Shown here: positions 1 to 64,000 of the stretch, piece after piece
How positions within the stretch are numbered: position 1 is the first letter of the stretch
Layout of the letters: every line of letters starts with the position of its first letter
Notes under the pieces: model-generated
The model's input: only the letters and a program-made list of their open reading frames with translations
Told to the model about the DNA's origin: nothing
Databases searched by the model: none
Assembly: GCF_013315695.1 (NCBI RefSeq)
Contig: NZ_CP054353.1
From: Escherichia coli
GTDB lineage: Bacteria; Pseudomonadota; Gammaproteobacteria; Enterobacterales; Enterobacteriaceae
Length of the DNA stretch: 64,000 nt
Reading direction: 5' to 3' (one strand)
Position numbers and translations under genes: made by a program

Positions 1-86
1 GATATCATGATACTGCGGCGGGGCGCTAAAACGAAGGGAAGAAGCATTAGTGTAATTAATTAAAGCAAGATAATACGTATGTTTGA

Positions 87-374
87 TCAATTTTCGAGGC
101 GATAACCGGCCATAAAAAAGCGCAACGTAGAACAGGAATTATTCTCACGAAAGAAATCCATTACCATCTCTTTATCCAGTCCATAGCGGCGCGTCAGAAT
201 ACCCGCTTCCCAGGCGCTGAGCTGGCGATCTCCGGTCTTTTCGTACATCCGGTGCGAGTAGCCTAATACAAAACCGCGTTTATAATCGGCACAGTATTTT
301 GTCACATTAACCGCACTGTCGGCATGCGTTGCTTTTAATCCCGCCATTAAGCCTTTACCAAAATGGTTATTCAT
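87..374 (-). CDS. yghW: small conserved protein, 95 aa (YghW-like)
   Basis: 95-aa ORF at the position and length expected for yghW upstream of the yghX-gpr block; identity from memory. Confidence 0.55.
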
Positions 375-492
375 CGTTCACCTCATTCGATATATATTGT
401 CATATATAGCGATATTTTAGGCAAAGAACGACTTTTGCGCACGCTATTTTTTCATGCTTGTTTAAGACGTAATCCCGTAAGAGATAAACCTA

Positions 493-1380
493 TCAGGAGA
501 GATATTTATCGAACCATTTCAGTGTCCTTTGCCAGGCAAGATCGGCGGCAGATTTGTCATAACGGGGCGTGGAATCATTATGGAATCCGTGATTAACCCC
601 CGGATAGATATACGCCTCATAAACCTTATTATTGGCTTTCAACGCCGCCTCGTAAGCAGGCCAGCCCTCGTTGATTCGGGTGTCCAGTTCCGCGAAGTGG
701 AGTAGTAAAGGCGCTTCAATCTTCGCCACATCGGCAGTGGGTGCCTGGCGACCATAAAACGGCACCGCGCAGGCCAGTTCCGGATACGCGACAGCCGCCG
801 CGTTCGATACGCCACCGCCATAGCAAAATCCGGTAATACCCACTTTGCCTGTCGCTTGCGGATAGCGTTGCATAAACTCAATTGCGGCAAAGAAATCATT
901 CATCAGTTTGGTTGGATCAACCTGCTGTTGCAGCTCACGACCTTTATCATCATTTCCCGGATAACCTCCAACGGAACTTAAGCCGTCAGGTGCCAGGGCG
1001 ATATACCCCGCCTTCGCCACTCGCCGTGCCACATCTTCGATATACGGATTCAGTCCACGATTCTCATGCACCACTACCACGGCTGGCGTTTTGCCGCTCA
1101 TTTTTGCGGGTTTCACCAGATAACCCCGTACCTCGCCGTGACCATTTGGCGAAGGATACGTGATGTACTCAGCAACAATCTCCGGGTCGGTAAACTCTAC
1201 CTGAGTCGCCAGCGCATAATTTGGCTTGAGCAAATCAAACAACGCTAATGCCGTCATCCCGCCTACCGCATACTTCGCCGCAAGGTTGAGGAACTCACGT
1301 TTCGAGATTTTCCCGTGAGCGTAATAGTCGTAGTAATCCAACAACTCTTGTGGGAAATCTTTGGCGGTTAAACGCGGCAT
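493..1380 (-). CDS. yghX: dienelactone hydrolase-family protein, apparently intact (295 aa from the ATG at 1380)
   Basis: Hydrolase-like ORF; GAGGAG Shine-Dalgarno 7 nt upstream of the ATG at 1380; the track ORF (493..1425) starts further upstream. Confidence 0.7.
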   Translation of the reverse strand: MPRLTAKDFPQELLDYYDYYAHGKISKREFLNLAAKYAVGGMTALALFDLLKPNYALATQVEFTDPEIVAEYITYPSPNGHGEVRGYLVKPAKMSGKTPAVVVVHENRGLNPYIEDVARRVAKAGYIALAPDGLSSVGGYPGNDDKGRELQQQVDPTKLMNDFFAAIEFMQRYPQATGKVGITGFCYGGGVSNAAAVAYPELACAVPFYGRQAPTADVAKIEAPLLLHFAELDTRINEGWPAYEAALKANNKVYEAYIYPGVNHGFHNDSTPRYDKSAADLAWQRTLKWFDKYLS

Positions 1381-1536
1381 CGTTGCACTCCTCAACTGGT
1401 GTTTTTTTAAGCAAAGCATAAGCACGTGTTTTCGCCCAGTTTTTCGTCACTCTGTGAGCCAGACTACGGGATACGCGCTGGCGAATCGCTAAACTAGAAA
1501 CATTGTTTCGAAATTGAACGGTGGAAAGGAGAGGTC

Positions 1537-2577
1537 ATGGTCTGGTTAGCGAATCCCGAACGTTACGGGCAGATGCAGTACCGCTATTGCGGAAAAAGCG
1601 GTTTACGCCTGCCCGCGTTATCGCTCGGTTTATGGCACAATTTCGGTCACGTTAACGCGCTGGAATCACAGCGTGCGATCCTGCGTAAAGCGTTTGATTT
1701 GGGCATTACGCACTTTGATTTAGCCAACAATTACGGGCCACCTCCAGGAAGCGCAGAAGAGAACTTTGGTCGCCTGCTGCGGGAGGATTTTGCCGCTTAT
1801 CGCGATGAACTGATTATCTCTACCAAGGCTGGCTACGATATGTGGCCCGGCCCTTACGGCTCTGGCGGTTCACGTAAATACCTGCTCGCCAGCCTCGACC
1901 AAAGCCTGAAGCGGATGGGGCTTGAGTATGTCGATATCTTTTACTCTCATCGCGTCGATGAAAATACGCCGATGGAAGAAACCGCCTCTGCGCTGGCTCA
2001 TGCGGTACAAAGCGGTAAGGCGCTGTATGTCGGGATCTCCTCTTACTCGCCAGAGCGGACGCAAAAAATGGTCGAGTTACTGCGCGAGTGGAAAATTCCG
2101 CTGTTAATTCATCAACCTTCGTACAATTTACTGAACCGCTGGGTGGATAAAAGCGGCCTGCTGGATACCCTGCAAAATAACGGCGTGGGCTGCATTGCCT
2201 TTACTCCTCTGGCTCAGGGATTGCTGACCGGAAAATATCTCAACGGCATTCCGCAAGATTCACGGATGCATCGTGAAGGGAATAAAGTTCGTGGTCTGAC
2301 GCCGAAAATGCTCACCGAAGCCAACCTCAACAGCCTGCGGTTATTGAATGAAATGGCACAGCAGCGTGGACAATCAATGGCGCAAATGGCGTTAAGCTGG
2401 TTGCTGAAAGATGATCGCGTGACGTCGGTATTGATTGGTGCCAGCCGCGCGGAGCAACTTGAGGAGAACGTGCAGGCGCTGAATAATCTGACATTTAGCA
2501 CCGAGGAGCTGGCGCAGATTGATCAGCATATCGCCGATGGCGAGCTGAATCTGTGGCAGGCGTCTTCCGATAAATGA
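1537..2577 (+). CDS. gpr: aldo-keto reductase, L-glyceraldehyde 3-phosphate reductase
   Basis: 346 aa with AKR-family sequence; AGGAGAGG RBS before ATG. Confidence 0.85.
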   Translation: MVWLANPERYGQMQYRYCGKSGLRLPALSLGLWHNFGHVNALESQRAILRKAFDLGITHFDLANNYGPPPGSAEENFGRLLREDFAAYRDELIISTKAGYDMWPGPYGSGGSRKYLLASLDQSLKRMGLEYVDIFYSHRVDENTPMEETASALAHAVQSGKALYVGISSYSPERTQKMVELLREWKIPLLIHQPSYNLLNRWVDKSGLLDTLQNNGVGCIAFTPLAQGLLTGKYLNGIPQDSRMHREGNKVRGLTPKMLTEANLNSLRLLNEMAQQRGQSMAQMALSWLLKDDRVTSVLIGASRAEQLEENVQALNNLTFSTEELAQIDQHIADGELNLWQASSDK

Positions 2578-2616
2578 CCTGTTAATAACGGGCGCGAGAA
2601 CCGCGCCCGAATCAGA

Positions 2617-3180
<564 letters not shown>

Positions 3181-3301
3181 TCAACATATCCGTTAAACCT
3201 TTGTCGCATAAATCCGAGGTTTAGGGATCTTCCTGGTTCCCTTATCAACGCATCGAGAGCGTCTACCCTTAAAGGACGTTGAACCTGAAGGGAGAAAAAC
3301 G

Positions 3302-4186
3302 ATGTCTCATTTAAAAGACCCGACCACGCAGTATTACACTGGTGAATATCCCAAACAGAAACAACCGACGCCAGGCATCCAGGCGAAGATGACACCGGTA
3401 CCGGATTGCGGCGAGAAAACCTATGTTGGTAGCGGTCGCCTGAAAGATCGTAAAGCACTGGTGACAGGGGGCGATTCCGGAATCGGTCGCGCTGCCGCCA
3501 TTGCTTACGCGCGTGAAGGGGCTGACGTGGCGATTAGTTATCTTCCCGTAGAAGAACAAGACGCTCAGGATGTGAAAAAGATCATTGAAGAATGCGGACG
3601 CAAAGCCGTTCTGCTGCCAGGCGATTTAAGCGATGAGAAATTCGCCCGTTCGCTGGTTCACGAAGCGCACAAGGCGTTAGGCGGGCTGGATATTATGGCG
3701 CTGGTCGCCGGGAAACAGGTTGCCATTCCTGATATTGCAGACCTCACCAGCGAACAGTTTCAAAAGACCTTTGCCATTAACGTTTTCGCGCTGTTCTGGC
3801 TAACCCAGGAAGCGATACCCCTGCTACCGAAAGGTGCCAGTATCATCACCACTTCGTCAATCCAGGCATACCAGCCAAGCCCGCATTTACTGGACTATGC
3901 GGCTACGAAGGCGGCGATTCTGAACTACAGCCGAGGCCTGGCAAAACAGGTCGCGGAGAAAGGTATTCGGGTGAATATTGTCGCGCCAGGCCCGATCTGG
4001 ACAGCACTGCAAATTTCCGGCGGACAGACGCAGGATAAGATCCCGCAGTTTGGTCAGAAAACGCCGATGAAGCGTGCGGGGCAACCGGCGGAACTGGCCC
4101 CTGTATATGTTTATCTGGCAAGTCAGGAGTCGAGCTACGTCAGCGCAGAAGTGCACGGTGTGTGCGGCGGCGAGCATTTAGGTTAA
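3302..4186 (+). CDS. yghA: short-chain dehydrogenase/reductase, NADP-dependent
   Basis: 294 aa; [10 protein letters not shown] Rossmann motif. Confidence 0.85.
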
Positions 4187-4224
4187 AAAAATGCCCGGTT
4201 GTGAAAAGCAACCGGGCATCATTT

Positions 4225-4650
4225 TTATTTCGCTTTGGCGGTTTCTTCGCCGACCAGACCTATCTTCAGATAACCCGCCTGATGCAGCGTATCCATTACC
4301 TTCATCAACGTCTCGTAATCGACGGTTTTATCCGCACGGAAGAAGATGGTGGTGTCTTTCTTACCTTCAGTTAACGCATTCAGCGCCGTAACCATTGTTT
4401 CATCGGTGACCGGATCGTTACCGATAAACATCGAGTTGTCCGCCTTCACCGACAGATAAACCGGTTTTTCCGGGCGCGGCTGCGGCGTGCTGGTAGAAGC
4501 AGGCAAGTTCACCTTCACATCTACCGTCGCTAACGGTGCCGCCACCATAAAGATAATCAGCAGAACCAACATCACGTCGATAAACGGCGTCACGTTGATA
4601 TCATGCATTTCGCCATTATCGTCGAGGTTTTCGTTAAGATGCATTGCCAT
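4225..4650 (-). CDS. exbD: TonB-system energiser ExbD
   Basis: 141 aa, single N-terminal TM helix; immediately downstream of exbB. Confidence 0.9.
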   Translation of the reverse strand: MAMHLNENLDDNGEMHDINVTPFIDVMLVLLIIFMVAAPLATVDVKVNLPASTSTPQPRPEKPVYLSVKADNSMFIGNDPVTDETMVTALNALTEGKKDTTIFFRADKTVDYETLMKVMDTLHQAGYLKIGLVGEETAKAK

Positions 4651-4656
4651 CGGACA

Positions 4657-5391
4657 TTATCCTGCGCGTAATTTTTGTGCGACACGAACCGGATGCGCAG
4701 CGGCGCTGGCTTCCAGATCCAGGTCACGGCTTTGCAGCAACAATACCTGCGCTGCAACATCACCCAGCATCGCTTTAAAGCCGCCAATCTGGCGTGCAAA
4801 TACGTTATAGATAACGACCGCCGGAATCGCTGCCACGAGGCCGATTGCCGTTGCTAACAGAGCTTCTGCGATACCCGGCGCAACGACTGCCAGGTTAGTG
4901 GTCTGCGTTTGCGCGATACCAATAAAGCTGTTCATGATGCCCCAGACCGTACCAAACAGACCAACGAACGGCGAAATCGCGCCGATAGTCGCGAGATAGC
5001 CATTACCACGGCCCATTTGACGGCCCACAGCGGCGACCCGACGCTCCAGGCGGAAGCTGGTACGCTCTTTAATACCTTCGTTATCGTCGCTGCCTTCTGA
5101 CAGTTCCAGCTCATTCTGCGCTTCATTGAGCAAATGCAGGCTTAAGCTTTTGCTACCAAAATCAGCGGCGATATCGTTGGCCTGGTTTAAGGAACGCGCT
5201 TCAGCCAGCAGTTGCTGCTCGCGCTTAAGGCGACGCTTCTGATTGAAGAACTCTACGCTCTTACTGAAGAAGATTGCCCAGGTGACTACGGAGGCCAAAA
5301 TAAGCCCAATCATCACGCACTTAACGACAATATCGGCGTGCTGATACATACCCCAGACGGAAAGGTCCGTCTGCATTAAATTATTACCCAC
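4657..5391 (-). CDS. exbB: TonB-system energiser ExbB
   Basis: 244 aa, MotA/TolQ/ExbB-type. Confidence 0.9.
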   Translation of the reverse strand: MGNNLMQTDLSVWGMYQHADIVVKCVMIGLILASVVTWAIFFSKSVEFFNQKRRLKREQQLLAEARSLNQANDIAADFGSKSLSLHLLNEAQNELELSEGSDDNEGIKERTSFRLERRVAAVGRQMGRGNGYLATIGAISPFVGLFGTVWGIMNSFIGIAQTQTTNLAVVAPGIAEALLATAIGLVAAIPAVVIYNVFARQIGGFKAMLGDVAAQVLLLQSRDLDLEASAAAHPVRVAQKLRAG

Positions 5392-5454
5392 TGTGTATCT
5401 CCAGGACGCAAGTCACAAAATCTGCGCATAATAATATCAAAACGACGTCGAATT

Positions 5455-5473
5455 GATAGTCGTTCTCATTACT
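5455..5473. promoter_or_regulatory. candidate Fur box in the exbB promoter region
   Basis: gatagtcgttctcattact, about 12 of 19 matches to GATAATGATAATCATTATC by eye. Confidence 0.3.
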
Positions 5474-5600
5474 ATTTGCATACTGCCGTACCTTTGCTTT
5501 CTTTTCCTTGCGTTTACGCAGTAAAAAAGTCACCAGCACGCCATTTGCGAAAATTTTCTGCTTTATGCCAATTCTTCAGGATGCGCCCGCGAATATTCAT

Positions 5601-5624
5601 GCTAGTTTAGACATCCAGACGTAT
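5601..5624 (+). promoter_or_regulatory. tandem MetJ boxes upstream of metC
   Basis: Adjacent 8-mers agacatcc and agacgtat (consensus AGACGTCT) about 20 nt before the metC ATG. Confidence 0.45.
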
Positions 5625-5642
5625 AAAAACAGGAATCCCGAC

Positions 5643-6830
5643 ATGGCGGACAAAAAGCTTGATACTCAACTGGTGAATGCAGGACGCAGCAAAAAATACA
5701 CTCTCGGCGCGGTAAATAGCGTGATTCAGCGCGCTTCTTCGCTGGTCTTTGACAGTGTGGCAGCCAAAAAGCACGCGACGCGCAATCGCGCCAATGGCGA
5801 GTTGTTCTATGGACGGCGCGGAACGTTAACCCATTTTTCCTTACAACAAGCGATGTGTGAACTGGAAGGTGGCGCAGGCTGCGTGCTGTTCCCCTGCGGG
5901 GCGGCGGCGGTTGCTAATTCTATTCTTGCTTTTGTCGAACAGGGCGATCATGTGTTGATGACCAACACCGCCTATGAACCGAGTCAGGATTTCTGTAGCA
6001 AAATCCTCAGCAAACTGGGCGTAACGACATCGTGGTTTGATCCGCTGATTGGCGCAGATATCGTTAAACATGTGCAGCCAAACACTAAAATCGTGTTTCT
6101 GGAATCCCCAGGCTCCATCACCATGGAAGTCCACGACGTTCCGGCGATTGTTGCCGCCGTGCGCAGTGTGGTGCCGGATGCCATCATTATGATCGATAAC
6201 ACCTGGGCGGCCGGTGTGCTGTTTAAGGCGCTGGATTTTGGCATCGATGTTTCCATTCAGGCCGCTACCAAATATCTGGTTGGGCATTCAGATGCGATGA
6301 TTGGTACTGCCGTATGCAATGCCCGTTGCTGGGAGCAGCTGCGGGAGAATGCCTATCTGATGGGCCAGATGGTCGATGCCGATACCGCTTATATAACCAG
6401 CCGTGGCCTGCGCACTTTGGGTGTTCGCCTGCGTCAACATCATGAAAGCAGTCTGAAAGTGGCTGAGTGGCTGGCAGAACATCCGCAAGTAGCGCGAGTT
6501 AACCACCCTGCTCTGCCTGGCAGTAAAGGCCACGAATTCTGGAAACGAGACTTTACAGGTAGCAGCGGGCTATTTTCCTTTGTGCTTAAGAAAAAACTCA
6601 ATGATGAAGAGCTGGCGAACTATCTGGATAACTTCAGTTTATTCAGCATGGCCTACTCGTGGGGCGGGTATGAATCGTTGATCCTGGCAAATCAACCAGA
6701 ACATATCGCCGCCATTCGTCCACAAGGCGAGATCGATTTTAGCGGGACCTTGATTCGCCTGCATATTGGTCTGGAAGATGTCGACGATCTGATTGCCGAT
6801 CTGGACGCCGGTTTTGCGCGAATTGTATAA
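5643..6830 (+). CDS. metC: cystathionine beta-lyase
   Basis: 395 aa from the internal ATG ([15 protein letters not shown]...); track ORF is N-extended. Confidence 0.9.
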
Positions 6831-6969
6831 CATTGCCACTTTTGGACAATTTTGCAGACATTTTATTGTGAAAAGTCTTAAATTGTTGCGTCCGGGATCA
6901 AGGCGTCCCGGACGATTCAGGAGTACAATAGGCAGATAAAGGCTTAAACGCTGTTCCACAGGAAAGTCC

Positions 6970-7629
6970 ATGGCTGTTATTCAAGATATCATCGCTGCGC
7001 TCTGGCAACACGACTTTGCCGCGCTGGCGGATCCTCATATTGTTAGCGTTGTTTACTTTGTCATGTTTGCCACGCTGTTTTTAGAAAACGGCCTGCTGCC
7101 CGCCTCATTTTTGCCAGGCGACAGCTTGTTGATATTGGCTGGCGCATTGATTGCCCAGGGGGTTATGGATTTTCTGCCTACGATTGCGATTCTGACCGCC
7201 GCAGCAAGTCTGGGCTGCTGGCTAAGTTATATTCAGGGGCGCTGGTTAGGAAATACCAAAACGGTGAAAGGCTGGCTGGCACAGCTTCCTGCTAAATATC
7301 ACCAGCGCGCCACCTGCATGTTTGACCGCCACGGTCTGCTGGCGCTGCTGGCTGGACGTTTTCTTGCATTTGTCCGTACGCTGCTGCCAACCATGGCAGG
7401 AATTTCCGGTTTGCCAAACCGCCGTTTCCAGTTTTTCAACTGGTTAAGCGGATTGCTGTGGGTCAGCGTGGTAACCAGTTTCGGCTATGCCTTAAGTATG
7501 ATTCCGTTCGTTAAACGCCATGAAAATCAGGTAATGACGTTCCTGATGATCCTGCCAATTGCCTTGTTAACCGCTGGCTTGTTAGGCACGCTGTTTGTGG
7601 TGATTAAAAAAAAATACTGTAACGCCTGA
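6970..7629 (+). CDS. yghB: DedA-family inner membrane protein
   Basis: 219 aa, multiple TM helices. Confidence 0.85.
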
Positions 7630-7668
7630 CGATTTTCCCCGTTCCCGGTTGCTGTACCGGGAACGTAT

Positions 7669-8625
7669 TTAATTCCCCTGCATCGCCCGCATTCTTGCCG
7701 CATCTTCCCCCGGCGTCACACCAAAGTAACGTTTAAACTCACGGCTAAATTGCGATGCGCTTTCGTAACCGACGCGCATCGCTGCCGCACTGGCTTTCAT
7801 GCCGTCGTGGATAATCATCATCCGCGCCTTATGCAGACGGTAATTCTTCAAATACTGCAACGGCGAGGTGCTGGTGACAGACTTAAAATTATGGTGGAAC
7901 GTCGATACGCTCATGTTGGCTTCTGCCGCCAGTTGCTCGACGCTCAGGTTTTCGGTGTATTTATTCTCAATCCGTTTCAGCACGCGGCTAATCAGGCTGA
8001 AGTGAGTCTGGCGACTGACCAGCGCCAGTAACGCGCCGCCGCAAGGTCCGGTCAGCACGTAGTACAGAATTTCGCGGATGATCTGTTTGCCGAGAATACG
8101 CGCATCCAGTGGTCGCTCCATCACGTCGAGTAACCGCTCCGCCGCGCATAAAATCTCTTCTGATAACGTGGCAGAGTTAATCCCGCTGGCTGCCATCGAC
8201 GGCTGGAAATGCTCATCTTCGCCAATGTCCATCAACAGTTCCTGTAACTGCAAAATATCGACATTGAGACGCAACCCTGCCAGCGGCACCTCTGACGTGG
8301 CATAGGTTTCGCACTCAAACGGCAACGGCACCGTCAGCAGCAGGTATTCATTGGCATCATAACGAAACACGCGTTCATTGATATAACCGATTTTATGCCC
8401 GGAGAAGAGAATTATGATGCCAGGCTCGTACATTACCGGTGTACGTGCGAAAGGCGTCTCGCCATACAACAAACGCACATCGGGCAACAGCTCTGACAAA
8501 CCATTTTCTTTATTTTTCAGTTTATTAACTTTATCCGCCAGCAAGCGGCAAATCTCTTCACGTTTCATATCGCGTAATTTCTTAGGAATAATGCGGCAAT
8601 TTGATTGTGCGCAATTTTGTAGCAT
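7669..8625 (-). CDS. yqhC: AraC-family transcriptional activator
   Basis: 318 aa from the internal Met; C-terminal AraC-type HTH; divergent from yqhD. Confidence 0.8.
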
Positions 8626-8761
8626 TTCTCCAGCACTCTGGAGAAATAGGCAAGACATTGGCAGAAATGAGCATTGAGAGCCAGGGCGCTGGCGATCACA
8701 ATGAAAAACATCAGGCAGATCGTTCTCTGCCCTCATATTGGCCCAGCAAAGGGAGCAAGTA

Positions 8762-9925
8762 ATGAACAACTTTAATCTGCACACCCCAACCCGCATTCTG
8801 TTTGGTAAAGGCGCAATCGCTGGTTTACGCGAACAAATTCCTCACGATGCTCGCGTATTGATTACCTACGGCGGCGGCAGCGTGAAAAAAACCGGCGTTC
8901 TCGATCAAGTTCTGGATGCCCTGAAAGGCATGGACGTGCTGGAATTTGGCGGTATTGAGCCAAACCCGGCTTATGAAACGCTGATGAACGCCGTGAAACT
9001 GGTTCGCGAACAAAAAGTGACTTTCCTGCTGGCGGTTGGCGGCGGTTCTGTACTGGACGGCACCAAATTTATCGCCGCAGCGGCTAACTATCCGGAAAAT
9101 ATCGATCCGTGGCACATTCTACAAACGGGCGGTAAAGAGATTAAAAGCGCCATCCCGATGGGCTGTGTGCTGACGCTGCCAGCAACCGGTTCAGAATCCA
9201 ACGCCGGTGCGGTGATCTCCCGTAAAACCACAGGCGACAAGCAGGCATTCCATTCTGCCCATGTTCAACCCGTATTTGCCGTGCTCGATCCGGTTTATAC
9301 CTACACCCTGCCGCCGCGTCAGGTGGCTAACGGTGTAGTGGACGCTTTTGTACACACCGTGGAACAGTATGTTACTAAACCGGTTGATGCCAAAATTCAG
9401 GACCGTTTCGCAGAAGGCATTTTGTTGACGCTGATCGAAGATGGTCCGAAAGCCCTGAAAGAGCCAGAAAACTACGATGTGCGCGCCAACGTCATGTGGG
9501 CGGCGACGCAGGCGCTGAACGGTTTGATTGGCGCTGGCGTACCGCAGGACTGGGCAACGCATATGCTGGGCCACGAACTGACTGCGATGCACGGTCTGGA
9601 TCACGCGCAAACACTGGCTATCGTCCTGCCTGCACTGTGGAATGAAAAACGCGATACCAAGCGCGCTAAGCTGCTGCAATATGCTGAACGCGTCTGGAAC
9701 ATCACTGAAGGTTCCGACGATGAGCGTATTGACGCCGCGATTGCCGCAACCCGCAATTTCTTTGAGCAATTAGGCGTGCCTACCCACCTCTCCGACTACG
9801 GTCTGGACGGCAGCTCCATCCCGGCTTTGCTGAAAAAACTGGAAGAGCACGGCATGACCCAACTGGGCGAAAATCATGACATTACGCTGGATGTCAGCCG
9901 CCGTATATACGAAGCCGCCCGCTAA
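8762..9925 (+). CDS. yqhD: NADPH-dependent iron-type alcohol/aldehyde reductase
   Basis: 387 aa from [17 protein letters not shown]... Confidence 0.9.
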
Positions 9926-10029
9926 GCTTTTTACGCCTCAAACTTTCGTTTTCGGGCATTTCGTCCAGACTTAAGTTCACAACACCTCACCGGAGCCTGC
10001 TCCGGTGAGTTCATATAAAGGAGGAACGT

Positions 10030-10857
10030 ATGGCTAATCCAACCGTTATTAAGCTACAGGATGGCAATGTCATGCCCCAGCTGGGACTGGGCGTCTGGCA
10101 AGCAAGTAATGAGGAAGTAATCACCGCCATTCAAAAAGCGTTAGAAGTGGGTTATCGCTCGATTGATACCGCCGCGGCCTATAAGAACGAAGAAGGTGTC
10201 GGCAAAGCCCTGAAAAATGCCTCAGTCAACAGAGAAGAACTGTTCATCACCACTAAGCTGTGGAACGACGACCACAAGCGCCCCCGCGAAGCCCTGCTCG
10301 ACAGCCTGAAAAAACTCCAGCTTGATTATATCGACCTCTATTTAATGCACTGGCCCGTTCCCGCTATCGACCATTATGTCGAAGCATGGAAGGGCATGAT
10401 CGAATTGCAAAAAGAGGGATTAATCAAAAGCATTGGCGTGTGCAACTTCCAGATCCATCACCTGCAACGCCTGATTGATGAAACTGGCGTGACGCCTGTG
10501 ATAAACCAGATCGAACTTCACCCGCTGATGCAACAACGCCAGCTACATGCCTGGAACGCGACACACAAAATACAGACCGAATCCTGGAGTCCATTAGCGC
10601 AAGGTGGGAAAGGCGTTTTCGATCAGAAAGTCATTCGCGATCTGGCAGATAAATACGGCAAAACACCTGCGCAGATTGTTATCCGCTGGCATCTGGATAG
10701 CGGCCTGGTGGTGATCCCGAAATCGGTCACACCTTCACGTATTGCCGAAAACTTTGATGTCTGGGATTTCCGTCTCGACAAAGACGAACTCGGCGAAATT
10801 GCAAAACTCGATCAGGGCAAGCGTCTCGGTCCCGATCCTGACCAGTTTGGCGGCTAA
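10030..10857 (+). CDS. dkgA: 2,5-diketo-D-gluconate/methylglyoxal reductase (AKR)
   Basis: 275 aa aldo-keto reductase; GGAGG RBS. Confidence 0.9.
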   Translation: MANPTVIKLQDGNVMPQLGLGVWQASNEEVITAIQKALEVGYRSIDTAAAYKNEEGVGKALKNASVNREELFITTKLWNDDHKRPREALLDSLKKLQLDYIDLYLMHWPVPAIDHYVEAWKGMIELQKEGLIKSIGVCNFQIHHLQRLIDETGVTPVINQIELHPLMQQRQLHAWNATHKIQTESWSPLAQGGKGVFDQKVIRDLADKYGKTPAQIVIRWHLDSGLVVIPKSVTPSRIAENFDVWDFRLDKDELGEIAKLDQGKRLGPDPDQFGG

Positions 10858-11056
10858 CGGGCAAATTCTCCCGGTGGCGGTAATGTTCCGCTACCGGACT
10901 TTTCAGAAATCATTTATTCCCCTCGCGTCCCGCCCGTTGCTACTCTTCCTTGTTCAGGAATGCCAAATATAAGGACATCATCATGCAGAGCCGGAAGCTC
11001 TTAAAGGAACAACTCATCTACACCCGGGATAAACGCAACGGAGAGGTGAAAAACAG

Positions 11057-11983
11057 ATGAAAATAATACTTCTGTTTTTAGCAGCCCTGGCAAGTTTTAC
11101 CGTACAGGCGCAGCCTCCTTCACAGACCGTAGAACAAACAGTCCGGCAGATTTATCAGAACTATAAATCAGATGCCAGTACGCCTTATTTTGGTGAAACC
11201 GGAGAGCGAGCGATAACTTCTGCGCGTATTCAACAGGCGCTTACCCTGAACGACAATCTTACACTACCGGGCAATATTGGCTGGCTGGATTATGATCCGG
11301 TTTGTGATTGTCAGGATTTTGGCGATCTGGTGTTAGAAAGCGTAGCGATAACCCAACCTGACGCCGATCATGCCGATGCCGTTGTGCGCTTTCGTATCTT
11401 TAAAGACGATAAAGAAAAGACCACGCAGACACTGAAAATGGTGGCGGAAAATGGTCGTTGGGTCATTGACGATATTGTCAGCAATCATGGCAGCGTCTTA
11501 CAAGCGGTTAATAGCGAGAATGAAAAAACGCTGGCCGCTATAGCTTCGTTGCAAAAAGAACAGCCGGAAGCCTTTGTTACCGAACTCTTTGAACATTTTG
11601 CTGATTATAGCTGGCCGTGGACGTGGGTGGTTTCCGACCCTTACCGCCAGGCGGTCAATGCCTTCTATAAAACCACCTTCAAGACGGCCAACAATCCCGA
11701 TGAAGATATGCAAATAGAACGGCAATTTATTTACGACAATCCGATCTGTTTTGGCGAAGAGTCGCTATTTTCACGCGTTGATGAAATTCGAGTCCTGGAG
11801 AAAACCGCCGATTCCGCCCGCATTCATGTTCGCTTTACGCTGACCAATGGCAACAACGAAGAGCAAGAACTGATTTTACAGCGGCGCGAAGGTAAGTGGG
11901 AAATCGCTGATTTTATCCGCCCGAACAGCGGCAGCCTACTTAAGCAGATTGAGGCAAAAACCGCCGCCAGATTAAAACAATGA
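11057..11983 (+). CDS. yqhG: secreted protein of unknown function
   Basis: 308 aa with N-terminal signal peptide. Confidence 0.7.
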   Translation: MKIILLFLAALASFTVQAQPPSQTVEQTVRQIYQNYKSDASTPYFGETGERAITSARIQQALTLNDNLTLPGNIGWLDYDPVCDCQDFGDLVLESVAITQPDADHADAVVRFRIFKDDKEKTTQTLKMVAENGRWVIDDIVSNHGSVLQAVNSENEKTLAAIASLQKEQPEAFVTELFEHFADYSWPWTWVVSDPYRQAVNAFYKTTFKTANNPDEDMQIERQFIYDNPICFGEESLFSRVDEIRVLEKTADSARIHVRFTLTNGNNEEQELILQRREGKWEIADFIRPNSGSLLKQIEAKTAARLKQ

Positions 11984-12033
11984 GCTGAATTAAATAGCAA
12001 TTAGCCGGAACAATAAATAAAAGGGAACACTAT

Positions 12034-12291
12034 ATGAAAACGATTTTCACCGTGGGAGCTGTTGTTCTGGCAACCTGCTTGCTCAGTGGCTGCGTCAATG
12101 AGCAAAAGGTCAATCAGCTGGCGAGCAATGTGCAAACATTAAATGCCAAAATCGCCCGGCTTGAGCAGGATATGAAAGCATTACGCCCACAAATCTATGC
12201 TGCCAAATCCGACGCTAACAGAGCCAATACGCGTCTTGATGCCCAGGACTATTTCGATTGCCTGCGCTGCTTGCGTATGTACGCAGAATGA
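12034..12291 (+). CDS. yqhH: small lipoprotein
   Basis: 85 aa; signal peptide with lipobox LSGC. Confidence 0.7.
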
Positions 12292-12292
12292 T

Positions 12293-12336
12293 AAAAAAAT
12301 TCCCGGCAGCATTCTGTTACCGGGGATATTTTTTAA
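12293..12336. terminator. bidirectional rho-independent terminator between convergent yqhH and ygiQ
   Basis: GC hairpin tcccggcagc...ccgggga flanked by an A-run and a T-run. Confidence 0.55.
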
Positions 12337-14552
12337 CGTCCAACCGCCGCTTTAGGGCGTTTCTTCGCACCAGCATTCTGCAGGCGAGATTGCGTAGACG
12401 ACGCTTTTTTTGCCGTAGCAGGCGTCTGACGCTGGGTCGCCATCGGCGTATGTTTAGTCAACGCCGGGCGGGTATTGCGGTTCTGGCGACGAGCCTCACG
12501 CATCTCTTCAATGGTTGGCGCAGGCACTAAGCAATCGCGACGGCTGCCAATCAGATGCTTTTTGCCCATCGCTTCCAGCGCCTGGCGGATTAACGGCCAG
12601 TTTGCCGGATCGTGGTAACGCAACAACGCTTTATGCAGACGACGCTGTTTGTCGCCCTTCGGCACGAAGACGTCTTCACTCTTATAACCAATCTTCGCCA
12701 GCGGGTTTTTGCCGGTGTAATACATGGTGGTCGAGTTAGCCAGCGGCGACGGATAGAAGTTCTGCACCTGGTCGAGGCGGAAACGATGCTTTTTCAGCCA
12801 CAGCGCCAGATTCACCATATCTTCATCCCGCGTACCGGGGTGTGCCGAGATGAAATACGGGATCAGATACTGTTCTTTACCTGCCTGTTTCGAGTAAGTA
12901 TCGAACAGCTCTTTAAAGCGGTCATAGCTGCCCATGCCCGGCTTCATCATCTTCGATAACGGCCCTTCTTCGGTATGTTCCGGGGCAATCTTCAGATAAC
13001 CGCCAACGTGATGGGTCGCCAGCTCTTTGATATAGCGCGGATCTTCCACGGCGATGTCATAACGTACGCCGGAAGCGATCAGGATCTTTTTAATGCCTTT
13101 CAGATCACGCGCACGGCGATAGAGGTTGATCGTCGGTTCGTGGTTAGTGTCCATATGCGGACAAATATCCGGATAAACACACGACAAACGACGGCAGGTT
13201 TGCTCAGCGCGTGGCGATTTGCAGCGCAACATATACATGTTGGCAGTAGGCCCACCGAGATCGGAAATCACGCCCGTAAAACCTGGAACAGTGTCGCGGA
13301 TCGCTTCGATCTCATTAATAATCGAATCTTCGGAACGGCTCTGAATAATGCGCCCTTCGTGCTCGGTAATAGAACAGAAAGAGCAGCCGCCAAAGCAGCC
13401 ACGCATAATGTTGACCGAGAAACGAATCATTTCGTAAGCCGGAATTCGGGCATTACCGTAAGCCGGATGCGGCACGCGCTTGTACGGCAGCGCAAAGACG
13501 CTATCCATCTCTTCGGTAGAAAGCGGAATAGCAGGCGGGTTGATCCATACATAGCGGTCGCCATGTTTTTGCATCAATGCGCGGGCGCAGCCTGGGTTAG
13601 TTTCGTGGTGCAGAATGCGCGAAGCATGGGCGTACAGCACTTTATCGCCCTTCACTTTCTCGAAAGAAGGCAGCAACACGTAGGTTTTTTCCCACGGTTT
13701 CGGGCGTGGTGGCTGCACGGTTACAGCTTTGGCTTCCTGCTTTTTCGGAGCTACCGGTTTGTTATCCGCGCACGGCAAATCTTCGCCATACGGATGCGGG
13801 ATTGGGTCGATTTTCCCTGGGGTATCAAGACGGGTGGAATCCACACCGCTCCAGCCTGGCAACGCCTCTTTTACGATAATCGCGGTATTACGCACATCGC
13901 GGATTTCACTAATCGGCTCGCCCATCGCCAGACGGTGCGCCACTTCCACCAGCGGACGCTCACCGTTACCAAACATCAGCATGTCGGCTTTCGAATCCAC
14001 CAACACGGAACGGCGCACGGTATCGGACCAGTAATCATAATGCGCGGTACGGCGCAGGCTGGCCTCAATACCGCCGAGGATCACCGGCACATCTTTCCAC
14101 GCCTCTTTACAACGTTGGGTATAAACCAGTGTGGCGCGATCCGGACGCTTACCCGCGACATTATCTGGCGTGTAGGCATCGTCATGACGTAAACGGCGAT
14201 CGGCGGTATAGCGGTTGATCATCGAGTCCATGTTGCCTGCGGTAACGCCGAAAAACAGATTCGGTTTACCCAGACGCATGAAATCGTCTTTGCTGCTCCA
14301 GTCTGGCTGGGCGATGATCCCGACGCGAAAGCCCTGCGCTTCCAGCATACGACCGCAAATCGCCATCCCGAAGCTTGGGTGATCGACATACGCGTCGCCA
14401 GTAACCAAAATGATGTCGCAGCTATCCCAGCCAAGTTGATCCATCTCTTCACGTGACATCGGCAAAAACGGTGCCGGTCCAAAACAGGCGGCCCAGTACT
14501 GCGGCCAGGAGAACAGGTCGCGATCCGGTTGGATCAGGGAGATAGAGCTCAT
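12333..14552 (-). CDS. ygiQ: radical SAM superfamily protein (UPF0313)
   Basis: 739 aa; CxxxCxxC motif (CFGGCSFC). Confidence 0.85.
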
Positions 14553-14803
14553 TTTGCTTCCAGAAATGATAAAAAAATAATCAAAGGCCGGGGATTATAC
14601 GCTGTATCACGCGCGGAAATGAAGTGATGTTGATGAACGGTGGCGAAATACCCTGGTGAGGTTTTTCACTGCCCGACTTGGGCAAGCACATTTAAGGCTG
14701 GCGGTATCGTGGCAACTGCCGCTACTATTTATGCCGATCAGCAACGTTCAAATCATATTGCACGACGATCGGCTATCCGAGGACACCCACAGTAAGGCAA
14801 GGT

Positions 14804-15553
14804 ATGGAACAGGTTATTACAAAGCGCCGCTATTACGATATTGGTCTACAGATTGAAGAGCTGCTGTATTCAGGCGTATTTAAGGCCGGAGAACGCTTAC
14901 CTTCAGAACGTGAACTGAGCGAGCGGTTTAATACCAGCCGAACTACCATTCGTGAAGCCATCATTATGCTGGAACTGAAAGGCGTATTGAATGTGAAGCA
15001 AGGGTCAGGGATTTTCTTTGTCGACTCCACCGATAAGCTCAGCCAGAAATCATTAATGCCCTATTCAGAAATTGGCCCGTTTGAACTGTTGCAGGCGCGT
15101 CAGGTGATTGAGAGCAATATTACTGGTTTTGCAGCCAGCCAGATTAGCTTTAACGAGTTACAAGAGTTAAAGAAAATAATTAGGTTGCAGGAAAACGCTA
15201 TCGCTGCGGAAAGTGATAAATTTGAAGACCTGGATCACCGATTTCATAGCATTATTGCCGAAGCTACGCAAAATCGGGTACTCATCAAACAAGCCGCTGA
15301 ATTATGGCGGGCGGTACGTACAGAAAACCCCCGCTGGAAGAAACTTAACTACAAGTACCTGCATGAAAAGCATTTGCGTCTGCAATGGCTGGAAGATCAC
15401 CGGGCTATTTTCCTGGCTCTGCAACAGAAAGATTCAGAGCTCGCCAGGGAAGCCTCCTGGAGACACCTGGAAAACAGCAAAAATGAATTGATCAAAATCT
15501 TCAAACAAGACGCATCCATCAGCGATTTTGATGACTTTTTCTTCGCTCGTTAA
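14804..15553 (+). CDS. GntR/FadR-family transcriptional regulator
   Basis: 249 aa; N-terminal winged HTH (LPSERELSERFNTSRTTIREAI), FCD-type C-terminal domain. Confidence 0.8.
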   Translation: MEQVITKRRYYDIGLQIEELLYSGVFKAGERLPSERELSERFNTSRTTIREAIIMLELKGVLNVKQGSGIFFVDSTDKLSQKSLMPYSEIGPFELLQARQVIESNITGFAASQISFNELQELKKIIRLQENAIAAESDKFEDLDHRFHSIIAEATQNRVLIKQAAELWRAVRTENPRWKKLNYKYLHEKHLRLQWLEDHRAIFLALQQKDSELAREASWRHLENSKNELIKIFKQDASISDFDDFFFAR

Positions 15554-15875
15554 CCTTCATTAGTCCAGAGCTGGCGGGAAAAATAACGCCGGCTCTGCCT
15601 TCCGCCCTCCACTGGTACACGCTCTCTTTTTAATTGGTCTAATAAATCGACTATCATCAGATATCTTAGATTAGCGGCAATTATCCCAAAAACTGACTTC
15701 TAAAAAACTTTCCTTTCATTTTATTCATATAACTCATTGATAAAAATATAAATAACGCCTTGTTGTTCTGTTTCGTACTTTTATCTTTCTCTGCAAGCGT
15801 GATGCATCTCTCTGTTTTTGGCCTAGTGAATTATGTAAATTGGTCTACACACAAGCCACCAGGAGTAAGAGCATA

Positions 15876-17348
15876 ATGTCAGGGAACGAAAGTATCAATG
15901 CCGCCCACTATGATCAGGTAACCACCTGGCCTCGGGACGGGTTACAGGCAGATATTGTCCATATTGGTTTTGGCGCTTTTCATCGCGGACACCAGGCGGT
16001 CTACACGGATCTCACTAATCAACTTTCGGACACCCGCTGGGGGATCTTTGAGATCAACCTGTTTGGTGATGCTCAACTGATCGAAAACTTAAATGCACAA
16101 AATGGGCTGTTTTCGGTTGTGGAAACATCTGCATCGCAATCTACCTCACGCCTTGTGCGTTCGGTGGCTGGCGGTATTCATACCCCCAGAGATGGCATTG
16201 CCGCAGCAATCCATAAACTGGCTGAACCTCAGGTAAAAATCGTTTCATTAACCATCACCGAGAAAGGTTATTGCCTCGATCCGCAAACACGTTCACTTGA
16301 TCTCACCAATGGATTAATCCAACACGATCTACAAAACCCGGATGCGCCTCTGTCAGCTATTGGCGTGATCGTCTGTGCTTTGCAACAACGTAAAGCGATA
16401 GGACTCGCCGCTTTTAGTGTGCTCTCCTGTGACAACTTGCCAGACAATGGGCATCTGACGCGCAATGCCGTTCTCGGTTTTGCCCGACAACTGGACCAGC
16501 CCCTGGCTCAGTGGATCGAAGAAAATGTCTCATTTCCAGGCACGATGGTAGATCGCATTGTTCCGGCAATGACTGAATCGCAATTCGCCTTACTGGAAAC
16601 GAAAACCGGTTATGCCGATCCCTGCGGGATCGTCTGCGAATCATTTCGTCAGTGGGTGATCGAAGATAATTTTGTGCGCGGACGACCGAAATGGGATAAA
16701 GCCGGCGCGATGTTTGTCAGCAATGTTCAGCCTTATGAAGAGATGAAGTTACGCATGTTAAATGGTAGCCATTCATTTCTGGCTTATAACGGCTCGCTGG
16801 CAGGCTATGAGTTTATCTGGCAATGCATGGAAGACGCTAATTTTCGTTCCATTACCCACCAACTGATGATTAATGAACAAGCCCGAACACTTAATCCAGA
16901 CTTAAATATCAACATCCAGGAATACGCCGACCTGTTAATTGAACGCTTTAGCAACCGTAACGTTGCACACCGTACCGGGCAAATAGCCATGGACGGTTCA
17001 CAAAAGCTTCCCCAGCGTGCACTGACGCCCTGGCTGAAATTACATCAGCAAAAGCAAAACAATGCTGTTCTGTCACTGCTCGTTGCTGGTTGGTTGCATT
17101 ATGTCATTGATGCTGTTGAGAAAAGCCAGTCTGTCGCTGATCCAATGAATGACCAATTTCAGGCGCTAATAAAGGAACAACAAGACGCATGGCAACAGGC
17201 GCTCGCATTACTGCACCTTAGCGCCATATTTGGTGATTTAAGCAACCATCAGCCATTTATAAATGAAATAAAAATCGCCTTTGCGAATATAAAAAACAAA
17301 GGCATCAAGGCCACCATCAGCCAATTATTATCGGATGAGCAGAAATGA
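15876..17348 (+). CDS. mannitol-dehydrogenase-family oxidoreductase (UxuB/fructuronate reductase-like)
   Basis: About 490 aa from the ATG preceded by AGGAGT; family-level resemblance only. Confidence 0.75.
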   Translation: MSGNESINAAHYDQVTTWPRDGLQADIVHIGFGAFHRGHQAVYTDLTNQLSDTRWGIFEINLFGDAQLIENLNAQNGLFSVVETSASQSTSRLVRSVAGGIHTPRDGIAAAIHKLAEPQVKIVSLTITEKGYCLDPQTRSLDLTNGLIQHDLQNPDAPLSAIGVIVCALQQRKAIGLAAFSVLSCDNLPDNGHLTRNAVLGFARQLDQPLAQWIEENVSFPGTMVDRIVPAMTESQFALLETKTGYADPCGIVCESFRQWVIEDNFVRGRPKWDKAGAMFVSNVQPYEEMKLRMLNGSHSFLAYNGSLAGYEFIWQCMEDANFRSITHQLMINEQARTLNPDLNINIQEYADLLIERFSNRNVAHRTGQIAMDGSQKLPQRALTPWLKLHQQKQNNAVLSLLVAGWLHYVIDAVEKSQSVADPMNDQFQALIKEQQDAWQQALALLHLSAIFGDLSNHQPFINEIKIAFANIKNKGIKATISQLLSDEQK

Positions 17349-18361
17349 AAACATTAATTTGTCAGCAGCCTGGCGTTATGGAATATGTGGAAAAGGATAT
17401 TCCCACACCAGCAGATAATGAAGTGCTGTTAAAAATCAAAGCTGTGGGTATTTGTGGTACTGATATTCACGCTTTTGCCGGCAGACAGCCTTTTTTTAGC
17501 TACCCACGTGTATTAGGTCATGAAATATGCGCCGAAGCGGTTTCGCGAGGCAGCCAGTGCCAAACAGCACAATCAGGCCAGCGCTATTCCGTCATCCCAT
17601 GCATTCCGTGTGGCGAGTGCGCAGCCTGTCGGGAAGAGAAAACGAACTGCTGCGAACGTGTTTCGCTGTATGGCGTGCATCAGGATGGGGGTTTTAGTGA
17701 GTACCTTGCGGTACGTGAAGACAACCTTGTGCCTCTCCCTGACGAGGTCAGCGACAGTGCCGGAGCATTGGTTGAATGTTTCGCCATTGGTGCACATGCC
17801 GTTCGTCGGGCAGAGATCAAGGCTGAACAAAACGTACTGGTGGTTGGCGCTGGGCCAATCGGTCTGGCTACCGCGGCCATCGCCAGGGCTAAAGGGGCGC
17901 ATGTTGTTGTTGCTGATATTGATTGTCAACGTCGCCAGCACGTTGTGGATCATCTGGCAATTAATGTCTTCGACCCAACACAGGAAGGTTTTATTGCCGC
18001 GCTTAGTGAAGTATTTGGCGGCGAACTGGCTTGCGTAGTCCTGGATGCGACGGGAAATAAAGCTTCAATGAGTCATGATGTAAATCTTATTCGTCATGGC
18101 GGCAAAATTGTTTTCATCGGTTTGTACATTGGTGAACTTGTTATTGACGATCCGACCTTCCATAAAAAAGAGACAACGTTACTCAGCAGCCGCAATGCCA
18201 CACGGGAAGATTTTGCGTTGGTGATTGAACTGATGCGCAGCAATAAAATTCACGAAAATTTAATGAAAAACCAGGCATTCAATTTCTTTAGTGTTGGCGA
18301 AGATTACCAGCGTAACGTTGTAGAAAATAAAAATATGGTCAAGGGTGTGATCACTTTTTAA
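17345..18361 (+). CDS. zinc-dependent medium-chain alcohol/polyol dehydrogenase
   Basis: 338 aa; GHE zinc motif, GAGPIGL NAD-binding motif; 4-bp ATGA overlap with the upstream gene. Confidence 0.8.
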   Translation: MKTLICQQPGVMEYVEKDIPTPADNEVLLKIKAVGICGTDIHAFAGRQPFFSYPRVLGHEICAEAVSRGSQCQTAQSGQRYSVIPCIPCGECAACREEKTNCCERVSLYGVHQDGGFSEYLAVREDNLVPLPDEVSDSAGALVECFAIGAHAVRRAEIKAEQNVLVVGAGPIGLATAAIARAKGAHVVVADIDCQRRQHVVDHLAINVFDPTQEGFIAALSEVFGGELACVVLDATGNKASMSHDVNLIRHGGKIVFIGLYIGELVIDDPTFHKKETTLLSSRNATREDFALVIELMRSNKIHENLMKNQAFNFFSVGEDYQRNVVENKNMVKGVITF

Positions 18362-18371
18362 GGGAACAAAT

Positions 18372-19382
18372 ATGACAACTGTTTATGTCAGTGAAGAAAA
18401 TTTAAAATCACTGGTGCACCACAAATTACATACCGCCGGGCTGGATACCGACACCACACAACAGGTGACAGATGTTTTAGTACATGCCGATATTACAGGT
18501 GTGCATTCACATGGTGTTATGCGTGTCGAACATTATTGCACCCGCCTTGCTGCCGGAGGGTTAAATAAAGCCCCGCAGTTTAGCATTGAGCAAATTTCAC
18601 CGTCAGTGGCCATTCTCGACTCTGACGACGGAATGGGGCATTCCGCATTAATTAGCGCCACTGAGCACGCTATTAAACTGGCCCAGCAAGAGGGCCTCGG
18701 TTTTGTTAGCGTTAAAAACACGTCTCACTGTGGTGCGTTATCTTATTTTGCAGAGATGATCACCAACAAAGGGTTGGTTGCTATCGTAATGACGCAAACC
18801 GATACCTGTGTGGCTCCCCATGGCGGCGCCGAGCGCTTTTTGGGAACTAACCCCATCGCCTTTGGTTTCCCGGTGGAAAACAGCCATCCGATGATTGTTG
18901 ATATGGCGACCAGTGCCACGGCTTTCGGCAAAATACTTCATGCAAAGGAAACCGGAAAACATATTGGTGAAGGGCTGGCGATAGATAAAAACGGTTATGG
19001 CACCACTGATCCGTATAAGATTGAAAACCTGCTACCTTTCGGCCAACACAAAGGTTCAGGCATTGCACTGGCTATTGATGCACTGACTGGCGTGCTGATG
19101 AATGCGAATTTTGGCAACCATATTGTTCGCATGTATGGTGATTATGACAAGATGCGTAAGCTGGCAAGTTTGGTTATTGCCATCGATCCGAAAAAGCTCG
19201 GCAATCCTGTTTTTGCAAAAACCATGGCGCAAATGGTCACGGAGTTGCATGCCGTTAAACCGGCTCCCGGTATCGAAAAAGTGTTAGCGCCGAACGATCC
19301 GCAAATGCACTACAAAGAAAAATGCCAACAGGAAGGTATTCCGGTTCCGGCAGGAATATTCCATTATCTGGCAGAGAATTAA
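18372..19382 (+). CDS. Ldh_2-family dehydrogenase (malate/L-lactate or diketogulonate reductase-like)
   Basis: 336 aa; family-level resemblance (YiaK/AllD-like). Confidence 0.75.
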   Translation: MTTVYVSEENLKSLVHHKLHTAGLDTDTTQQVTDVLVHADITGVHSHGVMRVEHYCTRLAAGGLNKAPQFSIEQISPSVAILDSDDGMGHSALISATEHAIKLAQQEGLGFVSVKNTSHCGALSYFAEMITNKGLVAIVMTQTDTCVAPHGGAERFLGTNPIAFGFPVENSHPMIVDMATSATAFGKILHAKETGKHIGEGLAIDKNGYGTTDPYKIENLLPFGQHKGSGIALAIDALTGVLMNANFGNHIVRMYGDYDKMRKLASLVIAIDPKKLGNPVFAKTMAQMVTELHAVKPAPGIEKVLAPNDPQMHYKEKCQQEGIPVPAGIFHYLAEN

Positions 19383-19454
19383 TCACTACTTTTTATTATA
19401 ACGATAGAAAAGCGCTGTATTTATCGTTTCTGTTATATTAACCAGGAGCAGGAT

Positions 19455-20264
19455 ATGAAAGCACTTCGTCCTCTGACGGCATCGCTTATGCTGTTAACCA
19501 GTTGTTTATTAATATCTAATACCACACTGGCAAAAATAACATTAAAACTGAGTCATAATCAGGATAAAAGCCATGCTGTCCATAAAGCATTAAGCTATTT
19601 AGCGGATAAAACCAAAGAGTATTCTAATGGTGAATTAGTTATTCGCATTTACCCAAATGCAACATTAGGTAATGAGCGTGAATCACTGGAATTAATGAAC
19701 TCCGGTGCATTACAGATGGTTAAGGTTAATGCCGCATCACTAGAATCATTTGCTCCAGATTACAGCCTTTTCAGTCTGCCGTTCTTATTCCGCGACCGTG
19801 ATCACTATTATCGTGTTCTGCAAAGTGATTTAGGTAAAAAAATACTTAATTCATCAGAAAGCAAAGGTTTTGTTGGTATTACGTACTATGACGGCGGTGC
19901 GAGAAGTTTTTATTCCAATAAACCGATTACAAAACCTGAAGATTTAGCGGGAATGAAAATCAGGGTTCAACAAAGCCCCAGCGCCATTGCAATGATGAAA
20001 GCACTCGGTGGTGTCGCTACCCCGATGGCGCAAGGCGAACTCTACACCGCACTTCAGCAAGGTGTGGTTGATGGCGGAGAGAACAATACCGTTGTCTATT
20101 CCGATATGCGTCACGCCGAAGTCGCAAAAGTCTATTCACGTGATGAACACACCATGGTACCTGATGTGTTAATTATCAGCACCGACGTGTTGAATAAACT
20201 TGGTGATAAAGAGCGCACGGCATTATTAAAAGCAGCCGGTGATGCTGCCAACTTACTGATTTAG
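19455..20264 (+). pseudogene. TRAP transporter solute-binding protein (DctP family), 3'-truncated by IS1
   Basis: Signal peptide plus DctP-like sequence for 261 codons; last 8 codons (GDAANLLI*) are encoded by the IS1 terminal repeat. Confidence 0.75.
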
Positions 20265-20292
20265 TGTATGATGGTGTTTTTGAGGTGCTCCA

Positions 20293-20568
20293 GTGGCTTC
20301 TGTTTCTATCAGCTGTCCCTCCTGTTCAGCTACTGACGGGGTGGTGCGTAACGGCAAAAGCACCGCCGGACATCAGCGCTATCTCTGCTCTCACTGCCGT
20401 AAAACATGGCAACTGCAGTTCACTTACACCGCTTCTCAACCCGGTACGCACCAGAAAATCATTGATATGGCCATGAATGGCGTTGGATGCCGGGCAACAG
20501 CCCGCATTATGGGCGTTGGCCTCAACACGATTTTACGTCACTTAAAAAACTCAGGCCGCAGTCGGTAA
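20293..20568 (+). CDS. insA: IS1 InsA
   Basis: 91 aa; zinc-finger/HTH protein typical of IS1. Confidence 0.9.
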
Positions 20569-20990
20569 CCTCGCGCATACAGCCGGGCAGTGACGTCATC
20601 GTCTGCGCGGAAATGGACGAACAGTGGGGCTATGTCGGGGCTAAATCGCGCCAGCGCTGGCTGTTTTACGCGTATGACAGGCTCCGGAAGACGGTTGTTG
20701 CGCACGTATTCGGTGAACGCACTATGGCGACGCTGGGGCGTCTTATGAGCCTGCTGTCACCCTTTGACGTGGTGATATGGATGACGGATGGCTGGCCGCT
20801 GTATGAATCCCGCCTGAAGGGAAAGCTGCACGTAATCAGCAAGCGATATACGCAGCGAATTGAGCGGCATAACCTGAATCTGAGGCAGCACCTGGCACGG
20901 CTGGGACGGAAGTCGCTGTCGTTCTCAAAATCGGTGGAGCTGCATGACAAAGTCATCGGGCATTATCTGAACATAAAACACTATCAATAA
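20487..20990 (+). CDS. insB: IS1 InsB frame (transposase made by an InsAB' frameshift)
   Basis: 167-aa ORF overlapping insA in the -1 frame. Confidence 0.9.
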
Positions 20991-21004
20991 GTTGGAGTCA
21001 TTAC

Positions 21005-21046
21005 CGATTATGTCTACAGCAAAGAGTTGTATATCAAGGCACATTG
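21005..21046 (+). pseudogene. ygiS: orphaned 3' end of ygiS (DYVYSKELYIKAH*), displaced by the IS1-bounded inversion
   Basis: First 9 bp gattatgtc are the reverse complement of gacataatc at 26938..26946, which abuts the truncated ygiS; reading on yields ten codons and a stop, restoring the expected 535-aa length. Confidence 0.6.
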
Positions 21047-21184
21047 ATGTCTTTATCGCCGTCGGAGCACGTCCGGCGGCGCTATTCACGCTGATCTCCT
21101 GTGACTCGACGCGGCAGATAATGTAGTATCTCCGGCAATATTGCCCCTTTGAAGGCTGGCGAATAAGTTGAGGAATCAGAATTA

Positions 21185-23443
21185 ATGAGCGATATGGCAG
21201 AGCGCCTTGCGCTACATGAATTTACGGAAAACGCCTACTTAAACTACTCCATGTACGTGATCATGGACCGTGCGTTGCCGTTTATTGGTGATGGTCTGAA
21301 ACCCGTTCAGCGGCGCATTGTGTATGCGATGTCTGAACTGGGTCTGAATGCCAGTGCCAAATTTAAAAAATCGGCCCGTACCGTCGGTGACGTACTGGGT
21401 AAATACCATCCGCACGGCGATAGTGCCTGTTATGAAGCGATGGTCCTGATGGCGCAGCCGTTCTCTTACCGTTATCCGCTGGTTGATGGTCAGGGGAACT
21501 GGGGCGCGCCGGACGATCCGAAATCGTTCGCGGCAATGCGTTACACCGAATCCCGGTTATCGAAATATTCTGAGTTGCTATTAAGCGAGCTTGGACAGGG
21601 GACGGCTGACTGGGTGCCAAACTTCGACGGCACCTTACAGGAGCCGAAAATGCTGCCAGCCCGCCTGCCGAACATTTTGCTTAACGGCACCACCGGTATT
21701 GCCGTCGGCATGGCGACCGATATTCCACCGCATAACCTGCGTGAAGTGGCTCAGGCGGCAATCGCATTAATCGACCAGCCGAAAACCACGCTCGATCAGC
21801 TGCTGGATATCGTGCAGGGGCCGGATTATCCGACTGAAGCGGAAATTATCACTTCGCGCGCCGAGATTCGTAAAATCTACGAGAACGGACGTGGTTCAGT
21901 GCGTATGCGCGCGGTTTGGAAGAAAGAAGATGGCGCGGTGGTTATTAGCGCATTGCCGCATCAGGTTTCAGGTGCGCGCGTACTGGAGCAAATTGCTGCG
22001 CAAATGCGCAACAAAAAGCTGCCGATGGTTGACGATCTGCGCGATGAATCTGACCACGAGAACCCGACCCGTCTGGTGATTGTGCCGCGTTCCAACCGCG
22101 TGGATATGGATCAGGTGATGAACCACCTCTTTGCTACCACCGATCTGGAAAAGAGCTATCGCATTAACCTCAATATGATCGGTCTGGATGGTCGTCCGGC
22201 GGTGAAAAACCTGCTGGAAATCCTCTCCGAATGGCTGGTGTTCCGCCGCGATACCGTGCGCCGCCGACTGAATTATCGTCTGGAGAAAGTCCTCAAGCGC
22301 CTGCATATCCTCGAAGGTTTGCTGGTGGCGTTTCTCAATATCGACGAAGTGATTGAGATCATTCGTAATGAAGATGAACCGAAACCGGCGCTGATGTCGC
22401 GGTTTGGCCTTACTGAAACCCAGGCGGAAGCGATCCTCGAACTGAAACTGCGTCATCTTGCCAAACTGGAAGAGATGAAGATTCGCGGTGAGCAGAGTGA
22501 GCTGGAAAAAGAGCGCGACCAGTTGCAGGGCATTTTGGCTTCCGAGCGTAAAATGAATAACCTGCTGAAGAAAGAACTGCAGGCAGACGCGCAAGCCTAC
22601 GGTGACGAACGTCGTTCGCCGTTGCAGGAACGCGAAGAAGCGAAAGCGATGAGCGAGCACGACATGCTGCCGTCTGAACCTGTCACCATTGTGCTGTCGC
22701 AGATGGGCTGGGTACGCAGCGCTAAAGGCCATGATATCGACGCGCCGGGCCTGAATTATAAAGCGGGCGATAGCTTCAAAGCGGCGGTGAAAGGTAAGAG
22801 CAACCAACCGGTAGTGTTTGTTGATTCCACCGGTCGTAGCTATGCCATCGACCCGATTACGCTGCCGTCGGCGCGTGGTCAGGGCGAACCGCTCACCGGC
22901 AAATTAACGTTGCCGCCTGGAGCGACCGTTGACCATATGCTGATGGAAAGCGACGATCAGAAACTGCTGATGGCTTCCGATGCGGGTTACGGTTTCGTCT
23001 GCACCTTTAACGATTTGGTGGCGCGTAACCGTGCAGGTAAGGCTTTGATCACCTTACCGGAAAATGCCCATGTTATGCCGCCGGTGGTGATTGAAGATGC
23101 TTCCGATATGCTGCTGGCAATCACTCAGGCAGGCCGTATGTTGATGTTCCCGGTAAGCGATCTGCCGCAGCTGTCGAAGGGCAAAGGCAACAAGATTATC
23201 AACATTCCATCGGCAGAAGCCGCGCGTGGAGAAGATGGTCTGGCGCAACTGTACGTTCTGCCGCCGCAAAGCACGCTGACCATTCATGTTGGGAAACGCA
23301 AAATTAAACTGCGTCCGGAAGAGCTACAGAAAGTCACTGGCGAACGTGGACGCCGCGGTACGTTGATGCGCGGTTTGCAGCGTATCGATCGTGTTGAGAT
23401 CGACTCTCCTCGCCGTGCCAGCAGCGGTGATAGCGAAGAGTAA
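21185..23443 (+). CDS. parC: DNA topoisomerase IV subunit A
   Basis: 752 aa; GyrA/ParC family. Confidence 0.95.
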
Positions 23444-23676
23444 TATGCCGGGGAGGGCGCTGTTTCCTCCCGCTTGCAAGGAACGCCGGATGAAACGTTA
23501 AGTCGTCATCCGGCAGCGTATTCTACCCCCGGAAACGATAAAAATTCCCTTGAAACCGTTGTTTATTCATGCGTTGCGATTAACAATACGCTTTTCCAGA
23601 GAGCGGCTTTTAACAATGCCCTAACCTGATTTCAGGTGACGTACAATGCCAGTCTCTCAGACCTTCAGAGGGTGTT

Positions 23677-24414
23677 ATGCTATATATCTTTCGTCTTATT
23701 ATTACCGTGATTTACAGCATCTTAGTCTGTGTATTCGGCTCCATTTACTGCCTTTTCAGCCCGCGTAACCCGAAACATGTGGCCACCTTTGGGCATATGT
23801 TTGGTCGTCTTGCACCGCTGTTCGGCCTGAAAGTTGAGTGCCGCAAACCTGCGGATGCTGAAAGCTACGGCAATGCTATCTATATCGCTAACCACCAGAA
23901 CAACTATGACATGGTCACAGCATCGAACATTGTGCAACCGCCGACGGTGACGGTAGGTAAAAAGAGCTTGCTGTGGATCCCCTTCTTCGGGCAGTTGTAC
24001 TGGTTAACCGGCAACTTATTGATCGACAGAAACAATCGCACTAAAGCTCACGGCACTATTGCGGAAGTCGTGAATCACTTCAAAAAACGCCGTATTTCCA
24101 TCTGGATGTTCCCGGAAGGAACCCGCAGCCGTGGTCGCGGCCTGCTGCCGTTCAAGACCGGGGCATTTCACGCGGCAATTGCGGCGGGCGTCCCGATTAT
24201 TCCCGTGTGCGTCTCTACAACTTCGAATAAGATTAATCTTAATCGACTGCACAACGGTCTGGTGATTGTCGAAATGCTGCCGCCAATTGACGTCAGTCAG
24301 TATGGCAAAGATCAGGTTCGTGAGCTGGCTGCCCATTGTCGTTCGATAATGGAACAAAAAATCGCCGAGCTCGATAAAGAAGTCGCAGAGCGCGAAGCCG
24401 CCGGAAAAGTTTAA
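23677..24414 (+). CDS. plsC: 1-acyl-sn-glycerol-3-phosphate acyltransferase
   Basis: 245 aa; HX4D acyltransferase motif (NHQNNYD). Confidence 0.9.
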   Translation: MLYIFRLIITVIYSILVCVFGSIYCLFSPRNPKHVATFGHMFGRLAPLFGLKVECRKPADAESYGNAIYIANHQNNYDMVTASNIVQPPTVTVGKKSLLWIPFFGQLYWLTGNLLIDRNNRTKAHGTIAEVVNHFKKRRISIWMFPEGTRSRGRGLLPFKTGAFHAAIAAGVPIIPVCVSTTSNKINLNRLHNGLVIVEMLPPIDVSQYGKDQVRELAAHCRSIMEQKIAELDKEVAEREAAGKV

Positions 24415-24488
24415 GTCGGCAATCTGTATTTTTGCGGGGAACACTTTCCTGCACGGTATTACTTTAGCCAGTTTTACATGGAGCAAAT

Positions 24489-25901
24489 ATGTCACTCAGT
24501 CGGCGTCAGTTCATTCAGGCATCGGGGATTGCACTTTGTGCAGGCGCTGTTCCCCTGAAGGCCAGCGCAGCCGGGCAACAGCAACCGCTACCCGTTCCGC
24601 CGCTGCTTGAATCTCGCCGTGGGCAACCGCTGTTTATGACTGTACAACGTGCGCACTGGTCATTTACGCCAGGGACACGCGCGTCGGTTTGGGGAATCAA
24701 TGGTCGTTACCTGGGGCCGACTATCCGCGTCTGGAAGGGCGACGATGTTAAGCTTATTTACAGCAACCGCCTGACAGAAAATGTCTCAATGACGGTGGCC
24801 GGGCTACAGGTACCAGGCCCGCTGATGGGCGGTCCGGCACGGATGATGTCGCCAAACGCTGACTGGGCACCCGTACTGCCCATTCGCCAGAACGCAGCTA
24901 CTCTGTGGTATCACGCCAATACTCCCAACCGCACGGCTCAGCAGGTCTATAACGGCCTTGCCGGAATGTGGCTGGTGGAAGATGAAGTCAGCAAGTCGCT
25001 GCCTATCCCCAACCATTATGGTGTGGATGATTTTCCGGTCATTATCCAGGATAAACGGCTGGATAACTTTGGTACGCCAGAATACAACGAACCGGGAAGC
25101 GGCGGCTTTGTTGGTGATACGCTGCTGGTTAACGGTGTGCAAAGCCCGTACGTTGAAGTCTCGCGTGGCTGGGTGCGCTTGCGACTGCTGAACGCGTCGA
25201 ACTCTCGTCGCTATCAACTACAGATGAGCGATGGTCGCCCGTTACATGTGATTTCTGGCGATCAGGGATTCCTGCCTGCTCCTGTATCGGTGAAGCAACT
25301 TTCGCTGGCACCGGGCGAGCGCCGCGAGATTCTGGTGGATATGAGCAACGGTGATGAAGTGTCGATCACCTGTGGTGAAGCGGCGAGCATTGTTGATCGT
25401 ATTCGCGGCTTCTTTGAGCCATCCAGTATTCTGGTGTCTACGCTGGTGCTAACGCTGCGCCCAACCGGCCTTCTGCCGCTGGTCACAGACAGTCTTCCGA
25501 TGCGCTTGCTGCCAACTGAAATCATGGCCGGTTCGCCGATTCGTAGTCGCGATATCAGTCTGGGTGATGACCCGGGTATTAATGGACAACTGTGGGACGT
25601 CAACCGTATTGATGTCACCGCGCAGCAAGGAACGTGGGAACGCTGGACGGTACGCGCGGACGAGCCGCAAGCGTTCCATATTGAAGGCGTGATGTTCCAG
25701 ATCCGTAACGTGAATGGCGCGATGCCGTTCCCGGAAGACAGAGGCTGGAAAGATACCGTTTGGGTTGACGGACAAGTGGAGCTGCTGGTTTATTTCGGTC
25801 AGCCTTCCTGGGCGCACTTCCCGTTCTACTTCAACAGTCAGACGCTGGAAATGGCGGACCGTGGCTCGATTGGGCAACTGTTGGTCAATCCGGTACCGTA
25901 A
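24489..25901 (+). CDS. ftsP: cell-division multicopper-oxidase-like protein (SufI)
   Basis: 470 aa; Tat signal peptide (SRRQFI). Confidence 0.9.
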   Translation: MSLSRRQFIQASGIALCAGAVPLKASAAGQQQPLPVPPLLESRRGQPLFMTVQRAHWSFTPGTRASVWGINGRYLGPTIRVWKGDDVKLIYSNRLTENVSMTVAGLQVPGPLMGGPARMMSPNADWAPVLPIRQNAATLWYHANTPNRTAQQVYNGLAGMWLVEDEVSKSLPIPNHYGVDDFPVIIQDKRLDNFGTPEYNEPGSGGFVGDTLLVNGVQSPYVEVSRGWVRLRLLNASNSRRYQLQMSDGRPLHVISGDQGFLPAPVSVKQLSLAPGERREILVDMSNGDEVSITCGEAASIVDRIRGFFEPSSILVSTLVLTLRPTGLLPLVTDSLPMRLLPTEIMAGSPIRSRDISLGDDPGINGQLWDVNRIDVTAQQGTWERWTVRADEPQAFHIEGVMFQIRNVNGAMPFPEDRGWKDTVWVDGQVELLVYFGQPSWAHFPFYFNSQTLEMADRGSIGQLLVNPVP

Positions 25902-25911
25902 TGGACCAATT

Positions 25912-25940
25912 CAATGCCCCACAGAGTGGTGGGGCATTGA
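25912..25940. terminator. hairpin after ftsP, possibly bidirectional with the dctM remnant
   Basis: Perfect stem aatgcccca...tggggcatt. Confidence 0.4.
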
Positions 25941-25971
25941 AAATTACTCAGTATGCAGTCTTCACTGTGTA

Positions 25972-26170
25972 TCAGGTCGAAAATAATCCTGGCAGCATCA
26001 GACTAAGCTGCGGGAAATAACAAATAATTGCCATTACTACAAACAATGCCAGAAACATCGGCAGTAATGGTTTTATTGCCCTGTCGATACTGACCTTACC
26101 AATGCTGCACCCCACAAACAGAATGGTGCCGACAGGTGGTGTGCAAAGGCCAATGGTTAAGTTGAAAACG
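25972..26170 (-). pseudogene. C-terminal remnant of a TRAP transporter large permease (DctM-like), cut by IS1
   Basis: Minus-strand translation from the IS1 junction: VFNLTIGLCTPPVGTILFVGCSIGKVSIDRAIKPLLPMFLALFVVMAIICYFPQLSLMLPGLFST*; no start codon. Confidence 0.6.
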
Positions 26171-26184
26171 GTAATGACTCCAAC

Positions 26185-26688
26185 TTATTGATAGTGTTTT
26201 ATGTTCAGATAATGCCCGATGACTTTGTCATGCAGCTCCACCGATTTTGAGAACGACAGCGACTTCCGTCCCAGCCGTGCCAGGTGCTGCCTCAGATTCA
26301 GGTTATGCCGCTCAATTCGCTGCGTATATCGCTTGCTGATTACGTGCAGCTTTCCCTTCAGGCGGGATTCATACAGCGGCCAGCCATCCGTCATCCATAT
26401 CACCACGTCAAAGGGTGACAGCAGGCTCATAAGACGCCCCAGCGTCGCCATAGTGCGTTCACCGAATACGTGCGCAACAACCGTCTTCCGGAGCCTGTCA
26501 TACGCGTAAAACAGCCAGCGCTGGCGCGATTTAGCCCCGACATAGCCCCACTGTTCGTCCATTTCCGCGCAGACGATGACGTCACTGCCCGGCTGTATGC
26601 GCGAGGTTACCGACTGCGGCCTGAGTTTTTTAAGTGACGTAAAATCGTGTTGAGGCCAACGCCCATAATGCGGGCTGTTGCCCGGCAT
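26185..26688 (-). CDS. insB: IS1 InsB frame
   Basis: Protein identical to the copy-1 InsB. Confidence 0.9.
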
Positions 26689-26882
26689 CCAACGCCATTC
26701 ATGGCCATATCAATGATTTTCTGGTGCGTACCGGGTTGAGAAGCGGTGTAAGTGAACTGCAGTTGCCATGTTTTACGGCAGTGAGAGCAGAGATAGCGCT
26801 GATGTCCGGCGGTGCTTTTGCCGTTACGCACCACCCCGTCAGTAGCTGAACAGGAGGGACAGCTGATAGAAACAGAAGCCAC
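26607..26882 (-). CDS. insA: IS1 InsA
   Basis: Protein identical to the copy-1 InsA. Confidence 0.9.
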
Positions 26883-26910
26883 TGGAGCACCTCAAAAACA
26901 CCATCATACA

Positions 26911-28512
26911 CTAAATCAGTAAGTTGGCAGCATCACCGACATAATCCTGGGGATTATGCAGCGGAAAACCGCCAACGTAGGGTTTAAGCAGTTTGATTAA
27001 CGGCTGATAATAGACAGGAATGAGCGGTGCCTGCTGGTTGATGATCACTTCTGCCTGCTGATACAACGCATTACGCTTTGTTGCATCAGCCGTTTGTGCC
27101 GCCTGGTTTAGTAAGGCGTCATACTGCGCGTTTTTCCAGTGGCCGACATTTTCCTCGCTATCGCTCTTAAGCGTGTTCAGAAAGGTGGAGGCATCATTGT
27201 ACGTCGCATCCCACGACTGCCGAGACAACATGAAATCACCGGCTCGTCGGGCATCAAGATAAGTTTTCCACTCCATTGTGCGCAGCGTCACCTGTGCACC
27301 CAGCCATTTTTTCCATTCGGAAGACAACGCTATCGCGGTCTTTTCATGCAGATCGTACTTGTTGTAGAACAGCTCAAAGCGAAGCGGATGAGAGGCGTCG
27401 TATCCCGCCTGTTTCAACAAGGCTTTTGCCATCGCGACGCGCTCACTCAGCGGCTTTTGCAGTTCATCGAACGTCGTCGCGCTAAAGCCTTTTACCTCTG
27501 GCGGCGTCAGCGTAGTTGCGGGCGTTCTCAACCCCAGTACCTTTTGCGCAATAAGCTGTCGATCAACCGTAAGATATAGCGCCCGACGCACCCGCACATC
27601 GTTAAATGGCGGTTTCTCAAGGTTGAAGTTGTAATATTCGCTGTTCAGACGCGGAATAATTCGTAGCTCGCCAGGCAGTGATTTTTCAATGGCGGGAATT
27701 TGCTGCGCCGGAACCCAGGTGAGATCGACCTCTCCCGCGCGATAGCGGTTATAGCCGGTGACCGAATTATCCAGCGCCAGATACTCAACCTGTTGCAATA
27801 CTGTATGTTGCGCATCGCGGTACTTTGGATTTTTGCGTGCAGTAATCTTTTCGTTAACTACCCACTGATCAAGCACAAAGGCACCGTTGTAAACCATGTT
27901 CTCTGGCTTACTCCAGCTATCGCCATGTTTAGCGATGACATGATGAGGAACCGGGAACAGCGTCGGCCAGGCGAGCATCGTCGTGAACCAAGGAACTGGC
28001 TGCTCAAGCGTAACTTCAAGAGTACGATCATCCATCGCTTTGACACCCAGCGATGTAACATCTGCTTTACCCGCAACAATAGCCGCGGCATTGTTAATGT
28101 GCGCCTGTGCCAGATAGCCAGCAAAAGGGCTTGCCGTTTTCGGGTCAACCGCACGTTGCCAGCCGAGGACAAAATCCTCTGCTGTCAGAGGCTGACCGTC
28201 TGACCACTGCAAACCGCTACGCAGATGGAAAATATAGCGCTTGCCGCCGTCCAGTATCTCCCAGCGTTCAGCCTGAGCGGGCTGCACCTGGCCTTCACCG
28301 TCCATCCATACCAGACCTTCAAACAGATCCAGCACAATCTGCGCGGCAGTATTCTCCTCTACCTTTTGCGGGTCGAGCGTGCCTGGGTCGCTATGATTGT
28401 TGTAACGAAAAACTTGTTGCGGGGCGAGCGGTGTGTTGGCGGGAACGTCAGCAGCGTAGAGAGGAGCCGCACTTACCAGGCTGACCAGCCATAATAAATT
28501 TCGCGTATACAT
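26911..28512 (-). CDS. ygiS: periplasmic oligopeptide-type ABC substrate-binding protein with an IS1-encoded C-terminal tail
   Basis: 533 aa; signal peptide; SBP family 5; last 8 aa GDAANLLI come from the IS1 end (native part 26938..28512). Confidence 0.75.
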   Translation of the reverse strand: MYTRNLLWLVSLVSAAPLYAADVPANTPLAPQQVFRYNNHSDPGTLDPQKVEENTAAQIVLDLFEGLVWMDGEGQVQPAQAERWEILDGGKRYIFHLRSGLQWSDGQPLTAEDFVLGWQRAVDPKTASPFAGYLAQAHINNAAAIVAGKADVTSLGVKAMDDRTLEVTLEQPVPWFTTMLAWPTLFPVPHHVIAKHGDSWSKPENMVYNGAFVLDQWVVNEKITARKNPKYRDAQHTVLQQVEYLALDNSVTGYNRYRAGEVDLTWVPAQQIPAIEKSLPGELRIIPRLNSEYYNFNLEKPPFNDVRVRRALYLTVDRQLIAQKVLGLRTPATTLTPPEVKGFSATTFDELQKPLSERVAMAKALLKQAGYDASHPLRFELFYNKYDLHEKTAIALSSEWKKWLGAQVTLRTMEWKTYLDARRAGDFMLSRQSWDATYNDASTFLNTLKSDSEENVGHWKNAQYDALLNQAAQTADATKRNALYQQAEVIINQQAPLIPVYYQPLIKLLKPYVGGFPLHNPQDYVGDAANLLI

Positions 28513-28620
28513 GGTATTCCTTACCGGAGAAATTATAAGCCCGACAACAATACGCCTGTGGCATTGTTAGCTCAAACTTATCGCGAGTGATTTGGCTCAC
28601 ACTCCGGTAAAGATTCCCCA

Positions 28621-29103
28621 TCACGCTAACGGTACATAAACATCCGTTTCCAGTCGCTGCTCTGTCATCCCTTCGGCAAGATTGGTGTAGTGAAACAGGA
28701 TCGGGGCTTTGCGCATTTTTTCGCCGCTTGCCGGAAGCCAGTGGCGAATGATGCCCCATATCGTGTGTGAAATATCGTCCAGCTCGCCAACATGGCGGGC
28801 CACAGCATAACGTCCACCGGTAAGTTCACCATTACTTACGCCATAACGATTATCGGGGATCGGTTCGCTAACGCTGCCGCAGATATCAAAGCGAAACGCT
28901 TCTGGTGCGGTGGTGGCAGGGTCGTCCCAGGCGACGCCAAAAGTCTGGCTTTGGTTAACAGGAGAAAGCCCCGTCTCTTTACGCCACATGATAAATTTCG
29001 CCACGCTGTAGTTGAGCAACTCAGGGCTACAGCGGTGCGGCAACATCGCCACAGGGATTGAGGGGAAATCGATAATATTTACATCCAGTGTCAGGTTTGT
29101 CAT
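28621..29103 (-). CDS. ygiV: GyrI-like small-molecule-binding transcription factor
   Basis: 160 aa. Confidence 0.7.
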   Translation of the reverse strand: MTNLTLDVNIIDFPSIPVAMLPHRCSPELLNYSVAKFIMWRKETGLSPVNQSQTFGVAWDDPATTAPEAFRFDICGSVSEPIPDNRYGVSNGELTGGRYAVARHVGELDDISHTIWGIIRHWLPASGEKMRKAPILFHYTNLAEGMTEQRLETDVYVPLA

Positions 29104-29155
29104 TTTGCCTCCCTGCGAAATTATTCCCGGGAACGCGTCCCGGGAGCGGTAACAA

Positions 29156-29548
29156 TTACGGATTTACTTTGCGGATCTGTTTGACGTCAATTTCAACAGA
29201 GTTCCAGTCTTTATCGACTTCACCCTGAATCTCAACCGTATCTTTCGGCGTCACCGTCACGCCGTTCCAGCGTTTGTGATCGATATCCACATTGATAGTA
29301 CCGCTGGCATCTTTGAACACGTAGAGATCGTCAGAGATGCGTTCAACGATATTGCCGCGCAGGGTTACCCAGGTGTCGTCACGCAGGGATTTTGCGCTTT
29401 CTACGGTCGTTACGCTGCCGTTCGGCCCCTGGAATCCTCCGGCCTGACTTTGCGTTGCCGATGGGCCAGAAAAACCTCCCTGCTCTGCTGCCATAACCGG
29501 TGCACTGCACAGGGCCATTACTGCGATTACTGCTGCGAATTTTTTCAT
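29156..29548 (-). CDS. ygiW: BOF/YgiW-family periplasmic OB-fold protein
   Basis: 130 aa from MKKFAAVIAV...; signal peptide; GGGAG RBS. Confidence 0.75.
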   Translation of the reverse strand: MKKFAAVIAVMALCSAPVMAAEQGGFSGPSATQSQAGGFQGPNGSVTTVESAKSLRDDTWVTLRGNIVERISDDLYVFKDASGTINVDIDHKRWNGVTVTPKDTVEIQGEVDKDWNSVEIDVKQIRKVNP

Positions 29549-29699
29549 GTTTATTACTCCCTTTAATGTCTGTTTCCGAGCATTTAACAAGATAGTCCTT
29601 AACAACTTCTTAAGGGAAAAAAATAAAATTTAATGCTGTACAGAGCGCGTTACAACACGGTTTACTGGCAGCAAATACGGTTATCGCAGGGATGAAAAA

Positions 29700-30359
29700 A
29701 TGCGAATTTTACTGATAGAAGATGACATGCTGATTGGCGACGGCATCAAAACGGGCCTTAGTAAAATGGGTTTTAGCGTCGACTGGTTTACACAAGGTCG
29801 TCAGGGAAAAGAGGCGCTATATAGCGCACCTTATGATGCGGTGATCCTGGATTTAACCTTACCGGGCATGGATGGTCGCGATATTTTGCGCGAATGGCGA
29901 GAAAAAGGTCAGCGTGAGCCGGTTTTGATCCTGACCGCGCGCGATGCGCTGGCGGAACGTGTAGAAGGGCTGCGTCTGGGAGCTGACGATTATCTGTGTA
30001 AACCTTTTGCGTTGATAGAAGTCGCCGCCAGGCTGGAAGCTCTGATGCGCCGAACCAACGGCCAGGCCAGCAACGAGCTGCGCCACGGCAACGTCATGCT
30101 CGACCCCGGCAAACGTATCGCCACGCTGGCTGGCGAACCCTTAACGCTGAAGCCAAAAGAATTTGCCCTGCTGGAATTACTGATGCGTAACGCTGGTCGG
30201 GTACTGCCGCGCAAACTGATTGAAGAGAAACTGTATACCTGGGACGAAGAGGTCACCAGTAATGCCGTTGAAGTGCATGTGCATCATCTGCGACGCAAAC
30301 TCGGCAGTGATTTTATTCGTACCGTTCATGGTATTGGCTACACATTAGGTGAGAAATGA
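29700..30359 (+). CDS. qseB: OmpR-family response regulator
   Basis: 219 aa; receiver plus winged-helix domains. Confidence 0.9.
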
Positions 30360-31705
30360 AATTTACCCAACGTCTTAGTCTGCGAGTCAGGCTAACGCTA
30401 ATCTTTTTAATTCTGGCCTCGGTGACCTGGCTGCTTTCCAGCTTTGTCGCCTGGAAACAAACAACGGATAACGTCGATGAGTTGTTCGACACCCAACTGA
30501 TGCTGTTTGCCAAACGGTTAAGTACGCTCGATCTCAACGAAATCAACGCGGCGGATCGCATGGCACAGACGCCAAATAAATTAAAACACGGTCATGTTGA
30601 TGACGATGCGCTGACCTTTGCCATCTTTACCCACGACGGCAGAATGGTCCTTAACGATGGCGATAATGGAGAAGATATTCCTTATAGCTATCAACGAGAA
30701 GGTTTTGCTGACGGGCAACTGGTGGGCGATAAAGATCAATGGCGTTTTGTCTGGATGACCTCACCTGATGGCAAATATCGCATTGTTGTTGGTCAGGAAT
30801 GGGAATACCGTGAAGACATGGCGCTGGCGATTGTTGCCGGACAATTGATCCCGTGGCTGGTCGCACTGCCGATTATGTTAATCATCATGATGGTACTACT
30901 GGGTCGTGAACTCGCGCCGCTGAACAAACTGGCGCTGGCACTACGTATGCGTGACCCAGACTCGGAAAAACCACTAAACGCGACGGGCGTACCCAGCGAA
31001 GTGCGCCCACTGGTTGAGTCGTTGAATCAACTGTTCGCCCGCACACATGCGATGATGGTTCGTGAACGACGCTTTACCTCCGACGCAGCTCACGAACTTC
31101 GTAGCCCGTTAACGGCGCTGAAAGTGCAAACCGAAGTTGCTCAGCTCTCTGACGATGATCCGCAGGCGCGGAAAAAAGCGCTGCTCCAATTACATTCCGG
31201 GATCGATCGCGCTACTCGTCTGGTTGATCAACTGCTCACGCTATCGCGGCTGGACTCACTGGATAACCTTCAGGACGTCGCGGAGATCCCGCTTGAAGAT
31301 CTCCTGCAATCGTCGGTGATGGATATTTACCACACGGCGCAGCAGGCGAAAATTGACGTGCGACTGACACTCAATGCCCACGGCATCAAACGTACCGGAC
31401 AACCGCTGTTGCTAAGTTTGTTGGTACGAAACCTTCTGGATAACGCCGTGCGCTACAGTCCACAGGGCTGCGTGGTGGACGTCACGCTGAATGCCGATAA
31501 TTTCATCGTGAGGGATAACGGCCCCGGTGTGACGCCAGAGGCACTGGCGAGAATTGGCGAACGCTTCTATCGCCCACCCGGACAAACCGCTACCGGCAGT
31601 GGACTTGGGCTATCGATTGTCCAGCGAATCGCCAAGCTGCATGACATGAATGTTGAATTTGGGAATGCGGAACAAGGTGGATTTGAGGCGAAGGTAAGCT
31701 GGTAA
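30356..31705 (+). CDS. qseC: sensor histidine kinase
   Basis: 449 aa; H-box (AAHELRSPL); 4-bp overlap with qseB. Confidence 0.9.
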
Positions 31706-31814
31706 GGGTAAGACTTTTGCTAAATTCGCAAAAGACTTTGCACATTTTGCTAATTTCACCGTACCGCTCTGTGACGTACTATAGTCGGCAAACGTCTCAC
31801 CTTGAGGTTAAAAA

Positions 31815-32396
31815 ATGAGCAACATCCTGATTATCAACGGCGCGAAAAAATTCGCCCACTCCAATGGTCAACTGAACGACACCCTGACCGAAGTCGCGGA
31901 TGGCACACTGCGCGACCTCGGGCATGATGTCCGCATCGTTCGCGCCGACAGCGACTACGATGTCAAAGCGGAAGTACAAAACTTTCTCTGGGCTGATGTG
32001 GTGATCTGGCAGATGCCAGGCTGGTGGATGGGCGCGCCGTGGACAGTGAAAAAATACATTGATGATGTATTCACCGAAGGTCACGGGACGCTGTATGCCA
32101 GCGATGGTCGTACCCGCAAAGATCCGTCGAAAAAATACGGCTCCGGCGGCCTGGTACAGGGCAAAAAATATATGCTTTCTCTGACCTGGAACGCACCAAT
32201 GGAAGCCTTCACCGAAAAAGATCAGTTCTTCCACGGCGTTGGTGTTGACGGTGTGTACCTGCCGTTCCATAAAGCAAACCAATTCCTTGGCATGGAACCG
32301 CTGCCGACATTTATCGCTAATGACGTGATAAAAATGCCTGATGTTCCCCGCTATACTGAAGAATATCGCAAGCATCTTGTGGAAATTTTTGGTTAA
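31815..32396 (+). CDS. mdaB: NADPH:quinone oxidoreductase
   Basis: 193 aa flavodoxin-like. Confidence 0.9.
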   Translation: MSNILIINGAKKFAHSNGQLNDTLTEVADGTLRDLGHDVRIVRADSDYDVKAEVQNFLWADVVIWQMPGWWMGAPWTVKKYIDDVFTEGHGTLYASDGRTRKDPSKKYGSGGLVQGKKYMLSLTWNAPMEAFTEKDQFFHGVGVDGVYLPFHKANQFLGMEPLPTFIANDVIKMPDVPRYTEEYRKHLVEIFG

Positions 32397-32426
32397 CTAG
32401 AGCTCTGGCTTTAGAAGGAGTTAACC

Positions 32427-32741
32427 ATGATTACAGTAATCGCAGAAATCCGTACTCGTCCTGGTCAACATCACCGTCAGGCAGTGTTGGATCAGTTTGC
32501 TAAAATCGTTCCAACCGTACTGAAAGAAGAAGGTTGCCACGGCTATGCGCCAATGGTGGATTGCGCTGCTGGCGTGAGTTTCCAGTCTATGGCACCGGAT
32601 TCTATCGTGATGATTGAGCAGTGGGAAAGCATCGCGCATCTTGAAGCGCATCTGCAAACCCCGCACATGAAAGCATATAGCGAAGCCGTAAAAGGTGACG
32701 TGCTGGAGATGAATATTCGTATCCTGCAGCCGGGGCTTTGA
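32427..32741 (+). CDS. ygiN: quinol monooxygenase (ABM domain)
   Basis: 104 aa. Confidence 0.85.
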   Translation: MITVIAEIRTRPGQHHRQAVLDQFAKIVPTVLKEEGCHGYAPMVDCAAGVSFQSMAPDSIVMIEQWESIAHLEAHLQTPHMKAYSEAVKGDVLEMNIRILQPGL

Positions 32742-32785
32742 CATTTCTAAAAAGAGGCCGGTGCTGCTACCGGTCTCAGCCCAGA

Positions 32786-33673
32786 TTAGCCATTCTTTCT
32801 TCCCGTTTTCAGTCCTCGATGGAAATCGTTAATTCGCTTAATGGTTTTAACCGCACGCTGCGGCACTGCGGAAGCTACCGACCAGACAATCATTTCCAGA
32901 CACAACAATACCGTACCATGTAGCGGCGTTTTCCCTTTTTCATCCCCGCGCGGAACATGAATCACGATACTGGCGTCTTTGCTAAAACGTGAATCCAGCG
33001 CGTTTGTCAGCAAAATAACAGGGATCCCCAGCCGCCTCGCCTCACGAAGCGTTGTCAGCCCTTCCCGGTGCGCAGATTTTTGCGCCATCATGATCAGAAC
33101 ATCGCCACGTTGAAGCGCGATCAGTTGCTCGGCAAGGCCAATACCCGTACGGTTTAGTGCCGTGGCAGGCAAACCTATGCGGTTGAATAGTCGTGCGGTA
33201 TAGTCCGCCAGGATACCCGAAGCGCCAATGCCAAAAATAGCGACTTGCCGTGCCTGCACCAACAACGCTACAGCTTGCGCAAGCGCGTGGCGGTTTTCAG
33301 GCTCTGACAGGACATTACAGGTATACAAATGCCCTTCAAGAACAAAGTCGATTGCGGTGTTAACATCGCTCGTCAAGTTACTCACCGTCGTAGACATCTT
33401 TTCGCTGGAACTAAGGGCTGGACCAAGCCACTGTTCCAGAGTGCGTTTCAGATCACGCAGCCCGGCAAACCCCAGGGCCTGTATAGCCCTGATAACAGTG
33501 GCATCGGAAGTGTTCAACGTGGCCGCAATTTCCATCGCCGTTTGCTCGAGTACCACTTCACGATGCTCATTAATGTAGCTGGCGACAGCTCTTAACCCAG
33601 GCGTTAACTGACTCGCGCGAGTGCGAAAACGCTCACCAAAAATATCAACCCGCGCTTTATCTTTCTGGATCAT
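32786..33673 (-). CDS. RpiR/MurR-family regulator (HTH_6 plus SIS domain)
   Basis: 295 aa; last gene of the ABC transporter operon, 4-bp overlap with the binding-protein gene. Confidence 0.8.
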   Translation of the reverse strand: MIQKDKARVDIFGERFRTRASQLTPGLRAVASYINEHREVVLEQTAMEIAATLNTSDATVIRAIQALGFAGLRDLKRTLEQWLGPALSSSEKMSTTVSNLTSDVNTAIDFVLEGHLYTCNVLSEPENRHALAQAVALLVQARQVAIFGIGASGILADYTARLFNRIGLPATALNRTGIGLAEQLIALQRGDVLIMMAQKSAHREGLTTLREARRLGIPVILLTNALDSRFSKDASIVIHVPRGDEKGKTPLHGTVLLCLEMIVWSVASAVPQRAVKTIKRINDFHRGLKTGRKNG

Positions 33674-34617
33674 TTAGCCTCCGGTAGAGGTCGCCCTGCA
33701 ATTTGTGATTGTATCTGCGCAGCCATCAGCCCCAGTGATGCAAAGGAGTTAGAAATTGCCTCTTCACGAGAAATCAGCACATAACGCCCGGAACGACAGG
33801 CAGTCAGAAACTGACACCATCCCGGCATGACTTTTTCCATTGCTGCCAGCTCATCCTGAGGTTTACCACCGGTGTCACCGCGCCAGGTTGCAAAAACAAA
33901 ATCGGCATCCAGTTCAGGTAAACGCTCCGCGCTCACATCCATTCGCCCACCTTCAGGAATGCTCTCAATCAGCGGCGGAAAACGAAAACCAGCATCGCGT
34001 AATACCCGCCCCAGCGAATGATAGCTATGCATCACATTAATTTTTCCCTGGTTTGCCTGAATCACCGATACCGTTATTTTTTGGCTGTCCAGCGTCGCCT
34101 TCAGCGCATTGATTTGTGCCTGATAGCGGCGTTCAAGTATCGCCAGCTGCGACTGCGTTCCTGTAAGTTCTGCCAGCTTGCGATAGATTTCTGGCGCGCC
34201 CCCTTTGAGATGATCAATGCTCACCGTGGGCGCAATTTTTTCAAGTTGTTCAATGGGCGTATTACGGGTCGGTTCTGTGATGATCAAGTCAGGCTTTGCC
34301 GCCACAATCGCTTCAATATCAATATCAGCGGTACCAATAAAGGCGATCGATGAATTATCAAAGTCGACACCTGTCAATAACGCGCCAGATCGAATGAAAT
34401 GGCTACCGTCAGGCCGAGTTCGCCCGTGGCTGGCGACAGGAGGTACACCGAGCTCAATCAGAGGAATAGTGATATCAAGATCGTGTAAAGAGACAATTCT
34501 CTTTGGATGAGCAGGAACAGTGACTTTGCGCCCTAAATCATCAGTAAATACCTGAACAGGTTCTGTTGCACGGGAAAAAAATGACAACAGTATCAGCAGA
34601 GAAAAAAATAAACGCAT
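33670..34617 (-). CDS. periplasmic iron-siderophore/cobalamin-type ABC substrate-binding protein
   Basis: About 315 aa from MRLFFSLLILLSFFSRA (signal peptide); GGGAG RBS. Confidence 0.8.
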   Translation of the reverse strand: MRLFFSLLILLSFFSRATEPVQVFTDDLGRKVTVPAHPKRIVSLHDLDITIPLIELGVPPVASHGRTRPDGSHFIRSGALLTGVDFDNSSIAFIGTADIDIEAIVAAKPDLIITEPTRNTPIEQLEKIAPTVSIDHLKGGAPEIYRKLAELTGTQSQLAILERRYQAQINALKATLDSQKITVSVIQANQGKINVMHSYHSLGRVLRDAGFRFPPLIESIPEGGRMDVSAERLPELDADFVFATWRGDTGGKPQDELAAMEKVMPGWCQFLTACRSGRYVLISREEAISNSFASLGLMAAQIQSQIAGRPLPEAK

Positions 34618-34627
34618 ATAACTCCCG

Positions 34628-35677
34628 TTAAAAACTGTTCCTGCGCTGCCAGAGCAGTAGCAAAAAAAATGGTCCACCAATCAGTGAGATAATGATTCCG
34701 GCAGGCAGTTGCAAAGGCAAAAAAGCCAAACGACCAATGCTATCCGCCAGAATAACTAACAACGCCCCCGATACCGCACTCCCCAGCAGTAATGTCGTCT
34801 GCCCGCCACGTAGAATAAAACGTGATATATGGGGTGCTATCAATCCGACAAAACCGATGTTACCAACACACGAAACGCAGACGGCTGTCAGGATTATGGG
34901 TGCGGCGACACGTAACAACGCCAGACGAGAACTATTCACCCCTAACCCGGTTGCAACCTGATGACCAAGCAGAGCGATATCCGCCGTCCTGGCGGTGAAC
35001 AGCAATAAAAGAGCGGCTGGCAACATCCAACAGGCTGAAATACCGACTAACATCCAGTTAGCTGCATGCAGGCTTCCCGATAACCACATCAATGCAGTTT
35101 GTACATCTCGAACATCTGCAGTGGTCATAAATACACCGATACCGGCGGCGAAAAACCAAGAAACACCAATACCAATCAGAACAAATCGCGGGCGGGAAAT
35201 ATCGCGCGCACAAAAAATCACGATTAAAGCCACCAACAGGCCACCAGCAAGACCAGCCACTGGACGCCAGAACACTCCCAGCATTGGAAACTGGAAAATC
35301 AGCCACAGCACAGCCACGCTACATCCTTCTTTGACGCCGATTAACCCAGGATCGGCAAGGCCGTTACGTGCAATGGATTGCATTGCGGCCCCTGCCATAC
35401 CTAACATGGCCCCGCATAGCAATGCCATGATGACTCTCGGCAAGCGAATATCCTGCACAATATAACGTGCGTCTGTGCTTACGTTTTCTGGAGCAAACAA
35501 CGCTCGTCCTACTTCCGATGCCGGAACAGAGAAAGAACCCTGCATCAGACCGAATATCAGTATTCCAACCGCAAACAGAAACAGCCCACCAAGCAACAGC
35601 AGATTTTTAGGGCGTACCAGTGTCGAAAACTTACCAACACGTAGTGGGCGTAGCCCGACGTTCATTATCCGACTCAT
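34628..35677 (-). CDS. FecCD-family ABC permease
   Basis: 349 aa polytopic membrane protein. Confidence 0.8.
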   Translation of the reverse strand: MSRIMNVGLRPLRVGKFSTLVRPKNLLLLGGLFLFAVGILIFGLMQGSFSVPASEVGRALFAPENVSTDARYIVQDIRLPRVIMALLCGAMLGMAGAAMQSIARNGLADPGLIGVKEGCSVAVLWLIFQFPMLGVFWRPVAGLAGGLLVALIVIFCARDISRPRFVLIGIGVSWFFAAGIGVFMTTADVRDVQTALMWLSGSLHAANWMLVGISACWMLPAALLLLFTARTADIALLGHQVATGLGVNSSRLALLRVAAPIILTAVCVSCVGNIGFVGLIAPHISRFILRGGQTTLLLGSAVSGALLVILADSIGRLAFLPLQLPAGIIISLIGGPFFLLLLWQRRNSF

Positions 35678-36657
35678 TTGAACATCCTCGTCGCCATAAT
35701 GACAAAAACAGGCGCACCAACTAACGCCGTCATGACACCGGTCGCTAATTCATGGGGCGTGAAAAGCGTACGGGCAATAATATCTGCCAGTAATAACAAA
35801 AGTGCGCCGACACAAGCTGAAAGAGGGAGCAGAACGCGCAGATCCGCTGATACCAGGCGCCGGACAATCTGCGGTACTAGCAGGCCGACAAAACCAATGG
35901 GGCCAGCAATCGATACGGCTGCGCCACAGAGCAACGCGATCGCAAGCAGGGTGAATGTTCGCGTGCGGAGTACAGAGACGCCCAGCCCCTGCGCCATGCG
36001 ATCGCCCAGTGCCAACATGTTAAGGGAGGGTGCAAGGTAAAGGGCTAACACAAATCCCCCCAGAGAAAACCAGGCGGACGTACCCAGCGTCGCCCAATCC
36101 TGCCCCGCTAAATCACCTGCTAGCCATGTCCGCATCGCCAGCAGTGTTTGTTCGTCAAGAATCAGGATTGCAGCCGTTATTGAGGACACGAACGCCGATA
36201 GCGCCACGCCGCATAAAGTAACTTTCATTGGCGTTAACCCTGAACGCCCTGCGGAGGAAAGCAGCAATATCAACAGGAACAATAACGCGCCGCCCGTAGA
36301 TGCCAGCAGTGGGCGTCCAACCGGAAAGGCCAGCCCAAGCGCACTGGCAGCAACGACAGCAAGAGCGGCTCCGGCATTTAAGCCTAAAATATGTGGCTCC
36401 CCCAATGGGTTACGAATGACAGCCTGCAACAAAGCACCAGCAACTCCAAGAGAAGCACCGGTAAGCAATGCTGCCGCTAAACGCGGCAAACGGAGTCTTA
36501 CAATTACGTTGTGATCGAAGTTTTGCGGTTCAAAATGAAGAAATGCCTGCAATACCGTTTGTGGTGCAATAAATCGGGCACCAATCCCTGGATATACCAC
36601 GCATCCCACCAGCAGTAAGGCGAGGAAAATTACAGTAACCAGCCCTGTGCGCATCAT
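35674..36657 (-). CDS. FecCD-family ABC permease
   Basis: 327 aa; 4-bp overlap with the neighbouring genes. Confidence 0.8.
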   Translation of the reverse strand: MMRTGLVTVIFLALLLVGCVVYPGIGARFIAPQTVLQAFLHFEPQNFDHNVIVRLRLPRLAAALLTGASLGVAGALLQAVIRNPLGEPHILGLNAGAALAVVAASALGLAFPVGRPLLASTGGALLFLLILLLSSAGRSGLTPMKVTLCGVALSAFVSSITAAILILDEQTLLAMRTWLAGDLAGQDWATLGTSAWFSLGGFVLALYLAPSLNMLALGDRMAQGLGVSVLRTRTFTLLAIALLCGAAVSIAGPIGFVGLLVPQIVRRLVSADLRVLLPLSACVGALLLLLADIIARTLFTPHELATGVMTALVGAPVFVIMATRMFK

Positions 36658-37463
36658 ACTTTTTCTACACCACGAAACGGCATGAAGAACGGCTTTCCCG
36701 TCAGAGGATTTATTGATGCGTGAACATCAACGTCAAAGACAGCTTTTACCAGCTCAGGCGTGCAATGCTCCCCCTCATTCAACACACGCACCACTTTCCC
36801 CTGGCGTAAAAATATCAACGTATCGCCATAATTGACGGCAAAATTCAGATCATGCAACACCACGACGACTGTACGCCCGTGATGACGTGTTAAATCATGT
36901 AATAACTCAAGAATTTCAACCTGATAACGTAAATCAAGCCAGGTTGTGGGTTCATCCAGCAGGATATAAGGCGTCTTTTGCGCCAACACCATCGCAATCC
37001 AGCAACGCTGACGCTGCCCGCCAGAGAGTTTTTCAACAGGTAAATGTGCAAACTCCTGCGTACCCGTTAATTTCAGGGCCTCTTCTACCGCCAGCTCATC
37101 GGCGTCGCTCCATTGACGAATGAAATTCTGCCAGGGAAAACGCCCACGCGACACCAGTTCATAAACGGTTAAGCCCTCCGGCAATAATGGCGACTGCGGC
37201 AAGATCCCAAGTCTACGGGATAACGCTTTCGTTGGTTGCTCGTGAATCGCTTTGCCATCAAGCAATATCGAACCGCCCATGGGTTGCAAGATACGTGCAA
37301 TGGTGCTGAGCAACGTCGACTTTCCACAGCCGTTTGCCCCAACCAGAACGGTCATTTTTTCTGTGGGAACGGAGAAAGAAACACCATCAACAATGATCTT
37401 CTTGTGATACCCGGCAGAAACATTGTCGAGGATCAGCCCCTGCCCTTTTGCGTTATGTGCCAC
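36654..37463 (-). CDS. ABC transporter ATP-binding protein (FecE/FepC-like)
   Basis: 269 aa; Walker A GANGCGKST, signature LSGGQRQR. Confidence 0.85.
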   Translation of the reverse strand: MAHNAKGQGLILDNVSAGYHKKIIVDGVSFSVPTEKMTVLVGANGCGKSTLLSTIARILQPMGGSILLDGKAIHEQPTKALSRRLGILPQSPLLPEGLTVYELVSRGRFPWQNFIRQWSDADELAVEEALKLTGTQEFAHLPVEKLSGGQRQRCWIAMVLAQKTPYILLDEPTTWLDLRYQVEILELLHDLTRHHGRTVVVVLHDLNFAVNYGDTLIFLRQGKVVRVLNEGEHCTPELVKAVFDVDVHASINPLTGKPFFMPFRGVEKV

Positions 37464-37717
37464 GTGTACGCCAACTTAATCAAAGACAAACAAAAATAAA
37501 ACTCATTCTCCTTTGAGAGTTTGACGCCACAAAATGTAGTAGTCAAGCAGTTAAAAGCCACACAAAAACAAGGTAAATAACAGGTAAAATATTTTTGCAC
37601 ATAAAAATAAAAACATTAAATATCAATAATTTAAAAGCAATCAAATTGTATAAACTTTTCATAAAAACACATGTAGCAATTTTTTGTTATTTCTCATTTA
37701 CTACTACATTACTGCGT

Positions 37718-37738
37718 GATTGAATGATTCTCAATTAC
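37718..37738. promoter_or_regulatory. candidate Fur box in the divergent promoter region of the iron-uptake locus
   Basis: gattgaatgattctcaattac, partial match to the Fur consensus, in a 370-bp AT-rich spacer. Confidence 0.3.
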
Positions 37739-37836
37739 ATATCCGATGGCGAAATAACAAACGGATAGTGCTTAGTGAGCAATAAGAAACAATTTTCACT
37801 CGCGACAATCCGCGAGTTTTTGGGATAACAGACTAA

Positions 37837-39978
37837 ATGGCTATGTTCACACCTTCATTCTCAGGACTCAAAGGTCGGGCGCTCTTTTCACTGCTTTTTG
37901 CGGCACCGATGATTCATGCAACAGACTCTGTAACGACCAAAGATGGCGAAACAATCACTGTTACAGCAGATGCAAATACCGCAACTGAGGCAACCGATGG
38001 TTATCAACCTCTGAGCACCTCTACGGCGACATTAACCGATATGCCGATGCTGGATATCCCGCAGGTGGTCAATACGGTTAGCGATCAGGTTCTGGAAAAC
38101 CAGAATGCGACAACGCTGGATGAGGCGCTTTATAACGTCAGTAACGTGGTACAGACCAATACATTAGGCGGGACTCAGGATGCTTTTGTACGCCGTGGGT
38201 TTGGCGCAAACCGGGATGGCTCCATCATGACCAACGGCCTGCGAACTGTACTTCCTCGCAGTTTCAACGCCGCCACAGAACGTGTGGAAGTGCTAAAAGG
38301 TCCGGCCTCCACGCTGTATGGCATTCTCGATCCTGGTGGATTGATTAACGTCGTGACCAAGCGCCCGGAAAAAACATTCCATGGTTCTGTCTCAGCCACG
38401 TCCTCCAGTTTTGGCGGAGGCACTGGGCAACTTGATATCACAGGTCCCATTGAAGGCACTCAGCTGGCATACCGCCTGACGGGGGAAGTGCAGGATGAAG
38501 ATTACTGGCGAAACTTCGGTAAAGAGCGCAGTACATTTATTGCCCCGTCACTCACCTGGTTTGGTGATAATGCAACAGTAACCATGCTCTATTCCCATCG
38601 GGACTATAAAACTCCGTTCGATCGTGGAACGATTTTCGACCTTACGACGAAACAGCCCGTAAACGTTGATCGAAAAATACGTTTTGACGAACCGTTTAAT
38701 ATTACAGATGGTCAGTCCGATCTGGCGCAACTCAACGCAGAATATCATCTCAATAGCCAGTGGACAGCGCGCTTTGATTACAGCTACAGCCAGGATAAAT
38801 ACAGCGACAATCAGGCTCGCGTTACCGCGTATGATGCAACGACAGGAACGCTGACACGGCGTGTTGATGCAACTCAGGGATCTACCCAGCGTATGCATTC
38901 TACTCGTGCGGATCTGCAAGGGAATGCTGATATTGCTGGGTTCTATAATGAGATTCTGGGTGGGGTGTCATATGAATATTATGATCTTCTGCGCACAGAT
39001 ATGATTCGCTGTAAAAACGCTAAAGATTTCAATATCTACAACCCCGTTTATGGCAATACCAGCAAATGCACAACGGTTTCGGCGTCGGACAGTGATCAGA
39101 CGATCAAACAGGAGAGCTACTCAGCGTATGCACAGGACGCGCTCTATCTGACCGATAACTGGATTGCCGTCGCCGGGATCCGCTATCAGTATTACACGCA
39201 GTATGCGGGTAAAGGCCGTCCTTTTAATGTCAATACTGACAGCCGCGATGAACAATGGACGCCCAAACTGGGGTTAGTCTACAAACTGACGCCATCGGTA
39301 TCCTTATTTGCCAATTATTCGCAAACATTTATGCCGCAGTCGTCAATTGCCAGCTACATTGGCGATCTTCCACCGGAATCATCTAATGCTTACGAAGTCG
39401 GGGCAAAATTCGAGCTATTCGATGGTATCACCGCAGATATTGCGCTGTTTGATATCCATAAACGTAACGTGTTGTATACCGAAAGTATTGGTGATGAAAC
39501 CATTGCCAAAACGGCAGGCCGTGTTCGTTCAAGAGGGGTAGAAGTCGACCTTGCGGGAGCATTAACTGAAAACATTAATATCATTGCCAGCTACGGCTAT
39601 ACCGATGCTAAGGTTCTGGAGGATCCTGATTATGCAGGGAAACCATTGCCGAATGTTCCTCGTCATACCGGTTCGCTATTCCTGACTTATGACATTCATA
39701 ACATGCCTGGCAATAACACACTGACGTTTGGCGGTGGTGGACATGGCGTAAGCCGTCGTTCGGCAACCAATGGGGCTGACTATTATCTGCCAGGCTATTT
39801 CGTTGCCGATGCCTTCGCTGCATACAAAATGAAATTGCAGTATCCGGTCACACTGCAATTAAACGTCAAAAACCTGTTTGATAAAACGTATTACACCTCT
39901 TCCATCGCCACAAATAATCTGGGGAATCAGATTGGCGATCCGCGTGAAGTGCAATTCACGGTGAAAATGGAATTTTGA
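37837..39978 (+). CDS. TonB-dependent outer-membrane siderophore-type receptor
   Basis: 713 aa; signal peptide; TonB-box-like ETITVTA; C-terminal aromatic residue (F). Confidence 0.85.
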   Translation: MAMFTPSFSGLKGRALFSLLFAAPMIHATDSVTTKDGETITVTADANTATEATDGYQPLSTSTATLTDMPMLDIPQVVNTVSDQVLENQNATTLDEALYNVSNVVQTNTLGGTQDAFVRRGFGANRDGSIMTNGLRTVLPRSFNAATERVEVLKGPASTLYGILDPGGLINVVTKRPEKTFHGSVSATSSSFGGGTGQLDITGPIEGTQLAYRLTGEVQDEDYWRNFGKERSTFIAPSLTWFGDNATVTMLYSHRDYKTPFDRGTIFDLTTKQPVNVDRKIRFDEPFNITDGQSDLAQLNAEYHLNSQWTARFDYSYSQDKYSDNQARVTAYDATTGTLTRRVDATQGSTQRMHSTRADLQGNADIAGFYNEILGGVSYEYYDLLRTDMIRCKNAKDFNIYNPVYGNTSKCTTVSASDSDQTIKQESYSAYAQDALYLTDNWIAVAGIRYQYYTQYAGKGRPFNVNTDSRDEQWTPKLGLVYKLTPSVSLFANYSQTFMPQSSIASYIGDLPPESSNAYEVGAKFELFDGITADIALFDIHKRNVLYTESIGDETIAKTAGRVRSRGVEVDLAGALTENINIIASYGYTDAKVLEDPDYAGKPLPNVPRHTGSLFLTYDIHNMPGNNTLTFGGGGHGVSRRSATNGADYYLPGYFVADAFAAYKMKLQYPVTLQLNVKNLFDKTYYTSSIATNNLGNQIGDPREVQFTVKMEF

Positions 39979-39980
39979 TC

Positions 39981-40022
39981 AAAAAAGCCCGGTATACACT
40001 TGTATACCGGGCTATTTTTTAT
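39981..40022. terminator. bidirectional terminator between the receptor gene and parE
   Basis: Hairpin agcccggtatacacttgtataccgggct flanked by an A-run and a T-run. Confidence 0.55.
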
Positions 40023-40041
40023 TCTTCTGGCGGGAGGATTA

Positions 40042-41937
<1,896 letters not shown>

Positions 41938-41962
41938 TTAAGTTAGCAATTCGAGTTGATCG

Positions 41963-42544
41963 TCAGAGATGGTGCAGACCAAGAAAATCGACGATCGGGT
42001 TGAAATAATCTTCGAAGCCCGTGAATGCGTGGTTGCCGCCTTCTATGACAGTCTGGCGGCAGGAAGCGTAGTACGCCACCGCCTGGCGGTAATCCAGCAC
42101 TTCATCTCCCGTCTGTTGCAGCAGCCAGATCAAATCCGGCGCTTCCAGCGGGTCAATCTGCATGACTTTGAGATCGTAAATATGGCGTGACTCTAGCACA
42201 TATTGCTGCCCGGTGTAGGGGTTCTCGTTCTGACCGAGATAGTCCGTCAGCAGTTCAAACGGGCGCACCGCCGGGTTGACCACCACTGCGGGCAGCATAA
42301 AACATTGCGACAACCAGGTGGCGTAATATCCCCCCAGTGACGAACCGACAATACCCAGCGAATCGCCGCCATGTTCCAGGACAATGGATTCCAGCAGTTC
42401 TGCCGCGTCAGAAGGATACGGCGGCAACTGCGGAATGATCATCTCTACGTCAGGGTGATGTTCCGCCAACCAGTTTTTTAACAAGCTCGCTTTTGCAGAG
42501 CGCGGCGAGCTGTTGAAACCGTGTAAATAAAGAAGCGTAGACAT
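41963..42544 (-). CDS. yqiA: alpha/beta-hydrolase esterase
   Basis: 193 aa. Confidence 0.8.
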
Positions 42545-43371
42545 CAGTAGCCTTCTGAAGCGGTATCAGGTTGGAAACGTGTGTCCGCCAGGCGATGCAC
42601 CTCGGTGGTCAGCGTGCCATCAGCATGTAACTCGAGAGTACGCCAGCCGGGCGCGATGGTGTCCAGCGTAAAGTTAGAACAGTGCGGCTTAAACTGCACA
42701 CAGGTCGACGGCGTTGCCAGCAGGCGGCGACCGTTCCAGTCGAGATCCAGCTCCTGATGAATATGACCGCACAGCAAGTATTTGACGTGCGGAAACTTCG
42801 CCAGCACGGTATCCAGTTCGCCCGCGTTACGCAGGCTGTGTTGATCAAGCCAACTACAACCCGCAGGTAGCGGATGATGATGCAGCAGCAGCAACGTATG
42901 GCGTTCTGGCGCATCGGCCAGTTTACGTTCCAGCCACTCAAGCTGAAACTCGCTCAGCTCACCGTGCGGCACGCCAAACACCTGGCTATCCAGCAACAGG
43001 ATTTGCCATTGCTCACCAATAAACACCCGCTTCGCCGGGGAGATACCCGCATCCTGTAACGCGCTGTACATCGCGGGCTGGAAATCGTGGTTGCCCGGCA
43101 GCCAGACGCAGGGCGCACGAAAACTTGCGATGCCTTCAGCGAAATGCTGATAGGCCGCAGAGGATTGATCCTGCGCTAAATCACCTGTCGCGACAATCAG
43201 GTCGAATTCGTGCTGGTGTGGCCGAATCGCCTCCAGCACCGCCTGGTAGCTTTCCCAGGTGTTTACCCCTAACAGGGCTTCGTGCTTTTGCGCAAACAGG
43301 TGAGTGTCGGTAATTTGTAAAATCCTGACTCTGGCCTCACCAGCCAGAGGAAGGGTTAACAGGCTTTCCAA
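42544..43371 (-). CDS. cpdA: 3',5'-cyclic AMP phosphodiesterase
   Basis: 275 aa metallophosphoesterase. Confidence 0.85.
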
Positions 43372-43395
43372 ATGGTGTCCTTAGGTTTCACGACG

Positions 43396-43818
43396 CTAAT
43401 AAACCGGAATCGCCATCGCTCCATGTGCTAAACAGTATCGCAACCAGTCCGCTAAAAACTGATTAATTTGATGCTTTTCGTCGCGTTGATGCAACTTTTT
43501 ATTAGGATAATCATACCGCGCTTTGAAGCGAAAAATCTGCTGGCTTGAACACACTTCAGCCACCATCGCGTCATGATACAGACGCACCGTCATTGACGGA
43601 AGGCTCCAGTAACTGATCGCGGGCGCAGTCTGTTCTATTGTCACCAGGGTAGTGTATCGGGTCGATTCCACAATCGTCAGCCGATATTGTGCGTTTGCCA
43701 CCTGATAGCTTACAGTTTCGCCGGGTGCGTCATTGCGCGGTAACAAACGGCGCAATTGTGAAAAGTTCATCTCGCACAGGCGCATCATTTCAGGAAAGTC
43801 AGGTGTGTAACGCTTCAT
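43396..43818 (-). CDS. yqiB: DUF1249-family protein
   Basis: 140 aa. Confidence 0.75.
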
Positions 43819-44448
43819 TTATGCCCACTCATTTTTTAACGCTTGATGATGCAGCTGCAGCCATTGCAAAGCGATGACCGACGCTGCGTTGTCGATTTTC
43901 CCCTCTTCTACCCACTGGTATGCCTGTTCCCGGCTTACCACATGAACGCGAATATCTTCGTTTTCATCAGCCAGACCGTGAATACCGCTTGCGGTCGTGG
44001 CGTCCACTTCGCCCACCATAATTGACGAACGCTCACTGGTGCCCCCCGGGCTTGCCAGGAAACTTAACACCGGTTTGGTCCGTTTGACTATCAGCCCCGC
44101 CTCTTCAATCGCTTCGCGACGGGCAACATCTTCCACACTTTCCCCCTCTTCAATCATCCCGGCAACCATCTCCAGTAGCCAGGGGGTTTCGCTAGTGTCG
44201 TACGCGGCAATTCGAATCTGCTCAATCAGCACAACTTCATCACGCACTGGGTCAAAGGGTAGCAAGACTGCGGCGTGACCGCGCTCAAAAATTTCCCGCC
44301 GTACCTCATGACTCATTTGCCCGTTGAATAGACGATGACGAAATCTATAAAGATCTAATGAAAAAAAGCCGCGATAAAGTGTTTCTCGTGCAATAATTTC
44401 TACATCGTTTTTGCCAAATGTAACGGGCAGGTTGTCTGGCTTAAGCAT
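43819..44448 (-). CDS. nudF: ADP-ribose pyrophosphatase (Nudix)
   Basis: 209 aa; Nudix box. Confidence 0.85.
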
Positions 44449-44652
44449 TGTTAATGTCCTGGCACTAATAGTGAATTAAATGTGAATTTCAGCGACGTTT
44501 GACTGCCGTTTGAGCAGTCATGTGTTAAATTGAGGCACATTAACGCCCTATGGCACGTAACGCCAACCTTTTGCGGTAGCGGCTTCTGCTAGAATCCGCA
44601 ATAATTTTACAGTTTGATCGCGCTAAATACTGCTTCACCACAAGGAATGCAA

Positions 44653-46134
44653 ATGAAGAAATTGCTCCCCATTCTTATCGGCCTGAGCCTTTCTGGGTTC
44701 AGTTCGTTGAGCCAGGCCGAGAACCTGATGCAAGTTTATCAGCAAGCACGCCTTAGTAACCCGGAATTGCGTAAGTCTGCTGCCGATCGTGATGCTGCCT
44801 TTGAAAAAATTAATGAAGCGCGCAGTCCATTACTGCCACAGCTAGGTTTAGGTGCAGATTACACCTACAGCAACGGCTACCGCGACGCGAACGGCATCAA
44901 CTCTAACGCGACCAGTGCGTCCCTGCAGTTAACTCAATCCATTTTTGATATGTCGAAATGGCATGCGTTAACGCTGCAGGAAAAAGCAGCTGGGATTCAG
45001 GACGTCACGTATCAGACCGATCAACAAACCTTGATCCTCAACACCGCGACCGCTTATTTCAACGTGTTGAATGCTATTGACGTTCTTTCCTATACACAGG
45101 CGCAAAAAGAAGCGATCTACCGTCAATTAGATCAAACCACCCAACGTTTTAACGTGGGCCTGGTAGCGATCACTGACGTGCAGAACGCCCGCGCACAGTA
45201 CGATACCGTGCTGGCGAACGAAGTGACCGCACGTAATAACCTTGATAACGCGGTAGAGCAGCTGCGCCAGATCACCGGTAACTACTATCCGGAACTGGCG
45301 GCGCTGAATGTCGAAAACTTTAAAACCGACAAACCACAGCCGGTTAACACGCTGCTGAAAGAAGCCGAAAAACGCAACCTGTCGTTGTTACAGGCGCGCT
45401 TGAGCCAGGACCTGGCGCGCGAGCAAATTCGCCAGGCGCAGGATGGTCACTTACCGACTCTGGATTTAACGGCTTCTACCGGGATTTCTGACACCTCTTA
45501 TAGCGGTTCGAAAACCCGTGGTGCCGCTGGTACCCAGTATGACGATAGCAATATGGGCCAGAACAAAGTTGGCCTGAGCTTCTCGCTGCCGATTTATCAG
45601 GGCGGAATGGTTAACTCGCAGGTGAAACAGGCCCAGTACAACTTTGTTGGTGCCAGCGAGCAACTGGAAAGCGCGCATCGTAGCGTCGTGCAAACCGTAC
45701 GTTCCTCCTTCAACAACATTAATGCTTCTATCAGTAGCATTAACGCCTACAAACAAGCCGTAGTTTCCGCTCAAAGCTCATTAGACGCGATGGAAGCGGG
45801 CTACTCGGTCGGTACGCGTACCATTGTTGATGTGTTGGATGCGACCACCACGCTGTACAACGCTAAGCAAGAGCTGGCAAATGCGCGTTATAACTACCTG
45901 ATTAACCAGTTGAATATTAAGTCAGCTCTGGGTACGTTGAACGAGCAGGATCTGCTGGCACTGAACAATGCGCTGAGCAAACCGGTTTCCACTAATCCGG
46001 AAAACGTTGCCCCGCAAACGCCGGAACAGAATGCTATTGCTGATGGTTATGCGCCTGATAGCCCGGCACCCGTCGTTCAGCAAACATCCGCACGCACTAC
46101 CACCAGTAACGGTCATAACCCTTTCCGTAACTGA
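44653..46134 (+). CDS. tolC: outer-membrane efflux channel
   Basis: 493 aa from MKKLLPILIGLSL...; AAGGA RBS. Confidence 0.95.
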   Translation: MKKLLPILIGLSLSGFSSLSQAENLMQVYQQARLSNPELRKSAADRDAAFEKINEARSPLLPQLGLGADYTYSNGYRDANGINSNATSASLQLTQSIFDMSKWHALTLQEKAAGIQDVTYQTDQQTLILNTATAYFNVLNAIDVLSYTQAQKEAIYRQLDQTTQRFNVGLVAITDVQNARAQYDTVLANEVTARNNLDNAVEQLRQITGNYYPELAALNVENFKTDKPQPVNTLLKEAEKRNLSLLQARLSQDLAREQIRQAQDGHLPTLDLTASTGISDTSYSGSKTRGAAGTQYDDSNMGQNKVGLSFSLPIYQGGMVNSQVKQAQYNFVGASEQLESAHRSVVQTVRSSFNNINASISSINAYKQAVVSAQSSLDAMEAGYSVGTRTIVDVLDATTTLYNAKQELANARYNYLINQLNIKSALGTLNEQDLLALNNALSKPVSTNPENVAPQTPEQNAIADGYAPDSPAPVVQQTSARTTTSNGHNPFRN

Positions 46135-46281
46135 TGACGACGACGGGGCTTCGGCCCCGTCTGAACGTAAGGCAACGTAAAGATACGGGTTATCTGCCGC
46201 ATTCTTCCCCCTTCTCGCTTCAATTTCGACCAGCCATCCTCTATTCTGATGGGTATTTACCACTGGTCCCGGAAGACAAAA

Positions 46282-46953
46282 ATGAAACGGACAAAATCCA
46301 TACGCCACGCATCGTTCCGCAAAAACTGGAGCGCACGCCATCTGACACCAGTCGCTCTCGCGGTTGCCACTGTTTTTATGCTGGCGGGCTGTGAAAAGAG
46401 TGATGAAACAGTGTCTCTCTATCAAAATGCTGACGACTGTTCAGCTGCAAACCCAGGCAAAAGCGCCGAATGTACCACTGCGTACAACAATGCGCTGAAA
46501 GAAGCCGAACGTACTGCGCCGAAATACGCCACCCGTGAAGACTGTGTTGCTGAATTTGGTGAAGGTCAGTGCCAGCAGGCACCAGCCCAGGCTGGCATGG
46601 CACCGGAAAACCAGGCGCAGGCCCAGCAATCCAGCGGGAGTTTCTGGATGCCGCTGATGGCCGGTTACATGATGGGGCGTCTGATGGGCGGCGGCGCGGG
46701 ATTTGCACAGCAGCCGCTGTTCTCCTCGAAAAACCCAGCCAGCCCGGCTTACGGTAAATATACCGACGCGACGGGTAAAAACTATGGCGCAGCCCAGCCA
46801 GGCCGCACCATGACCGTACCGAAGACGGCAATGGCACCAAAACCGGCGACCACCACCACCGTTACTCGTGGCGGTTTTGGTGAATCTGTTGCCAAACAAA
46901 GCACTATGCAGCGTAGCGCAACCGGCACCTCTTCTCGTTCAATGGGTGGCTGA
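46282..46953 (+). CDS. ygiB: DUF1190-family lipoprotein
   Basis: 223 aa from [10 protein letters not shown]... Confidence 0.75.
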
Positions 46954-46958
46954 TACCG

Positions 46959-48119
46959 ATGGAAAGAGTCAGTATTACCGAGCGCCCGGACTGGCGCGAA
47001 AAAGCCCACGAATACGGTTTCAATTTTCACACCATGTACGGCGAGCCGTACTGGTGTGAAGATGCTTACTACAAGTTGACCCTCGCCCAGGTTGAAAAGC
47101 TGGAAGAAGTCACCGCCGAACTGCACCAGATGTGCCTGAAAGTGGTGGAAAAAGTGATCGCCAGCGATGAGCTGATGACCAAATTCCGCATACCAAAACA
47201 CACCTGGAGTTTTGTGCGCCAGTCATGGCTGACGCACCAGCCATCGCTTTATTCGCGTCTTGATCTGGCGTGGGATGGCACTGGCGAACCTAAGCTTCTG
47301 GAAAATAACGCCGATACGCCAACGTCACTATACGAGGCGGCGTTCTTTCAGTGGATCTGGCTGGAAGATCAGCTTAACGCCGGTAACTTGCCGGAGGGCA
47401 GCGACCAGTTTAACAGTTTGCAAGAAAAGCTGATCGATCGCTTCGTTGAGCTGCGTGAACAGTATGGCTTCCAGTTGCTGCATCTCACCTGCTGTCGCGA
47501 CACGGTGGAAGATCGCGGAACCATTCAGTATTTGCAGGACTGCGCGACGGAAGCTGAAATCGCTACCGAGTTCCTCTACATCGACGATATCGGGTTAGGT
47601 GAAAAAGGTCAGTTCACGGATTTACAGGATCAGGTGATTTCCAACCTGTTCAAGCTGTATCCGTGGGAATTTATGTTGCGTGAGATGTTCTCCACCAAGC
47701 TGGAGGATGCAGGCGTACGCTGGCTGGAACCGGCGTGGAAGAGCATTATCTCCAACAAAGCGCTTCTACCGCTACTGTGGGAGATGTTCCCGAATCACCC
47801 GAACCTGCTGCCCGCTTATTTTGCGGAAGATGATCATCCGCAAATGGAAAAATATGTGGTTAAACCGATCTTCTCCCGTGAAGGCGCAAACGTGTCGATC
47901 ATTGAGAACGGCAAAACCATTGAAGCAGCGGAAGGTCCGTATGGCGAAGAAGGGATGATTGTTCAGCAATTCCACCCGTTACCGAAATTCGGCGACAGCT
48001 ATATGCTGATTGGTAGCTGGCTGGTGAACGATCAACCTGCCGGAATTGGCATTCGTGAAGACCGTGCATTGATCACCCAGGATATGTCTCGGTTTTATCC
48101 GCATATTTTTGTTGAGTAA
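46959..48119 (+). CDS. ygiC: glutathionylspermidine-synthase-like ATP-grasp protein
   Basis: 386 aa. Confidence 0.8.
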
Positions 48120-48215
48120 TACAGCTTAATATTGCCCCGATAAGCGGGGCAATCTCTTATAATCCACCATTCATAATTCCCATCAATATATAAACACATA
48201 CATATCCAACCTTTA

Positions 48216-48245
48216 TTTAACATTAATACTCAATTTAATGTTAAA
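48216..48245. repeat. perfect 11-bp inverted repeat with an 8-bp spacer in the assT leader
   Basis: tttaacattaa-tactcaat-ttaatgttaaa, about 360 bp upstream of assT in very AT-rich DNA. Confidence 0.4.
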
Positions 48246-48603
48246 TCGTCATATGCAAGCGATATTGTAATTAAAGTAAGTGAATACATCACAACATAAC
48301 TATTTGATATTATTTGAATACTTTACTTTTATCTCACCAGATTTAAATTTAATAATTAAAAAACAATGTTGCAGGGATCACACTACACAGTATTGAACAT
48401 TGTGATTGATATATTGCCCCCCTACTATCCATTAAACATAAATATTTGTTTCACCGAATAACAACATATTTAAAAGAAACACAAAAGCATTCTCACTCTT
48501 TATTGAATTAATATTCATATTCACGTAACGAATTTATTAGAACCCTCTCAACAGTCGATATTCATCATTATTATATATTTGCGTTATATAAGGAGATATA
48601 TCC

Positions 48604-50400
48604 ATGTTTGATAAATATAGAAAAACACTCGTAGCCGGAACTGTGGCGATAACCCTGGGTTTGTCAGCATCGGGGGTGATGGCTGCGGGTTTTAAACCAG
48701 CGCCGCCTGCCGGGCAACTGGGTGCGGTCATTGTCGATCCCTACGGCAATGCACCACTGACCGCTTTGGTTAACTTAGATAGCCATGTTATTTCTGACGT
48801 CAAAGTTACCGTCCATGGGAAGGGCGAAAAAGGCGTAGAAATCAGCTATCCCGTGGGTCAGGAATCACTAAAAACTTACGATGGTGTACCGATTTTTGGT
48901 CTTTATCAGAAATTTGCTAACAAAGTGACCGTTGAGTGGAAAGAAAACGGCAAGGTCATGAAAGATGATTATGTGGTGCACACTTCGGCCATCGTCAACA
49001 ATTACATGGATAACCGCTCCATCTCCGACCTACAGCAAACCAAAGTCGTTAAAGTCGCGCCAGGTTTTGAAGATCGCCTCTATCTGGTTAATACCCACAC
49101 CTTTACCGCCCAAGGTTCCGATCTCCACTGGCATGGTGAGAAAGATAAAAATGCCGGTATCCTTGATGCGGGTCCGGCAACTGGCGCACTCCCTTTTGAT
49201 ATCGCGCCCTTTACTTTCATCGTCGATACCGAAGGTGAATACCGCTGGTGGCTGGATCAAGACACTTTCTACGATGGTCGTGACCGCGATATCAACAAGC
49301 GTGGTTATCTGATGGGTATCCGCGAAACGCCACGCGGCACCTTTACCGCTGTACAAGGTCAGCACTGGTACGAGTTCGACATGATGGGGCAGGTGCTCGA
49401 AGATCACAAACTACCGCGCGGATTTGCTGACGCTACTCATGAATCCATTGAGACGCCAAATGGCACAGTATTGTTGCGCGTAGGTAAGAGCAATTACCGT
49501 CGCGATGACGGCGTACACGTCACCACCATTCGTGACCATATCCTCGAAGTCGATAAATCTGGTCGCGTTGTAGATGTATGGGATCTGACGAAGATCCTCG
49601 ATCCGAAACGCGATGCACTGCTCGGCGCGCTGGATGCAGGTGCAGTTTGCGTTAACGTTGACCTTGCCCATGCAGGACAACAGGCAAAACTGGAACCAGA
49701 TACACCGTTCGGCGACGCTCTGGGTGTAGGGCCAGGCCGTAACTGGGCGCACGTTAATTCCATCGCTTATGACGCAAAAGATGACTCAATTATTCTCTCT
49801 TCTCGTCACCAGGGTGTTGTGAAGATTGGTCGTGATAAGCAAGTGAAATGGATCCTTGCACCCTCTAAAGGTTGGGAAAAACCGCTGGCCAGCAAGCTGC
49901 TGAAACCGGTTGATGCTAACGGTAAGCCAATTACCTGTAACGAAAATGGCCTGTGCGAAAACTCAGACTTCGACTTTACCTACACCCAGCATACCGCCTG
50001 GATTTCCAGCAAAGGAACGCTCACCATTTTTGATAATGGCGATGGTCGTCATCTGGAACAACCTGCCTTACCAACCATGAAATATTCCCGCTTTGTGGAA
50101 TATAAGATTGATGAGAAGAAAGGCACCGTTCAGCAAGTGTGGGAATACGGTAAAGAACGTGGCTACGATTTCTATAGCCCAATCACCTCCATCATTGAAT
50201 ATCAAGCCGACCGTAACACCATGTTTGGCTTCGGTGGTTCTATTCATTTGTTCGATGTCGGGCAGCCAACCGTCGGTAAGTTGAACGAAATCGATTACAA
50301 AACCAAAGAAGTGAAAGTGGAAATCGACGTGCTGTCAGATAAACCCAATCAGACTCACTATCGTGCATTGTTAGTCCGTCCACAACAGATGTTCAAATAA
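48604..50400 (+). CDS. assT: periplasmic arylsulfate sulfotransferase
   Basis: 598 aa; signal peptide; followed by a dedicated DsbA/DsbB-like pair. Confidence 0.8.
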   Translation: MFDKYRKTLVAGTVAITLGLSASGVMAAGFKPAPPAGQLGAVIVDPYGNAPLTALVNLDSHVISDVKVTVHGKGEKGVEISYPVGQESLKTYDGVPIFGLYQKFANKVTVEWKENGKVMKDDYVVHTSAIVNNYMDNRSISDLQQTKVVKVAPGFEDRLYLVNTHTFTAQGSDLHWHGEKDKNAGILDAGPATGALPFDIAPFTFIVDTEGEYRWWLDQDTFYDGRDRDINKRGYLMGIRETPRGTFTAVQGQHWYEFDMMGQVLEDHKLPRGFADATHESIETPNGTVLLRVGKSNYRRDDGVHVTTIRDHILEVDKSGRVVDVWDLTKILDPKRDALLGALDAGAVCVNVDLAHAGQQAKLEPDTPFGDALGVGPGRNWAHVNSIAYDAKDDSIILSSRHQGVVKIGRDKQVKWILAPSKGWEKPLASKLLKPVDANGKPITCNENGLCENSDFDFTYTQHTAWISSKGTLTIFDNGDGRHLEQPALPTMKYSRFVEYKIDEKKGTVQQVWEYGKERGYDFYSPITSIIEYQADRNTMFGFGGSIHLFDVGQPTVGKLNEIDYKTKEVKVEIDVLSDKPNQTHYRALLVRPQQMFK

Positions 50401-50417
50401 TTAAGAAGGGAATAAAA

Positions 50418-51086
50418 ATGTCGAAATTAGGGATCTCATCACTATTTAAAAGCATACTGCTTACTGCAGCTTTGGCTGTTTCATTTACCGCCTCTGCATT
50501 TACCGAAGGCACGGATTACATGGTTCTGGAAAAACCTATTCCGAATGCAGACAAAACGCTGATTAAGGTATTCAGCTACGCCTGCCCGTTCTGTTACAAG
50601 TACGACAAAGCGGTTACCGGTCCGGTATCGGAAAAAGTGAAAGATATCGTTGCTTTCACGCCGTTCCATCTGGAAACCAAAGGTGAATACGGCAAACAAG
50701 CAAGCGAAGTCTTTGCGGTCTTGATCAATAAAGATAAAGCAGCAGGCATTTCCTTATTTGATGCTAACTCTCAGTTTAAGAAAGCCAAGTTTGCCTACTA
50801 CGTGGCTTATCACGACAAAAAAGAACGCTGGTCTGACGGTAAAGATCCGGCTGCTTTTATCAAAACCGGTCTGGATGCCGCAGGTATGAGTCAGGCGGAT
50901 TTTGAAGCGGCACTGAAAGAACCAGCGGTTCAAGAAACACTGGAAAAATGGAAAGCCTCTTATGATGTCGCCAAAATCCAGGGGGTTCCAGCCTATGTCG
51001 TTAATGGTAAGTACTTGATCTACACCAAGAGCATCAAATCCATCGACGCGATGGCAGACCTTATCCGTGAGTTAGCAAGCAAATAA
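50418..51086 (+). CDS. dsbL: DsbA-like periplasmic thiol:disulfide oxidoreductase
   Basis: 222 aa; signal peptide; CPFC active site. Confidence 0.75.
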
Positions 51087-51100
51087 CAGGGAAACAGGCT

Positions 51101-51772
51101 ATGGGTATTAAGGGAATGTGGAAAGATCTTCGCACATCACCAGTTGACACACTGGTCAGATGGCAGGAGCAACGCTTGTTGTGGTTGTTAATGGCCGTTG
51201 CGATGGGCGCGTTAATTATCCTGGCGCACTCTTTCTTCCAGATCTATCTCTACATGGCACCCTGTGAGCAATGTGTATACATTCGCTACGCCATGTTTGT
51301 GATGGTTATTGGAGGATTGGTTGCAGCGATCAACCCAAAGAACATCATCCTAAAGCTAATTGGCTGCGTGATGGCATTTTACGGCAGCATTTTGGGACTG
51401 AAGTTTTCGCTCAAACTGAACGATATCCACCATGCAGTACATAATCCGGATCCCGATTCACTGTTTGGCGTACAGGGTTGCTCTACCGATCCAACTTTTC
51501 CCTTTAACCTGCCGCTGGCACAGTGGGCACCAAATTGGTTCAAGCCTACCGGGGATTGTGGCTATGACGCACCAATCGTTCCTGATGGCGTCACACTGAG
51601 CAGCACGCAACAGTGGTTTGTGGAAATGTATCAGCAATCTGAAGGCTGGTATCTGCTACCACCATGGCATTTTATGAATATGGCTCAGGCTTGTATGCTG
51701 GCTTTTGGTATGTGTCTGGTGCTGCTGGTCATTATGAGTGGCGCATGGGCGCTTAAAATCATCAGAGGCTAA
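51101..51772 (+). CDS. dsbI: DsbB-like membrane disulfide oxidoreductase
   Basis: 223 aa; TM helices with paired Cys. Confidence 0.75.
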
Positions 51773-51782
51773 CTCAGCAACA

Positions 51783-51817
51783 CCCGAAGCCAGTCATTCT
51801 GGCTTCGGGTTCTTTTA
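51783..51817 (+). terminator. rho-independent terminator after dsbI
   Basis: Hairpin cccgaagccag...ctggcttcggg followed by ttcttttatt. Confidence 0.5.
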
Positions 51818-52606
51818 TTAACCTATCTGCACCGACAGCATACTTAAACTGCCCATTTCTATACCATCGACCGGAATGGTAATTGGCTCCTGCCCATCCC
51901 ACGCACCTAACACATACAACAACGGCAGATAGTGCTCTGGCGTTGGGTTCGATAACGCGCCACCTTCATGGTCGAGATAATTCACCAGAGGATGTTGTTC
52001 CACCGGCCCTTGCCACGTCAGATTCGCTTTCACATACTCATTAAACGACGTCGCCCACGGATACGGTGAACTATCACCGTGCCACTTCACTGTACGCAGG
52101 TTATGCACCACGTTGCCACTGGCGACCAACATTATCCCTTCATCACGCAGCGCCGCGAGTTTGCGCCCCATTTCGAAATGCCAGGCGGCAGGTTTGCTAC
52201 TGTCGATACTCAACTGCACCATCGGGATATCGGCGTCAGGATACATCTTAATCAGTACGCCCCACGAGCCGTGGTCGAAGCCCCAGGCTTCTTTATCCAG
52301 CGTCACAGGGACCGGCGCTAACAGCTCAACCAGATGCTGTGCCAGCGCAGGTGAACCCGGAGCAGGATAATGCGTATCGTACAGCGCCTGCGGGAAGCCA
52401 CCAAAGTCATGAATCGTGGGCGGCGTCTCCATCGCGGTCACTCCTGTTCCACGGGTAAACCAGTGAGCCGAAACCACCACTATTGCTTGCGGGCGTGGCA
52501 ATGTCATCCCCAACGTCTGCCAGCTGCGGGTATACAAATTATCTTCCAGCACGTTCATCGGACTACCGTGACCTAAAAACAATGCTGGCATACGTGTTGA
52601 AGACAT
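51818..52606 (-). CDS. ygiD: extradiol ring-cleavage dioxygenase (DOPA-dioxygenase-like)
   Basis: 262 aa from MSSTRMPALF...; AAGGA RBS. Confidence 0.8.
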   Translation of the reverse strand: MSSTRMPALFLGHGSPMNVLEDNLYTRSWQTLGMTLPRPQAIVVVSAHWFTRGTGVTAMETPPTIHDFGGFPQALYDTHYPAPGSPALAQHLVELLAPVPVTLDKEAWGFDHGSWGVLIKMYPDADIPMVQLSIDSSKPAAWHFEMGRKLAALRDEGIMLVASGNVVHNLRTVKWHGDSSPYPWATSFNEYVKANLTWQGPVEQHPLVNYLDHEGGALSNPTPEHYLPLLYVLGAWDGQEPITIPVDGIEMGSLSMLSVQIG

Positions 52607-52748
52607 GATGATATCCTTAACTAAAGGTGTCATTTTGATATCCTCACAATACGCTTGTTCGGCGGAGTAAGAACCCGGATAACAATGATGATGATCATCA
52701 GTTATTTTGACGATCTGCCTGAAAGTGAAGATTTATAAGGAGTTGTCG

Positions 52749-53522
52749 ATGTCAGTACCTCTCATTCTGACCATACTGGCGGGGGCAGCCACGTTTATTG
52801 GCGCGTTTCTCGGCGTTCTCGGGCAAAAACCCTCGAACCGCTTACTGGCGTTTTCGCTAGGATTTGCGGCGGGGATCATGTTGCTCATCTCATTAATGGA
52901 AATGCTTCCTGCCGCATTAGCCGCCGAAGGAATGTCACCTGTGTTGGGTTATGGAATGTTTATCTTCGGTCTGCTTGGCTATTTTGGCCTGGACCGCATG
53001 TTGCCACATGCGCATCCGCAGGATTTAATGCAAAAATCGGTGCAGCCGTTGCCAAAATCGATCAAGCGCACAGCCATTCTGCTCACTCTCGGCATCAGTC
53101 TGCATAACTTCCCGGAAGGGATTGCCACCTTTGTCACGGCGAGCAGCAACCTGGAGCTGGGCTTTGGCATCGCACTGGCCGTTGCGTTACACAATATTCC
53201 TGAAGGTCTGGCGGTTGCAGGCCCGGTTTACGCGGCAACGGGGTCTAAACGCACCGCGATTCTTTGGGCGGGGATTTCTGGACTGGCAGAAATTCTTGGT
53301 GGTGTGCTGGCGTGGTTAATCCTCGGTAGCATGATTTCCCCGGTGGTCATGGCGGCAATCATGGCGGCGGTTGCAGGAATTATGGTGGCGCTCTCGGTTG
53401 ATGAATTAATGCCGCTCGCCAAAGAGATTGACCCTAATAATAACCCCAGCTATGGCGTACTATGTGGAATGTCAGTGATGGGATTCAGTTTAGTGCTGCT
53501 ACAAACGGCGGGAATTGGTTAA
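52749..53522 (+). CDS. zupT: ZIP-family zinc transporter
   Basis: 257 aa from [10 protein letters not shown]...; AAGGAG RBS. Confidence 0.9.
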
Positions 53523-53579
53523 AAGCAACATCAGAAGTTGTCCAGCGCATGGACAACTTCTGCCAGCTTCACTAAAGCC

Positions 53580-53750
53580 TTATTCTACCTTTTCGGCTGT
53601 CTCTTCTCTCGTACTGTTTAAGTATTTGTTCCGCGCTTCAAGCAGTGCGTCTCTGTCCTGGCGAAACGCCCGACAATAACGTTTCAAATGCAGGAAATAA
53701 CCCACAACAACAAGAGCAATCAATACAATCCAGTACCAGGCGATAAACAT
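53580..53750 (-). CDS. hypothetical small membrane protein (56 aa from the ATG)
   Basis: Single predicted TM helix (FIAWYWIVLIALVVVGYFL); AAGG before the ATG at 53750; the track ORF starts at an upstream TTG. Confidence 0.35.
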   Translation of the reverse strand: MFIAWYWIVLIALVVVGYFLHLKRYCRAFRQDRDALLEARNKYLNSTREETAEKVE

Positions 53751-53940
53751 CCTTTTACCCTTAATATTTAACAATACTAAACATTTAGCGCATAAATTTC
53801 ACATATCCTTTTTCGGATATATTCATATGGTCGCATAATAACGGAACAATTATATGATTTTGATCATAATGAAAAAGAATGCCTGATATTAATGAAATTT
53901 TCTCATAGAAAGAGAAGCGGAATTAACATCTTGCTTAGCA

Positions 53941-53980
53941 GGGAAAAATAAAAACCGAAGCCTGCTACAACTTCGGTTTC
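53941..53980 (-). terminator. ribB rho-independent terminator
   Basis: Hairpin aaccgaag...cttcggtt followed on the minus strand by a T-run. Confidence 0.5.
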
Positions 53981-54011
53981 TTGATTAAGGCAGTAAATTA
54001 AGCAGCGGTTT

Positions 54012-54665
54012 TCAGCTGGCTTTACGCTCATGTGCCTGACGGTATGCCACCAGGTCTTCAATAGTCACGAGCGCCATATTGTGTTTATTGGCAAACTCAA
54101 TGCACTCTGGTGCACGCGCCATCGTGCCATCGTCATTAGTCAGCTCACACAGCACACCAGCCGGTTTAAAGCCTGCCAGCGTCATTAGATCAATAGTTGC
54201 TTCAGTATGACCGCCACGCGTCAGTACTCCACCTGCCTGCGCGCGAAGTGGGAAAACGTGGCCCGGGCGATTCAGATCAGAAGGTTTTGCGTCATCGGCA
54301 ATCGCTGCGCGAACGGTCGTAATACGGTCAGCGGCAGAAACACCGGTAGTCACACCTTCAGCCGCTTCAATGGTCACGGTAAAACCGGTGCCATAGGCGC
54401 TGGTGTTATTTTCTACCATCATTGGCAGATCGAGTTGTTTACGGCGATCTTCAGTAATGCACAGGCAAACAATACCGCTACCGTGGCGAATGGTCAGCGC
54501 CATCTGCTCAACGGTCATGGTTTCTGCCGGGAAGATCATATCGCCTTCGTTTTCACGGTCTTCATCATCAAGCACCATTACACCGCGTCCTTCACGCAGC
54601 GCAGCCAGTGCATTTTCAACACGTTCGAAAGGCGTACCAAAAGAGGAAAGTAGCGTCTGATTCAT
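54012..54665 (-). CDS. ribB: 3,4-dihydroxy-2-butanone-4-phosphate synthase
   Basis: 217 aa. Confidence 0.95.
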
Positions 54666-54699
54666 GGTAAAAAAACCTCACTAAAATTATGGTTACCAG

Positions 54700-54935
54700 A
54701 ATCAGGGCAGTCTTAGGAGTGGCGGCATATAGCCAAAATAACGTGAGCGGGTCCATGCCCGACAGAATCGTTACTCTCTCCCATCCGGACTCTAACCGTC
54801 GGCCCCGGAATTACACCGGATCTGCTGTCCTTTGAGTTCGCACCCAAAGCGCTCGCGGGCTTTCAACTGAGTTGATTTACCGCCGGTGGGGAATTTCGCC
54901 CCGCCCTGAGAATAAGCGGATTCACTATAACGCTA
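54700..54935 (-). promoter_or_regulatory. FMN riboswitch (RFN element) in the ribB leader
   Basis: Minus strand carries GGGCGGGGCGAAATTCCCCACCGGCGG and the downstream GGATGGGAGAGAG-type conserved segments. Confidence 0.8.
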
Positions 54936-55038
54936 ATGATTAGCGGCAGCAACGCATAGCTTCACATAATTCTGGTTTATGACTTACCCTTATCGCACTA
55001 CAATGGCACTCAACACCTATCAGTACAGGGAAACTACA

Positions 55039-55338
55039 ATGATTGACCCGAAAAAAATTGAGCAAATCGCTCGCCAGGTTCACGAATCAATGCCTAAAGG
55101 AATCAGGGAGTTCGGGGAAGATGTGGAGAAAAAAATCCGCCAAACCCTACAAGCGCAGCTGACACGTCTCGATCTGGTAAGCCGCGAAGAATTCGACGTT
55201 CAGACGCAAGTCCTGTTACGGACTCGTGAAAAACTGGCGTTACTGGAACAGCGCATCAGTGAACTGGAAGCGCGCAATAATTCGGTAGCAGATCTTCAAT
55301 CTCCTCCGGCTATCCCGCCTATTGATAAAGCAGAATAA
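55039..55338 (+). CDS. ubiK: ubiquinone-biosynthesis accessory factor (BMFP family)
   Basis: 99 aa from [14 protein letters not shown]...; coiled-coil. Confidence 0.75.
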
Positions 55339-55343
55339 AGCAA

Positions 55344-55372
55344 CACAAAAACGGGCCAGACGGCCCGTAATA
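55344..55372. terminator. bidirectional terminator between convergent ubiK and glgS
   Basis: Hairpin acgggcc-aga-cggcccgt. Confidence 0.45.
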
Positions 55373-55573
55373 TCAGTGTTCTAATTCAAGTTCTCTGGTT
55401 TGCATCATTTGTTGGCAATACCAGGCATAACGTGCGCAAAACCAGGTTCTATGTTCTTCATCCATGTTACCAGTAACGGCCAGAATATCGACCGGGCGAC
55501 CTTCTGCGTGCATTCTGGCAAAACTACGCGCCAGGAAATCGAAATTATTTAAAGAATTAAGACTATGATCCAT
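55373..55573 (-). CDS. glgS: surface-composition regulator GlgS
   Basis: 66 aa from [13 protein letters not shown]...; GGAGG RBS. Confidence 0.85.
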
Positions 55574-55841
55574 AAGCACATCCTCCGGTTATCGCATACC
55601 TTTTAAGGCCATATGCTTTTTCTGATTTCAGTATTCACCAATCAGTGTAGTGCCTTTAAACATAACGTGCGTAAATATATTGTCCCCGATCACACTTTTT
55701 AGTGAAAAATAAAAAACCATATTAAAAGACTTTCTCTTCCAGAACTTCTCTAACATGTGTTATTATTAACAAAGATAAATGTAAGCAAGGAAACTATCAT
55801 AAAGTAAATATTGCGTCACTAAATGGACATTGGAGTGACAT

Positions 55842-56471
55842 ATGATTTTATTCGCCGACTATAACACCCCTTATCTTTTCGCTATTTCCTTTGTACTGTT
55901 GATCGGCCTTTTAGAAATTTTTGCGCTTATCTGCGGTCACATGCTCTCCGGTGCACTTGATGCACATCTTGACCATTATGATTCCATAACCACAGGTCAT
56001 ATTAGCCAGGCACTTCATTATCTCAATATCGGAAGATTGCCAGCTCTCGTCGTTCTTTGCTTACTGGCTGGTTTTTTTGGTCTTATTGGCATCCTGTTGC
56101 AGCATACCTGCATCATGGTCTGGCAATCACCACTCTCGAACCTGTTTGTGGTTCCTGTCAGTTTACTGTTTACGATTATTGCGGTGCATTATACCGGTAA
56201 AATAGTTGCGCCCTGGATTCCACGCGATCATAGCTCAGCTATTACAGAAGAAGAATATATTGGTAGCATGGCGTTAATTACCGGTCATCAAGCCACTTCA
56301 GGTAATCCCTACGAAGGAAAACTCACCGATCAATTTGGCCAAATACATTATTTACTACTGGAGCCTGAAGAAGGAAAAATTTTCACTAAAGGAGACAAAG
56401 TGTTAATTATTTGCCGACTTTCTGCAACTCGATATTTGGCGGAAAACAATCCCTGGCCCCAAATATTGTAA
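55842..56471 (+). CDS. yqiJ: NfeD-like inner membrane protein
   Basis: 209 aa; N-terminal TM helices; precedes the flotillin-like yqiK. Confidence 0.8.
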
Positions 56472-56497
56472 TTTATTAATCAAAAGGAAATTTAATA

Positions 56498-58159
56498 ATG
56501 GATGATATTGTTAATTCTGTGCCCTCCTGGATGTTTACCGCGATTATTGCCGTATGCATTCTGTTTATTATTGGAATTATTTTCGCCAGGCTCTATCGTC
56601 GCGCTTCGGCAGAGCAAGCTTTTGTTCGTACTGGTTTAGGTGGGCAAAAAGTGGTAATGAGCGGTGGCGCAATCGTGATGCCGATCTTTCATGAAATAAT
56701 CCCCATCAATATGAATACTCTGAAGCTGGAAGTCAGCCGCTCAACCATTGATAGCCTGATTACGAAAGATCGTATGCGCGTCGATGTCGTTGTCGCTTTC
56801 TTTGTGCGGGTAAAACCGTCAGTGGAAGGTATTGCCACCGCCGCCCAGACGCTGGGGCAACGCACCCTGTCGCCTGAAGACTTACGTATGTTGGTTGAAG
56901 ATAAATTTGTCGATGCCCTCCGTGCAACAGCTGCACAAATGACCATGCATGAGTTACAGGATACCCGCGAGAACTTCGTGCAGGGCGTACAAAATACCGT
57001 TGCTGAAGATCTGTCGAAAAACGGCCTGGAACTGGAAAGCGTTTCACTTACCAACTTTAACCAGACGTCGAAAGAACATTTCAATCCTAACAACGCCTTT
57101 GACGCCGAAGGTTTAACCAAGCTGACGCAGGAGACGGAGCGCCGTCGTCGCGAACGTAACGAAGTTGAACAGGATGTAGAAGTTGCGGTGCGTGAGAAAA
57201 ACCGTGATGCGCTTTCGCGGAAGCTGGAGATTGAACAGCAAGAAGCGTTTATGACGCTTGAGCAGGAGCAGCAGGTTAAAACCCGTACCGCTGAGCAGAA
57301 TGCGAAAATTGCGGCTTTTGAAGCTGAACGTCGTCGTGAAGCAGAGCAGACGCGAATTCTGGCTGAACGACAGATTCAGGAAACAGAAATCGACCGCGAA
57401 CAGGCCGTCCGCTCAAGAAAAGTTGAAGCTGAACGTGAAGTTCGCATTAAAGAGATCGAACAACAGCAGGTCACCGAAATCGCCAACCAGACGAAATCGA
57501 TCGCTATTGCCGCCAAATCGGAACAGCAGTCACAAGCGGAAGCGCGTGCCAACCTTGCACTTGCAGAAGCGGTAAGCGCCCAGCAAAACGTAGAAACCAC
57601 TCGCCAGACCGCAGAAGCCGATCGTGCTAAACAAGTTGCCCTAATCGCTGCCGCGCAGGATGCAGAAACCAAAGCGGTTGAACTGACCGTGCGGGCGAAA
57701 GCAGAGAAAGAAGCCGCAGAGATGCAGGCGGCGGCGATCGTTGAGTTAGCCGAAGCAACACGCAAAAAAGGCCTGGCGGAAGCAGAAGCGCAACGTGCGC
57801 TGAACGACGCTATCAACGTACTTTCTGACGAGCAAACCAGCCTTAAATTCAAACTGGCCTTGTTGCAGGCGCTACCTGCGGTAATTGAGAAATCCGTGGA
57901 ACCAATGAAGTCCATTGACGGTATCAAGATTATTCAGGTCGATGGATTAAACCGAGGTGGTGCTGCGGGGGATGCGGCATCAGGCAGCGTTAGTGGCGGA
58001 AACCTGGCAGAACAGGCATTGTCTGCCGCCCTTTCTTACCGCACACAGGCACCGCTGATTGACTCCTTGCTCAATGAAATTGGCGTTTCAGGCGGCTCAC
58101 TGGCGGCATTGACTTCCCCCTTAACCTCAACAACTCCCGTCGAAGAAAAAACAGAGTAA
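56498..58159 (+). CDS. yqiK: SPFH/band-7 flotillin-like protein
   Basis: 553 aa; N-terminal TM helix, SPFH domain, long charged coiled-coil (EA-rich). Confidence 0.85.
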   Translation: MDDIVNSVPSWMFTAIIAVCILFIIGIIFARLYRRASAEQAFVRTGLGGQKVVMSGGAIVMPIFHEIIPINMNTLKLEVSRSTIDSLITKDRMRVDVVVAFFVRVKPSVEGIATAAQTLGQRTLSPEDLRMLVEDKFVDALRATAAQMTMHELQDTRENFVQGVQNTVAEDLSKNGLELESVSLTNFNQTSKEHFNPNNAFDAEGLTKLTQETERRRRERNEVEQDVEVAVREKNRDALSRKLEIEQQEAFMTLEQEQQVKTRTAEQNAKIAAFEAERRREAEQTRILAERQIQETEIDREQAVRSRKVEAEREVRIKEIEQQQVTEIANQTKSIAIAAKSEQQSQAEARANLALAEAVSAQQNVETTRQTAEADRAKQVALIAAAQDAETKAVELTVRAKAEKEAAEMQAAAIVELAEATRKKGLAEAEAQRALNDAINVLSDEQTSLKFKLALLQALPAVIEKSVEPMKSIDGIKIIQVDGLNRGGAAGDAASGSVSGGNLAEQALSAALSYRTQAPLIDSLLNEIGVSGGSLAALTSPLTSTTPVEEKTE

Positions 58160-58175
58160 ACCCTCTTCTATGAAT

Positions 58176-58208
58176 AATCCCTGGCCCAAAAAGCCGGGGA
58201 TTTTTTAT
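58176..58208 (+). terminator. yqiK rho-independent terminator
   Basis: Hairpin aatccctggc...gccggggatt followed by a T-run. Confidence 0.5.
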
Positions 58209-58339
58209 ATCTGCGTTCCGCTAAAAAGTACAAATGTTCAGGTTGTTACAGCGTTTTTCGAGCCGACTCGGGGAAGAGAAAACTGCATAAGAGAAAGCAT
58301 TGCGCGGGGTCTGGCGCTCATCAACAATCGGGGAGTCAG

Positions 58340-58480
58340 CAAGGGGCTGAAACGGGAAAGCCCCTCCCGAGGAAGGGGCCTTATAGAAGGAAAGGGTTAT
58401 GATGAAGTTCGTCATCATACTGGTTGTGTTGTTACTGTTAAGTTTCCCGACTTACTAACAACTCATCAGAGGGGGGAGAA
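58340..58480 (-). ncRNA. sib: Sib-type antisense sRNA antitoxin (boundaries approximate)
   Basis: Inferred from the ibs ORF and the GC-rich hairpins on the opposite strand; no promoter or terminator mapped. Confidence 0.35.
58399..58458 (+). CDS. ibs: Ibs-type type I toxin peptide, 19 aa (MMKFVIILVVLLLLSFPTY)
   Basis: atgatgaag... ORF with a GGAAAGG RBS; hydrophobic peptide ending in FPTY; below the size cutoff of the ORF track. Confidence 0.6.
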   Translation: MMKFVIILVVLLLLSFPTY

Positions 58481-58577
58481 ATCCTCCCTTACCCTTGTTC
58501 CTTTACTTTAGGTTGAAAAAACAACAGCGTCAATAGGTCTATCCGGCACAACGCGAGAACTGTGAAGCGCTTTCCGG

Positions 58578-60011
58578 TTAGCCTTTTTTATCCTGTTGGA
58601 TCTTCTTGATAATGTTAGTGGTCGAGCAACCGTCTTCAAAGTTGAGCACCAGCACTTCGCCACCATTGGCCCAGACTTCTTTACTCCCGGCAATCTCTTC
58701 TGGTTTATAATCGCCGCCTTTCACCAGCAGGTCTGGCAGGATCCCGGCGATCAAGCGCTGCGGCGTGTCTTCTTCAAACGACACCACCCAGTCGACCGCT
58801 TCCAGTGCGCCCAGCACAATCATACGCTGTTCGAGCGGGTTAACGGGGCGGGAATCCCCTTTCAGCCGTTTGGTGGAGGCATCGCTGTTGACGGCGACAA
58901 TCAAACGGTCACCCAGTTTACGGGCATTTGCCAGATAAGAGACGTGTCCGGCGTGCAGGATGTCAAAGACGCCATTGGTCATCACCACTTTTTCACCGCG
59001 TTTACGCGCTGCCGCTACAGCAAGCTTCAGTTCCTCTTCGGTCATCACGCCAAAGCCGGTATCTGCACGTCCACGTACTGCATTTTCCAGCTCGATCGGC
59101 GAAACCGTGGATGTCCCCAGTTTGCCGACCACCACACCAGCCGCCGCATTGGCAAAGAAGCAGGCTTCTTCCAGCGAATTACCCGCTGCCAGCGTTGCCG
59201 CCAGGACACCAATCACCGTGTCGCCCGCACCGGTAACGTCATACACTTCCTGCGCCTGGGTTGGCATATGCAGCGGCGCTTTACCCGGTTGCAGCAGCGA
59301 CATACCCTGTTCGGAACGGGTCACTAACAGAGCCGAGAGTTCGTAATCGGCAATCAGTTTCATGCCGCGCTCAACAATCTCTTCTTCGGTTTTACATTTA
59401 CCGACAACAGCTTCAAATTCCGAGAGATTCGGCGTTAACAGCGTAGCGCCGCGGTAGCGCTCAAAATCGGTACCTTTTGGATCAATCAGCACCGGAACAC
59501 CCGCTTTACGCGCCAGTTGGATCATCTGCTGTACGCTTGCCAGCGCACCTTTGGCGTAGTCAGAAAGCACCAGCGCGCCAATCGAACTCAGCGCCTGATT
59601 AATCCGTTCGTGCAGCGGCTGCGGATCAACACCTTCGAAACCTTCTTCAAAATCCAGACGAATCAGCTGTTGGTTGCGGGAAAGCACCCGTAATTTGGTG
59701 ATGGTCGGATGCGTCGGTACAGAAACGAAGTCGCATTTGACGTTGACGTCGGCCAGAGATTTACTCAGCGCGCGCGCCGCATCGTCAATGCCCGTTAACC
59801 CGACCAGGCGTGCATTAGCACCGAGAGAAGCGATATTCATCGCCACGTTAGCCGCGCCGCCCGGACGTTCTTCGATGGTATTTACTTTAACCACGGGCAC
59901 CGGCGCTTCCGGCGAGATACGGCTGGTGGGACCGTACCAGTAACGATCCAGCATCACATCACCAACCACCATCACTCCTGCACGTTCAAACTCTGGCAGC
60001 GTTACTTTCAT
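58578..60011 (-). CDS. hldE: bifunctional heptose 7-phosphate kinase / heptose 1-phosphate adenylyltransferase
   Basis: 477 aa. Confidence 0.95.
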
Positions 60012-60058
60012 TCCTGTCTCCTGAGAGATTCAAAATTTGCGCGCGATAATACCATACT

Positions 60059-62899
60059 TCATTCTTCCACCAGCCACTTCTGCCAGCTTGCCCGCACCAG
60101 ATCACGCTCTGCGGTGAAGCAATCCTCCGACACATGGCCCGGCAATTCCTGTAATGCCAGATGATGAAGTTCATCGCGCAGCGTAGTGTAAGCACGGGTC
60201 AGCACCATCGCTTCCTGCTCTTCCATAATGTCGTTTTGCGCCAGCAGCTCCAGAATACGCACGTTGTCTGACCAGCGCGTTAACTTCGGTTTTTCATGAG
60301 CGTAGCGCAACACCAGATATTGGGTAATAAATTCGATATCGGTAATTCCGCCTTCATCGGCTTTGATATCAAAGCGATCGCGATGTTTATTGCCGAGATG
60401 AGCGCGCATTTTCTCGCGCATTTCCCGCACTTCCGTTTGCAGGGTTTTGCCTTCGCGCGGCAGCGTCATAATCTCCCGGCGTACTGCGTCAAAGTGCGCG
60501 GTGAGCTGCGGATCGCCGTACACTACACGCGCACGCACCAGCGCCTGATGCTCCCACGTCCAGGCCTCGTTTTTCTGATAATCAGCAAATGCTTCTGCGG
60601 ATGTCACCAGCATTCCCGCCGCCCCGGACGGACGCAGTCGAGCATCCACTTCATACAAAATGCCGGAAGAGGTTCGCGTACTGAACAGATGCATAATGCG
60701 TTGCGCCAGACGCAGATAAAACTGTCGCCCGTCGATTTCCCGCTCGCCGTCAGTCATCGCATCCATTGGGCAATCATGGAGGAAGATAAGGTCAAGATCG
60801 GAACTGTAGCCTAACTCCCAGCCGCCCAGCTTGCCGTAGCCGACCACCGCAAAACCACGGCCTTCGCGATCGTTGAGGTGATTTGGCTTACCGTAGCGGG
60901 CCACCATTTGAACCCACGCCTGCTGAACAACGGCGTCAATCATGGCTTCCGCCAGCCAGGTTAAGTGATCGCTCACTTTCATTACCGGCAGCGTACCGGC
61001 GATATCCGCTGCCGCAATGCGTAACAGTTGCGCCTGTTTGAACTGACGCAGCGCCTCAAGCTGTTGTTCTTCGTCATCTTCCGGCACGCGCAGCAAATAC
61101 TGGCGCAACTCATCACGGTAAGCATCGGTCGCCGTCGGCTGGTAGAGAGTGTTTGGATCGAGCAGTTCATCCAGCAATAACGGATAACGCGCCAGCTGGC
61201 TGGCAATCATCGGCGATGCGGCACACAGAGAAATCAAATGCTTAAGCGCCGCAGGAAATTCACTAAGCAATTCTAAATAGGTGGTGCGGGTAACAATCCC
61301 CACCAGCAAGGCCGTAATGCGCGACAGCGTGACAGCAGCGTCTTCACGTGTACAGACATCTCTTAGCAGATGTGGCATCAGATGGTCGAGCACCTGACGT
61401 CCGCGTGGCCCGATTGTGCGCTTATCCAGCTCTTTGCGGAAATCGGCAATCAGCGTCAGCACCTGTTTGCGATCGTCCTCGCTAAGATGCGCCAGCACTG
61501 GTGTAGTGTCATCTTCCTGCAACGCGTCCTGCCACAGCTCACGCCACTGTTCCGACAGCGACTCTTCCTGAGTTTCACTTTCGTCGTCGCCAATCAATTC
61601 ATTAAACACCCGGCGCACATTGGTCATATGTCCGGTCAGCGCCCCAGTCAGTTGCTGCCAGTCAGCAAAGTCCATCGCCCACGCCAGCCGCGCACGGTTA
61701 AGCTCATCAGAAGTAAGCGTCTGGGTTTGTTCGTCGTTAATGCTTTGCAGCAGGTTTTCCAGACGCCGCAGGAACAGATACGCCACTCGCAATTGTTCAG
61801 CATCGTTTTCAGAAAGCAGATGCAGCTCGGCAATAGCGCTGAGCGTTGGTAGTAAAGAGCGCGATTGCAGCGACGGCTCGCGCCCGCCGCGAATAAGCTG
61901 GAATACCTGGACGATAAATTCAATTTCACGAATGCCACCCGCGCCAAGTTTGATGTTGTCGGTCAAACCGCGCCGACGCACTTCACGGGCAATCATCCCT
62001 TTCATGTTGCGCAGCGACTGAATCACGCTGAAATCGATGTAACGACGGAAAACAAACGGGCGCAGCATCGCACGCAACTCGTTAGCATAGACGCCTTCGC
62101 TATCGCCCATAATCCGCGCCTTGACCATCGCGTAACGCTCCCAGTCGCGCCCCTGCTCCTGGTAATAATCTTCCAGTGCCGCAAAGCTCAGCACCAGCGG
62201 GCCACTTTCGCCAAACGGACGCAGTCGCATATCCACGCGATAGACGAAGCCATCCTGCGTTGGTTGATCCAGCACTTTAATCAGCCGCTGCCCCATGCGG
62301 GTAAAAAACTGGGCGTTATCCAGTTCCCGGCGTCCGCCCTGCGTACAACCATGTTCCGGCCAGGCAAAAATCAGATCGATATCTGATGAGAAATTCAGCT
62401 CCCCACCGCCCAGCTTACCCATGCCTAAAATCAGCAGCGGTTGCGCTTCGCCCTGCGCATTGCACGGCGTTCCCCATTCGCGGCAGCAGGCGTCATACAG
62501 CCAGTCACGCGCCGCAACAATCAGCGTCTCCGCCAGATGGCTGAGCTGCTGCAAAATGCTCTCTTCAGTAACCAATGCCAGCGTTTGCGCCCAGGCGATG
62601 CGCACCATAATGCGCCGCCGGAATAGCCGCAGCTCGCGCATTAACCCGGCTTCGTCACTCACATTACTGAGCGCCTCCTGCCACCATGCAGAGTAATGCT
62701 GCCATTCGTCGGCCTGCGGCGGTTGGCTTTCCAGTTCCGTCAGCCACTCTGGATGCGCAATCACGCTGTCCTGCACAAAATCACTGAAAGTAAGTACCGA
62801 CTTCGCCTGTGCGCTAAGTGATTCGTCGGCTAAAGGCTCTGGCAGCCGCTCAACAACGGTCTGCCAGTACTGCTGTAACGGTGAAGAGAGCGGCTTCAT
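60059..62899 (-). CDS. glnE: glutamine synthetase adenylyltransferase
   Basis: 946 aa from [13 protein letters not shown]...; track ORF is N-extended. Confidence 0.95.
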
Positions 62900-62921
62900 A
62901 AGCGATTTTATCCTTGCCTGA

Positions 62922-64000
62922 TTAACGTTTTCCGCTGTGCAACCAGAACGGTTCCTGATTGTTTGCCTCATTACGGAAATGTTCAATTTCAATGCGTTGC
63001 CCGGTCACAATAGCGTGACGCAGCCCCTGCCAGTTCTCCAGCCAGGCTTGAGCCACGACAGGATCATAGTAACCCGCCAGCAACAGTATTGAGTCAATAT
63101 CACGCGTCAGACGTGGCAACTGGTCACGGTAGCGATCGCCTAACGGCTGGCAGAAAACGCTTTTCAGTTCAGCGGCATGGCGGGAAAGATGGATATCGGC
63201 AAAGCGTTTGAAGGAATCGCTCATTTTACTCTGCGCTTTGGCATCTAAAAACGGCTGCCAGGCTTTGCTTACCAGCCATTCGGTCAACGCCAGCTTCGCC
63301 ATTGCCGTTTCGGTAGAATAGACCGCCGTCACGGCAGAAACCGCTGAAGCGATGGTCGCTTCGCATTGGGTCAGCAAATCACGTAAGTGAGTGCTCGCTT
63401 TACGCGGCACAATGCCACCGAACAGCATCAGCGTATGACGGACCAGGCCAATGGCTGCCAGCACCTGCTCTTTCGCCGCATCGTTGCCGCGTACCCACAG
63501 CTCTTCATGATACTGCCATTGCGCTAACGCCAGCTCGAGCGCCGCTTCCAGCCCCTGCTCGACATCCGCTTTTGCCGCAACATGTAAAATGGTGGTCGGT
63601 TTGATTTCACGCGCCGGATTGCCCTGCGCCAGATGATAGCCACGCGCCGCTTTGCTCAGGCTGCCCTGGCGTAATCCGGTTTGCGATACCAGTTGGTTCG
63701 CCAGTTTCAGCACCGCGCGCGTGTCGCCGCTAAGCAGTTCCAGTTCCAGCTCGCAGATAGGTTCAGCAAATTCACCCGCTTTCACTTCCCCCTGGTCGAG
63801 GGCGATTTCAATTTGGCTACCATCAACCTCTACCAGCCACTTTTCGCGATAAAAATCGGTGCTAAACAGCGGCTGCACGCGGGAAGCGAGATCGGTAGGC
63901 AATTCGCCGTTCGGCCAGACTTCCGTCGGTAACTGCGCCAGGTCGAGCGTCGGTTCGCTCAACGCCACGTTATATTCCGGGCGCTGGTGTAAGCCGCCTG
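62922..64000 (-). CDS. ygiF: inorganic triphosphatase (CYTH domain), partial: N-terminus lies beyond the window
   Basis: ORF runs off the window end; C-terminal part matches the gene next to glnE. Confidence 0.8.

Follow-up and report, generated by a model that had tools for sequence, protein, structure and literature searches.

The yghX locus in the window

The window, by which we mean the whole 64,000-nucleotide stretch of Escherichia coli DNA that was analysed, carries yghX as a single uninterrupted open reading frame on the minus strand (493-1380), made of 295 codons and a TGA stop. An earlier note had described the gene as a continuous 295-aa ORF and had left out its strand; the frame was confirmed. 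The start codon is the ATG at 1380-1378. Read mechanically, the ORF extends past this codon and comprises 310 aa from a GTG at 1425. In RefSeq, the identical protein WP_001137768.1 from isolate AF3 starts at the ATG, which is further backed as the start because it is also the start codon of YqhI, a small protein detected experimentally in K-12. The strong ribosome binding site described in the same note corresponds to a GAGGAG sequence at 1393-1388, located 7 nt from the ATG.

493..1380, minus strand: yghX coding sequence, 295 codons and TGA; matches the NCBIfam YghX model with 587 bits; identical to WP_001137768.1
1388..1393, minus strand: Shine-Dalgarno sequence GAGGAG, followed by the 7-nt spacer TGCAACG before the ATG; same sequence in K-12

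The neighbours of yghX are yghW and gpr, matching its position in K-12 and in the E. coli isolate AF3. The ORF is a real conserved gene and not a chance reading frame. It is also a gene already known, for which a family model, a RefSeq protein, a K-12 pseudogene annotation and a crystal structure exist. The analysis presented here adds the exact lesions of the K-12 copy and their order, the sharing of the K-12 allele by about 23% of genomes, the reading of the N-terminus as Tat-like and the origin of YqhI. A simple sigma-70 promoter scan of window positions 300-1600 found no consensus promoter upstream of yghX on the minus strand, and the number of sites returned by the promoter and terminator scan of the same interval was no higher than in shuffled sequences.

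Several features outside yghX were also recorded. Over positions 1-50000 the window is colinear with AF3, an E. coli isolate from a blood culture in the UK (NZ_OZ547117.1, starting at 2728871), and the two sequences show 7 mismatches in these 50 kb. Two IS1 copies (20237-21009 and 26166-26938) form a perfect 773-nt inverted repeat. They flank parC-plsC-ftsP (21185-25901), a segment that runs the opposite way to K-12, where the order is ygiQ-ftsP-plsC-parC-ygiS. They also split a TRAP transporter operon, so that its binding-protein gene and a 210-bp permease fragment lie on opposite sides. This arrangement has the appearance of an inversion mediated by IS1, with two essential genes inside it. 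The toxin-antitoxin pair mqsR-mqsA, found between ygiS and ygiV in K-12, is absent from window 28513-28620. Between ygiQ and the first IS1, a block that K-12 lacks at that position (14804-20264) encodes a GntR-family regulator, a mannitol-dehydrogenase-family protein, a zinc alcohol dehydrogenase, an Ldh-family oxidoreductase and the TRAP binding protein. Another block, between ygiN and parE (32786-39978), is annotated as a siderophore-type uptake system and contains a MurR/RpiR regulator, an iron-siderophore binding protein, two FecCD permeases, an ATPase and a TonB-dependent receptor.

Two deletions in the K-12 copy and the origin of YqhI

In K-12 MG1655 (NC_000913.3), yghX (b4658) is annotated as a pseudogene, with the 47-codon gene yqhI (b4755) annotated separately at its 5' end. 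The PGAP tag on yghX of the K-12 strain TG1 reads 'frameshifted'. Global alignment of the window with the K-12 locus showed 13 substitutions and two deletions in K-12. The positions of these deletions and of yqhI are as follows.

1271..1272, minus strand: K-12 lesion 1; TA of the Tyr37 codon (TAT, 1270-1272), present in the window and deleted in K-12
910..911, minus strand: K-12 lesion 2; CC of the Thr157 codon (ACC, 910-912), both C present in the window and one deleted in K-12
3098-3241 of the fetched K-12 locus, corresponding to window 1237-1380: K-12 yqhI (b4755)

At the first site, AAG TAT GCG in the window reads AAG TGC G in K-12; at the second, CCA ACC AAA reads CCA ACA AA. The statement of the earlier note that K-12 carries a frameshifted pseudogene was therefore borne out by the two annotations and by the two located lesions, and pairwise alignment placed the frameshifts at codon 37 (2-bp) and at codon 157 (1-bp). 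The same open frame was looked for in K-12 as a finding that would have told against this claim, and the K-12 frame is interrupted. Because the TA of codon 37 and one C of codon 157 are deleted, frame 0 of the K-12 gene ends at codon 48. Between the lesions the K-12 sequence runs in a clean +1 frame, and after the second lesion it is back in frame 0. With the three missing bases restored, the K-12 protein is identical to that of the window (9 synonymous and 0 non-synonymous differences), indicating that the decay of yghX in K-12 is recent. The window is undeleted at both sites and therefore falls outside the K-12-type pseudogene allele class. Programmed frameshifting in K-12 was also considered and was rejected: there is a stop at codon 48, two unequal shifts would be required, and a 47-residue product is detected.

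This 47-residue product, YqhI, consists of MPRLTAKDFPQELLDYYDYYAHGKISKREFLNLAAK followed by CGRRDDGISVV, that is, the first 36 residues of YghX and 11 out-of-frame residues. YqhI is the leftover start of yghX in K-12. The link between the two proteins is already visible at the database level, in the Pfam 'YqhI-like' family. Chromosomal tagging detected YqhI in K-12, and the paper concerned presents it as a new small protein (PMC6001520). Another paper lists it among 17 small proteins induced at low Mg2+, an induction suggested by ribosome profiling and RNA-Seq, and describes a yqhI deletion phenotype that was not complemented by the YqhI protein (PMC11429745). The main texts of both papers make no mention of yghX as a pseudogene or of a frameshift. 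Since these reports show a product in K-12, the promoter, ribosome binding site and start codon shared with the window gene are active. YqhI has been studied as a stress-induced small protein, and phenotypes attributed to yqhI should be read with its origin as a YghX fragment in mind.

Intact and broken alleles in E. coli

The frequency of each allele was determined with probes of 36-38 nt centred on each lesion, run against 5,426 complete E. coli genomes. Megablast requires an exact word of 28 bases, and a probe match therefore requires the junction itself. The counts obtained, which report the state at the two lesion sites only, were as follows.

K-12 junction at site 1 (2-bp deletion): 1,248 of 5,426 genomes
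K-12 junction at site 2 (1-bp deletion): 1,198 of 5,426 genomes
Undeleted site 2: 4,221 of 5,426 genomes
Undeleted site 1, sum of three SNP-variant probes: at least 3,881 of 5,426 genomes

Deleted and undeleted counts at site 2 sum to 5,419 of the 5,425 genomes carrying the locus. The first intact probe for site 1 matched only 843 genomes; widespread loss was considered as an explanation and rejected, as synonymous SNPs lie inside this 38-nt probe. With two added probes, 3,881 genomes were verified as intact at site 1, which left about 296 genomes unclassified there. Both K-12 lesion sites are intact in about three quarters of the complete E. coli genomes, and the K-12-type broken allele is present in about 23%. 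When 40 genomes were sampled across the ranking of site-1-deletion matches, about 30 came from people, from farm and wild animals including pigs, dogs, cattle and birds, and from water, and were not laboratory stocks. Because so many of the sampled carriers are of natural origin, the broken allele is a polymorphism of natural populations rather than an accident of laboratory culture.

An intermediate allele survives. The Swiss river isolate AVS0225 carries the 2-bp deletion only and is otherwise base-for-base identical to K-12 yghX; the difference between the two junction counts (1,248 minus 1,198) gives at least 50 genomes with the 2-bp deletion alone. Since AVS0225 carries this deletion on its own, the 2-bp lesion came before the 1-bp lesion. 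The clade with the deletions probably lies within phylogroup A. Intact yghX is the majority and ancestral state in E. coli and other Enterobacteriaceae, and the gene was lost recently, in two steps, in K-12 and a probable related natural lineage. A two-step pseudogene with a surviving intermediate, found in many natural isolates, provides a clean lineage marker.

A second, partial copy of the region was also encountered. In 661 of the 5,426 E. coli genomes, a 270-bp segment made of the yghW 5' end and the yghX 3' end lies between mdtM and IS1, and this copy accounts for the extra match places of the 1.3-kb query in the genome survey. Strain NCTC9041 was considered as a case of IS1 truncation of yghX, a reading that was rejected: the 270-bp fragment beside mdtM is the second partial copy. 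The main yghX locus is absent from this strain, and only the 270-bp fragment is left (3001-3270 of the fetched NCTC9041 locus).

The intact alleles were compared with one another in strains that diverge from the window by 1.3-4.1% over the 1.3-kb query region (isolates from a pig and a dog, O157:H7 and an ST95 strain), and dN/dS ranged from 0.035 to 0.165 in all pairs, indicating purifying selection. Full-length orthologues with 85-92% identity were found in Citrobacter, Pseudescherichia, Enterobacter, Kosakonia and Leclercia. More distant full-length relatives, with 36-68% identity, are numerous (606 cluster representatives below E 1e-30). Such conservation fits a gene that still works and that one lineage has lost, and intact YghX is probably functional, as judged from purifying selection and from its intact motifs. 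The suggestion of the earlier note that this strain may keep a functional copy is thus supported by the intact frame, the catalytic triad and the purifying selection; the special retention that it implied did not stand, intact yghX being the majority and ancestral state.

Two other explanations of these patterns were weighed. Frameshift pseudogenes of old reference genomes are sometimes sequencing errors, and the K-12 lesions could on that ground be put down to errors of sequencing or annotation, or to laboratory mutations, with no natural polymorphism behind them. Each exact K-12 junction is nevertheless found again in independent complete assemblies (1,248 for the first site and 1,198 for the second), roughly 30 of the 40 sampled carriers come from animals, people and water, AVS0225 holds the one-lesion intermediate in a river, and the 47-residue product predicted by the frameshift has been detected in K-12. 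The junction counts at both sites and the one-lesion isolate refute this explanation, to which we attach next to no weight. The second explanation is that yghX is open here and already silent or non-functional, a cryptic gene heading to decay as in K-12. The loss of the gene from about 23% of E. coli genomes without obvious cost is consistent with this idea, as are the failure of the scan to find a consensus promoter upstream and a literature that, as far as found, gives no function for YghX. However, the low dN/dS among intact alleles of divergent E. coli, the full-length orthologues of other genera (85-92% identity), the intact catalytic triad and the detectable product obtained in K-12 from the same upstream region all argue against it, and we consider it improbable.

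Domain organisation of YghX and comparison with known systems

The 295-residue protein comprises an N-terminal region of 58 residues and a hydrolase domain. The corresponding features are as follows.

1207..1380, minus strand: codons 1-58, N-terminal region with extension, Tat-like motif, mildly hydrophobic stretch and A-L-A
499..1131, minus strand: dienelactone-hydrolase (alpha/beta hydrolase) domain, residues 84-294; PF01738
823..825, minus strand: Cys186 codon TGC, nucleophile in G-F-C-Y-G; aligned to position 123 of ClcD 4U2C
682..684, minus strand: Asp233 codon GAC, triad acid; aligned to position 171 in the GGQD motif of ClcD
589..591, minus strand: His264 codon CAC, triad base; aligned to position 202 in the G-H-S-F motif of ClcD

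The protein matches the NCBIfam model NF041440 'YghX family hydrolase' over its full length (587.3 bits for a cutoff of 460, profile 1-292 of 292), and residues 84-294 match the Pfam DLH model PF01738 (164.8 bits against a cutoff of 21, E 2.7e-48, profile 1-217 of 217). The earlier description of a dienelactone-hydrolase-like gene agrees with both matches. A check of the catalytic triad, which had been proposed together with that description, found Cys186, Asp233 and His264 in place, aligned to ClcD positions 123, 171 and 202. Glu106 aligns to ClcD Glu36, the glutamate that pairs with the nucleophile. The canonical Cys-His-Asp triad and the paired Glu are therefore present in YghX and are also conserved in its relatives; among 32 diverse relatives (36-68% identity), Asp233 never varies, and variation at Cys186 and His264 is very rare. 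Because these four residues match ClcD and are conserved in relatives, the catalytic domain is a cysteine-type alpha/beta hydrolase. YghX is probably a thiol (cysteine) esterase or lactonase. The literature found reports no enzymatic activity or substrate for YghX. A review relates an old proposal, drawn from a GxCxG motif, that YghX is a cPHB polymerase (PMC3709699); this role was not adopted, the review giving no experimental support for it.

The N-terminal region resembles a Tat signal. Residues 1-36 match the Pfam domain PF23678 'YqhI-like' (E 1.5e-21). The sequence S-K-R-E-F-L is found at codons 26-31, with K27 and R28 at window 1297-1302, and is followed by a mildly hydrophobic stretch at residues 32-53 (mean Kyte-Doolittle 0.80) that contains Lys36 and Asp49. 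A-L-A at residues 56-58 is the predicted signal-peptidase site. YghX thus has an h-region of moderate hydrophobicity with an A-x-A cleavage motif after it, and the 4ZV9 crystal construct begins at about residue 60, just past A-L-A. In an alignment of 32 relatives, the motif reads R-R-x-F-L, the first R being found in 28 of the 32 (position 27), the second in 30 (position 28) and F in 29 (position 30); after RRxFL, family relatives likewise show mildly hydrophobic residues that lead to an A-x-A-type end. The enterobacterial YghX proteins, that of the window included, have K-R-E-F-L and then A-L-A at 56-58. Searches with two Tat signal models (TIGR01409 and Pfam TAT_signal) gave no match to the window protein even at E<=1, and TIGR01409 was matched weakly by 7 of the 32 relatives (best E 0.0041). 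As the curated Tat models miss the window protein, the Tat reading rests on the family alignment. By this alignment, codons 1-58 have the anatomy of a putative Tat signal peptide with a Lys-Arg variant, and export of the protein would be expected to follow.

Some properties of the first 58 residues point elsewhere. No residue from 5 to 24 differs between 12 enterobacterial orthologues, and conserved residues before the motif are odd for a cleaved signal; they could belong to a membrane anchor or a cytoplasmic module instead. The N-terminal region could accordingly be a retained signal-anchor, in which residues 1-30 stay in the cytoplasm and a single membrane helix connects them to a catalytic domain on the outer side, or else the whole of YghX could be cytoplasmic. 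The invariance of residues 5-24 would be explained in this way, and the KR in place of RR, the lack of a Tat-model match for the window protein and the listing of stand-alone YqhI as soluble (PMC11429745) are compatible with it. Against an anchor or a cytoplasmic protein stand the family consensus, in which RRxFL leads into mildly hydrophobic residues and an A-x-A end, and also Lys36, Asp49 and a mean Kyte-Doolittle value of 0.8, which is low for a stable membrane helix. Crystallographers moreover dropped residues 1-59 and still obtained a folded domain. We regard the anchored or cytoplasmic arrangement as unlikely, although it deserves serious consideration.

Collectively, the data presented favour an ordinary, ancestral and intact yghX that encodes a probable Tat-exported periplasmic hydrolase and that was lost recently from K-12 in two steps; we give this account a probability of roughly 0.9. 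YghX would be made from the ATG at 1380. Its first 58 residues would serve as a Tat-type signal, with a Lys-Arg variant and a conserved extension, which would be cut after Ala-Leu-Ala58, and the folded catalytic domain of 237 residues would then be a periplasmic thiol esterase or lactonase. In K-12 and a probable related natural lineage, a 2-bp deletion at codon 37 was followed by a 1-bp deletion at codon 157, with YqhI remaining in K-12.

A more far-reaching version of this account can be proposed tentatively, with the odds still against it: YghX may be an overlooked Tat-exported periplasmic cysteine hydrolase whose conserved 24-residue N-terminal extension, ahead of the Lys-Arg motif, is recognised by a dedicated chaperone or used in the quality control of export, and YqhI may be the stump of its signal peptide. 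If this were true, catalogues of Tat substrates built on K-12 would miss YghX, the gene being broken there, and YqhI would merely be a signal-peptide stump rather than an evolved small protein. K-12 is in any case unrepresentative at the yghX locus. Titles of metabolic engineering papers point to wide use of the K-12 yghX locus as a neutral integration site. Work that relies on this neutrality is valid for K-12-like strains only.

YghX can be compared with several known systems. The Pseudomonas enzyme ClcD (1DIN, 4U2C; EC 3.1.1.45, carboxymethylenebutenolidase) belongs to the same fold family (E about 4e-15). Its chains of 236 residues align from about residue 70-73 of YghX and do not have the N-terminal region of YghX. 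ClcD is cytoplasmic. E. coli is not known to have a chlorocatechol pathway. Compared with Tat signals (Z-R-R-x-F-L), of which natural Lys-Arg variants exist, S-K-R-E-F-L of YghX fits at every position but one, and the relatives have a true RR; enterobacterial YghX differs from Tat signals in having Lys in place of the first Arg and a highly conserved extension of 24 residues before the motif. The closest solved structure is PDB 4ZV9, an O157:H7 protein deposited as 'Uncharacterized protein', which matches residues 59-294 (E 2e-161). Apart from a tag residue at position 59, only 2 of the 236 aligned residues differ between YghX and this chain (V69F and S135N). E. coli YghX WP_001137768.1 is identical to the window protein and is the same gene at the same position between yghW and gpr. 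The yghX/yqhI locus of K-12 shares its location, promoter region and ribosome binding site with the window gene, but it yields only the 47-residue YqhI, unlike the window, which encodes full-length YghX.

Follow-up and report, generated by a model that had tools for sequence, protein, structure and literature searches.

This study investigated which pathway is encoded by the gene cluster lying between ygiQ and the parC block in this Escherichia coli chromosome, and how the cluster came to occupy that position. The window analyzed, a stretch of 64,000 nt, matched two E. coli genomes at 100% identity, and family assignments were drawn from NCBIfam, PDB sequence matches, and the RefSeq annotation of the identical DNA. 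The original prediction described an accessory sugar-acid-type catabolic module of five co-directional genes; all five open reading frames were present on the plus strand, and genome comparison confirmed that ygiQ of K-12 MG1655 adjoins ftsP across a 110-bp spacer containing none of the cluster genes. The island starts in this spacer, 59 bp of which it replaces from window position 14603. An intact island comprises 7,744 bp (7.7 kb) that are not in K-12 and encodes a UxuR/ExuR-like GntR regulator, a mannitol-dehydrogenase-family enzyme, a zinc-dependent dehydrogenase (Zn-ADH), an AllD-like Ldh_2 enzyme, and dctPQM, which is followed by ftsP on the minus strand (dctP-dctQ-dctM-ftsP). The AT richness noted for the TRAP-encoding part was also evident: the GC content was 41.6% in the truncated dctP, with 500-nt windows down to 37%, compared with 47.5% in the three dehydrogenase genes and 54.5% in ygiQ/parC. 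The island is a horizontally acquired sugar-acid operon that is accessory in E. coli.

Among 5426 complete E. coli genomes, 1212 (about a fifth) carried the island, and it was near full length in 1202 of these carriers. The dN/dS values ranged from 0.02 to 0.16 over all seven island genes, with 0.02-0.04 for the regulator gene; the three enzyme genes, compared across E. coli, E. albertii, and E. whittamii, gave 0.06-0.16. Purifying selection acts on the island genes. A 2026 paper (PMC12928451), the sole one on this region found in our literature search, lists it as the uncharacterized "GR 21". Sporadic pseudogenes were also observed, namely a frameshift in the mannitol-dehydrogenase-family gene of CUVET20-PYO4, a stop codon in the same gene of the E. 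albertii type strain, and dctP W272* in 10 genomes.

The placement between ygiQ and the parC block holds for the window, but parC is a neighbor of the island only because of an IS1-mediated inversion. The originally predicted end of the cluster, 20237, proved to be exactly the last base ahead of an IS1 copy, which interrupts dctP at codon 261; an 1842-bp deletion has taken away dctQ and most of dctM. The segment ygiS'-parC-plsC-ftsP is inverted between this copy and a second one, and its gene order and strands are opposite to those in K-12 and in intact-island strains. The 9-bp sequence GATTATGTC (21006-21014) is the reverse complement of GACATAATC (26938-26946), a split target duplication. 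Within the inversion, the right end of the island persists as 69 bp of 3' non-coding DNA and the last 65 codons with the stop codon of dctM (25972-26169), which RefSeq labels a partial 'TRAP transporter large permease subunit'. The operon in this strain has no uptake system of its own, and its regulator and three enzymes are intact.

Table. Features of the island and of the adjoining rearrangement (window positions)
Feature	Position	Strand	Basis or remark
Island left end and non-coding leader 5' of the regulator gene	14603..14803		K-12 homology stops at 14602
GntR/FadR-family regulator, 249 aa	14804..15553	+	NCBIfam; RefSeq name FadR/GntR family regulator
Operator-like box AATTGGTCTA, first copy	15632..15641	+	10 nt, identical in sequence and direction to the box at 15838
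Degenerate box TTTGGCCTAG (15818-15827), then second AATTGGTCTA box (15838-15847)	15818..15847	+	
Long-chain mannitol-dehydrogenase-family enzyme, 490 aa, UxuB/YdfI (fructuronate reductase) type	15876..17348	+	
Zn-dependent MDR dehydrogenase (Zn-ADH), 338 aa, paralogue of LgoD/YjjN (L-galactonate 5-dehydrogenase)	17345..18361	+	
Ldh_2-family oxidoreductase, 336 aa, AllD-like	18372..19382	+	
dctP 5' part, 261 codons, TRAP substrate-binding protein	19455..20237	+	ORF runs 27 nt into IS1, to 20264
IS1 copy 1, 768 bp	20238..21005	+	terminal inverted repeat from 20238; insA, insB by NCBIfam
Inverted segment: last 42 bp of ygiS, parC, plsC, ftsP; genes now on +	21006..25902		K-12 DNA aligns in reverse
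Island right-end remnant within the inversion	25903..26169	-	aligns to L003 11527-11747
IS1 copy 2, inverted relative to copy 1, inserted in the ygiS 3' end	26170..26937	-	

Protein searches with each open reading frame revealed that none of the enzymes reaches an NCBIfam equivalog cut-off, and the set matches no fully characterized operon. The mannitol-dehydrogenase-family enzyme, for which we used the RefSeq start (the list of open reading frames places a TTG start upstream at 15840), scored 508 bits against fructuronate reductase (cut-off 603); its best PDB match was YdfI (4im7, 476 bits), and it carries the GFGAFHR Rossmann motif and K291-x4-N-x2-H. The predicted 4-bp gene overlap was located at its stop codon, where TGA overlaps the ATG of the Zn-ADH gene in cagaaATGAaaac. 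The Zn-ADH shares 56% identity with E. coli LgoD and contains GICGTD, LGHE, the structural-zinc cysteine cluster, GAGPIG, and VVVAD. The Ldh_2 enzyme scored 342.5 (cut-off 356) and 320 (cut-off 496) against the two NCBIfam AllD models; eight of the nine AllD active-site residues are identical in it, and the ninth is changed from S140 to T. The originally suggested likeness to yiaK/yiaMNO is only loose, since the PDB match of this enzyme to AllD (265 bits) exceeds that to YiaK (81 bits).

The curated families closest to the regulator were UxuR (191.7 bits) and ExuR (184.3 bits), both scores lying under the cut-offs; its orthologues have PF00392+PF07729. E. coli retains the AATTGGTCTA boxes 5' of the first dehydrogenase gene, whose start codon lies 28 nt past the end of the second box, and the first box is kept in E. 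coli, E. albertii, E. whittamii, and Klebsiella. A homologous box arrangement occurs 153 bp 5' of the Salmonella stm3169 homologue. At 13 loci, a TTGGT-N2/3-ACCAA palindrome of the FadR-subfamily type (PMC4494728) was found in the spacer 5' of the dehydrogenase block, mostly a divergent spacer common to the block and a cycloisomerase/kinase operon. The regulator is read as a local UxuR/ExuR-like repressor with a presumed effector.

The binding protein encoded by dctP is 83% identical to STM3169 of Salmonella and conserves all seven of its ligand residues (N35, Q36, E74, R150, R170, N210, and D237). STM3169 binds D-glucuronate with a Kd of 0.17-0.25 uM, and its ligand residues have been reported (Herman 2020, PMC7660916). 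The E. coli dctPQM is the syntenic orthologue of STM3169-71 and, judged by sequence, probably a glucuronate-type importer; we infer the compound that it would supply to the dehydrogenases. The Ldh_2-dctP gap in Escherichia measures 72 nt, and no terminator-like site was found within it.

The three dehydrogenase genes form a block whose order and spacing are the same in Escherichia, Klebsiella, Phytobacter, Budvicia, Enterobacillus, Vibrio, Neiella, Agarivorans, Aliagarivorans, Alginatibacterium, Psychromonas, and Pseudovibrio. When E. coli was compared with the Vibrio and Alteromonadales-type loci, conservation was highest for Ldh_2 (67-77% identity), followed by the Zn-ADH (60-70%) and the mannitol-dehydrogenase-family enzyme (45-62%). 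Related loci were sampled with Ldh_2 peptides as seeds and covered +/-10 kb each; in 20 of 32 of them, a 3,6-anhydro-L-galactonate cycloisomerase stood beside the block, usually together with KDG kinase and aldolase. Frequent partners were KDG kinase, Eda, GH117, GH2, and AHG dehydrogenase (865 bits to 6j75), and in several loci a DUF386/YiaL gene and a TRAP system come after Ldh_2. A module of cycloisomerase, block, and MFS transporter also occurs in Salmonella salamae, K. quasipneumoniae, and one E. coli. A uxaC gene was seen in the Budvicia aquatica locus L032 only, beside a second mannitol-dehydrogenase-family gene several kb off the block.

The cycloisomerase loci of Zobellia, Pontiella, and Rubripirellula carry, without the block, another Zn-ADH (25% identical to that of the island) and a KduD-like SDR; that of Labilibaculum also lacks the block and has only a partial, uncalled stretch resembling this SDR. 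No KduD-like SDR was found within 10 kb of the block-bearing cycloisomerase loci. Among the sampled cycloisomerase loci, the block and the Zn-ADH+SDR pair, which takes the next steps in other phyla, are thus mutually exclusive.

The substrate had been considered not assignable from sequence. The genome context of the block in other bacteria nevertheless points to an L-threo-configured hexonate as the dehydrogenase substrate, most likely 2-keto-3-deoxy-L-galactonate (L-KDGal), and the transporter has a characterized orthologue in STM3169. Our tentative reading is that the block may convert L-KDGal to KDG, and its enzymes look like ones that may complete the degradation of 3,6-anhydro-L-galactose, a sugar of red seaweeds. 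By standard carbohydrate configurations, L-KDGal has the C4-right/C5-left tail of the LgoD substrates, and mannitol-dehydrogenase-family substrates have the C4-right/C5-right tail of KDG. The operon would consist of two modules on one promoter/operator region. In the first, comprising the UxuR/ExuR-like repressor and three tightly coupled NAD-type dehydrogenases, the LgoD-like Zn-ADH would oxidize the hydroxyl at C5, yielding 2,5-diketo-3-deoxygluconate, the UxuB-like enzyme would re-reduce this product in the D configuration, and chromosomal KdgK and Eda would perform the last steps; the AllD-like Ldh_2 would be expected to act at the C2 keto/hydroxy group beside the carboxylate. The second, dctPQM, would be a high-affinity importer. 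We infer all catalytic steps of the three dehydrogenases, to which the searchable literature assigns no role; a 2024 review states that the entry of L-KDGal into central metabolism after the cycloisomerase step is still to be elucidated (PMC11219438). The cycloisomerase reaction itself comes from the literature, which assigns L-KDGal no fate in Vibrio or E. coli.

Several findings count against the L-KDGal reading. The C5 inversion takes two enzymes and leaves Ldh_2, the most conserved enzyme of the block, unexplained, the island has neither cycloisomerase nor AHG dehydrogenase, and we know of no evident gut or urinary source of L-KDGal. The nearest characterized relatives use L-galactonate and D-fructuronate rather than 2-keto-3-deoxy acids, the STM3169 ligand D-glucuronate is not obviously used by the three dehydrogenases, and the regulator and operator resemble those of hexuronate regulators. 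E. coli without the island is reported to consume L-KDGal, and the block is therefore not strictly required.

The main rival, which we consider rather unlikely, is an auxiliary branch of the Ashwell (hexuronate) pathway for L-aldonates that epimerizes L-gulonate or L-galactonate. The TRAP system would import D-glucuronate, perhaps L-gulonate; the Zn-ADH would oxidize L-gulonate/L-galactonate at C5 to D-fructuronate/D-tagaturonate; and a UxuB-like reduction would yield D-mannonate/D-altronate for chromosomal UxuA/UxaA, KdgK, and Eda, with the UxuR-like repressor sensing a keto-uronate and Ldh_2 contributing a side activity. The identity of the Zn-ADH to LgoD, fructuronate reductase and YdfI as the best family and structure for its partner, the closeness of the regulator to UxuR and ExuR, the FadR/UxuR-type GT-N2-AC operator spacing, and the binding of D-glucuronate by the transporter orthologue all agree with such a branch. 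It is also favored by the L-gulonate pathway published for Haemophilus influenzae and Chromohalobacter salexigens, which reportedly combines a Zn-ADH, a mannitol-dehydrogenase-family enzyme, a TRAP system, and UxuR. However, all three enzymes have orthologues linked to the anhydrogalactonate cycloisomerase, and the product of the latter, with its 2-keto-3-deoxy head already in place, cannot pass UxuA/UxaA. Neither uxuA nor uxaA was found in the block neighborhoods, the lone uxaC lies several kb away from the block, E. coli already possesses lgoD, uxuB, and uxaB, and Ldh_2 is likewise left unexplained.

Only a linear keto-aldonate pathway would place the three dehydrogenases in a chemically sensible straight line: Ldh_2 would form the L-aldonate by reducing 2-keto-L-gulonate (or 2-keto-L-galactonate), the Zn-ADH would oxidize C5, and the mannitol-dehydrogenase-family enzyme would form D-mannonate. 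The TRAP protein would import the keto-aldonate, the pyranose of which is almost isosteric with D-glucuronate. This scheme agrees with the use of 2-oxo/2-hydroxy acids by Ldh_2 enzymes (AllD; PMC3527362) and with the loci in which DUF386/YiaL and TRAP genes recall yiaK-yiaL-yiaMNO, the kind of logic suggested in the original prediction. YiaK is nevertheless distant from Ldh_2, the link to cycloisomerase, KdgK, and Eda would have no explanation, and the published STM3169 ligand tests did not include keto-aldonates; we regard this pathway as improbable. It is more doubtful still that the E. coli dehydrogenases are without function, left over from a module that included a cycloisomerase and kept only by co-transcription with a useful glucuronate importer. 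The island does lack the cycloisomerase and MFS transporter of the complete enterobacterial module, and sporadic pseudogenes occur in the mannitol-dehydrogenase-family gene and dctP, but the low dN/dS of the three enzymes across the three Escherichia species and the near-full-length islands of most carriers argue against decay, and Salmonella demonstrates that the importer can be retained alone. Highly improbable is a second ureidoglycolate dehydrogenase in purine/allantoin nitrogen metabolism: Ldh_2 is 41% identical to AllD, with a single conservative active-site change, and comes near one AllD cut-off, yet it falls under both curated ones, and about 40 neighborhoods contained no allantoin genes, their constant partners being sugar-acid enzymes.

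Comparison with known systems places the island among several partial counterparts. STM3169-STM3171 of Salmonella Typhimurium (Haneda 2010, PMC3022708; Herman 2020, PMC7660916) occupies the same site (ygiQ / dctPQM / ftsP) and shares with the island the carboxylate-binding Arg170 as well as a promoter region that is rich in AT and contains a TTGGTCTA box; it is under ppGpp and SsrB control and needed for survival in macrophages. The Salmonella transporter stands alone, without dehydrogenases, whereas the Escherichia dctPQM follows the regulator and three dehydrogenases and is destroyed in this window. As cited in PMC5943477, Lee et al. 2014 described an L-KDGal 5-dehydrogenase and a 2,5-diketo-3-deoxy-L-galactonate 5-reductase (P. 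atlantica ABG41067/ABG41068) after the cycloisomerase. The block would take the same pathway position, next to the cycloisomerase and ahead of KDG kinase and aldolase, with the same proposed C5 oxidation and re-reduction, but the Zn-ADH of that pair is 25% identical to that of the island, its reductase is an SDR rather than a mannitol-dehydrogenase-family enzyme, and it has no Ldh_2 partner.

The lgoR-lgoT-lgoD system with UxaB/UxuB follows the same logic, L-hexonate to D-hexonate through C5 inversion, with an LgoD-type Zn-ADH, a mannitol-dehydrogenase-family reductase as the next enzyme, and a GntR/FadR-type regulator. It lies at another locus and uses an MFS instead of a TRAP transporter; Ldh_2 is extra in the island, and the block orthologues, unlike lgo, accompany a cycloisomerase whose product is a 2-keto-3-deoxy acid. 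In the yiaK-yiaL-yiaMNO system (2,3-diketo-L-gulonate reductase, DUF386 protein, and TRAP transporter), the combination of Ldh_2, DUF386, and TRAP recurs as in many related loci, whereas the island has an AllD-like Ldh_2, no DUF386 gene, and a TRAP system of a different, hexuronate-binding group. The AHG dehydrogenase and cycloisomerase of the Vibrio sp. EJY3-type AHG cluster have been characterized (PDB 5xd7, 6j75). In related Vibrio, Neiella, and Agarivorans loci, block orthologues (45-77% identical) lie divergently beside a cycloisomerase-Eda-KdgK operon, whereas the E. coli island carries the block without cycloisomerase, AHG dehydrogenase, GH117, or agarases.

The ORF listing agreed with the original prediction of a co-directional five-gene cluster in placing all five genes on the + strand, and the 4-bp overlap that had been proposed was real, an ATGA being shared by the mannitol-dehydrogenase-family (MDH) gene and the Zn-dependent dehydrogenase (Zn-ADH) gene. 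The Zn-ADH and Ldh_2-family genes were separated by 10 nucleotides. Families were assigned by using NCBIfam, PDB sequence matches, and the RefSeq annotation of identical DNA, and no island enzyme reached a curated NCBIfam equivalog cut-off. The GC contents were 41.6% for the truncated dctP, 47.5% for the dehydrogenase genes, and 54.5% for the flanking core genes, which is consistent with the AT-richness claimed for the TRAP-encoding part. The genes were also absent from K-12, as had been claimed: ygiQ and ftsP are 110 bp apart in K-12 MG1655, and K-12 homology stops at window position 14602 and restarts one base past the ftsP stop codon. Strains with an intact island have 7,744 bp in place of 59 bp of the K-12 spacer; there, the dehydrogenase genes are followed by dctP (327 aa), dctQ (160 aa), and dctM (434 aa), and then by ftsP on the opposite strand. 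An Rfam scan of 14000-27500 returned zero matches.

Features of the island and comparison loci carrying the fuller module
Feature	Position	Strand	Remark
GntR/FadR regulator	14804-15553	+	NCBIfam, RefSeq annotation of identical DNA
AATTGGTCTA box, exact	15632
AATTGGTCTA box, mutated	15818
AATTGGTCTA box, exact	15838
Mannitol-dehydrogenase-family gene	15876-17348	+	RefSeq start, AGGAG 8 nt upstream of start
Zn-dependent dehydrogenase	17345-18361	+
Ldh_2-family gene	18372-19382	+
DctP-type TRAP binding protein, 5' part	from 19455	+
IS1 copy 1	20238-21005	+	768 bp
IS1 copy 2	26170-26937	-	opposite orientation to copy 1
Fuller-module locus L043	5298-12365
Fuller-module locus L042
Fuller-module locus L040	2960-11968

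The regulator and the three enzymes encoded in the window were identical to those in intact relatives. The transporter genes were damaged: dctP was interrupted by IS1 after codon 261, its ORF running on into the IS1 end, dctQ was absent, and dctM was reduced to its last 65 codons, both of the latter subunits being intact in other strains. The two full-length IS1 copies are inverted relative to each other, and a 9-bp target duplication is split across the inversion, the 9 bases to the right of copy 1 (GATTATGTC) being the reverse complement of the 9 bases to the right of copy 2 (GACATAATC). This sequence is single-copy in K-12, 33-42 nt ahead of the ygiS stop codon; because the matching 9-bp flanks map to K-12 ygiS, IS1 first entered the ygiS 3' end. 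A second IS1 lay in the TRAP genes in inverted orientation, and recombination between the two then flipped the segment ygiS'-parC-plsC-ftsP-dctM' (21006-26169), in which the essential genes parC, plsC, and ftsP are inverted compared with K-12. The other flank pair was mismatched and 1842 bp were missing (dctP codon 262 to dctM codon 368), showing that an IS1-adjacent deletion also occurred. Given that one flank pair matches and the other does not, so that an extra deletion is required, we rejected single-step IS1 replicative inversion. The exact arrangement was common to two complete genomes, MSB1_4I and OZ547117. In the window strain, IS1 has crippled the module: the operon has lost its own importer, and for practical purposes no uptake system of its own remains functional.

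The rearrangement also touched the neighboring genes. IS1 sits in the ygiS 3' end (26911-26946, 21006-21047), where IS1-encoded residues stand in for the last 10 codons (533 aa versus 535); the tail cut off from ygiS has come to lie ahead of parC. In addition, ygiS is followed directly by ygiV (28513-28620), the intervening mqsR-mqsA toxin-antitoxin pair of K-12 being absent.

The island was detected in 1212 of 5426 complete E. coli genomes, including those of UTI89 and one O25b:H4-ST131 strain, and was near full length in 1202 of the 1212. A 2026 paper lists it as 'GR 21, ygiQ..ftsP' under uncharacterised sugar metabolism and reports complete copies in seven reference strains of the APEC, UPEC, neonatal-meningitis, and AIEC types (PMC12928451). 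Pairwise comparisons of the window or of L003, the locus to which the dctM remnant of the window aligns, with a divergent E. coli, E. albertii, and E. whittamii gave dN/dS values of 0.02-0.16 for all seven genes, indicating that the island genes are maintained by selection. General decay of the island in E. coli was rejected on the basis of the near full length in most carriers, the low dN/dS, and the occurrence of the dctP nonsense mutation W272* in only 10 genomes. An MDH frameshift in one dog isolate was a sporadic pseudogene, and the E. albertii type strain (L005 7358-8830) had an internal stop at MDH codon 417, its other island genes being intact. The W272* mutation (TGG-to-TGA, L001 14716-14718) was found in strain EC1 and nine other genomes. 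Its carriers are the closest relatives of the window strain having an uninterrupted island, so the importer may have been defective before IS1 arrived. A few kb upstream of the EC1 island (L001 3201-5305), a further IS1 has taken the place of yqhD and of parts of yqhC and dkgA; the three genes are retained in a close relative of the window strain.

The binding protein scored above the cut-offs of the NCBIfam TRAP_S1 and dctP models and contained R170 and R150. Intact E. coli DctP was 83% identical to its Salmonella enterica homologue, the gene for which also lies between ygiQ and ftsP and is followed by dctQ and dctM; the dehydrogenases are absent there. The importer is a transporter with a CHARACTERISED orthologue, Salmonella STM3169-71. 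Seven STM3169 residues have been proposed to hold the ligand, namely N35, Q36, E74, R150, R170, N210, and D237 (PMC7660916); all seven were invariant among E. coli, Klebsiella, and Salmonella (alignment A1) and fall inside the 261 codons kept in the window. For purified STM3169, the Kd of D-glucuronate was 0.17-0.25 uM, neither D-galacturonate nor D-gluconate produced a signal, and D-galactonate caused a thermal shift but no binding signal in the other assays (PMC7660916). The best structural relatives of E. coli DctP were 4ovr, 4x8r, 4n8y, 4mhf, 4n91, and 4n15; some DctP structural relatives are glucuronate or galacturonate binders (PMC7660916), the ligand identities of these PDB matches deriving mostly from statements in that paper on 4N91, 4MHF, and 4N15. 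STM3169 is macrophage-induced in a ppGpp- and SsrB-dependent manner and is required for intracellular survival (PMC3022708). The island transporter corresponds to a Salmonella factor that is required within macrophages.

We further analyzed the three dehydrogenases (the trio). The Zn-ADH contained catalytic and structural zinc ligands, with C37 (GICGTD), H59-E60 (LGHE), and a C-x2-C-x2-C-x7-C cluster, as well as the Rossmann motif GAGPIG and an Asp closing strand beta2 (VVVAD). It was 56% identical over its full length to the E. coli L-galactonate 5-dehydrogenase LgoD, and it is an LgoD paralogue, not the same gene. The MDH protein carried the catalytic motif K291-x4-N-x2-H and GFGAFHR and matched YdfI (4im7) with 476 bits; its orthologues have PF01232 and PF08125. 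Its NCBIfam score as a fructuronate reductase, 508 bits, was below the curated cut-off of 603. The active site of ureidoglycolate dehydrogenase (AllD) comprises S43, H44, R48, Y52, H116, S140, D141, M251, and R259 (PMC3527362), and the Ldh_2-family protein was identical at eight of these nine positions, with S140 replaced by T. The same pattern was observed in five further homologues, four of which were orthologues from other loci of the dehydrogenase block. Because the AllD site is retained, this enzyme is predicted to use NAD(H) either for oxidising an (S)-2-hydroxy acid or for reducing a 2-oxo acid. An identity with AllD itself was rejected on the NCBIfam scores (342.5 versus 356 and 320 versus 496) and the lack of an allantoin context, allantoin genes being found in none of the neighborhoods examined. 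Ldh_2 was the most conserved of the three dehydrogenases. A 482-aa metagenomic protein, P0035, combined Zn-ADH and Ldh_2 domains and shared 76% identity with the Zn-ADH of the island; it represents either a sequencing artefact or two neighboring genes that have fused naturally.

The genome-context comparison that the original prediction had called for revealed that the trio is a conserved unit with informative neighbors. A scan with Ldh_2 peptides, limited to one genome per species, yielded 32 loci, 29-30 of which contained all three genes, and the order MDH, Zn-ADH, Ldh_2 and the spacing were nearly always kept. The loci were from Escherichia, Klebsiella, Phytobacter, Budvicia, Enterobacillus, many Vibrio, Neiella, Agarivorans, Aliagarivorans, Alginatibacterium, Psychromonas, and the alphaproteobacterium Pseudovibrio. 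The trio was adjoined in 20 loci, usually divergently, by an enolase-superfamily gene, the product of which matched the 3,6-anhydro-alpha-L-galactonate cycloisomerase PDB 5xd7 with 669 bits; this cycloisomerase was 64-80% identical between genera, the enterobacterial ones included. Its operon commonly contained 2-keto-3-deoxygluconate (KDG) kinase and KDPG aldolase genes, and GH117, GH2, and GH50-like genes and an aldehyde dehydrogenase gene (865 bits to 6j75) were frequent neighbors. Other loci had KduI, a DUF386/YiaL gene, KdgT, KduD, or a different TRAP system. In two Vibrio loci (L013 and L016), a second Ldh_2 paralogue was located beside GH117/GH2 genes, as the last ORF after GH117, and that of L016 was preceded by its own TTGGTTAACCAA box.

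The complete enterobacterial module consisted of a regulator, the cycloisomerase, the trio, an MFS transporter, and sometimes DUF386. Its position was between speA and speB in Salmonella salamae and next to gyrB in K. quasipneumoniae; the only complete E. coli genome with it, that of a crow isolate, also had it next to gyrB. Another Salmonella lineage (L036) had lost the cycloisomerase and MFS genes. The 3,6-anhydro-L-galactose (AHG) dehydrogenase and the cycloisomerase were absent from the window and from every ygiQ-ftsP island examined, although both are encoded beside the orthologous trio elsewhere, indicating that the E. coli island is not an AHG cluster. Nevertheless, its enzymes may perform the same downstream steps as those in AHG clusters.

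The regulator had UxuR/ExuR-like family matches, winged-helix N-terminal and FCD domains (Pfam, orthologues), and a candidate operator, placing it in the GntR/FadR subfamily. The operator consensus of the FadR subfamily is TKGT-N2-3-ACMA (PMC4494728), and a matching palindrome, TTGGT-N2/3-ACCAA, preceded the dehydrogenase block at 13 loci, mostly in the divergent spacer that this block shares with the cycloisomerase/kinase operon, and was present ahead of other cluster genes as well. The putative operator boxes of Escherichia and Klebsiella (AATTGGTCTA) had a degenerate right half. The same box, similarly arranged, precedes the Salmonella stm3169 homologue by 153 bp, even though no regulator gene lies next to it, suggesting control by a regulator from another locus, perhaps UxuR or ExuR. 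In the promoter region of this homologue (L041 7640-7900), the AAATTGGTCT and TTTGGTCTATTGA boxes resemble those ahead of the dehydrogenase operon of E. coli. In E. coli, the gap between Ldh_2 and dctP was 72 nt, and a promoter/terminator scan, which overall returned no more matches than shuffled sequence, reported no terminator-like site in it; the importer and the enzymes are therefore probably co-transcribed.

The cycloisomerase product is 2-keto-3-deoxy-L-galactonate (L-KDGal). A 2024 review describes its subsequent fate as one that 'remains to be elucidated' in both Vibrio and E. coli (PMC11219438), and the published P. atlantica route proceeds via 2,5-diketo-3-deoxy-L-galactonate to KDG (PMC5943477). 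The cycloisomerase and AHG dehydrogenase genes of Zobellia, Pontiella, and Rubripirellula have genes for a Zn-ADH and a KduD-like SDR on their flanks, a pair that fits the enzymes of the published route; the Labilibaculum cycloisomerase locus contained only a partial, uncalled stretch similar to the SDR. The trio was present in none of these four loci, and neither that SDR nor the accompanying Zn-ADH was found within 10 kb of the trio-bearing cycloisomerase loci. Such complementarity is the pattern of non-orthologous replacement. Moreover, a supplier of KDG must exist, because the kinase and aldolase in the cycloisomerase operon need KDG. The island Zn-ADH was rejected as an orthologue of the published type of L-KDGal 5-dehydrogenase, being 25% identical to the Zobellia enzyme.

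L-galactonate, L-gulonate, and L-KDGal have one C4/C5 arrangement in common; the other arrangement is that of D-mannonate, D-altronate, D-mannitol, and KDG, which mannitol-dehydrogenase-family enzymes make and use. By our own reasoning from standard configurations, oxidation at C5 by the LgoD-like enzyme and then reduction by the UxuB-like enzyme would convert L-KDGal to KDG. That the trio acts on L-KDGal to give KDG is our tentative preferred reading, although we are slightly more doubtful of it than confident. Two enzymes would suffice for this conversion, yet the third, Ldh_2, is the best conserved; moreover, the E. coli island has no cycloisomerase, and the known ligand of its importer is D-glucuronate, for the use of which by the trio we derived no route. 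Ldh_2 could possibly be used twice, transiently reducing the C2 keto group and thereby blocking cyclisation during the C5 inversion, or it may have a separate keto-acid substrate. The import of a related acid is conceivable, since the ring form of L-KDGal resembles a 4-deoxy-hexuronate and the STM3169 ligand panel comprised only six compounds (PMC7660916). L-gulonate or L-galactonate as the substrate of the trio, which the likeness to LgoD would also fit, appears rather unlikely. A literature search on L-gulonate, fructuronate reductase, and TRAP yielded nothing useful. Both readings are compatible if the enzymes accept several L-threo-configured acids.

Broader still is the proposal that the trio is an unrecognised non-orthologous replacement for the two L-KDGal-to-KDG enzymes that fills the gap in the Vibrio-type pathway for red-seaweed sugar, that Ldh_2 has a role new to its family, such as transient C2 keto reduction keeping the acid open-chain during C5 inversion, and that extraintestinal-pathogenic E. 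coli lineages paired the trio with an orthologue of the transporter that supports Salmonella survival in macrophages, so as to scavenge host- or diet-derived uronate-like acids. Taken as a whole, we consider this rather unlikely. The literature search found no paper giving the trio a role after L-KDGal, and a search on the CFT073 locus tags c3751-c3756, guessed for the island, returned nothing useful. The L-KDGal gap limits the engineering of microbes that ferment red-seaweed sugar, and three specific candidate genes are now named for it. The analysis also provides a first functional frame for an island present in approximately a fifth of sequenced E. coli, including UTI89, ST131, and avian pathogenic lineages.

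The original reading of a sugar-acid-type accessory module is supported by these results and can be sharpened through the orthologous importer and the neighborhoods of the trio. Compared with known systems, the island is known only as a genomic region; the importer adds a member to a characterised transporter type, and the enzyme block is best regarded as a novel version of an already known segment of a pathway.

Follow-up and report, generated by a model that had tools for sequence, protein, structure and literature searches.

Four predicted operator boxes for a UxuR-like regulator in the promoter spacer of a sugar-acid operon on an Escherichia coli accessory island

In the window analyzed here, i.e., the whole stretch of 64,000 nucleotides of an Escherichia coli chromosome, a gene coding for a regulator of the GntR family is followed, after a spacer of 322 bp (15554-15875), by a set of dehydrogenase genes. 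This spacer contains a short repeated motif, which raises the question of whether the repeat represents operators and, if so, for which protein. According to the data reported below, the spacer harbors four predicted boxes for a UxuR-like repressor of the FadR subfamily, most probably the protein that the neighboring gene encodes; we regard this explanation as a likely one.

The island, its regulator and the adjoining operon

The genes are part of an accessory island, whose insertion site follows ygiQ (12333-14552, minus strand). The island is present in 1,212 out of the 5,426 complete E. coli genomes (~22%), with well-known extraintestinal pathogenic strains among the carriers. The island corresponds to the genomic region "GR 21 ygiQ..ftsP" of pathogenic strains, whose annotation was carried out in silico only (PMC12928451). 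The sugar-acid operon that it embeds is so far uncharacterised. As for K-12, we take it to lack the island, with ygiQ directly followed by ftsP.

The regulator gene (14804-15553, plus strand) codes for a protein of 249 residues with the Pfam domains GntR and FCD, that is, a presumed repressor of the FadR subfamily. Its best NCBIfam matches are UxuR (191.7 bits, against a cutoff of 442) and ExuR (184 bits, against a cutoff of 396), followed by LldR (95 bits) and PdhR (91 bits); NanR and GlcC are matched as well, and NanR is among the closest solved structures. The protein is 38% identical to K-12 UxuR and equally (38%) to K-12 ExuR. The helix-turn-helix region is almost invariant among the orthologs of the regulator and close to that of UxuR/ExuR. 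Judging from its sequence, the regulator is a separate UxuR/ExuR paralog carried by the accessory island and not the ortholog of UxuR.

The presumed regulated operon (15876-19382, plus strand) includes three genes, all on the plus strand and assigned through Pfam, NCBIfam and RefSeq: a UxuB-like gene of the mannitol dehydrogenase family (15876-17348), a gene for a Zn-dependent alcohol dehydrogenase resembling YjjN/LgoD (17345-18361) and a gene for an Ldh_2 oxidoreductase (18372-19382). Compared with the known enzymes, the values are 49% for UxuB and 55% for YjjN/LgoD. The order of these genes after the regulator is constant in all the enterobacterial orthologous loci with long enough contigs. 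Concerning the start of the first gene, the list of open reading frames gives a TTG at 15840 and RefSeq an ATG at 15876; the Shine-Dalgarno sequence AGGAG at 15861-15865, which forms with the ATG at 15876-15878 a plausible initiation region (15861-15878, plus strand), favors the latter, and the resulting N-terminus MSGNES is common to the orthologs.

Downstream of the operon lies the gene for the substrate-binding protein of a TRAP transporter (19455-20264, plus strand; DctP domain), which is cut by an IS1 element: the protein is 269 residues long here versus 327 in its intact form, and RefSeq annotates the IS1 immediately downstream. A second, inverted IS1 copy has flipped the parC-plsC-ftsP segment, and at this copy the large TRAP permease is reduced to a stub. 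UPEC_U013 and Pseudocitrobacter carry the island in an intact form.

The repeat, the four boxes and their conservation

The repeat had been described in an earlier note as a 10-mer, AATTGGTCTA, and a direct reading of the plus strand finds it exactly at 15632-15641 and at 15838-15847; the second copy is indeed close to the start codon, its end lying 28 nt ahead of the ATG (15876), and the related sequence CTGGTACAC lies at 15612-15620, as that note had it. Taken by itself, the bare exact repeat is marginal evidence: direct repeats of 10 nt or more are found in 6% (mononucleotide shuffling) to 9% (first-order Markov shuffling) of the shuffled 322-nt spacers (P about 0.06-0.09), and AATTGGTCTA with one mismatch gives five matches in the window versus 3.3 expected. 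Moreover, the identity of the two copies is allele-specific, the second being AATTGGTATA in UPEC_U013; the exact 10-mer is not invariant among the E. coli alleles, and we discarded it as stand-alone evidence. The degenerate core TTGG[TC][ACT][CT]A, on the other hand, is not due to chance, since it occurs three times on the plus strand of the spacer versus 0.04 expected from its window-wide rate, and never on the minus strand.

The motif was modeled with a weight matrix built from 30 sites of other loci, the window being excluded from the training set; the matrix had been seeded from the boxes of the window before retraining, which makes the discovery partly non-blind, whereas the k-mer count was unseeded. 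In that count AATTGGT resulted as the top non-trivial 7-mer, with 11 occurrences and presence in seven out of eight non-redundant spacers. The consensus of the matrix, TAATTGGTATACCAATTT, is a palindrome of the UxuR type, with a GT-AC distance of 2 nt. Twelve positions of the 64-kb window score at least 10 bits, including three of the boxes described below (O2, the maximum, O3 and O4), all within 322 bp.

In the window, the motif that the earlier note had seen as two copies plus one relative turned out to be arranged differently: there are four predicted boxes in the 322-bp spacer, forming two pairs, each spaced exactly 22 bp, one of the boxes (O3) having been overlooked. The weak distal box O1 (CCACTGGTACACGCTCTC, 15609-15626, plus strand) embeds CTGGTACAC as its core and lies 22 bp upstream of O2; its left half-site scores 5.2 (P = 0.003), its right half is absent and the site as a whole scores -1.4. 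Nonetheless, its YTGGTAYAC is kept in all the Escherichia alleles, and Klebsiella and Pseudocitrobacter have a box at the equal -22 position. The box O2 (TAATTGGTCTAATAAATC, 15631-15648, plus strand), which contains the first 10-mer, is a strong predicted distal operator; with 18.3 bits it is the best match of the 64-kb window, which had no part in the training of the matrix.

The proximal pair consists of O3 (TTTTTGGCCTAGTGAATT, 15815-15832, plus strand; 12.1 bits), where only a half-site is recognizable, and of O4 (AAATTGGTCTACACACAA, 15837-15854, plus strand; 11.4 bits), a predicted proximal operator with the second 10-mer. In the window strain a T-to-C change at 15822, found in no other allele or species compared, makes O3 read TTGGCCTA; its score of 12.1 bits contrasts with the 16.7-19.5 bits of those alleles of Escherichia, Klebsiella and Pseudocitrobacter that have TTGGTCTA. 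This point change and the transporter destroyed by IS1 are signs of decay of the island locus in the window strain. The right half of O3 is close to background in five out of six loci tested (P = 0.15-0.69), the exception being the copy of the gyrB locus (P = 0.004), and O3 is essentially a conserved half-site. The right half of O4 is weak in the window (P = 0.03) and strong in Budvicia, Salmonella and the locus L015.

Comparing the boxes of the window with each other, the left half-sites have P ≤ 1e-4 in O2 and O4 and P = 0.003-0.004 in O1 and O3; right halves are missing in O1 and O3 and reach P = 0.03-0.04 in O2 and O4. All four boxes show TGGT or TGGC after A/T, i.e., the TKGT core of the FadR subfamily, and all four have the same orientation. 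They resemble direct repeats because it is mainly the left half, AATTGGT(C/A)TA, that survives in the window. Each of them can be read as a degenerate copy of the palindrome AATTGGTATACCAATT, with GT and AC 2 nt apart, and many boxes of the distant loci are plain palindromes (for example, AAACTGGTATACCAATAC, CGAATGGTACACCAATAT, TTTATGGTATACCAATAT and AAATTGGTTAACCAAAAA). The earlier note's reading of the repeats as half-sites therefore stands in a refined form, the 10-mer covering the left half and the central part of a degenerate UxuR-type palindrome of 16-18 bp.

Two further places were considered as possible operators. The first is the box-like sequence ATATTGGTCTACAGATTG inside the regulator gene (14838-14855, plus strand; codons 12-17), which with 14.1 bits is the second best match in the window and had escaped the earlier note. 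As an autoregulatory operator it was rejected, being probably fortuitous: the spacer boxes are kept in the loci L019 and L020, in which ATATTGGTCTACAGATTG is lost through a synonymous change (L019, 90% identical) or an amino acid change (L020, 86% identical), and the site is absent, by synonymous changes, from the orthologs with 75-79% identity. The sequence probably arises just from the codons that specify D-I-G-L-Q-I, and a rare CTA codon is contained in this stretch. The second place is the region upstream of the regulator gene, where just one match reaches 10 bits, namely an A/T run of low complexity at 14563; this candidate was discarded as well.

The search for the motif in orthologous promoters had been set beforehand as the test able to refute the operator reading. 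A scan of genome contigs with the regulator yielded four loci, those of E. whittamii, of E. albertii, of another E. coli allele and of Klebsiella spallanzanii, and more distant orthologs were retrieved through protein searches and contig look-ups; the loci of Pseudocitrobacter, Salmonella Kentucky, Budvicia, three metagenomic contigs and an E. coli locus beside gyrB were added, together with further loci harboring the regulator in Agarivorans and Vibrio. Conservation of the motif was seen across 12 enterobacterial loci. When the spacers of Escherichia and Klebsiella were aligned, divergence, indels and a REP-like insertion appeared nearly throughout, except for the two places occupied by the box pairs: a distal one, with YTGGTAYAC, 22 bp and AATTGGTCTAAT, and a proximal one, with TTTTTGGTCTAGTGAATTATGTAAATTGGTCTACAC. 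The boxes represent conserved islands also among the E. coli alleles.

The spacing is conserved too. The distance between O3 and O4 is exactly 22 bp in 12 out of 12 enterobacterial loci; when spacings from 14 to 31 bp were scanned, 22 bp scored best in all ten loci, and the same value is found in L019 and L020. In the ten loci measured, 31-46 nt separate the start of O4 from the ATG, and the recurrent layout is a CRP-like site (10 out of 12 loci), O3, 22 bp, O4, 31-46 nt and the ATG. In nine out of ten loci the distal site precedes O4 by 183-214 bp, while in E. whittamii, which has a REP insert, it does so by 265 bp; over these ten loci a constant helical phase between distal and proximal operators was not found.

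The pairing of regulator, boxes and target genes was observed in 12 loci, and regulator and boxes move as a single cassette through at least six different chromosomal contexts. Furthermore, in Vibrio, whose ortholog has a different neighboring operon and lay outside the training set, the motif flanks the regulator gene and its neighbor. We also asked whether the distal pair might be no more than what is left of the promoter of a divergent MR_MLE dehydratase gene, since lost, and rejected this possibility: the loci still bearing this gene keep the site at ~200 bp and have extra boxes beside the MR_MLE gene, and no remnant of the gene was found in the spacer of the window.

Promoter context and predicted mode of action

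The proximal boxes are located directly downstream of a CRP-like site, 28-61 nt before the start codon when counted to the end of the second 10-mer; the pair itself ends about 20 nt before the ATG. This site (CGTGATGCATCTCTCT, 15798-15813, plus strand) matches seven out of ten positions of the consensus TGTGA-N6-TCACA, from which a CRP function may be supposed. In ten loci, 11.5-13.5 bp separate the centre of the CRP-like site from the TTGGT of O3 downstream of it, with 6-9 matching positions out of ten, nine being reached in Klebsiella, Pseudocitrobacter and Salmonella; none is evident at the corresponding place in L019 and L020. A random stretch with 45 possible starts reaches a match of at least 8/10 with P = 0.014, the site of the window being 7/10.

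No consensus sigma-70 promoter was found on the plus strand near the proximal boxes of the window or of three orthologs, and a search by eye could not fix any -10 element. The lack of a consensus promoter is in keeping with a promoter that has no -35 element and depends on an activator. If the centre of the CRP-like site (15805.5) corresponded to position -41.5, transcription would start near 15847, inside O4; O3 would in turn lie over the promoter spacer, and O4 would probably overlap the -10 element and the transcription start. Since O4 lies 31-46 nt from the ATG and next to the ribosome-binding site, no room is left for a promoter downstream of it, which points to a repressor position.

The earlier note had called this region a leader. 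More precisely, the region is a promoter/operator spacer, a transcribed leader being hypothetical. A stable hairpin follows the stop codon of the regulator gene (15566-15597, plus strand), with arms of 11 nt that are 91% complementary, a folding energy of -21.7 kcal/mol (z = -2.5) and no U tract; it is kept in other Escherichia alleles and may represent a 3' end or a partial terminator. An RNA leader or riboswitch was discarded, as no Rfam family matches the spacer; the sole Rfam match, tmRNA_permuted with 22.7 bits (threshold 47), falls inside the regulator gene and is due to chance. The spacer also contains an AT-rich tract at 15700-15760.

On the basis of this layout we can depict the following scenario. 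O3 and O4, being 22 bp or about two helical turns apart, face the same side of the DNA. Two repressor dimers bound to them would cover the promoter spacer together with the -10 element and the start of transcription, and would occlude RNA polymerase from a CRP-dependent promoter lacking a -35 element. The distal boxes O1 and O2, about 200 bp upstream, would probably act as auxiliary operators, through either cooperative binding or DNA looping; the varying phase between distal and proximal sites argues weakly against a rigid loop. The inducer that releases the repressor and switches the operon on might be a sugar acid imported via the TRAP system, or else an intermediate of the pathway. As far as can be predicted, the locus is an ordinary local repressor-operator pair with an unusually rigid layout, whose distinctive traits would be the 22-bp tandem, an O3 reduced to a half-site and the distal auxiliary site.

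Candidate binding proteins and related systems

The earlier note had proposed the repeats as candidate operators of the GntR family for the adjacent regulator, and this proposal is well in line with what was found: a gene of the FadR subfamily adjoins the spacer, and its nearest characterised relatives, UxuR and ExuR, bind TTGGT..ACCAA sequences. The sites of this subfamily share TKGT/ACMA boxes, and the gap from GT to AC is 2 nt for UxuR and 3 nt for ExuR (PMC4494728).

E. coli UxuR is the nearest term of comparison. It shares with the island regulator the GntR/FadR and FCD architecture, an identity of 38%, a closely similar region around the recognition helix and the TTGGT-N2-ACCAA type of palindrome; both adjoin or govern genes for sugar-acid dehydrogenases, as predicted in the case of the island. 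The matrix derived from the island loci yields 12.9 and 14.3 bits in the gntP/uxuA spacer of K-12, which UxuR binds in genomic SELEX (PMC5934670), and 17.6 bits upstream of uxuR. The island, which is absent from K-12, lay outside the reach of that genomic SELEX of UxuR (PMC5934670). The two systems differ in that the operators of the island form a fixed 22-bp tandem plus a distal site, whereas the uxu sites of K-12 are 106 and 20 bp apart; moreover, the central dinucleotide is CT in the clade of the window versus AT.

This kinship opens the possibility that the boxes are real operators mainly occupied by the UxuR of the host, perhaps together with ExuR, the adjacent regulator having a minor or different role; in that case the operon of the island would come under the hexuronate regulon. 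The UxuR-type consensus obtained from the orthologs, the scores of the uxu sites of K-12 (12.9-17.6 bits) and the strong resemblance between the helix-turn-helix regions of UxuR and of the island regulator are all compatible with such an exchange, as is the kind of enzymes encoded, since the likely products of the UxuB- and YjjN/LgoD-like dehydrogenases would feed the UxuA/UxaA pathways. Nevertheless, the boxes accompany the island regulator in each context and genus examined, including Vibrio with its different operon, and it would be difficult to see why the locus keeps a regulator of its own, whose DNA-binding domain is invariant, were the boxes not used by it. As regards ExuR, which is an equally close paralog (38%) with a hexuronate/sugar-acid regulon and TTGGT/ACCAA half-sites, its sites have a GT-AC distance of 3 nt (PMC4494728), unlike the 2 nt of the island palindromes, and no match of at least 10 bits was retrieved from the uxaC/exuT spacer of K-12. 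Overall, we consider occupation mainly by the host proteins unlikely.

LldR and PdhR, whose operators are AATTGGT-N3-ACCAATT, share with the boxes an identical half-site, AATTGGT, and the lists of PdhR sites include TTTGGTCTnACCAAT variants. LldR has two operators flanking its promoter, for which looping has been proposed, and this resembles the distal-plus-proximal layout of the island. The two proteins are, however, more distant from the island regulator (95 and 91 bits), and their central spacer is 3 nt rather than 2 nt.

A further reading, which we hold to be quite improbable, takes the boxes as true direct repeats of the NanR kind, with one half-site for each dimer and a higher-order complex assembled on boxes phased by 22 bp. 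E. coli NanR, acting on (GGTATA)3, is also a member of the FadR subfamily and, as said, among the nearest solved structures; the boxes of the window, none of which is on the minus strand, are co-oriented TGGT(C/A)TA sequences, and the core TGGT(A/C)TA recalls the TGGTATAW direct repeats of NanR (PMC4494728). The behavior of O3 would suit such a complex, for it has no right half in five out of six loci and is yet strictly conserved and phase-locked to O4. On the contrary, the distal sites of the orthologs and several of the O4 sites are good palindromes (for example, TGGTATACCA and TGGTTAACCA), about 23 N-terminal residues of NanR have no counterpart in the island regulator, and the repeats of NanR are contiguous, while the boxes of the island are 22 bp apart and the two pairs about 200 bp apart.

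Least probable of all is that the regulator is an activator or a dual-role protein with activator sites, or that the repeats are chance or ordinary promoter sequence without any binding function: some proteins of the FadR family, FadR included, do activate, and the exact 10-mer alone is only marginally unlikely (P = 0.06-0.09), but the conservation of sequence, spacing and position in 12 loci and the enrichment obtained with the matrix rule out chance, and the position of O4 so close to the ATG is that of a repressor.

A close parallel for the genes, though not for the operators, is the L-gulonate pathway of H. influenzae, which includes the TRAP transporter GulPQM, GulD, UxuB, UxuA, KdgK and KdgA (PMC5788505). 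The island shares with this module a TRAP transporter, a Zn-dependent dehydrogenase and a UxuB-like reductase; unlike it, the island adds an Ldh_2 oxidoreductase and, in this form, is devoid of dehydratase, kinase and aldolase.

A broader picture may be drawn, which we put forward as possible and clearly more speculative than the assignment of the boxes to the adjacent regulator. The regulator would be a third paralog of the UxuR/ExuR type, travelling on a mobile sugar-acid cassette and using an obligate, phase-locked O3/O4 tandem plus an auxiliary pair; a tetramer or a higher-order, possibly looped, complex would combine a UxuR-like palindrome with a cooperative reading of half-sites similar to that of NanR. 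As its motif almost coincides with the UxuR one, the cassette would also plug into the hexuronate regulon of the host wherever it lands.

From a practical viewpoint, the predicted operator motif, the presumed repressor and the putative CRP dependence might be exploited as a reporter for screening inducers or substrates, such as L-gulonate and L-galactonate-like compounds. As for the biology of the organism, the near-identity with the UxuR motif predicts cross-talk between the acquired cassette and the core hexuronate regulon, and such cross-talk would bear on the way in which horizontally acquired catabolic modules are integrated into the regulation of their host.

The third putative operator box and a box-like sequence in the regulator gene

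Among the four predicted operator boxes (O1–O4) lying between the regulator gene (14804-15553) and the dehydrogenase operon (from 15876), O3 (15815-15832) carries an allele peculiar to the window: position 15822, in the TTGGT core, is occupied by C, whereas T is found in five other E. coli/E. albertii alleles and at the equivalent position in every other genus examined. Consequently, O3 reads TTGGCCTA in the window in place of TTGGTCTA, and the T-to-C change lowers its score with the UxuR-type weight matrix from about 19 to 12 bits. Since the substitution in the core has this effect on the score, the operon may be leakier in the lineage of the window.

The second-best match to the same matrix in the whole 64 kb lies within the regulator gene itself; this box-like sequence, ATATTGGTCTACAGATTG (14838-14855), spans codons 12-17, including a rare CTA codon. 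The site is kept in Escherichia and K. spallanzanii and, in part, in Pseudocitrobacter, and it is missing from two loci (L019 and L020) whose regulator orthologs are 86-90% identical.

Directly 3' of the regulator stop codon, a stable hairpin (15566-15597; -21.7 kcal/mol, z = -2.5) is predicted, without a U tract; in the E. coli SCPM allele, one of its stem pairs is altered on both sides, from A-U to U-G. This structure could act as a 3'-end element or as a partial terminator, limiting the read-through into the operon.

Chromosomal contexts and decay of the cassette

The cassette formed by the regulator and the three dehydrogenase genes occupies at least six different chromosomal contexts (L007, L009, L010, and L015 compared to the window), including those after ygiQ, after gyrB or speA, and near fis/prmA. 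In some copies, the regulator is separated from the operon by a divergent gene for an enolase-superfamily (MR_MLE) dehydratase; only decayed fragments of this gene remain in Salmonella Kentucky, inside a "spacer" of 1,232 bp. In E. whittamii, a REP/BIME-like palindromic insertion (…GCCTGATACGCGTAGCGCATCAGGC…; positions ~4850-4960 of the locus) is located between the distal and the proximal boxes, and stretches their separation to 265 bp.

As for the transporter region (19455-20990 and beyond), the gene for the TRAP substrate-binding protein was shortened by an IS1 (269 aa vs. 327 aa), and only a stub of the large permease is left in the window strain; therefore, the transporter of the operon is destroyed in this strain. 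A second IS1 copy, in inverted orientation, has flipped parC-plsC-ftsP. The dctPQM-like genes are intact in UPEC_U013. In E. coli Z1323CEC0015, the mannitol-dehydrogenase-family gene of the island is frameshifted according to the RefSeq annotation, a further sign of the decay of the island in some lineages.

A regulator ortholog in Vibrio

The locus of Vibrio astriarenae (region 4700-5960) harbors a regulator ortholog sharing 65% identity, where the dehydrogenase operon is replaced and the neighbors are an agarase gene and genes for a LacY-like transporter and a DUF386 protein. The TTGGT..ACCAA motif is present upstream of both the regulator and the transporter genes. This arrangement, with the motif accompanying a different set of neighbors, suggests that different sugar pathways have recruited members of this regulator family, whose motif was retained.

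Follow-up and report, generated by a model that had tools for sequence, protein, structure and literature searches.

The window, a 64,000-nucleotide stretch of Escherichia coli DNA, carries parC, plsC and ftsP between two oppositely oriented copies of IS1, the only IS1 copies it contains (Table 1). In this lineage, an island encoding a GntR regulator, three dehydrogenases and a TRAP transporter lies between ygiQ and ftsP. The last gene of this island in the window is a truncated TRAP substrate-binding gene (TRAP-SBP), which sits directly left of copy 1 and meets it at 20237/20238 (junction A); the last eight residues of the resulting fusion, GDAANLLI, and its stop codon are supplied by the IRL of IS1. 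An earlier note on this DNA had named ygiQ and ygiS as the flanking genes, which is right for ygiS, but the left neighbor is the truncated TRAP-SBP gene and the end of ygiQ is ~5 kb further left. On the other side, a fragment of the TRAP large-permease gene meets copy 2 at 26169/26170 (junction B'). Beyond copy 2 lies a ygiS fusion in which the 10 last native residues of YgiS (ancestral C-terminus ...QDYVYSKELYIKAH*) are swapped for IS1-encoded GDAANLLI. In addition to its three complete genes, the block between the IS1 copies includes the terminal 42 bp of ygiS, as well as 198 bp from the 3' end of the large-permease gene.

Table 1. Features of the rearranged locus, with positions in the window
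Feature	Position	Strand	Details
TRAP (DctP-type) substrate-binding gene::IS1	19455..20264	+	Truncated; 269 aa vs 327 aa intact; ORF list, RefSeq annotation in AF3 and MSB1_4I
IS1 copy 1	20238..21005	+	768 bp; IRL at 20238, IRR at 21005
Inverted segment	21006..26169		5,164 bp; BLAST mapping to ST131 and IMT16316, AF10/AF14 in silico rebuild
Inner 9-bp target copy, GATTATGTC	21006..21014		Adjoins copy 1 IRR, inside the segment
Detached ygiS 3' end	21006..21047	+	42 bp: 9-bp target, last 10 codons and stop
parC, topoisomerase IV subunit A	21185..23443	+	752 aa, wild-type S80/E84
plsC, 1-acylglycerol-3-phosphate O-acyltransferase	23677..24414	+	Inverted; ORF list and RefSeq annotation
ftsP (sufI)	24489..25901	+	Inverted; ORF list and RefSeq annotation
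TRAP large-permease 3' fragment	25972..26169	-	65 codons and stop; pseudogene without N-terminus
IS1 copy 2	26170..26937	-	768 bp; IRR at 26170, IRL at 26937
ygiS::IS1 fusion	26911..28512	-	533 aa vs native 535 aa; ORF list, RefSeq annotation and comparison
Outer 9-bp target copy, GACATAATC	26938..26946		Adjoins copy 2 IRL, outside the segment

Both elements have the length of an IS1-family member and the imperfect terminal inverted repeats of ~23 bp that go with it (GGTGATGCTGCCAACTTACTGAT and GGTAATGACTCCAACTTATTGAT, with 18 of 23 positions matching between IRL and IRR); copy 1 begins GGTGATGCTGCC... at its IRL and ends ...GGAGTCATTACC at its IRR. The insA and insB' open reading frames of copy 1 lie at 20293..20568 and 20487..20990 in the ORF list and are oriented toward parC. 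The A6C frameshift motif AAAAAAC is found at 20544 (IS1 position 307), where a -1 slip gives the 232-aa InsAB' product characteristic of the family. The InsB part scored 145.6 bits against NCBIfam NF033558, 'IS1 family transposase' (cut-off 100), and InsA alone scored 91.3 bits, and RefSeq annotates copy 1 as an IS1A family transposase with programmed frameshift. Sequence comparison confirmed that the two copies are identical and in opposite orientation, being exact reverse complements over all 768 bp; the earlier note had recognized both copies but made them 767 bp long, with the end of copy 1 and the start of copy 2 off by one base. A repeat search returned a perfect inverted repeat of 773 nt (20237-21009 and 26166-26938), which slightly exceeds the element because a few flanking bases match by chance. 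We considered the identity of the copies as evidence of a parent-daughter relationship and rejected it, since another IS1 of this lineage, located at an unrelated locus, is likewise 100% identical to both and identity is therefore uninformative.

The 9 bp next to the IRR of copy 1 and the 9 bp next to the IRL of copy 2 are exact reverse complements, a match with a chance of 3.8e-6 at one predefined flank pair. The complementarity had been reported before, but with the first 9-mer displaced by one base. In uninverted genomes, both 9-mers correspond to one and the same 9-bp site (6001..6009 of L002 and 14839..14847 of the AF10/AF14 locus), which lies inside the 3' end of ygiS, 33 bp ahead of the stop codon. 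IS1 duplicates 9 bp of its target, sometimes 8 bp, and the ancestral single-copy 9-mer GACATAATC is now present twice, once beside each IS1. Judged from these sequences, the pair is a genuine IS1 target duplication that was split by inversion, as the earlier note had proposed.

The sister isolates AF10 and AF14 have an intact, collinear locus without IS1. In the orientation of the window, the ancestral order is ygiQ(-), the GntR/dehydrogenase/TRAP island (+), ftsP(-), plsC(-), parC(-) and ygiS(-). Reverse-complemented, the inverted segment gives the ancestral sequence that starts at the TRAP large-permease breakpoint (B), contains ftsP, plsC and parC in that order and finishes with the 9-bp ygiS target. 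We rebuilt the rearranged locus in silico from AF10/AF14 by cutting 1,842 bp out of the TRAP operon and putting IS1 in their place; the adjacent 5,164 bp were flipped, and a further IS1 copy, in inverted orientation, was added along with the 9-bp duplication. The product differed from window positions 12397..61900 (49.5 kb) by 23 substitutions and 0 indels. The structure of the rearrangement, its ancestral state and its exact breakpoints are established, as is its fixation in the clone described below.

The 1,842 bp missing from the window are present in ST131, IMT16316, AF10 and AF14. Their loss took the end of the substrate-binding gene, all of the small-permease gene and the greater part of the large-permease gene, and destroyed the TRAP transporter. 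The gap abuts an IS end to the base, the ancestral sequence is uninterrupted across it, and the flanks at the two TRAP junctions (AAAGCAGCC and GTTTTCAAC) are unrelated, with no target duplication between them, as expected of an IS-adjacent deletion. The lack of a duplication, together with the missing 1,842 bp, therefore calls for at least one further IS1 event at these junctions, an adjacent deletion. The BLAST alignments extended into the IS1 ends by 5 and 8 bases, and microhomology of this kind would suggest illegitimate recombination; we rejected it after base-by-base inspection, which revealed extension through mismatches (GATGA vs GGTGA; CATAATGA vs GGTAATGA). The core of the earlier inversion account holds, but it had omitted the deletion, the TRAP island and the duplication-free TRAP junctions.

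A gene block between two inverted IS1 copies formally resembles a composite transposon, in which IS1-parC-plsC-ftsP-IS1 would have arrived as a unit. The chance of this is negligible: the outer flanks, AAAGCAGCC and GACATAATC, differ and form no direct duplication, and both these flanks and the inner segment are native neighbors in AF10/AF14. No genuine plasmid carries the block either, given that all nine of the nine 'plasmid' matches are non-mobilizable, 0.35-5.4 Mb in size and hold it in its native context. These observations refute a composite transposon, and we rejected mobilization by a plasmid as well.

All four junctions of the structure occur in only 2 of 5,426 complete RefSeq genomes, which, with the collinear order in AF10/AF14, bears out the earlier claim that the segment is inverted and sets its orientation apart from that in nearly all other E. 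coli. The two fusion ORFs were found on 667 and 455 public contigs in an exact-match protein look-up. The gap between these counts could hide an intermediate, and it is equally explained by exact matching of a protein twice as long. We checked the orientation at base level in eight independent assemblies from different laboratories and countries, all of them chromosome-scale contigs of 5.1-5.3 Mb: the window, MSB1_4I (Australia), AF3 (UK), CP164702.1, CAXJQQ010000001.1, CAXKJC010000001.1, CP164765.1 and UGAA01000001.1, the last two of which support the orientation for one side each. The orientation was the same in all eight, and no flipped-back isolate was found among them. Searches with the four junctions found no intermediate in the 5,426 complete genomes, and among the long contigs sampled, the fusion proteins occurred only in the final state or in further-rearranged derivatives.

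Reads shorter than 768 bp cannot, on structural grounds, separate the inverted arrangement from an uninverted isomer, in which IS1 would replace 1.8 kb of the TRAP operon and a second IS1 would sit in ygiS with a direct duplication, since both isomers use the same four junctions. That the window is misassembled in this way is nevertheless very unlikely: the orientation is concordant in the eight independent assemblies, and contigs of 5.1-5.3 Mb imply reads spanning the 6.7-kb structure. The eight concordant assemblies and the hundreds of contigs therefore identify the rearrangement as a fixed marker of a widespread clone and not an assembly artefact. Literature searches for the accessions and for an IS1-parC inversion found no description of this event.

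Two members of the clone have rearranged further at the same IS1 copies. In UGAA01000001.1, a second inversion of ~277 kb starts at copy 1 and has its own split, inverted 9-bp target (ACAAAATCA and TGATTTTGT). In CP164765.1, copy 2 has recombined with another IS1; the flanks are unrelated, ~200 kb away, and their 9-mers are not complementary.

We consider it probable that the locus records a genuine clone-wide chromosomal rearrangement by IS1, combining an adjacent deletion with a one-step duplicative inversion by intramolecular replicative transposition. One event would be the insertion of an IS1 in the TRAP transporter operon. This element would have made the adjacent deletion 'in cis', by intramolecular replicative transposition, with loss of the 1,842 bp and of its own target duplication. 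The same IS1 would also have transposed replicatively 'in trans' into the 9-bp target before the ygiS stop codon, a single step that would copy the element in inverted orientation, flip the 5,164 bp and leave the two target copies mutually inverted. We infer the number and tentative order of these three events from parsimony, not from observation.

Several features fit the inversion step. Two inverted IS copies surround a segment whose orientation is opposite to that in the ancestor, and the target is split between the inside and the outside, at the IRR of copy 1 and the IRL of copy 2. The other ends, the IRL of copy 1 and the IRR of copy 2, retain TRAP-SBP and the TRAP large-permease fragment, respectively, which belong to the same operon in AF10/AF14. 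Each copy thus pairs an old flank of the donor with a flank of the target, in line with what is predicted for a replicative Shapiro-type intermediate. Inverted matched flanking repeats beside opposed IS copies have been regarded as diagnostic of intramolecular replicative transposition in a single step, and elements of the IS1 family have been cited for making replicative deletions (PMC4471558). In 210 tested mutants in which IS1 had moved within the chromosome, the donor copy was kept in every case (PMC12428005). We also considered a single aberrant transposition giving both deletion and inversion, in which the two IS ends would have attacked, with reversed polarity, sites separated by 1,842 bp; this is unsupported and conflicts with the fixed 9-bp stagger at the ygiS target.

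The other mechanism offered in the earlier note, insertion followed by recombination, is still a live candidate beside the one-step route. Here the TRAP IS1 would have made its adjacent deletion, a second IS1, derived from any genomic copy, would have inserted independently and in opposite orientation in the 3' end of ygiS, generating the usual direct duplication of 9 bp, and RecA recombination between the two 768-bp inverted repeats would have flipped the 5.2 kb and split that duplication. A duplicative inversion and this route yield exactly the same final sequence. We regard insertion and recombination as a realistic possibility, though not the favored one. Carrier genomes are rich in IS1 (at least 40 matching places per record vs a median of ~10), all sampled IS1 are identical, so that any copy is a possible source, and the recombined copy 2 of CP164765.1 documents IS1-IS1 recombination in the same lineage. 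However, this route takes one event more (two insertions, a deletion and a recombination, as opposed to an insertion, a deletion and a duplicative inversion), no IS1-ygiS junction was found outside the inverted clone in the 5,426 complete genomes, and intrachromosomal transposition of IS1 has been reported to be replicative (PMC12428005). That none of the eight assemblies is flipped back also speaks against it and indicates that, over the history of the clone, the two copies recombine infrequently. That these perfect inverted repeats act as a low-frequency, RecA-driven flip-flop seems improbable. On balance, we infer a single replicative event for the inversion.

The inversion places parC, plsC and ftsP head-on to the replication fork, a direction deduced from MSB1_4I, where dnaA is on the + strand at position 1 and the locus lies at 0.76 Mb. 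The background GC skew is near zero or negative, but it becomes positive over 17-26 kb, a pattern that fits the inversion and is confounded by coding strand and by the neighboring island. Upstream of parC, 179 bp of native sequence are kept, including the 137-bp ygiS-parC intergenic region, and these are preceded by IS1 copy 1 with its transposase genes pointing at parC. A consensus scan for promoters and terminators over 20800..21300 found nothing and missed even the native parC promoter, which makes it uninformative. It seems improbable that the rearrangement is non-neutral, whether through expression or topology changed by IS1 179 bp upstream and the head-on parC, plsC and ftsP, or through selected loss of the TRAP transporter. 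If it were, selection would help explain fixation without a flipped-back isolate in a clone represented on several hundred public contigs.

In summary, the event belongs to a well-known, ordinary class of IS rearrangement and does not amount to a new biological system. Knowledge of duplicative inversions and adjacent deletions by IS elements goes back decades, and mechanistically nothing new is added. The locus is an unusually clean natural example, since sister isolates still carry the IS-free ancestral state and the product can be reconstructed from it to the base. Either the four junctions or the pair of fusion ORFs (269 aa and 533 aa) provide simple markers for a widespread, IS1-rich E. 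coli clone, in which these IS1 copies have given rise to further inversions of 200-280 kb. Two essential genes, parC and plsC, lying head-on to replication without obvious harm are a minor observation from nature that bears on the debate about gene orientation. The locus also illustrates that short-read assemblies cannot orient segments between inverted IS copies.

IS1 makes duplicative inversions as well as replicative deletions with a boundary precisely at one end of the element. Adjacent deletions and inversions mediated by IS1 were reportedly described by Turlan and Chandler (EMBO J, 1995) and in classical studies by Reif, Saedler and Cornelis. Both kinds of event are consistent with the TRAP junctions and the ygiS target; the earlier work used plasmid or gal/lac laboratory systems, whereas here a natural event is fixed in a clinical clone. 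As in the recombination inversions of IS-rich Escherichia/Shigella, inverted IS copies lie at both breakpoints, and the large rearrangement at the same IS1 copies in CP164765.1 resembles inversions of that type. However, pure recombination of two independent insertions predicts that both duplications are split, and here one is split while the other flank pair is separated by the 1,842-bp deletion. The gene block flanked by IS1 copies recalls Tn9 and Tn1681, the latter of which has inverted IS1 copies; unlike in these transposons, no duplication surrounds the whole unit, and the block is at its native locus with no sign of movement. A further close parallel is the set of 'in trans' inversions by IS26 and Tn4401 in clinical plasmids (He et al., mBio 2015, PMC4471558). 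In both cases, opposed IS copies bracket an inverted segment, each copy has one target-length repeat and the repeats are mutually inverted, a single-IS, single-target ancestor explains the structure, and 'in cis' deletions leave an IS without a flanking duplication. The element here is IS1 (IS1 family, 9-bp target), whereas IS26 belongs to the IS6 family (8 bp). The locus here is chromosomal and carries essential housekeeping genes, and its ancestor, only hypothetical for IS26 and Tn4401, is observed in sister isolates.

The parC-plsC-ftsP segment is bracketed by two IS1 copies that are exact reverse complements of each other over 768 bp, in agreement with the earlier note, which had described two identical elements in opposite orientation; it had put their length at 767 bp, and some of its coordinates were 1 base off. 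These two copies make up the entire IS1 complement of the window. Judged by its sequence, the element carries all the hallmarks of IS1: the IRL and IRR are identical at 18 of 23 positions, and the insA and insB' frames are present with a slippery AAAAAAC at IS1 position 307, where a -1 shift is predicted to yield an InsAB' protein of 232 aa. It matches NCBIfam NF033558 ("IS1 family transposase") and is labeled by RefSeq as an IS1A-family transposase with a programmed frameshift. The 9-mers that follow the two copies, GATTATGTC and GACATAATC, are the reverse complements of each other, as had also been claimed.

Coordinates of the IS1 copies and of the split 9-bp target in the window
Feature	Position	Strand	Length	Remark
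IS1 copy 1	20238 (IRL, GGTGATGCTGCC...) to 21005 (IRR, ...GGAGTCATTACC)	+	768 bp	
IS1 copy 2	26170..26937	-	768 bp	
Inner target copy, GATTATGTC	21006..21014		9 bp	adjoins IRR of copy 1
Outer target copy, GACATAATC	26938..26946		9 bp	adjoins IRL of copy 2

The breakpoints were mapped by aligning the window to ST131 strain 5392 and IMT16316, which carry the same accessory island. In both references, ygiS, parC, plsC, and ftsP all lie on one strand, followed on the other strand by the genes for the TRAP large permease, small permease, and substrate-binding protein and then by those for an Ldh-family oxidoreductase, a zinc alcohol dehydrogenase, a mannitol dehydrogenase, and a GntR regulator, after which comes ygiQ. 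The left neighbor of copy 1 is thus the TRAP substrate-binding gene rather than ygiQ, which the earlier note had named as the flanking gene; ygiQ lies ~5 kb further left. Window positions 21006..26169 run collinear with the reference from the 9-bp ygiS site as far as a breakpoint within the TRAP large-permease gene, and the window from 26938 on corresponds, in reverse complement, to the reference read from the same site back into ygiS; this 9-mer occurs once in the reference and twice in the window. The left part of the window stops at 20237, within the gene for the TRAP substrate-binding protein (site A); from there to the breakpoint in the large-permease gene (site B), 1,842 bp are missing. 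Given that the 9-mers at the two TRAP junctions are unrelated (AAAGCAGCC and, in ancestral orientation, GTTTTCAAC), there is no target duplication there. Microhomology at the TRAP breakpoints was considered and rejected, since the BLAST alignments reached into the two ends of IS1, by 5 and 8 bases, only through mismatches. The IMT16316 alignment also breaks at window ~31705..31711, where the window lacks ~630 bp; the corresponding stretch of IMT16316 and ST131 holds ygiZ, located between qseC and mdaB, and ygiZ is likewise absent from the isolates AF3, MSB1_4I, AF10, and AF14.

The last two of these, the UK blood isolates AF10 (NZ_OZ546911.1) and AF14 (NZ_OZ546925.1), were found through a right-flank search and are nearly identical to the window, and all four junctions are absent from both. 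At this locus both lack IS1 and retain the intact TRAP operon and a YgiS of 535 aa, with ftsP, plsC, and parC collinear with ygiS; the comparison of gene order with relatives that the earlier note had proposed thus bears out the inversion. To rebuild the expected product, we took AF10 as far as site A, appended IS1, then the stretch that runs from site B through the whole 9-bp target, in reverse complement, then a second IS1, also reverse-complemented, and finally AF10 from the first base of the target onward. Compared with window 12397..61900 (49,504 bp), this product showed 23 substitutions and 0 indels, and the AF14-built product gave the same outcome, so that a deletion of 1,842 bp, an inversion of 5,164 bp, a pair of IS1 copies, and a single duplicated 9-mer suffice to account for the whole structure. 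Three of the 23 AF10-window substitutions (48200, 48316, and 48772) fall within the arylsulfate sulfotransferase gene assT (window ~47400..49200), which is intact in the MSB1_4I annotation and a pseudogene with an internal stop in AF10 and AF14.

Among 5,426 complete RefSeq E. coli genomes, the 10-kb region was covered 100% in only two, AF3 (NZ_OZ547117.1, a UK blood culture) and MSB1_4I (NZ_LR898874.1, an Australian rectal swab). The window differs from MSB1_4I at 4 positions in 49.9 kb and from AF3 at 3 in 22.2 kb; being this close to both and identical with neither, it represents a third member of the same clone. At window 26694 (copy 2, IS1 position 244), the window and AF3 have G and MSB1_4I has A, so that the two IS1 copies of MSB1_4I differ by 1 base, through either a post-duplication mutation or a sequencing error. 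Because both isomers share the four junctions for reads shorter than the IS, an assembler could have picked the wrong orientation. We consider such an artefact very improbable, given that 8 independent chromosome-scale assemblies agree on the orientation at the base level (the window, MSB1_4I, AF3, CP164702.1, CAXJQQ010000001.1, and CAXKJC010000001.1, with CP164765.1 and UGAA01000001.1 on one side only) and that the flipped isomer was found in none of the 8. Insertion of the segment as a composite transposon has a negligible probability: the flanks are native and no duplication surrounds the unit, which refutes this reading. Exact matches in public contigs numbered 667 for the 269-aa TRAP-SBP::IS1 fusion and 455 for the 533-aa YgiS::IS1 fusion, and included GenBank ELF15715 and ELF15723, whose accession numbers are eight apart. 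A widespread clone thus carries the rearrangement as a fixed marker, and a literature search found no published description of it. Several of the parC-plsC-ftsP matches among PLSDB plasmid records (H131-H139) are 0.35-5.4 Mb with native chromosomal context, and these appear to be whole or partial chromosomes deposited under the heading of plasmids.

Both IS1 copies combine an old flank with a new one: copy 1 abuts the TRAP substrate-binding gene at its IRL (old) and the target at its IRR (new), and copy 2 abuts the TRAP large-permease fragment at its IRR (old) and the target at its IRL (new). This pattern is exactly the product expected of "in trans" replicative transposition, in which a lone IS1 between sites A and B would have transposed into the ygiS target on the same molecule, doubling the IS1 in inverted orientation, inverting the DNA between, and splitting and inverting the target duplication. 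He et al. took such a flank pattern as diagnostic for IS26 and Tn4401 and read a deletion beginning at the flank of ISKpn14, of the IS1 family, as the result of this same process acting "in cis" (PMC4471558). A 2025 study found the donor copy kept in 210 of 210 tested IS1 transpositions within the E. coli chromosome (PMC12428005). The minimum history would comprise three events, namely, arrival of IS1 in the TRAP operon, deletion of adjacent DNA, and the duplicative inversion; a single IS1-adjacent deletion would fit both the absent duplication and the absent 1,842 bp at A and B. The order of events is not fixed, given that several orders give the same product. The earlier reading, an inversion with an IS1-split target, is thereby supported, and it was incomplete in lacking the 1,842-bp deletion and the TRAP island. 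We favor a one-step replicative inversion, which we regard as probable.

The final sequence would be the same if a separate IS1 had inserted in ygiS on its own and had then recombined, through RecA, with the IS1 of the TRAP operon, a possible but less likely route that needs one extra event. Three observations give it weight. IS1 is abundant in these genomes, AF3 and MSB1_4I each having at least 40 matching places for IS1-containing queries versus a median of ~10 per genome, and the IS1 population of the clone seems to be expanded and homogeneous. The same 100% identity is seen in a third copy, which lies at an unrelated locus (L015, 19459-20226), and this makes the identity of the pair uninformative. 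Recombination between IS1 copies does occur in the clone: in CP164765.1 (GCA_046047015.1; L012, 16715-17491), copy 2 runs into GGTAACGCC and an MtlR-type gene rather than ygiS, and ~200 kb away (L017, 11576-12352) the ygiS-side IS1 is followed by CTCGCTGAT and Band_7/transketolase genes, flanks that are not complementary, suggesting homologous recombination with a third IS1 copy. The replicative route is mildly favored by the lack of a flip-back in the 8 assemblies and, also mildly, by UGAA01000001.1 (GCA_900448625.1; L011, 10784-11560; L015, 17508-18284), an assembly of the same clone in which copy 1 is split across ~277 kb by a second inversion that extends from it into the ETT2 type III secretion cluster. 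There, the TRAP substrate-binding gene and IS1 are followed by ACAAAATCA and ETT2 genes, and the IS1 by parC is followed by TGATTTTGT and the other ETT2 part, ACAAAATCA and TGATTTTGT forming a second split, inverted 9-bp target. From its junction sequences, this is another IS1 inversion, seeded by copy 1.

The deletion and insertions shortened the TRAP substrate-binding protein from 327 to 269 aa, removed the small-permease gene entirely, and left only a 65-codon 3' fragment of the large permease, losses that leave the transporter dead. YgiS lost its last 10 residues and now ends in the IS1-encoded GDAANLLI (26911..26937), which with the stop also ends the TRAP-SBP fusion (20238..20264), given that the two open reading frames continue into an IRL in a common frame. 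ParC has the wild-type residues S80 and E84. The native DNA 5' of parC is reduced to 179 bp, which comprise the severed 3' end of ygiS and the intergenic region between ygiS and parC, with IS1 copy 1 directly upstream and its transposase genes pointing towards parC. The oriC lies just behind dnaA on the E. coli map; because the MSB1_4I record begins at dnaA on the + strand and has the locus at 0.76 Mb, the replication fork crosses this locus along the + strand of the record. In that orientation, ygiS (+) is still codirectional with the fork, and parC, plsC, and ftsP (-), codirectional in uninverted genomes, are now head-on. The GC skew is weakly consistent with inversion and is confounded by the coding strand.

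Separate IS1 copies lie between ftsP and the TRAP large-permease gene in CUVET20-PYO4 (L006, 8968-9665) and inside the large-permease gene in isolate 30345_1#247 (L007, 10067-10764), and an IS1B lies by the Ldh gene in ST131 strain 5392 (L002, 14964-15661), where the locus then runs straight into a truncated exbB. These insertions, in other lineages, are independent, and IS1 seems to have targeted the TRAP island repeatedly.

Collectively, our analysis confirms the core observation of an inverted segment between inverted IS1 copies with a split 9-bp target. Its value is that of a clone marker and of a neat case from nature that can be reconstructed in full. It is a new instance of a long-known type of event, IS1-mediated duplicative inversion with an adjacent deletion, rather than a new system.

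Follow-up and report, generated by a model that had tools for sequence, protein, structure and literature searches.

An IS1-disrupted dctPQM transporter operon next to an inverted ftsP-plsC-parC block in Escherichia coli

We analyzed a 64,000-nucleotide stretch of an Escherichia coli chromosome (the window), which is collinear with the genome of isolate AF3 and differs from it by 7 SNPs in 50 kb. On the plus strand it carries intact genes for a FadR/GntR regulator (14804-15553), a mannitol-dehydrogenase-family enzyme (15876-17348), a Zn-dependent alcohol dehydrogenase (17345-18361), and an Ldh_2-family oxidoreductase (18372-19382), all four with the same coordinates in the collinear AF3 RefSeq record. 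Downstream lies dctP′ (19455-20237, plus strand), which comprises the first 261 of the 327 codons of a gene for a TRAP substrate-binding protein. As the initial annotation had claimed, this gene is cut after codon 261 by the left end of an IS1 element. The first 27 nt of the IS1 copy supply eight further codons (GDAANLLI) and a stop codon, resulting in an open reading frame (19455-20264) for a fusion protein of 269 amino acids. This protein scored 230 bits against the NCBIfam model NF037995 (TRAP_S1/DctP; E value of 2.5e-68, cut-off 50) and dctP′ 219 bits against TIGR00787 (cut-off 175), and PF03480 is recorded for the fusion protein. A full-length DctP is absent, as only residues 1-261 of 327 are left and the profile was covered from position 1 to 235 of 271, compared to 1 to 267 for the intact protein. 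With the closest solved homologue, the alignment extends as far as residue 312, so that the truncated protein lacks part of the fold.

The second remnant of the transporter, ′dctM (25972-26169, minus strand), abuts the IRR of a second IS1 copy and consists of the last 65 codons of a 434-codon gene plus the stop codon, 66 codons in all. Its translation, VFNLTIGLCTPPVGTILFVGCSIGKVSIDRAIKPLLPMFLALFVVMAIICYFPQLSLMLPGLFST followed by the stop, includes the TPPVG motif. The tail reported earlier at this place was thus correctly recognized, except that its end had been set at 26170, one base too far, since this position is the first base of IS1. The remnant matched positions 346-405 of 405 of the DctM model TIGR00786 (E value of 8.7e-18), which supports its assignment to a TRAP large permease. 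A complete DctM is absent: the tail reached 64 bits against a TIGR00786 cut-off of 268, 369 of the 434 codons are deleted, and a search of the window by tblastn revealed no second dctM. ′dctM has neither a start codon nor a promoter of its own, and it is the only one of the gene remnants that RefSeq/PGAP flags as a pseudogene (missing N-terminus).

The two IS1 copies, copy 1 at 20238-21005 (plus strand, IS1A type, IRL on the left) and copy 2 at 26170-26937 (minus strand), are inverted relative to each other and are exact reverse complements (768 of 768 positions). Both have the termini GGTGATGCTGCCAAC...GTTGGAGTCATTACC, contain the InsA and InsB reading frames, and are labeled by PGAP as "IS1A family transposase, programmed frameshift". 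With a length of 768 bp, terminal inverted repeats, the insA/insB′ frameshift, and a target duplication of 9 bp, which is the usual length for IS1, they show the features of the IS1 family. The duplicated target, GACATAATC, corresponds to codons D-Y-V of ygiS and is split in inverted orientation, with one copy at each IS1: GATTATGTC at 21006-21014, read from the sequence, and its reverse complement GACATAATC at 26938-26946. Copy 1 is accordingly flanked by AAAGCAGCC and GATTATGTC, and copy 2 by GTTGAAAAC and GACATAATC. The flanks at the IRR of copy 1 (GATTATGTC) and at the IRL of copy 2 (GACATAATC), which form the new junctions, are mutual reverse complements. The flanks at the old junctions, IRL-dctP′ and IRR-′dctM, are unrelated to each other and were separated by 1,842 bp in the ancestor.

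Between the IS1 copies lies a block of 5,164 bp (21006-26169) with parC (21185-23443), plsC (23677-24414), ftsP (24489-25901), and the dctM tail. parC, plsC, and ftsP are intact, and their present orientation runs counter to the local leading-strand direction and GC skew; the GC skew of the block is +0.05, compared to -0.006 and -0.045 in its flanks. The block begins with the detached 3′ end of ygiS (21006-21047, plus strand; DYVYSKELYIKAH and the stop), which adjoins copy 1 and is located 138 nt upstream of parC. The remainder of ygiS, an ABC substrate-binding protein gene, is found beyond copy 2 (ygiS′, 26911-28512, minus strand); its last 10 codons (YSKELYIKAH) have been swapped for 8 IS1-encoded codons (GDAANLLI), so that it encodes 533 instead of 535 amino acids. 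It is annotated as an ordinary CDS (WP_001571929.1).

The near-isogenic isolate AF10 (record L006; 99.93 to 99.97% identity over 27 kb) served as the intact reference. In AF10 the order dctP (327 amino acids)-dctQ (160)-dctM (434)-ftsP-plsC-parC-ygiS is unbroken, and together with AR_0077 this isolate defines the ancestral order as GntR regulator, mannitol dehydrogenase, Zn-dependent alcohol dehydrogenase, Ldh_2, dctP, dctQ, dctM, ftsP, plsC, parC, ygiS, the last four on the minus strand. The ancestral site of the operon is located between ygiQ and ftsP. Of 5,426 complete E. coli genomes, about 1,208 possess dctPQM in intact form. Both stubs share 99 to 100% DNA identity with the corresponding parts of the intact operon, which argues against a chance match. 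The window aligns to AF10 in three collinear pieces, the middle one of which (21006-26169) is reverse-complemented and matches L006 14600-9437 with 99.94% identity. The two outer pieces overlap by the 9 bp of the target site, which is present as a single copy in AF10 (L006 14592-14600). Comparison with AR_0077 gave the same picture. These alignments directly show the structure, where it breaks, which bases are missing, and that the target duplication is inverted.

The alignment of dctP′ stops at base 7594 of L006 (codon 261), and ′dctM encodes exactly residues 370-434 of the AF10 protein (L006 9437-9634). The AF10 segment without a counterpart in the window is exactly 1,842 bp long (L006 7595-9436) and comprises the last 66 codons and the stop codon of dctP, a 41-nt spacer, dctQ (483 nt), a 10-nt spacer, and the first 369 codons of dctM. 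This gap bears out the earlier proposal that the 3′ end of dctP, all of dctQ, and most of dctM had been lost. In agreement with the position of dctQ wholly inside the deleted segment, a tblastn search of the whole window with the AF10 DctQ protein gave no hit at an E value of ≤1e-3; the window thus holds no intact dctQM contiguous with dctP. When the inversion is undone in silico, the stubs line up as dctP′-IS1-′dctM, as had been predicted, and no target duplication surrounds this IS1. Its flanks, AAAGCAGCC and, un-inverted, GTTTTCAAC, correspond to L006 7594 and 9437. A single IS1 whose flanks are unduplicated and, in AF10, separated by 1,842 bp fits the IS1-associated adjacent deletion suggested in the initial annotation.

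The window retains only 80% of dctP and 15% of dctM, and dctQ is gone. With no membrane component left and a binding protein lacking its C-terminal fifth, uptake through this system is expected to be abolished. The view that the uptake arm of the neighboring catabolic module is dead therefore appears sound on the basis of gene content, which points to a nonfunctional TRAP transporter. A relocated copy of the deleted segment was not found at ≥99% identity in the two complete genomes sharing the arrangement (see below), absence being judged from the reconciliation of genome counts (1,209 versus 1,208). The substrate might also be taken up by a paralogous TRAP system or by ExuT encoded at another locus. 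This substrate is probably a hexuronate-type sugar acid, as judged by similarity: the closest solved binding proteins are 4ovr and 4x8r, which are glucuronate bound, and 4n8y, which is galacturonate bound. For the three enzymes of the module, the nearest NCBIfam models were fructuronate reductase, the Zn-dependent oxidoreductase PRK10083, and an AllD-like ureidoglycolate dehydrogenase, all with scores below the curated cut-offs. The accessions of the proteins encoded upstream are identical to those of AF10, and the decay is therefore recent and partial, with the rest of the module intact and protein-identical to that of intact strains.

The identical structure was found in two RefSeq complete genomes, MSB1_4I from Australia and AF3 from the UK, and in 22 of the 24 long contigs encoding the dctP′ fusion protein that were read, which excludes a one-off assembly error. 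The other two contigs, L008 and L009, contain further IS1-bounded rearrangements. The assembly collection has the 269-amino-acid fusion protein in 1,171 of its blocks. Conceivably, the 5.2-kb block was nevertheless assembled in the wrong orientation, or the population is mixed, the true arrangement being dctP′-IS1-′dctM ... parC-IS1-ygiS′, because inverted repeats of 768 bp exceed short reads and each flank joins the same IS1 end either way. As independent complete assemblies from different countries and the 22 contigs all show the inverted form, we consider this highly unlikely. The deletion and both stubs are moreover independent of the orientation, and the operon would be equally dead. A literature search for a ygiS/IS1/parC rearrangement or for the strain names yielded nothing specific. 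The literature offered just an indirect hint of a resemblance between the related strain NMBU-W13E19 and ST69 isolates.

Could the stubs be functional, with dctP′ encoding an orphan periplasmic binding protein or with the IS1 upstream of parC having been selected for parC expression? dctP′ retains its start codon, a signal-peptide-like N-terminus, and the upstream operon context, the exact fusion is widespread, and the arrangement was unreverted in every contig read. All of this must be set against a binding protein lacking 66 of 327 residues, the missing permease genes, and the 179 nt upstream of parC, which are unchanged, only the sequence beyond being different. In a simple promoter and terminator scan of positions 19300-27100, the counts did not exceed the expectation from shuffled sequences. 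Clonal descent explains the wide occurrence. Functional stubs are extremely improbable.

How could this arrangement have arisen? Replicative intramolecular transposition in cis results in a deletion without target duplication, whereas the trans route gives an inversion with a new, inverted IS copy and an inverted target duplication, one per IS (He et al. 2015, PMC4471558). Both outcomes are on record for IS26 and Tn4401 as well as for the IS1 family (PMC4471558; for IS1, Turlan and Chandler 1995, cited in PMC12428005). IS1 transposes replicatively within the chromosome (PMC12428005). The window shows the features of the trans route given in PMC4471558, namely, an inverted IS pair around a flipped segment and an inverted duplication at the new junctions. 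It is highly probable that IS1 activity alone wrecked an accessory dctPQM operon here, and a course of three events is proposed. In the first, an IS1 would have inserted into the dct operon. A transposition in cis would have removed adjoining DNA, a net loss of 1,842 bp, giving dctP′-IS1-′dctM without target duplication. A transposition in trans would have struck the 9-bp target in the 3′ end of ygiS, thereby creating the second, inverted IS1, flipping the 5.2-kb ftsP-plsC-parC block, splitting the duplication, and clipping 10 ygiS codons. The last two events may have occurred in either order, and the original IS1 could have sat at either end of the 1,842-bp gap. This pathway is reconstructed from its product, and the three-event history is the most economical one. 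The deletion could instead stem from recombination between two direct IS1 copies. A single trans event starting from an IS1 first located in ygiS was rejected: such an event deletes nothing and would have left the inverted duplication at the junctions with dct, which is incompatible with unrelated dct-side flanks 1,842 bp apart.

The inversion itself may be a product of transposition rather than of later recombination, as the trans route and an insertion followed by recombination yield exactly the same final sequence. In the latter case four steps would be required: insertion of IS1 into dct, adjacent deletion, a separate insertion of IS1 in opposite orientation into ygiS, and RecA recombination flipping the block. 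With the block turned back, the IS1 on the ygiS side has a direct copy of GACATAATC at either end, as after a simple insertion. With about 40 or more IS1 places in these genomes, independent insertions should be frequent, and the further rearrangements of L008 and L009 within the lineage point in the same direction. Yet this history needs one event more than the trans route, and its intermediate, IS1 at this ygiS site with the block unflipped, was found in none of the 5,426 complete genomes and 24 long contigs. Reversible recombination would also allow flipped-back isolates, and none was seen among the contigs read. These missing intermediates are negative evidence from a limited sample. The 100% identity of the two copies is expected of a replicative copy and is not decisive. 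Taken together, the four-step history is a possible but less probable alternative. The un-inverted dctP′-IS1-′dctM form was likewise not detected, as none of the 5,426 complete E. coli genomes covered at least 80% of a synthetic 1,968-bp query. A search for parC-IS1-ygiS′ without inversion gave hits in two strains alone, LHM10-1 and CP52E; these contain a different IS1-family element, which lies upstream of ygiS, beside mqsA, rather than at the site described here. The matches H58-H64, considered as possible intermediates, are independent IS1 events at other positions.

parC and plsC are essential genes. The inversion might be nonneutral, with IS1 placed 179 bp upstream of parC and parC, plsC, and ftsP head-on to replication, and might have been selected and have contributed to the spread of a clinical E. 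coli sublineage; we regard this as very unlikely. If the inversion was selected, possibly together with the loss of uronate-type uptake, this would explain the fixed, never-reverted arrangement in the long contigs read. The case is one of ordinary gene decay by insertion sequences, and its practical value is modest, with no new biological question opened. A single chromosomal locus displays both intramolecular outcomes of IS1, deletion and inversion, with a near-isogenic "before" genome at hand. The sequences of the dctP′-IS1 (269 amino acids) and ygiS′-IS1 fusions provide exact markers for a clinical sublineage of E. coli. Truncated dctP′ and chimeric ygiS′ are listed by RefSeq as ordinary proteins, which is an annotation flaw, and metabolic models of these strains should not count the TRAP system as functional.

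Compared to the intramolecular transposition events described for IS26, Tn4401, and IS1, the locus shows the same signatures and nothing that differs in kind; here the events are chromosomal and flip a block containing parC and plsC. With the IS-driven pseudogenes of IS-rich E. coli and Shigella it shares the loss of accessory functions and IS-bounded rearrangements in sister isolates, whereas here the rest of the catabolic module is still intact. The transporter differs from YiaMNO of K-12, scoring 288 bits against the NCBIfam YiaN model with a cut-off of 800. Like DctPQM-type TRAP transporters, the intact relatives of the locus possess, in P-Q-M order, a DctP-family binding protein, a small DctQ-type permease, and a DctM large permease, of which the window keeps only stubs of the first and the last.

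In the isolate AF10 (NZ_OZ546911.1), which is nearly isogenic with the window, the TRAP transporter operon is intact and the gene order is that of AR_0077. There, ygiQ (minus strand) is followed by genes for a FadR/GntR regulator, a mannitol-dehydrogenase-family protein, a Zn-dependent alcohol dehydrogenase, and an Ldh-family oxidoreductase, then by those for the TRAP binding protein (327 aa), the small permease (160 aa), and the large permease (434 aa), and finally by ftsP, plsC, parC, and ygiS, all on the minus strand. Alignment of the window with the AF10 stretch L006 gave three pieces of 27 kb in total with 99.93 to 99.97% identity: window positions 12644-20237 and 26938-41537 match L006 1-7594 and 14592-29191 in the same orientation, and 21006-26169 matches L006 14600-9437 in reverse. 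No window counterpart exists for the 1,842 bp of L006 7595-9436. This stretch holds the end of dctP (66 codons and the stop) and, after a spacer of 41 nt, the 483 nt of dctQ; a second spacer of 10 nt separates dctQ from 369 codons of dctM. When the intact DctP, DctQ, and DctM proteins were compared with the whole window by tblastn, two stubs and nothing else were found, and there was thus no intact dctQM elsewhere in the window. These results bear out the initial annotation, according to which the 3′ end of dctP, all of dctQ, and most of dctM had been lost. DNA from the Ldh_2 gene to dctP' was matched over most of its length in about 1,209 of 5,426 complete E. coli genomes. The 1,842-bp segment is present with at least 99% identity in 12 complete genomes, which are the lineage set with a 100% flank match minus two genomes sharing the arrangement of the window. 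The totals of 1,209 genomes for the flank and 1,208 for the deleted DNA are consistent with complete absence of the segment from those two.

The only long repeat in the window is a 773-nt inverted pair (20237-21009 and 26166-26938) formed by two IS1 elements of 768 bp, copy 1 at 20238-21005 (plus strand, with IRL, the left end, first) and copy 2 at 26170-26937 (minus strand), the exact reverse complement of copy 1. Starting at 19455, the dctP' reading frame runs for 261 codons to 20237 and then for 8 codons and a stop inside the left end of IS1, giving a 269-aa fusion (19455-20264, plus strand) in which …LLKAA of DctP is joined to GDAANLLI before the stop. On the minus strand, 'dctM (26169-25972) is translated as VFNLTIGLCTPPVGTILFVG…LPGLFST followed by a stop, i.e., 65 codons plus stop. 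In NCBIfam, the dctP' frame was placed in the TRAP binding-protein family DctP, with scores of 230 and 219 bits that both exceed the cut-off, and the 'dctM tail corresponds to the final 60 positions in the model for the DctM large permease (NCBIfam, E 8.7e-18), a match to a TRAP large permease having been set beforehand as the test for this translation. The IS1 ends, the dctP' frame, and the 'dctM translation agree with the coordinates and codon counts first proposed, except that the dctM tail, whose codon count stands, does not extend to 26170, since this base belongs to IS1. Where ftsP and 'dctM converge, the spacer between their ends contains a perfect 11-bp inverted repeat, CAATGCCCCAC ... 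GTGGGGCATTG, at 25912-25939, probably a terminator hairpin common to both genes; it is not followed by a T-run and was not called by a simple terminator scan.

Copy 1 is flanked by AAAGCAGCC on the left and GATTATGTC on the right, and copy 2 by GTTGAAAAC and GACATAATC, respectively. Each right flank is the reverse complement of the other, and both correspond to a single 9-bp site in AF10 (L006 14592-14600), which codes for D-Y-V of ygiS 10 codons before the stop; therefore, ygiS was also damaged. The dct-side flanks have nothing in common and are separated by 1,842 bp in the ancestral locus. In ygiS' (26911-28512, minus strand) 8 residues encoded by IS1 stand in place of the last 10 (YSKELYIKAH), and the resulting tail, GDAANLLI plus stop, is identical to that of dctP'. 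The detached 13-codon 3′ end of ygiS (21006-21047, plus strand) adjoins IS1 copy 1 upstream of parC. Thus, ygiS is the third gene hit by the same events. It is directly followed by ygiV (28512-28621), and the toxin-antitoxin pair mqsR-mqsA, which is located between ygiS and ygiV in LHM10-1 and in K-12, is absent from the window lineage. An accessory iron-uptake cluster is present between ygiN and parE (32786-39978), with genes for a MurR/RpiR regulator, a siderophore ABC binding protein, two FecCD permeases, an ATPase, and a TonB-dependent receptor.

In intramolecular replicative transposition, the cis reaction deletes DNA adjoining the IS and leaves no target duplication; the trans reaction inverts the DNA between IS and target, placing it between the old IS copy and a new, inverted one, with the target duplication in inverted orientation and one copy per IS (He et al., PMC4471558). 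IS1 moves replicatively in the E. coli chromosome (PMC12428005), and replicative deletions by IS1 were described by Turlan & Chandler 1995, as cited in PMC12428005. The window carries both the cis and the trans signature, and the "new" trans junctions are IRR of copy 1 and IRL of copy 2, fitting the requirement of the model. The two signatures point to a minimal history in which an IS1 would have inserted in the dct operon, followed, in either order, by a cis deletion next to it and a trans inversion into the ygiS target. We favor this one-step trans route to the inversion with some reservation, because the same final sequence would result from a separate IS1 insertion in ygiS and subsequent RecA recombination between the inverted copies. 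That route is a possible but less probable one, as it takes one event more and its intermediates were looked for but not found: un-inverted dctP'-IS1-'dctM did not occur among the 5,426 complete E. coli genomes searched, in other genomes, the IS1-family elements close to ygiS were located upstream of the gene only, and none of 24 long contigs examined for the dctP' fusion protein was un-inverted. A history starting with IS1 in ygiS, followed by a trans jump into the dct operon, was rejected, as it would place an inverted duplication at the junctions with dct DNA and leave the operon without a deletion, neither of which matches.

The flipped block (21006-26169) has a GC skew of +0.05, and its flanks have values of -0.006 and -0.045. 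On the K-12 map, parC is on the leading strand of the left replichore. Therefore, parC, plsC, and ftsP are now oriented against the local strand bias and probably collide head-on with replication. Upstream of parC, 179 nt have stayed the same between the window and L006.

Two RefSeq complete genomes of isolates from different continents have an identical structure: MSB1_4I came from a rectal swab in Australia and AF3 from a blood culture in the UK. AF3 is collinear with the window; its feature coordinates are identical, and the two differ by 7 SNPs in 50 kb. In a large public assembly collection, 1,171 blocks list exactly this 269-aa fusion protein, which can therefore serve as a lineage marker. 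The window-type layout was observed in 22 of the 24 long contigs. With short reads, a segment that lies between inverted 768-bp repeats cannot be oriented; neither the deletion nor the stubs depend on how the block is oriented. In RefSeq, the 'dctM stub is flagged as a pseudogene and dctP' and ygiS' are listed as normal proteins, the dctP'-IS1 fusion as "TRAP transporter substrate-binding protein" (WP_001571926.1 in MSB1_4I, WP_510002277.1 in AF3).

Judged from its gene content, the TRAP system of the window would be unable to transport, because dctQ, 85% of dctM, and a fifth of dctP are gone. The four genes upstream of dctP' are intact and their protein accessions are the same as in AF10, which argues for a recent decay limited to the uptake arm of the catabolic module, as had been suggested before. 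Among solved structures, those closest to the intact binding protein are 4ovr, 4x8r, and 4n8y (E 1e-68 to 1e-60), of which 4x8r is glucuronate-binding and 4n8y galacturonate-binding (PMC11668362). For the adjacent mannitol-dehydrogenase-family enzyme, the nearest NCBIfam model was fructuronate reductase, with 508 bits and thus below the cut-off of 603. Based on these ligands and this neighbor, a hexuronate-type substrate is a reasonable lead, not a result. Overall, the observation in the initial annotation was confirmed and its interpretation supported, and detail was added on the mechanism and on ygiS.

The same island was affected by independent IS1 events in other genomes. Eco-15 carries IS1 within dctP near codon 69, CUVET20-PYO4 carries it in the dctM-ftsP spacer, and in several ST131-type genomes, such as strain 5392, an IS1-bounded deletion from exbB to the Zn-dependent alcohol dehydrogenase gene removed metC through the mannitol-dehydrogenase gene. 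Further IS1-bounded rearrangements are found in two sister isolates from the same lineage as the window: in L008 (GCA_900448625.1, UGAA01000001.1; 10001-20810) type III secretion (ETT2-like) genes, and not parC, come after the dctP'-IS1 junction, and in L009 (GCA_046047015.1, CP164765.1; 16730-20810) an mtlR-containing region takes the place of ygiS' after the second IS1.

No published account of this particular rearrangement was found in a literature search. It is a textbook IS1 product on an ordinary DctPQM-type TRAP operon and nothing new in kind. The intact locus of AR_0077 and AF10 has the same P-Q-M make-up as such operons, whereas the window keeps the two stubs alone, and its junctions show the published cis and trans signatures of intramolecular replicative transposition (He et al., PMC4471558).
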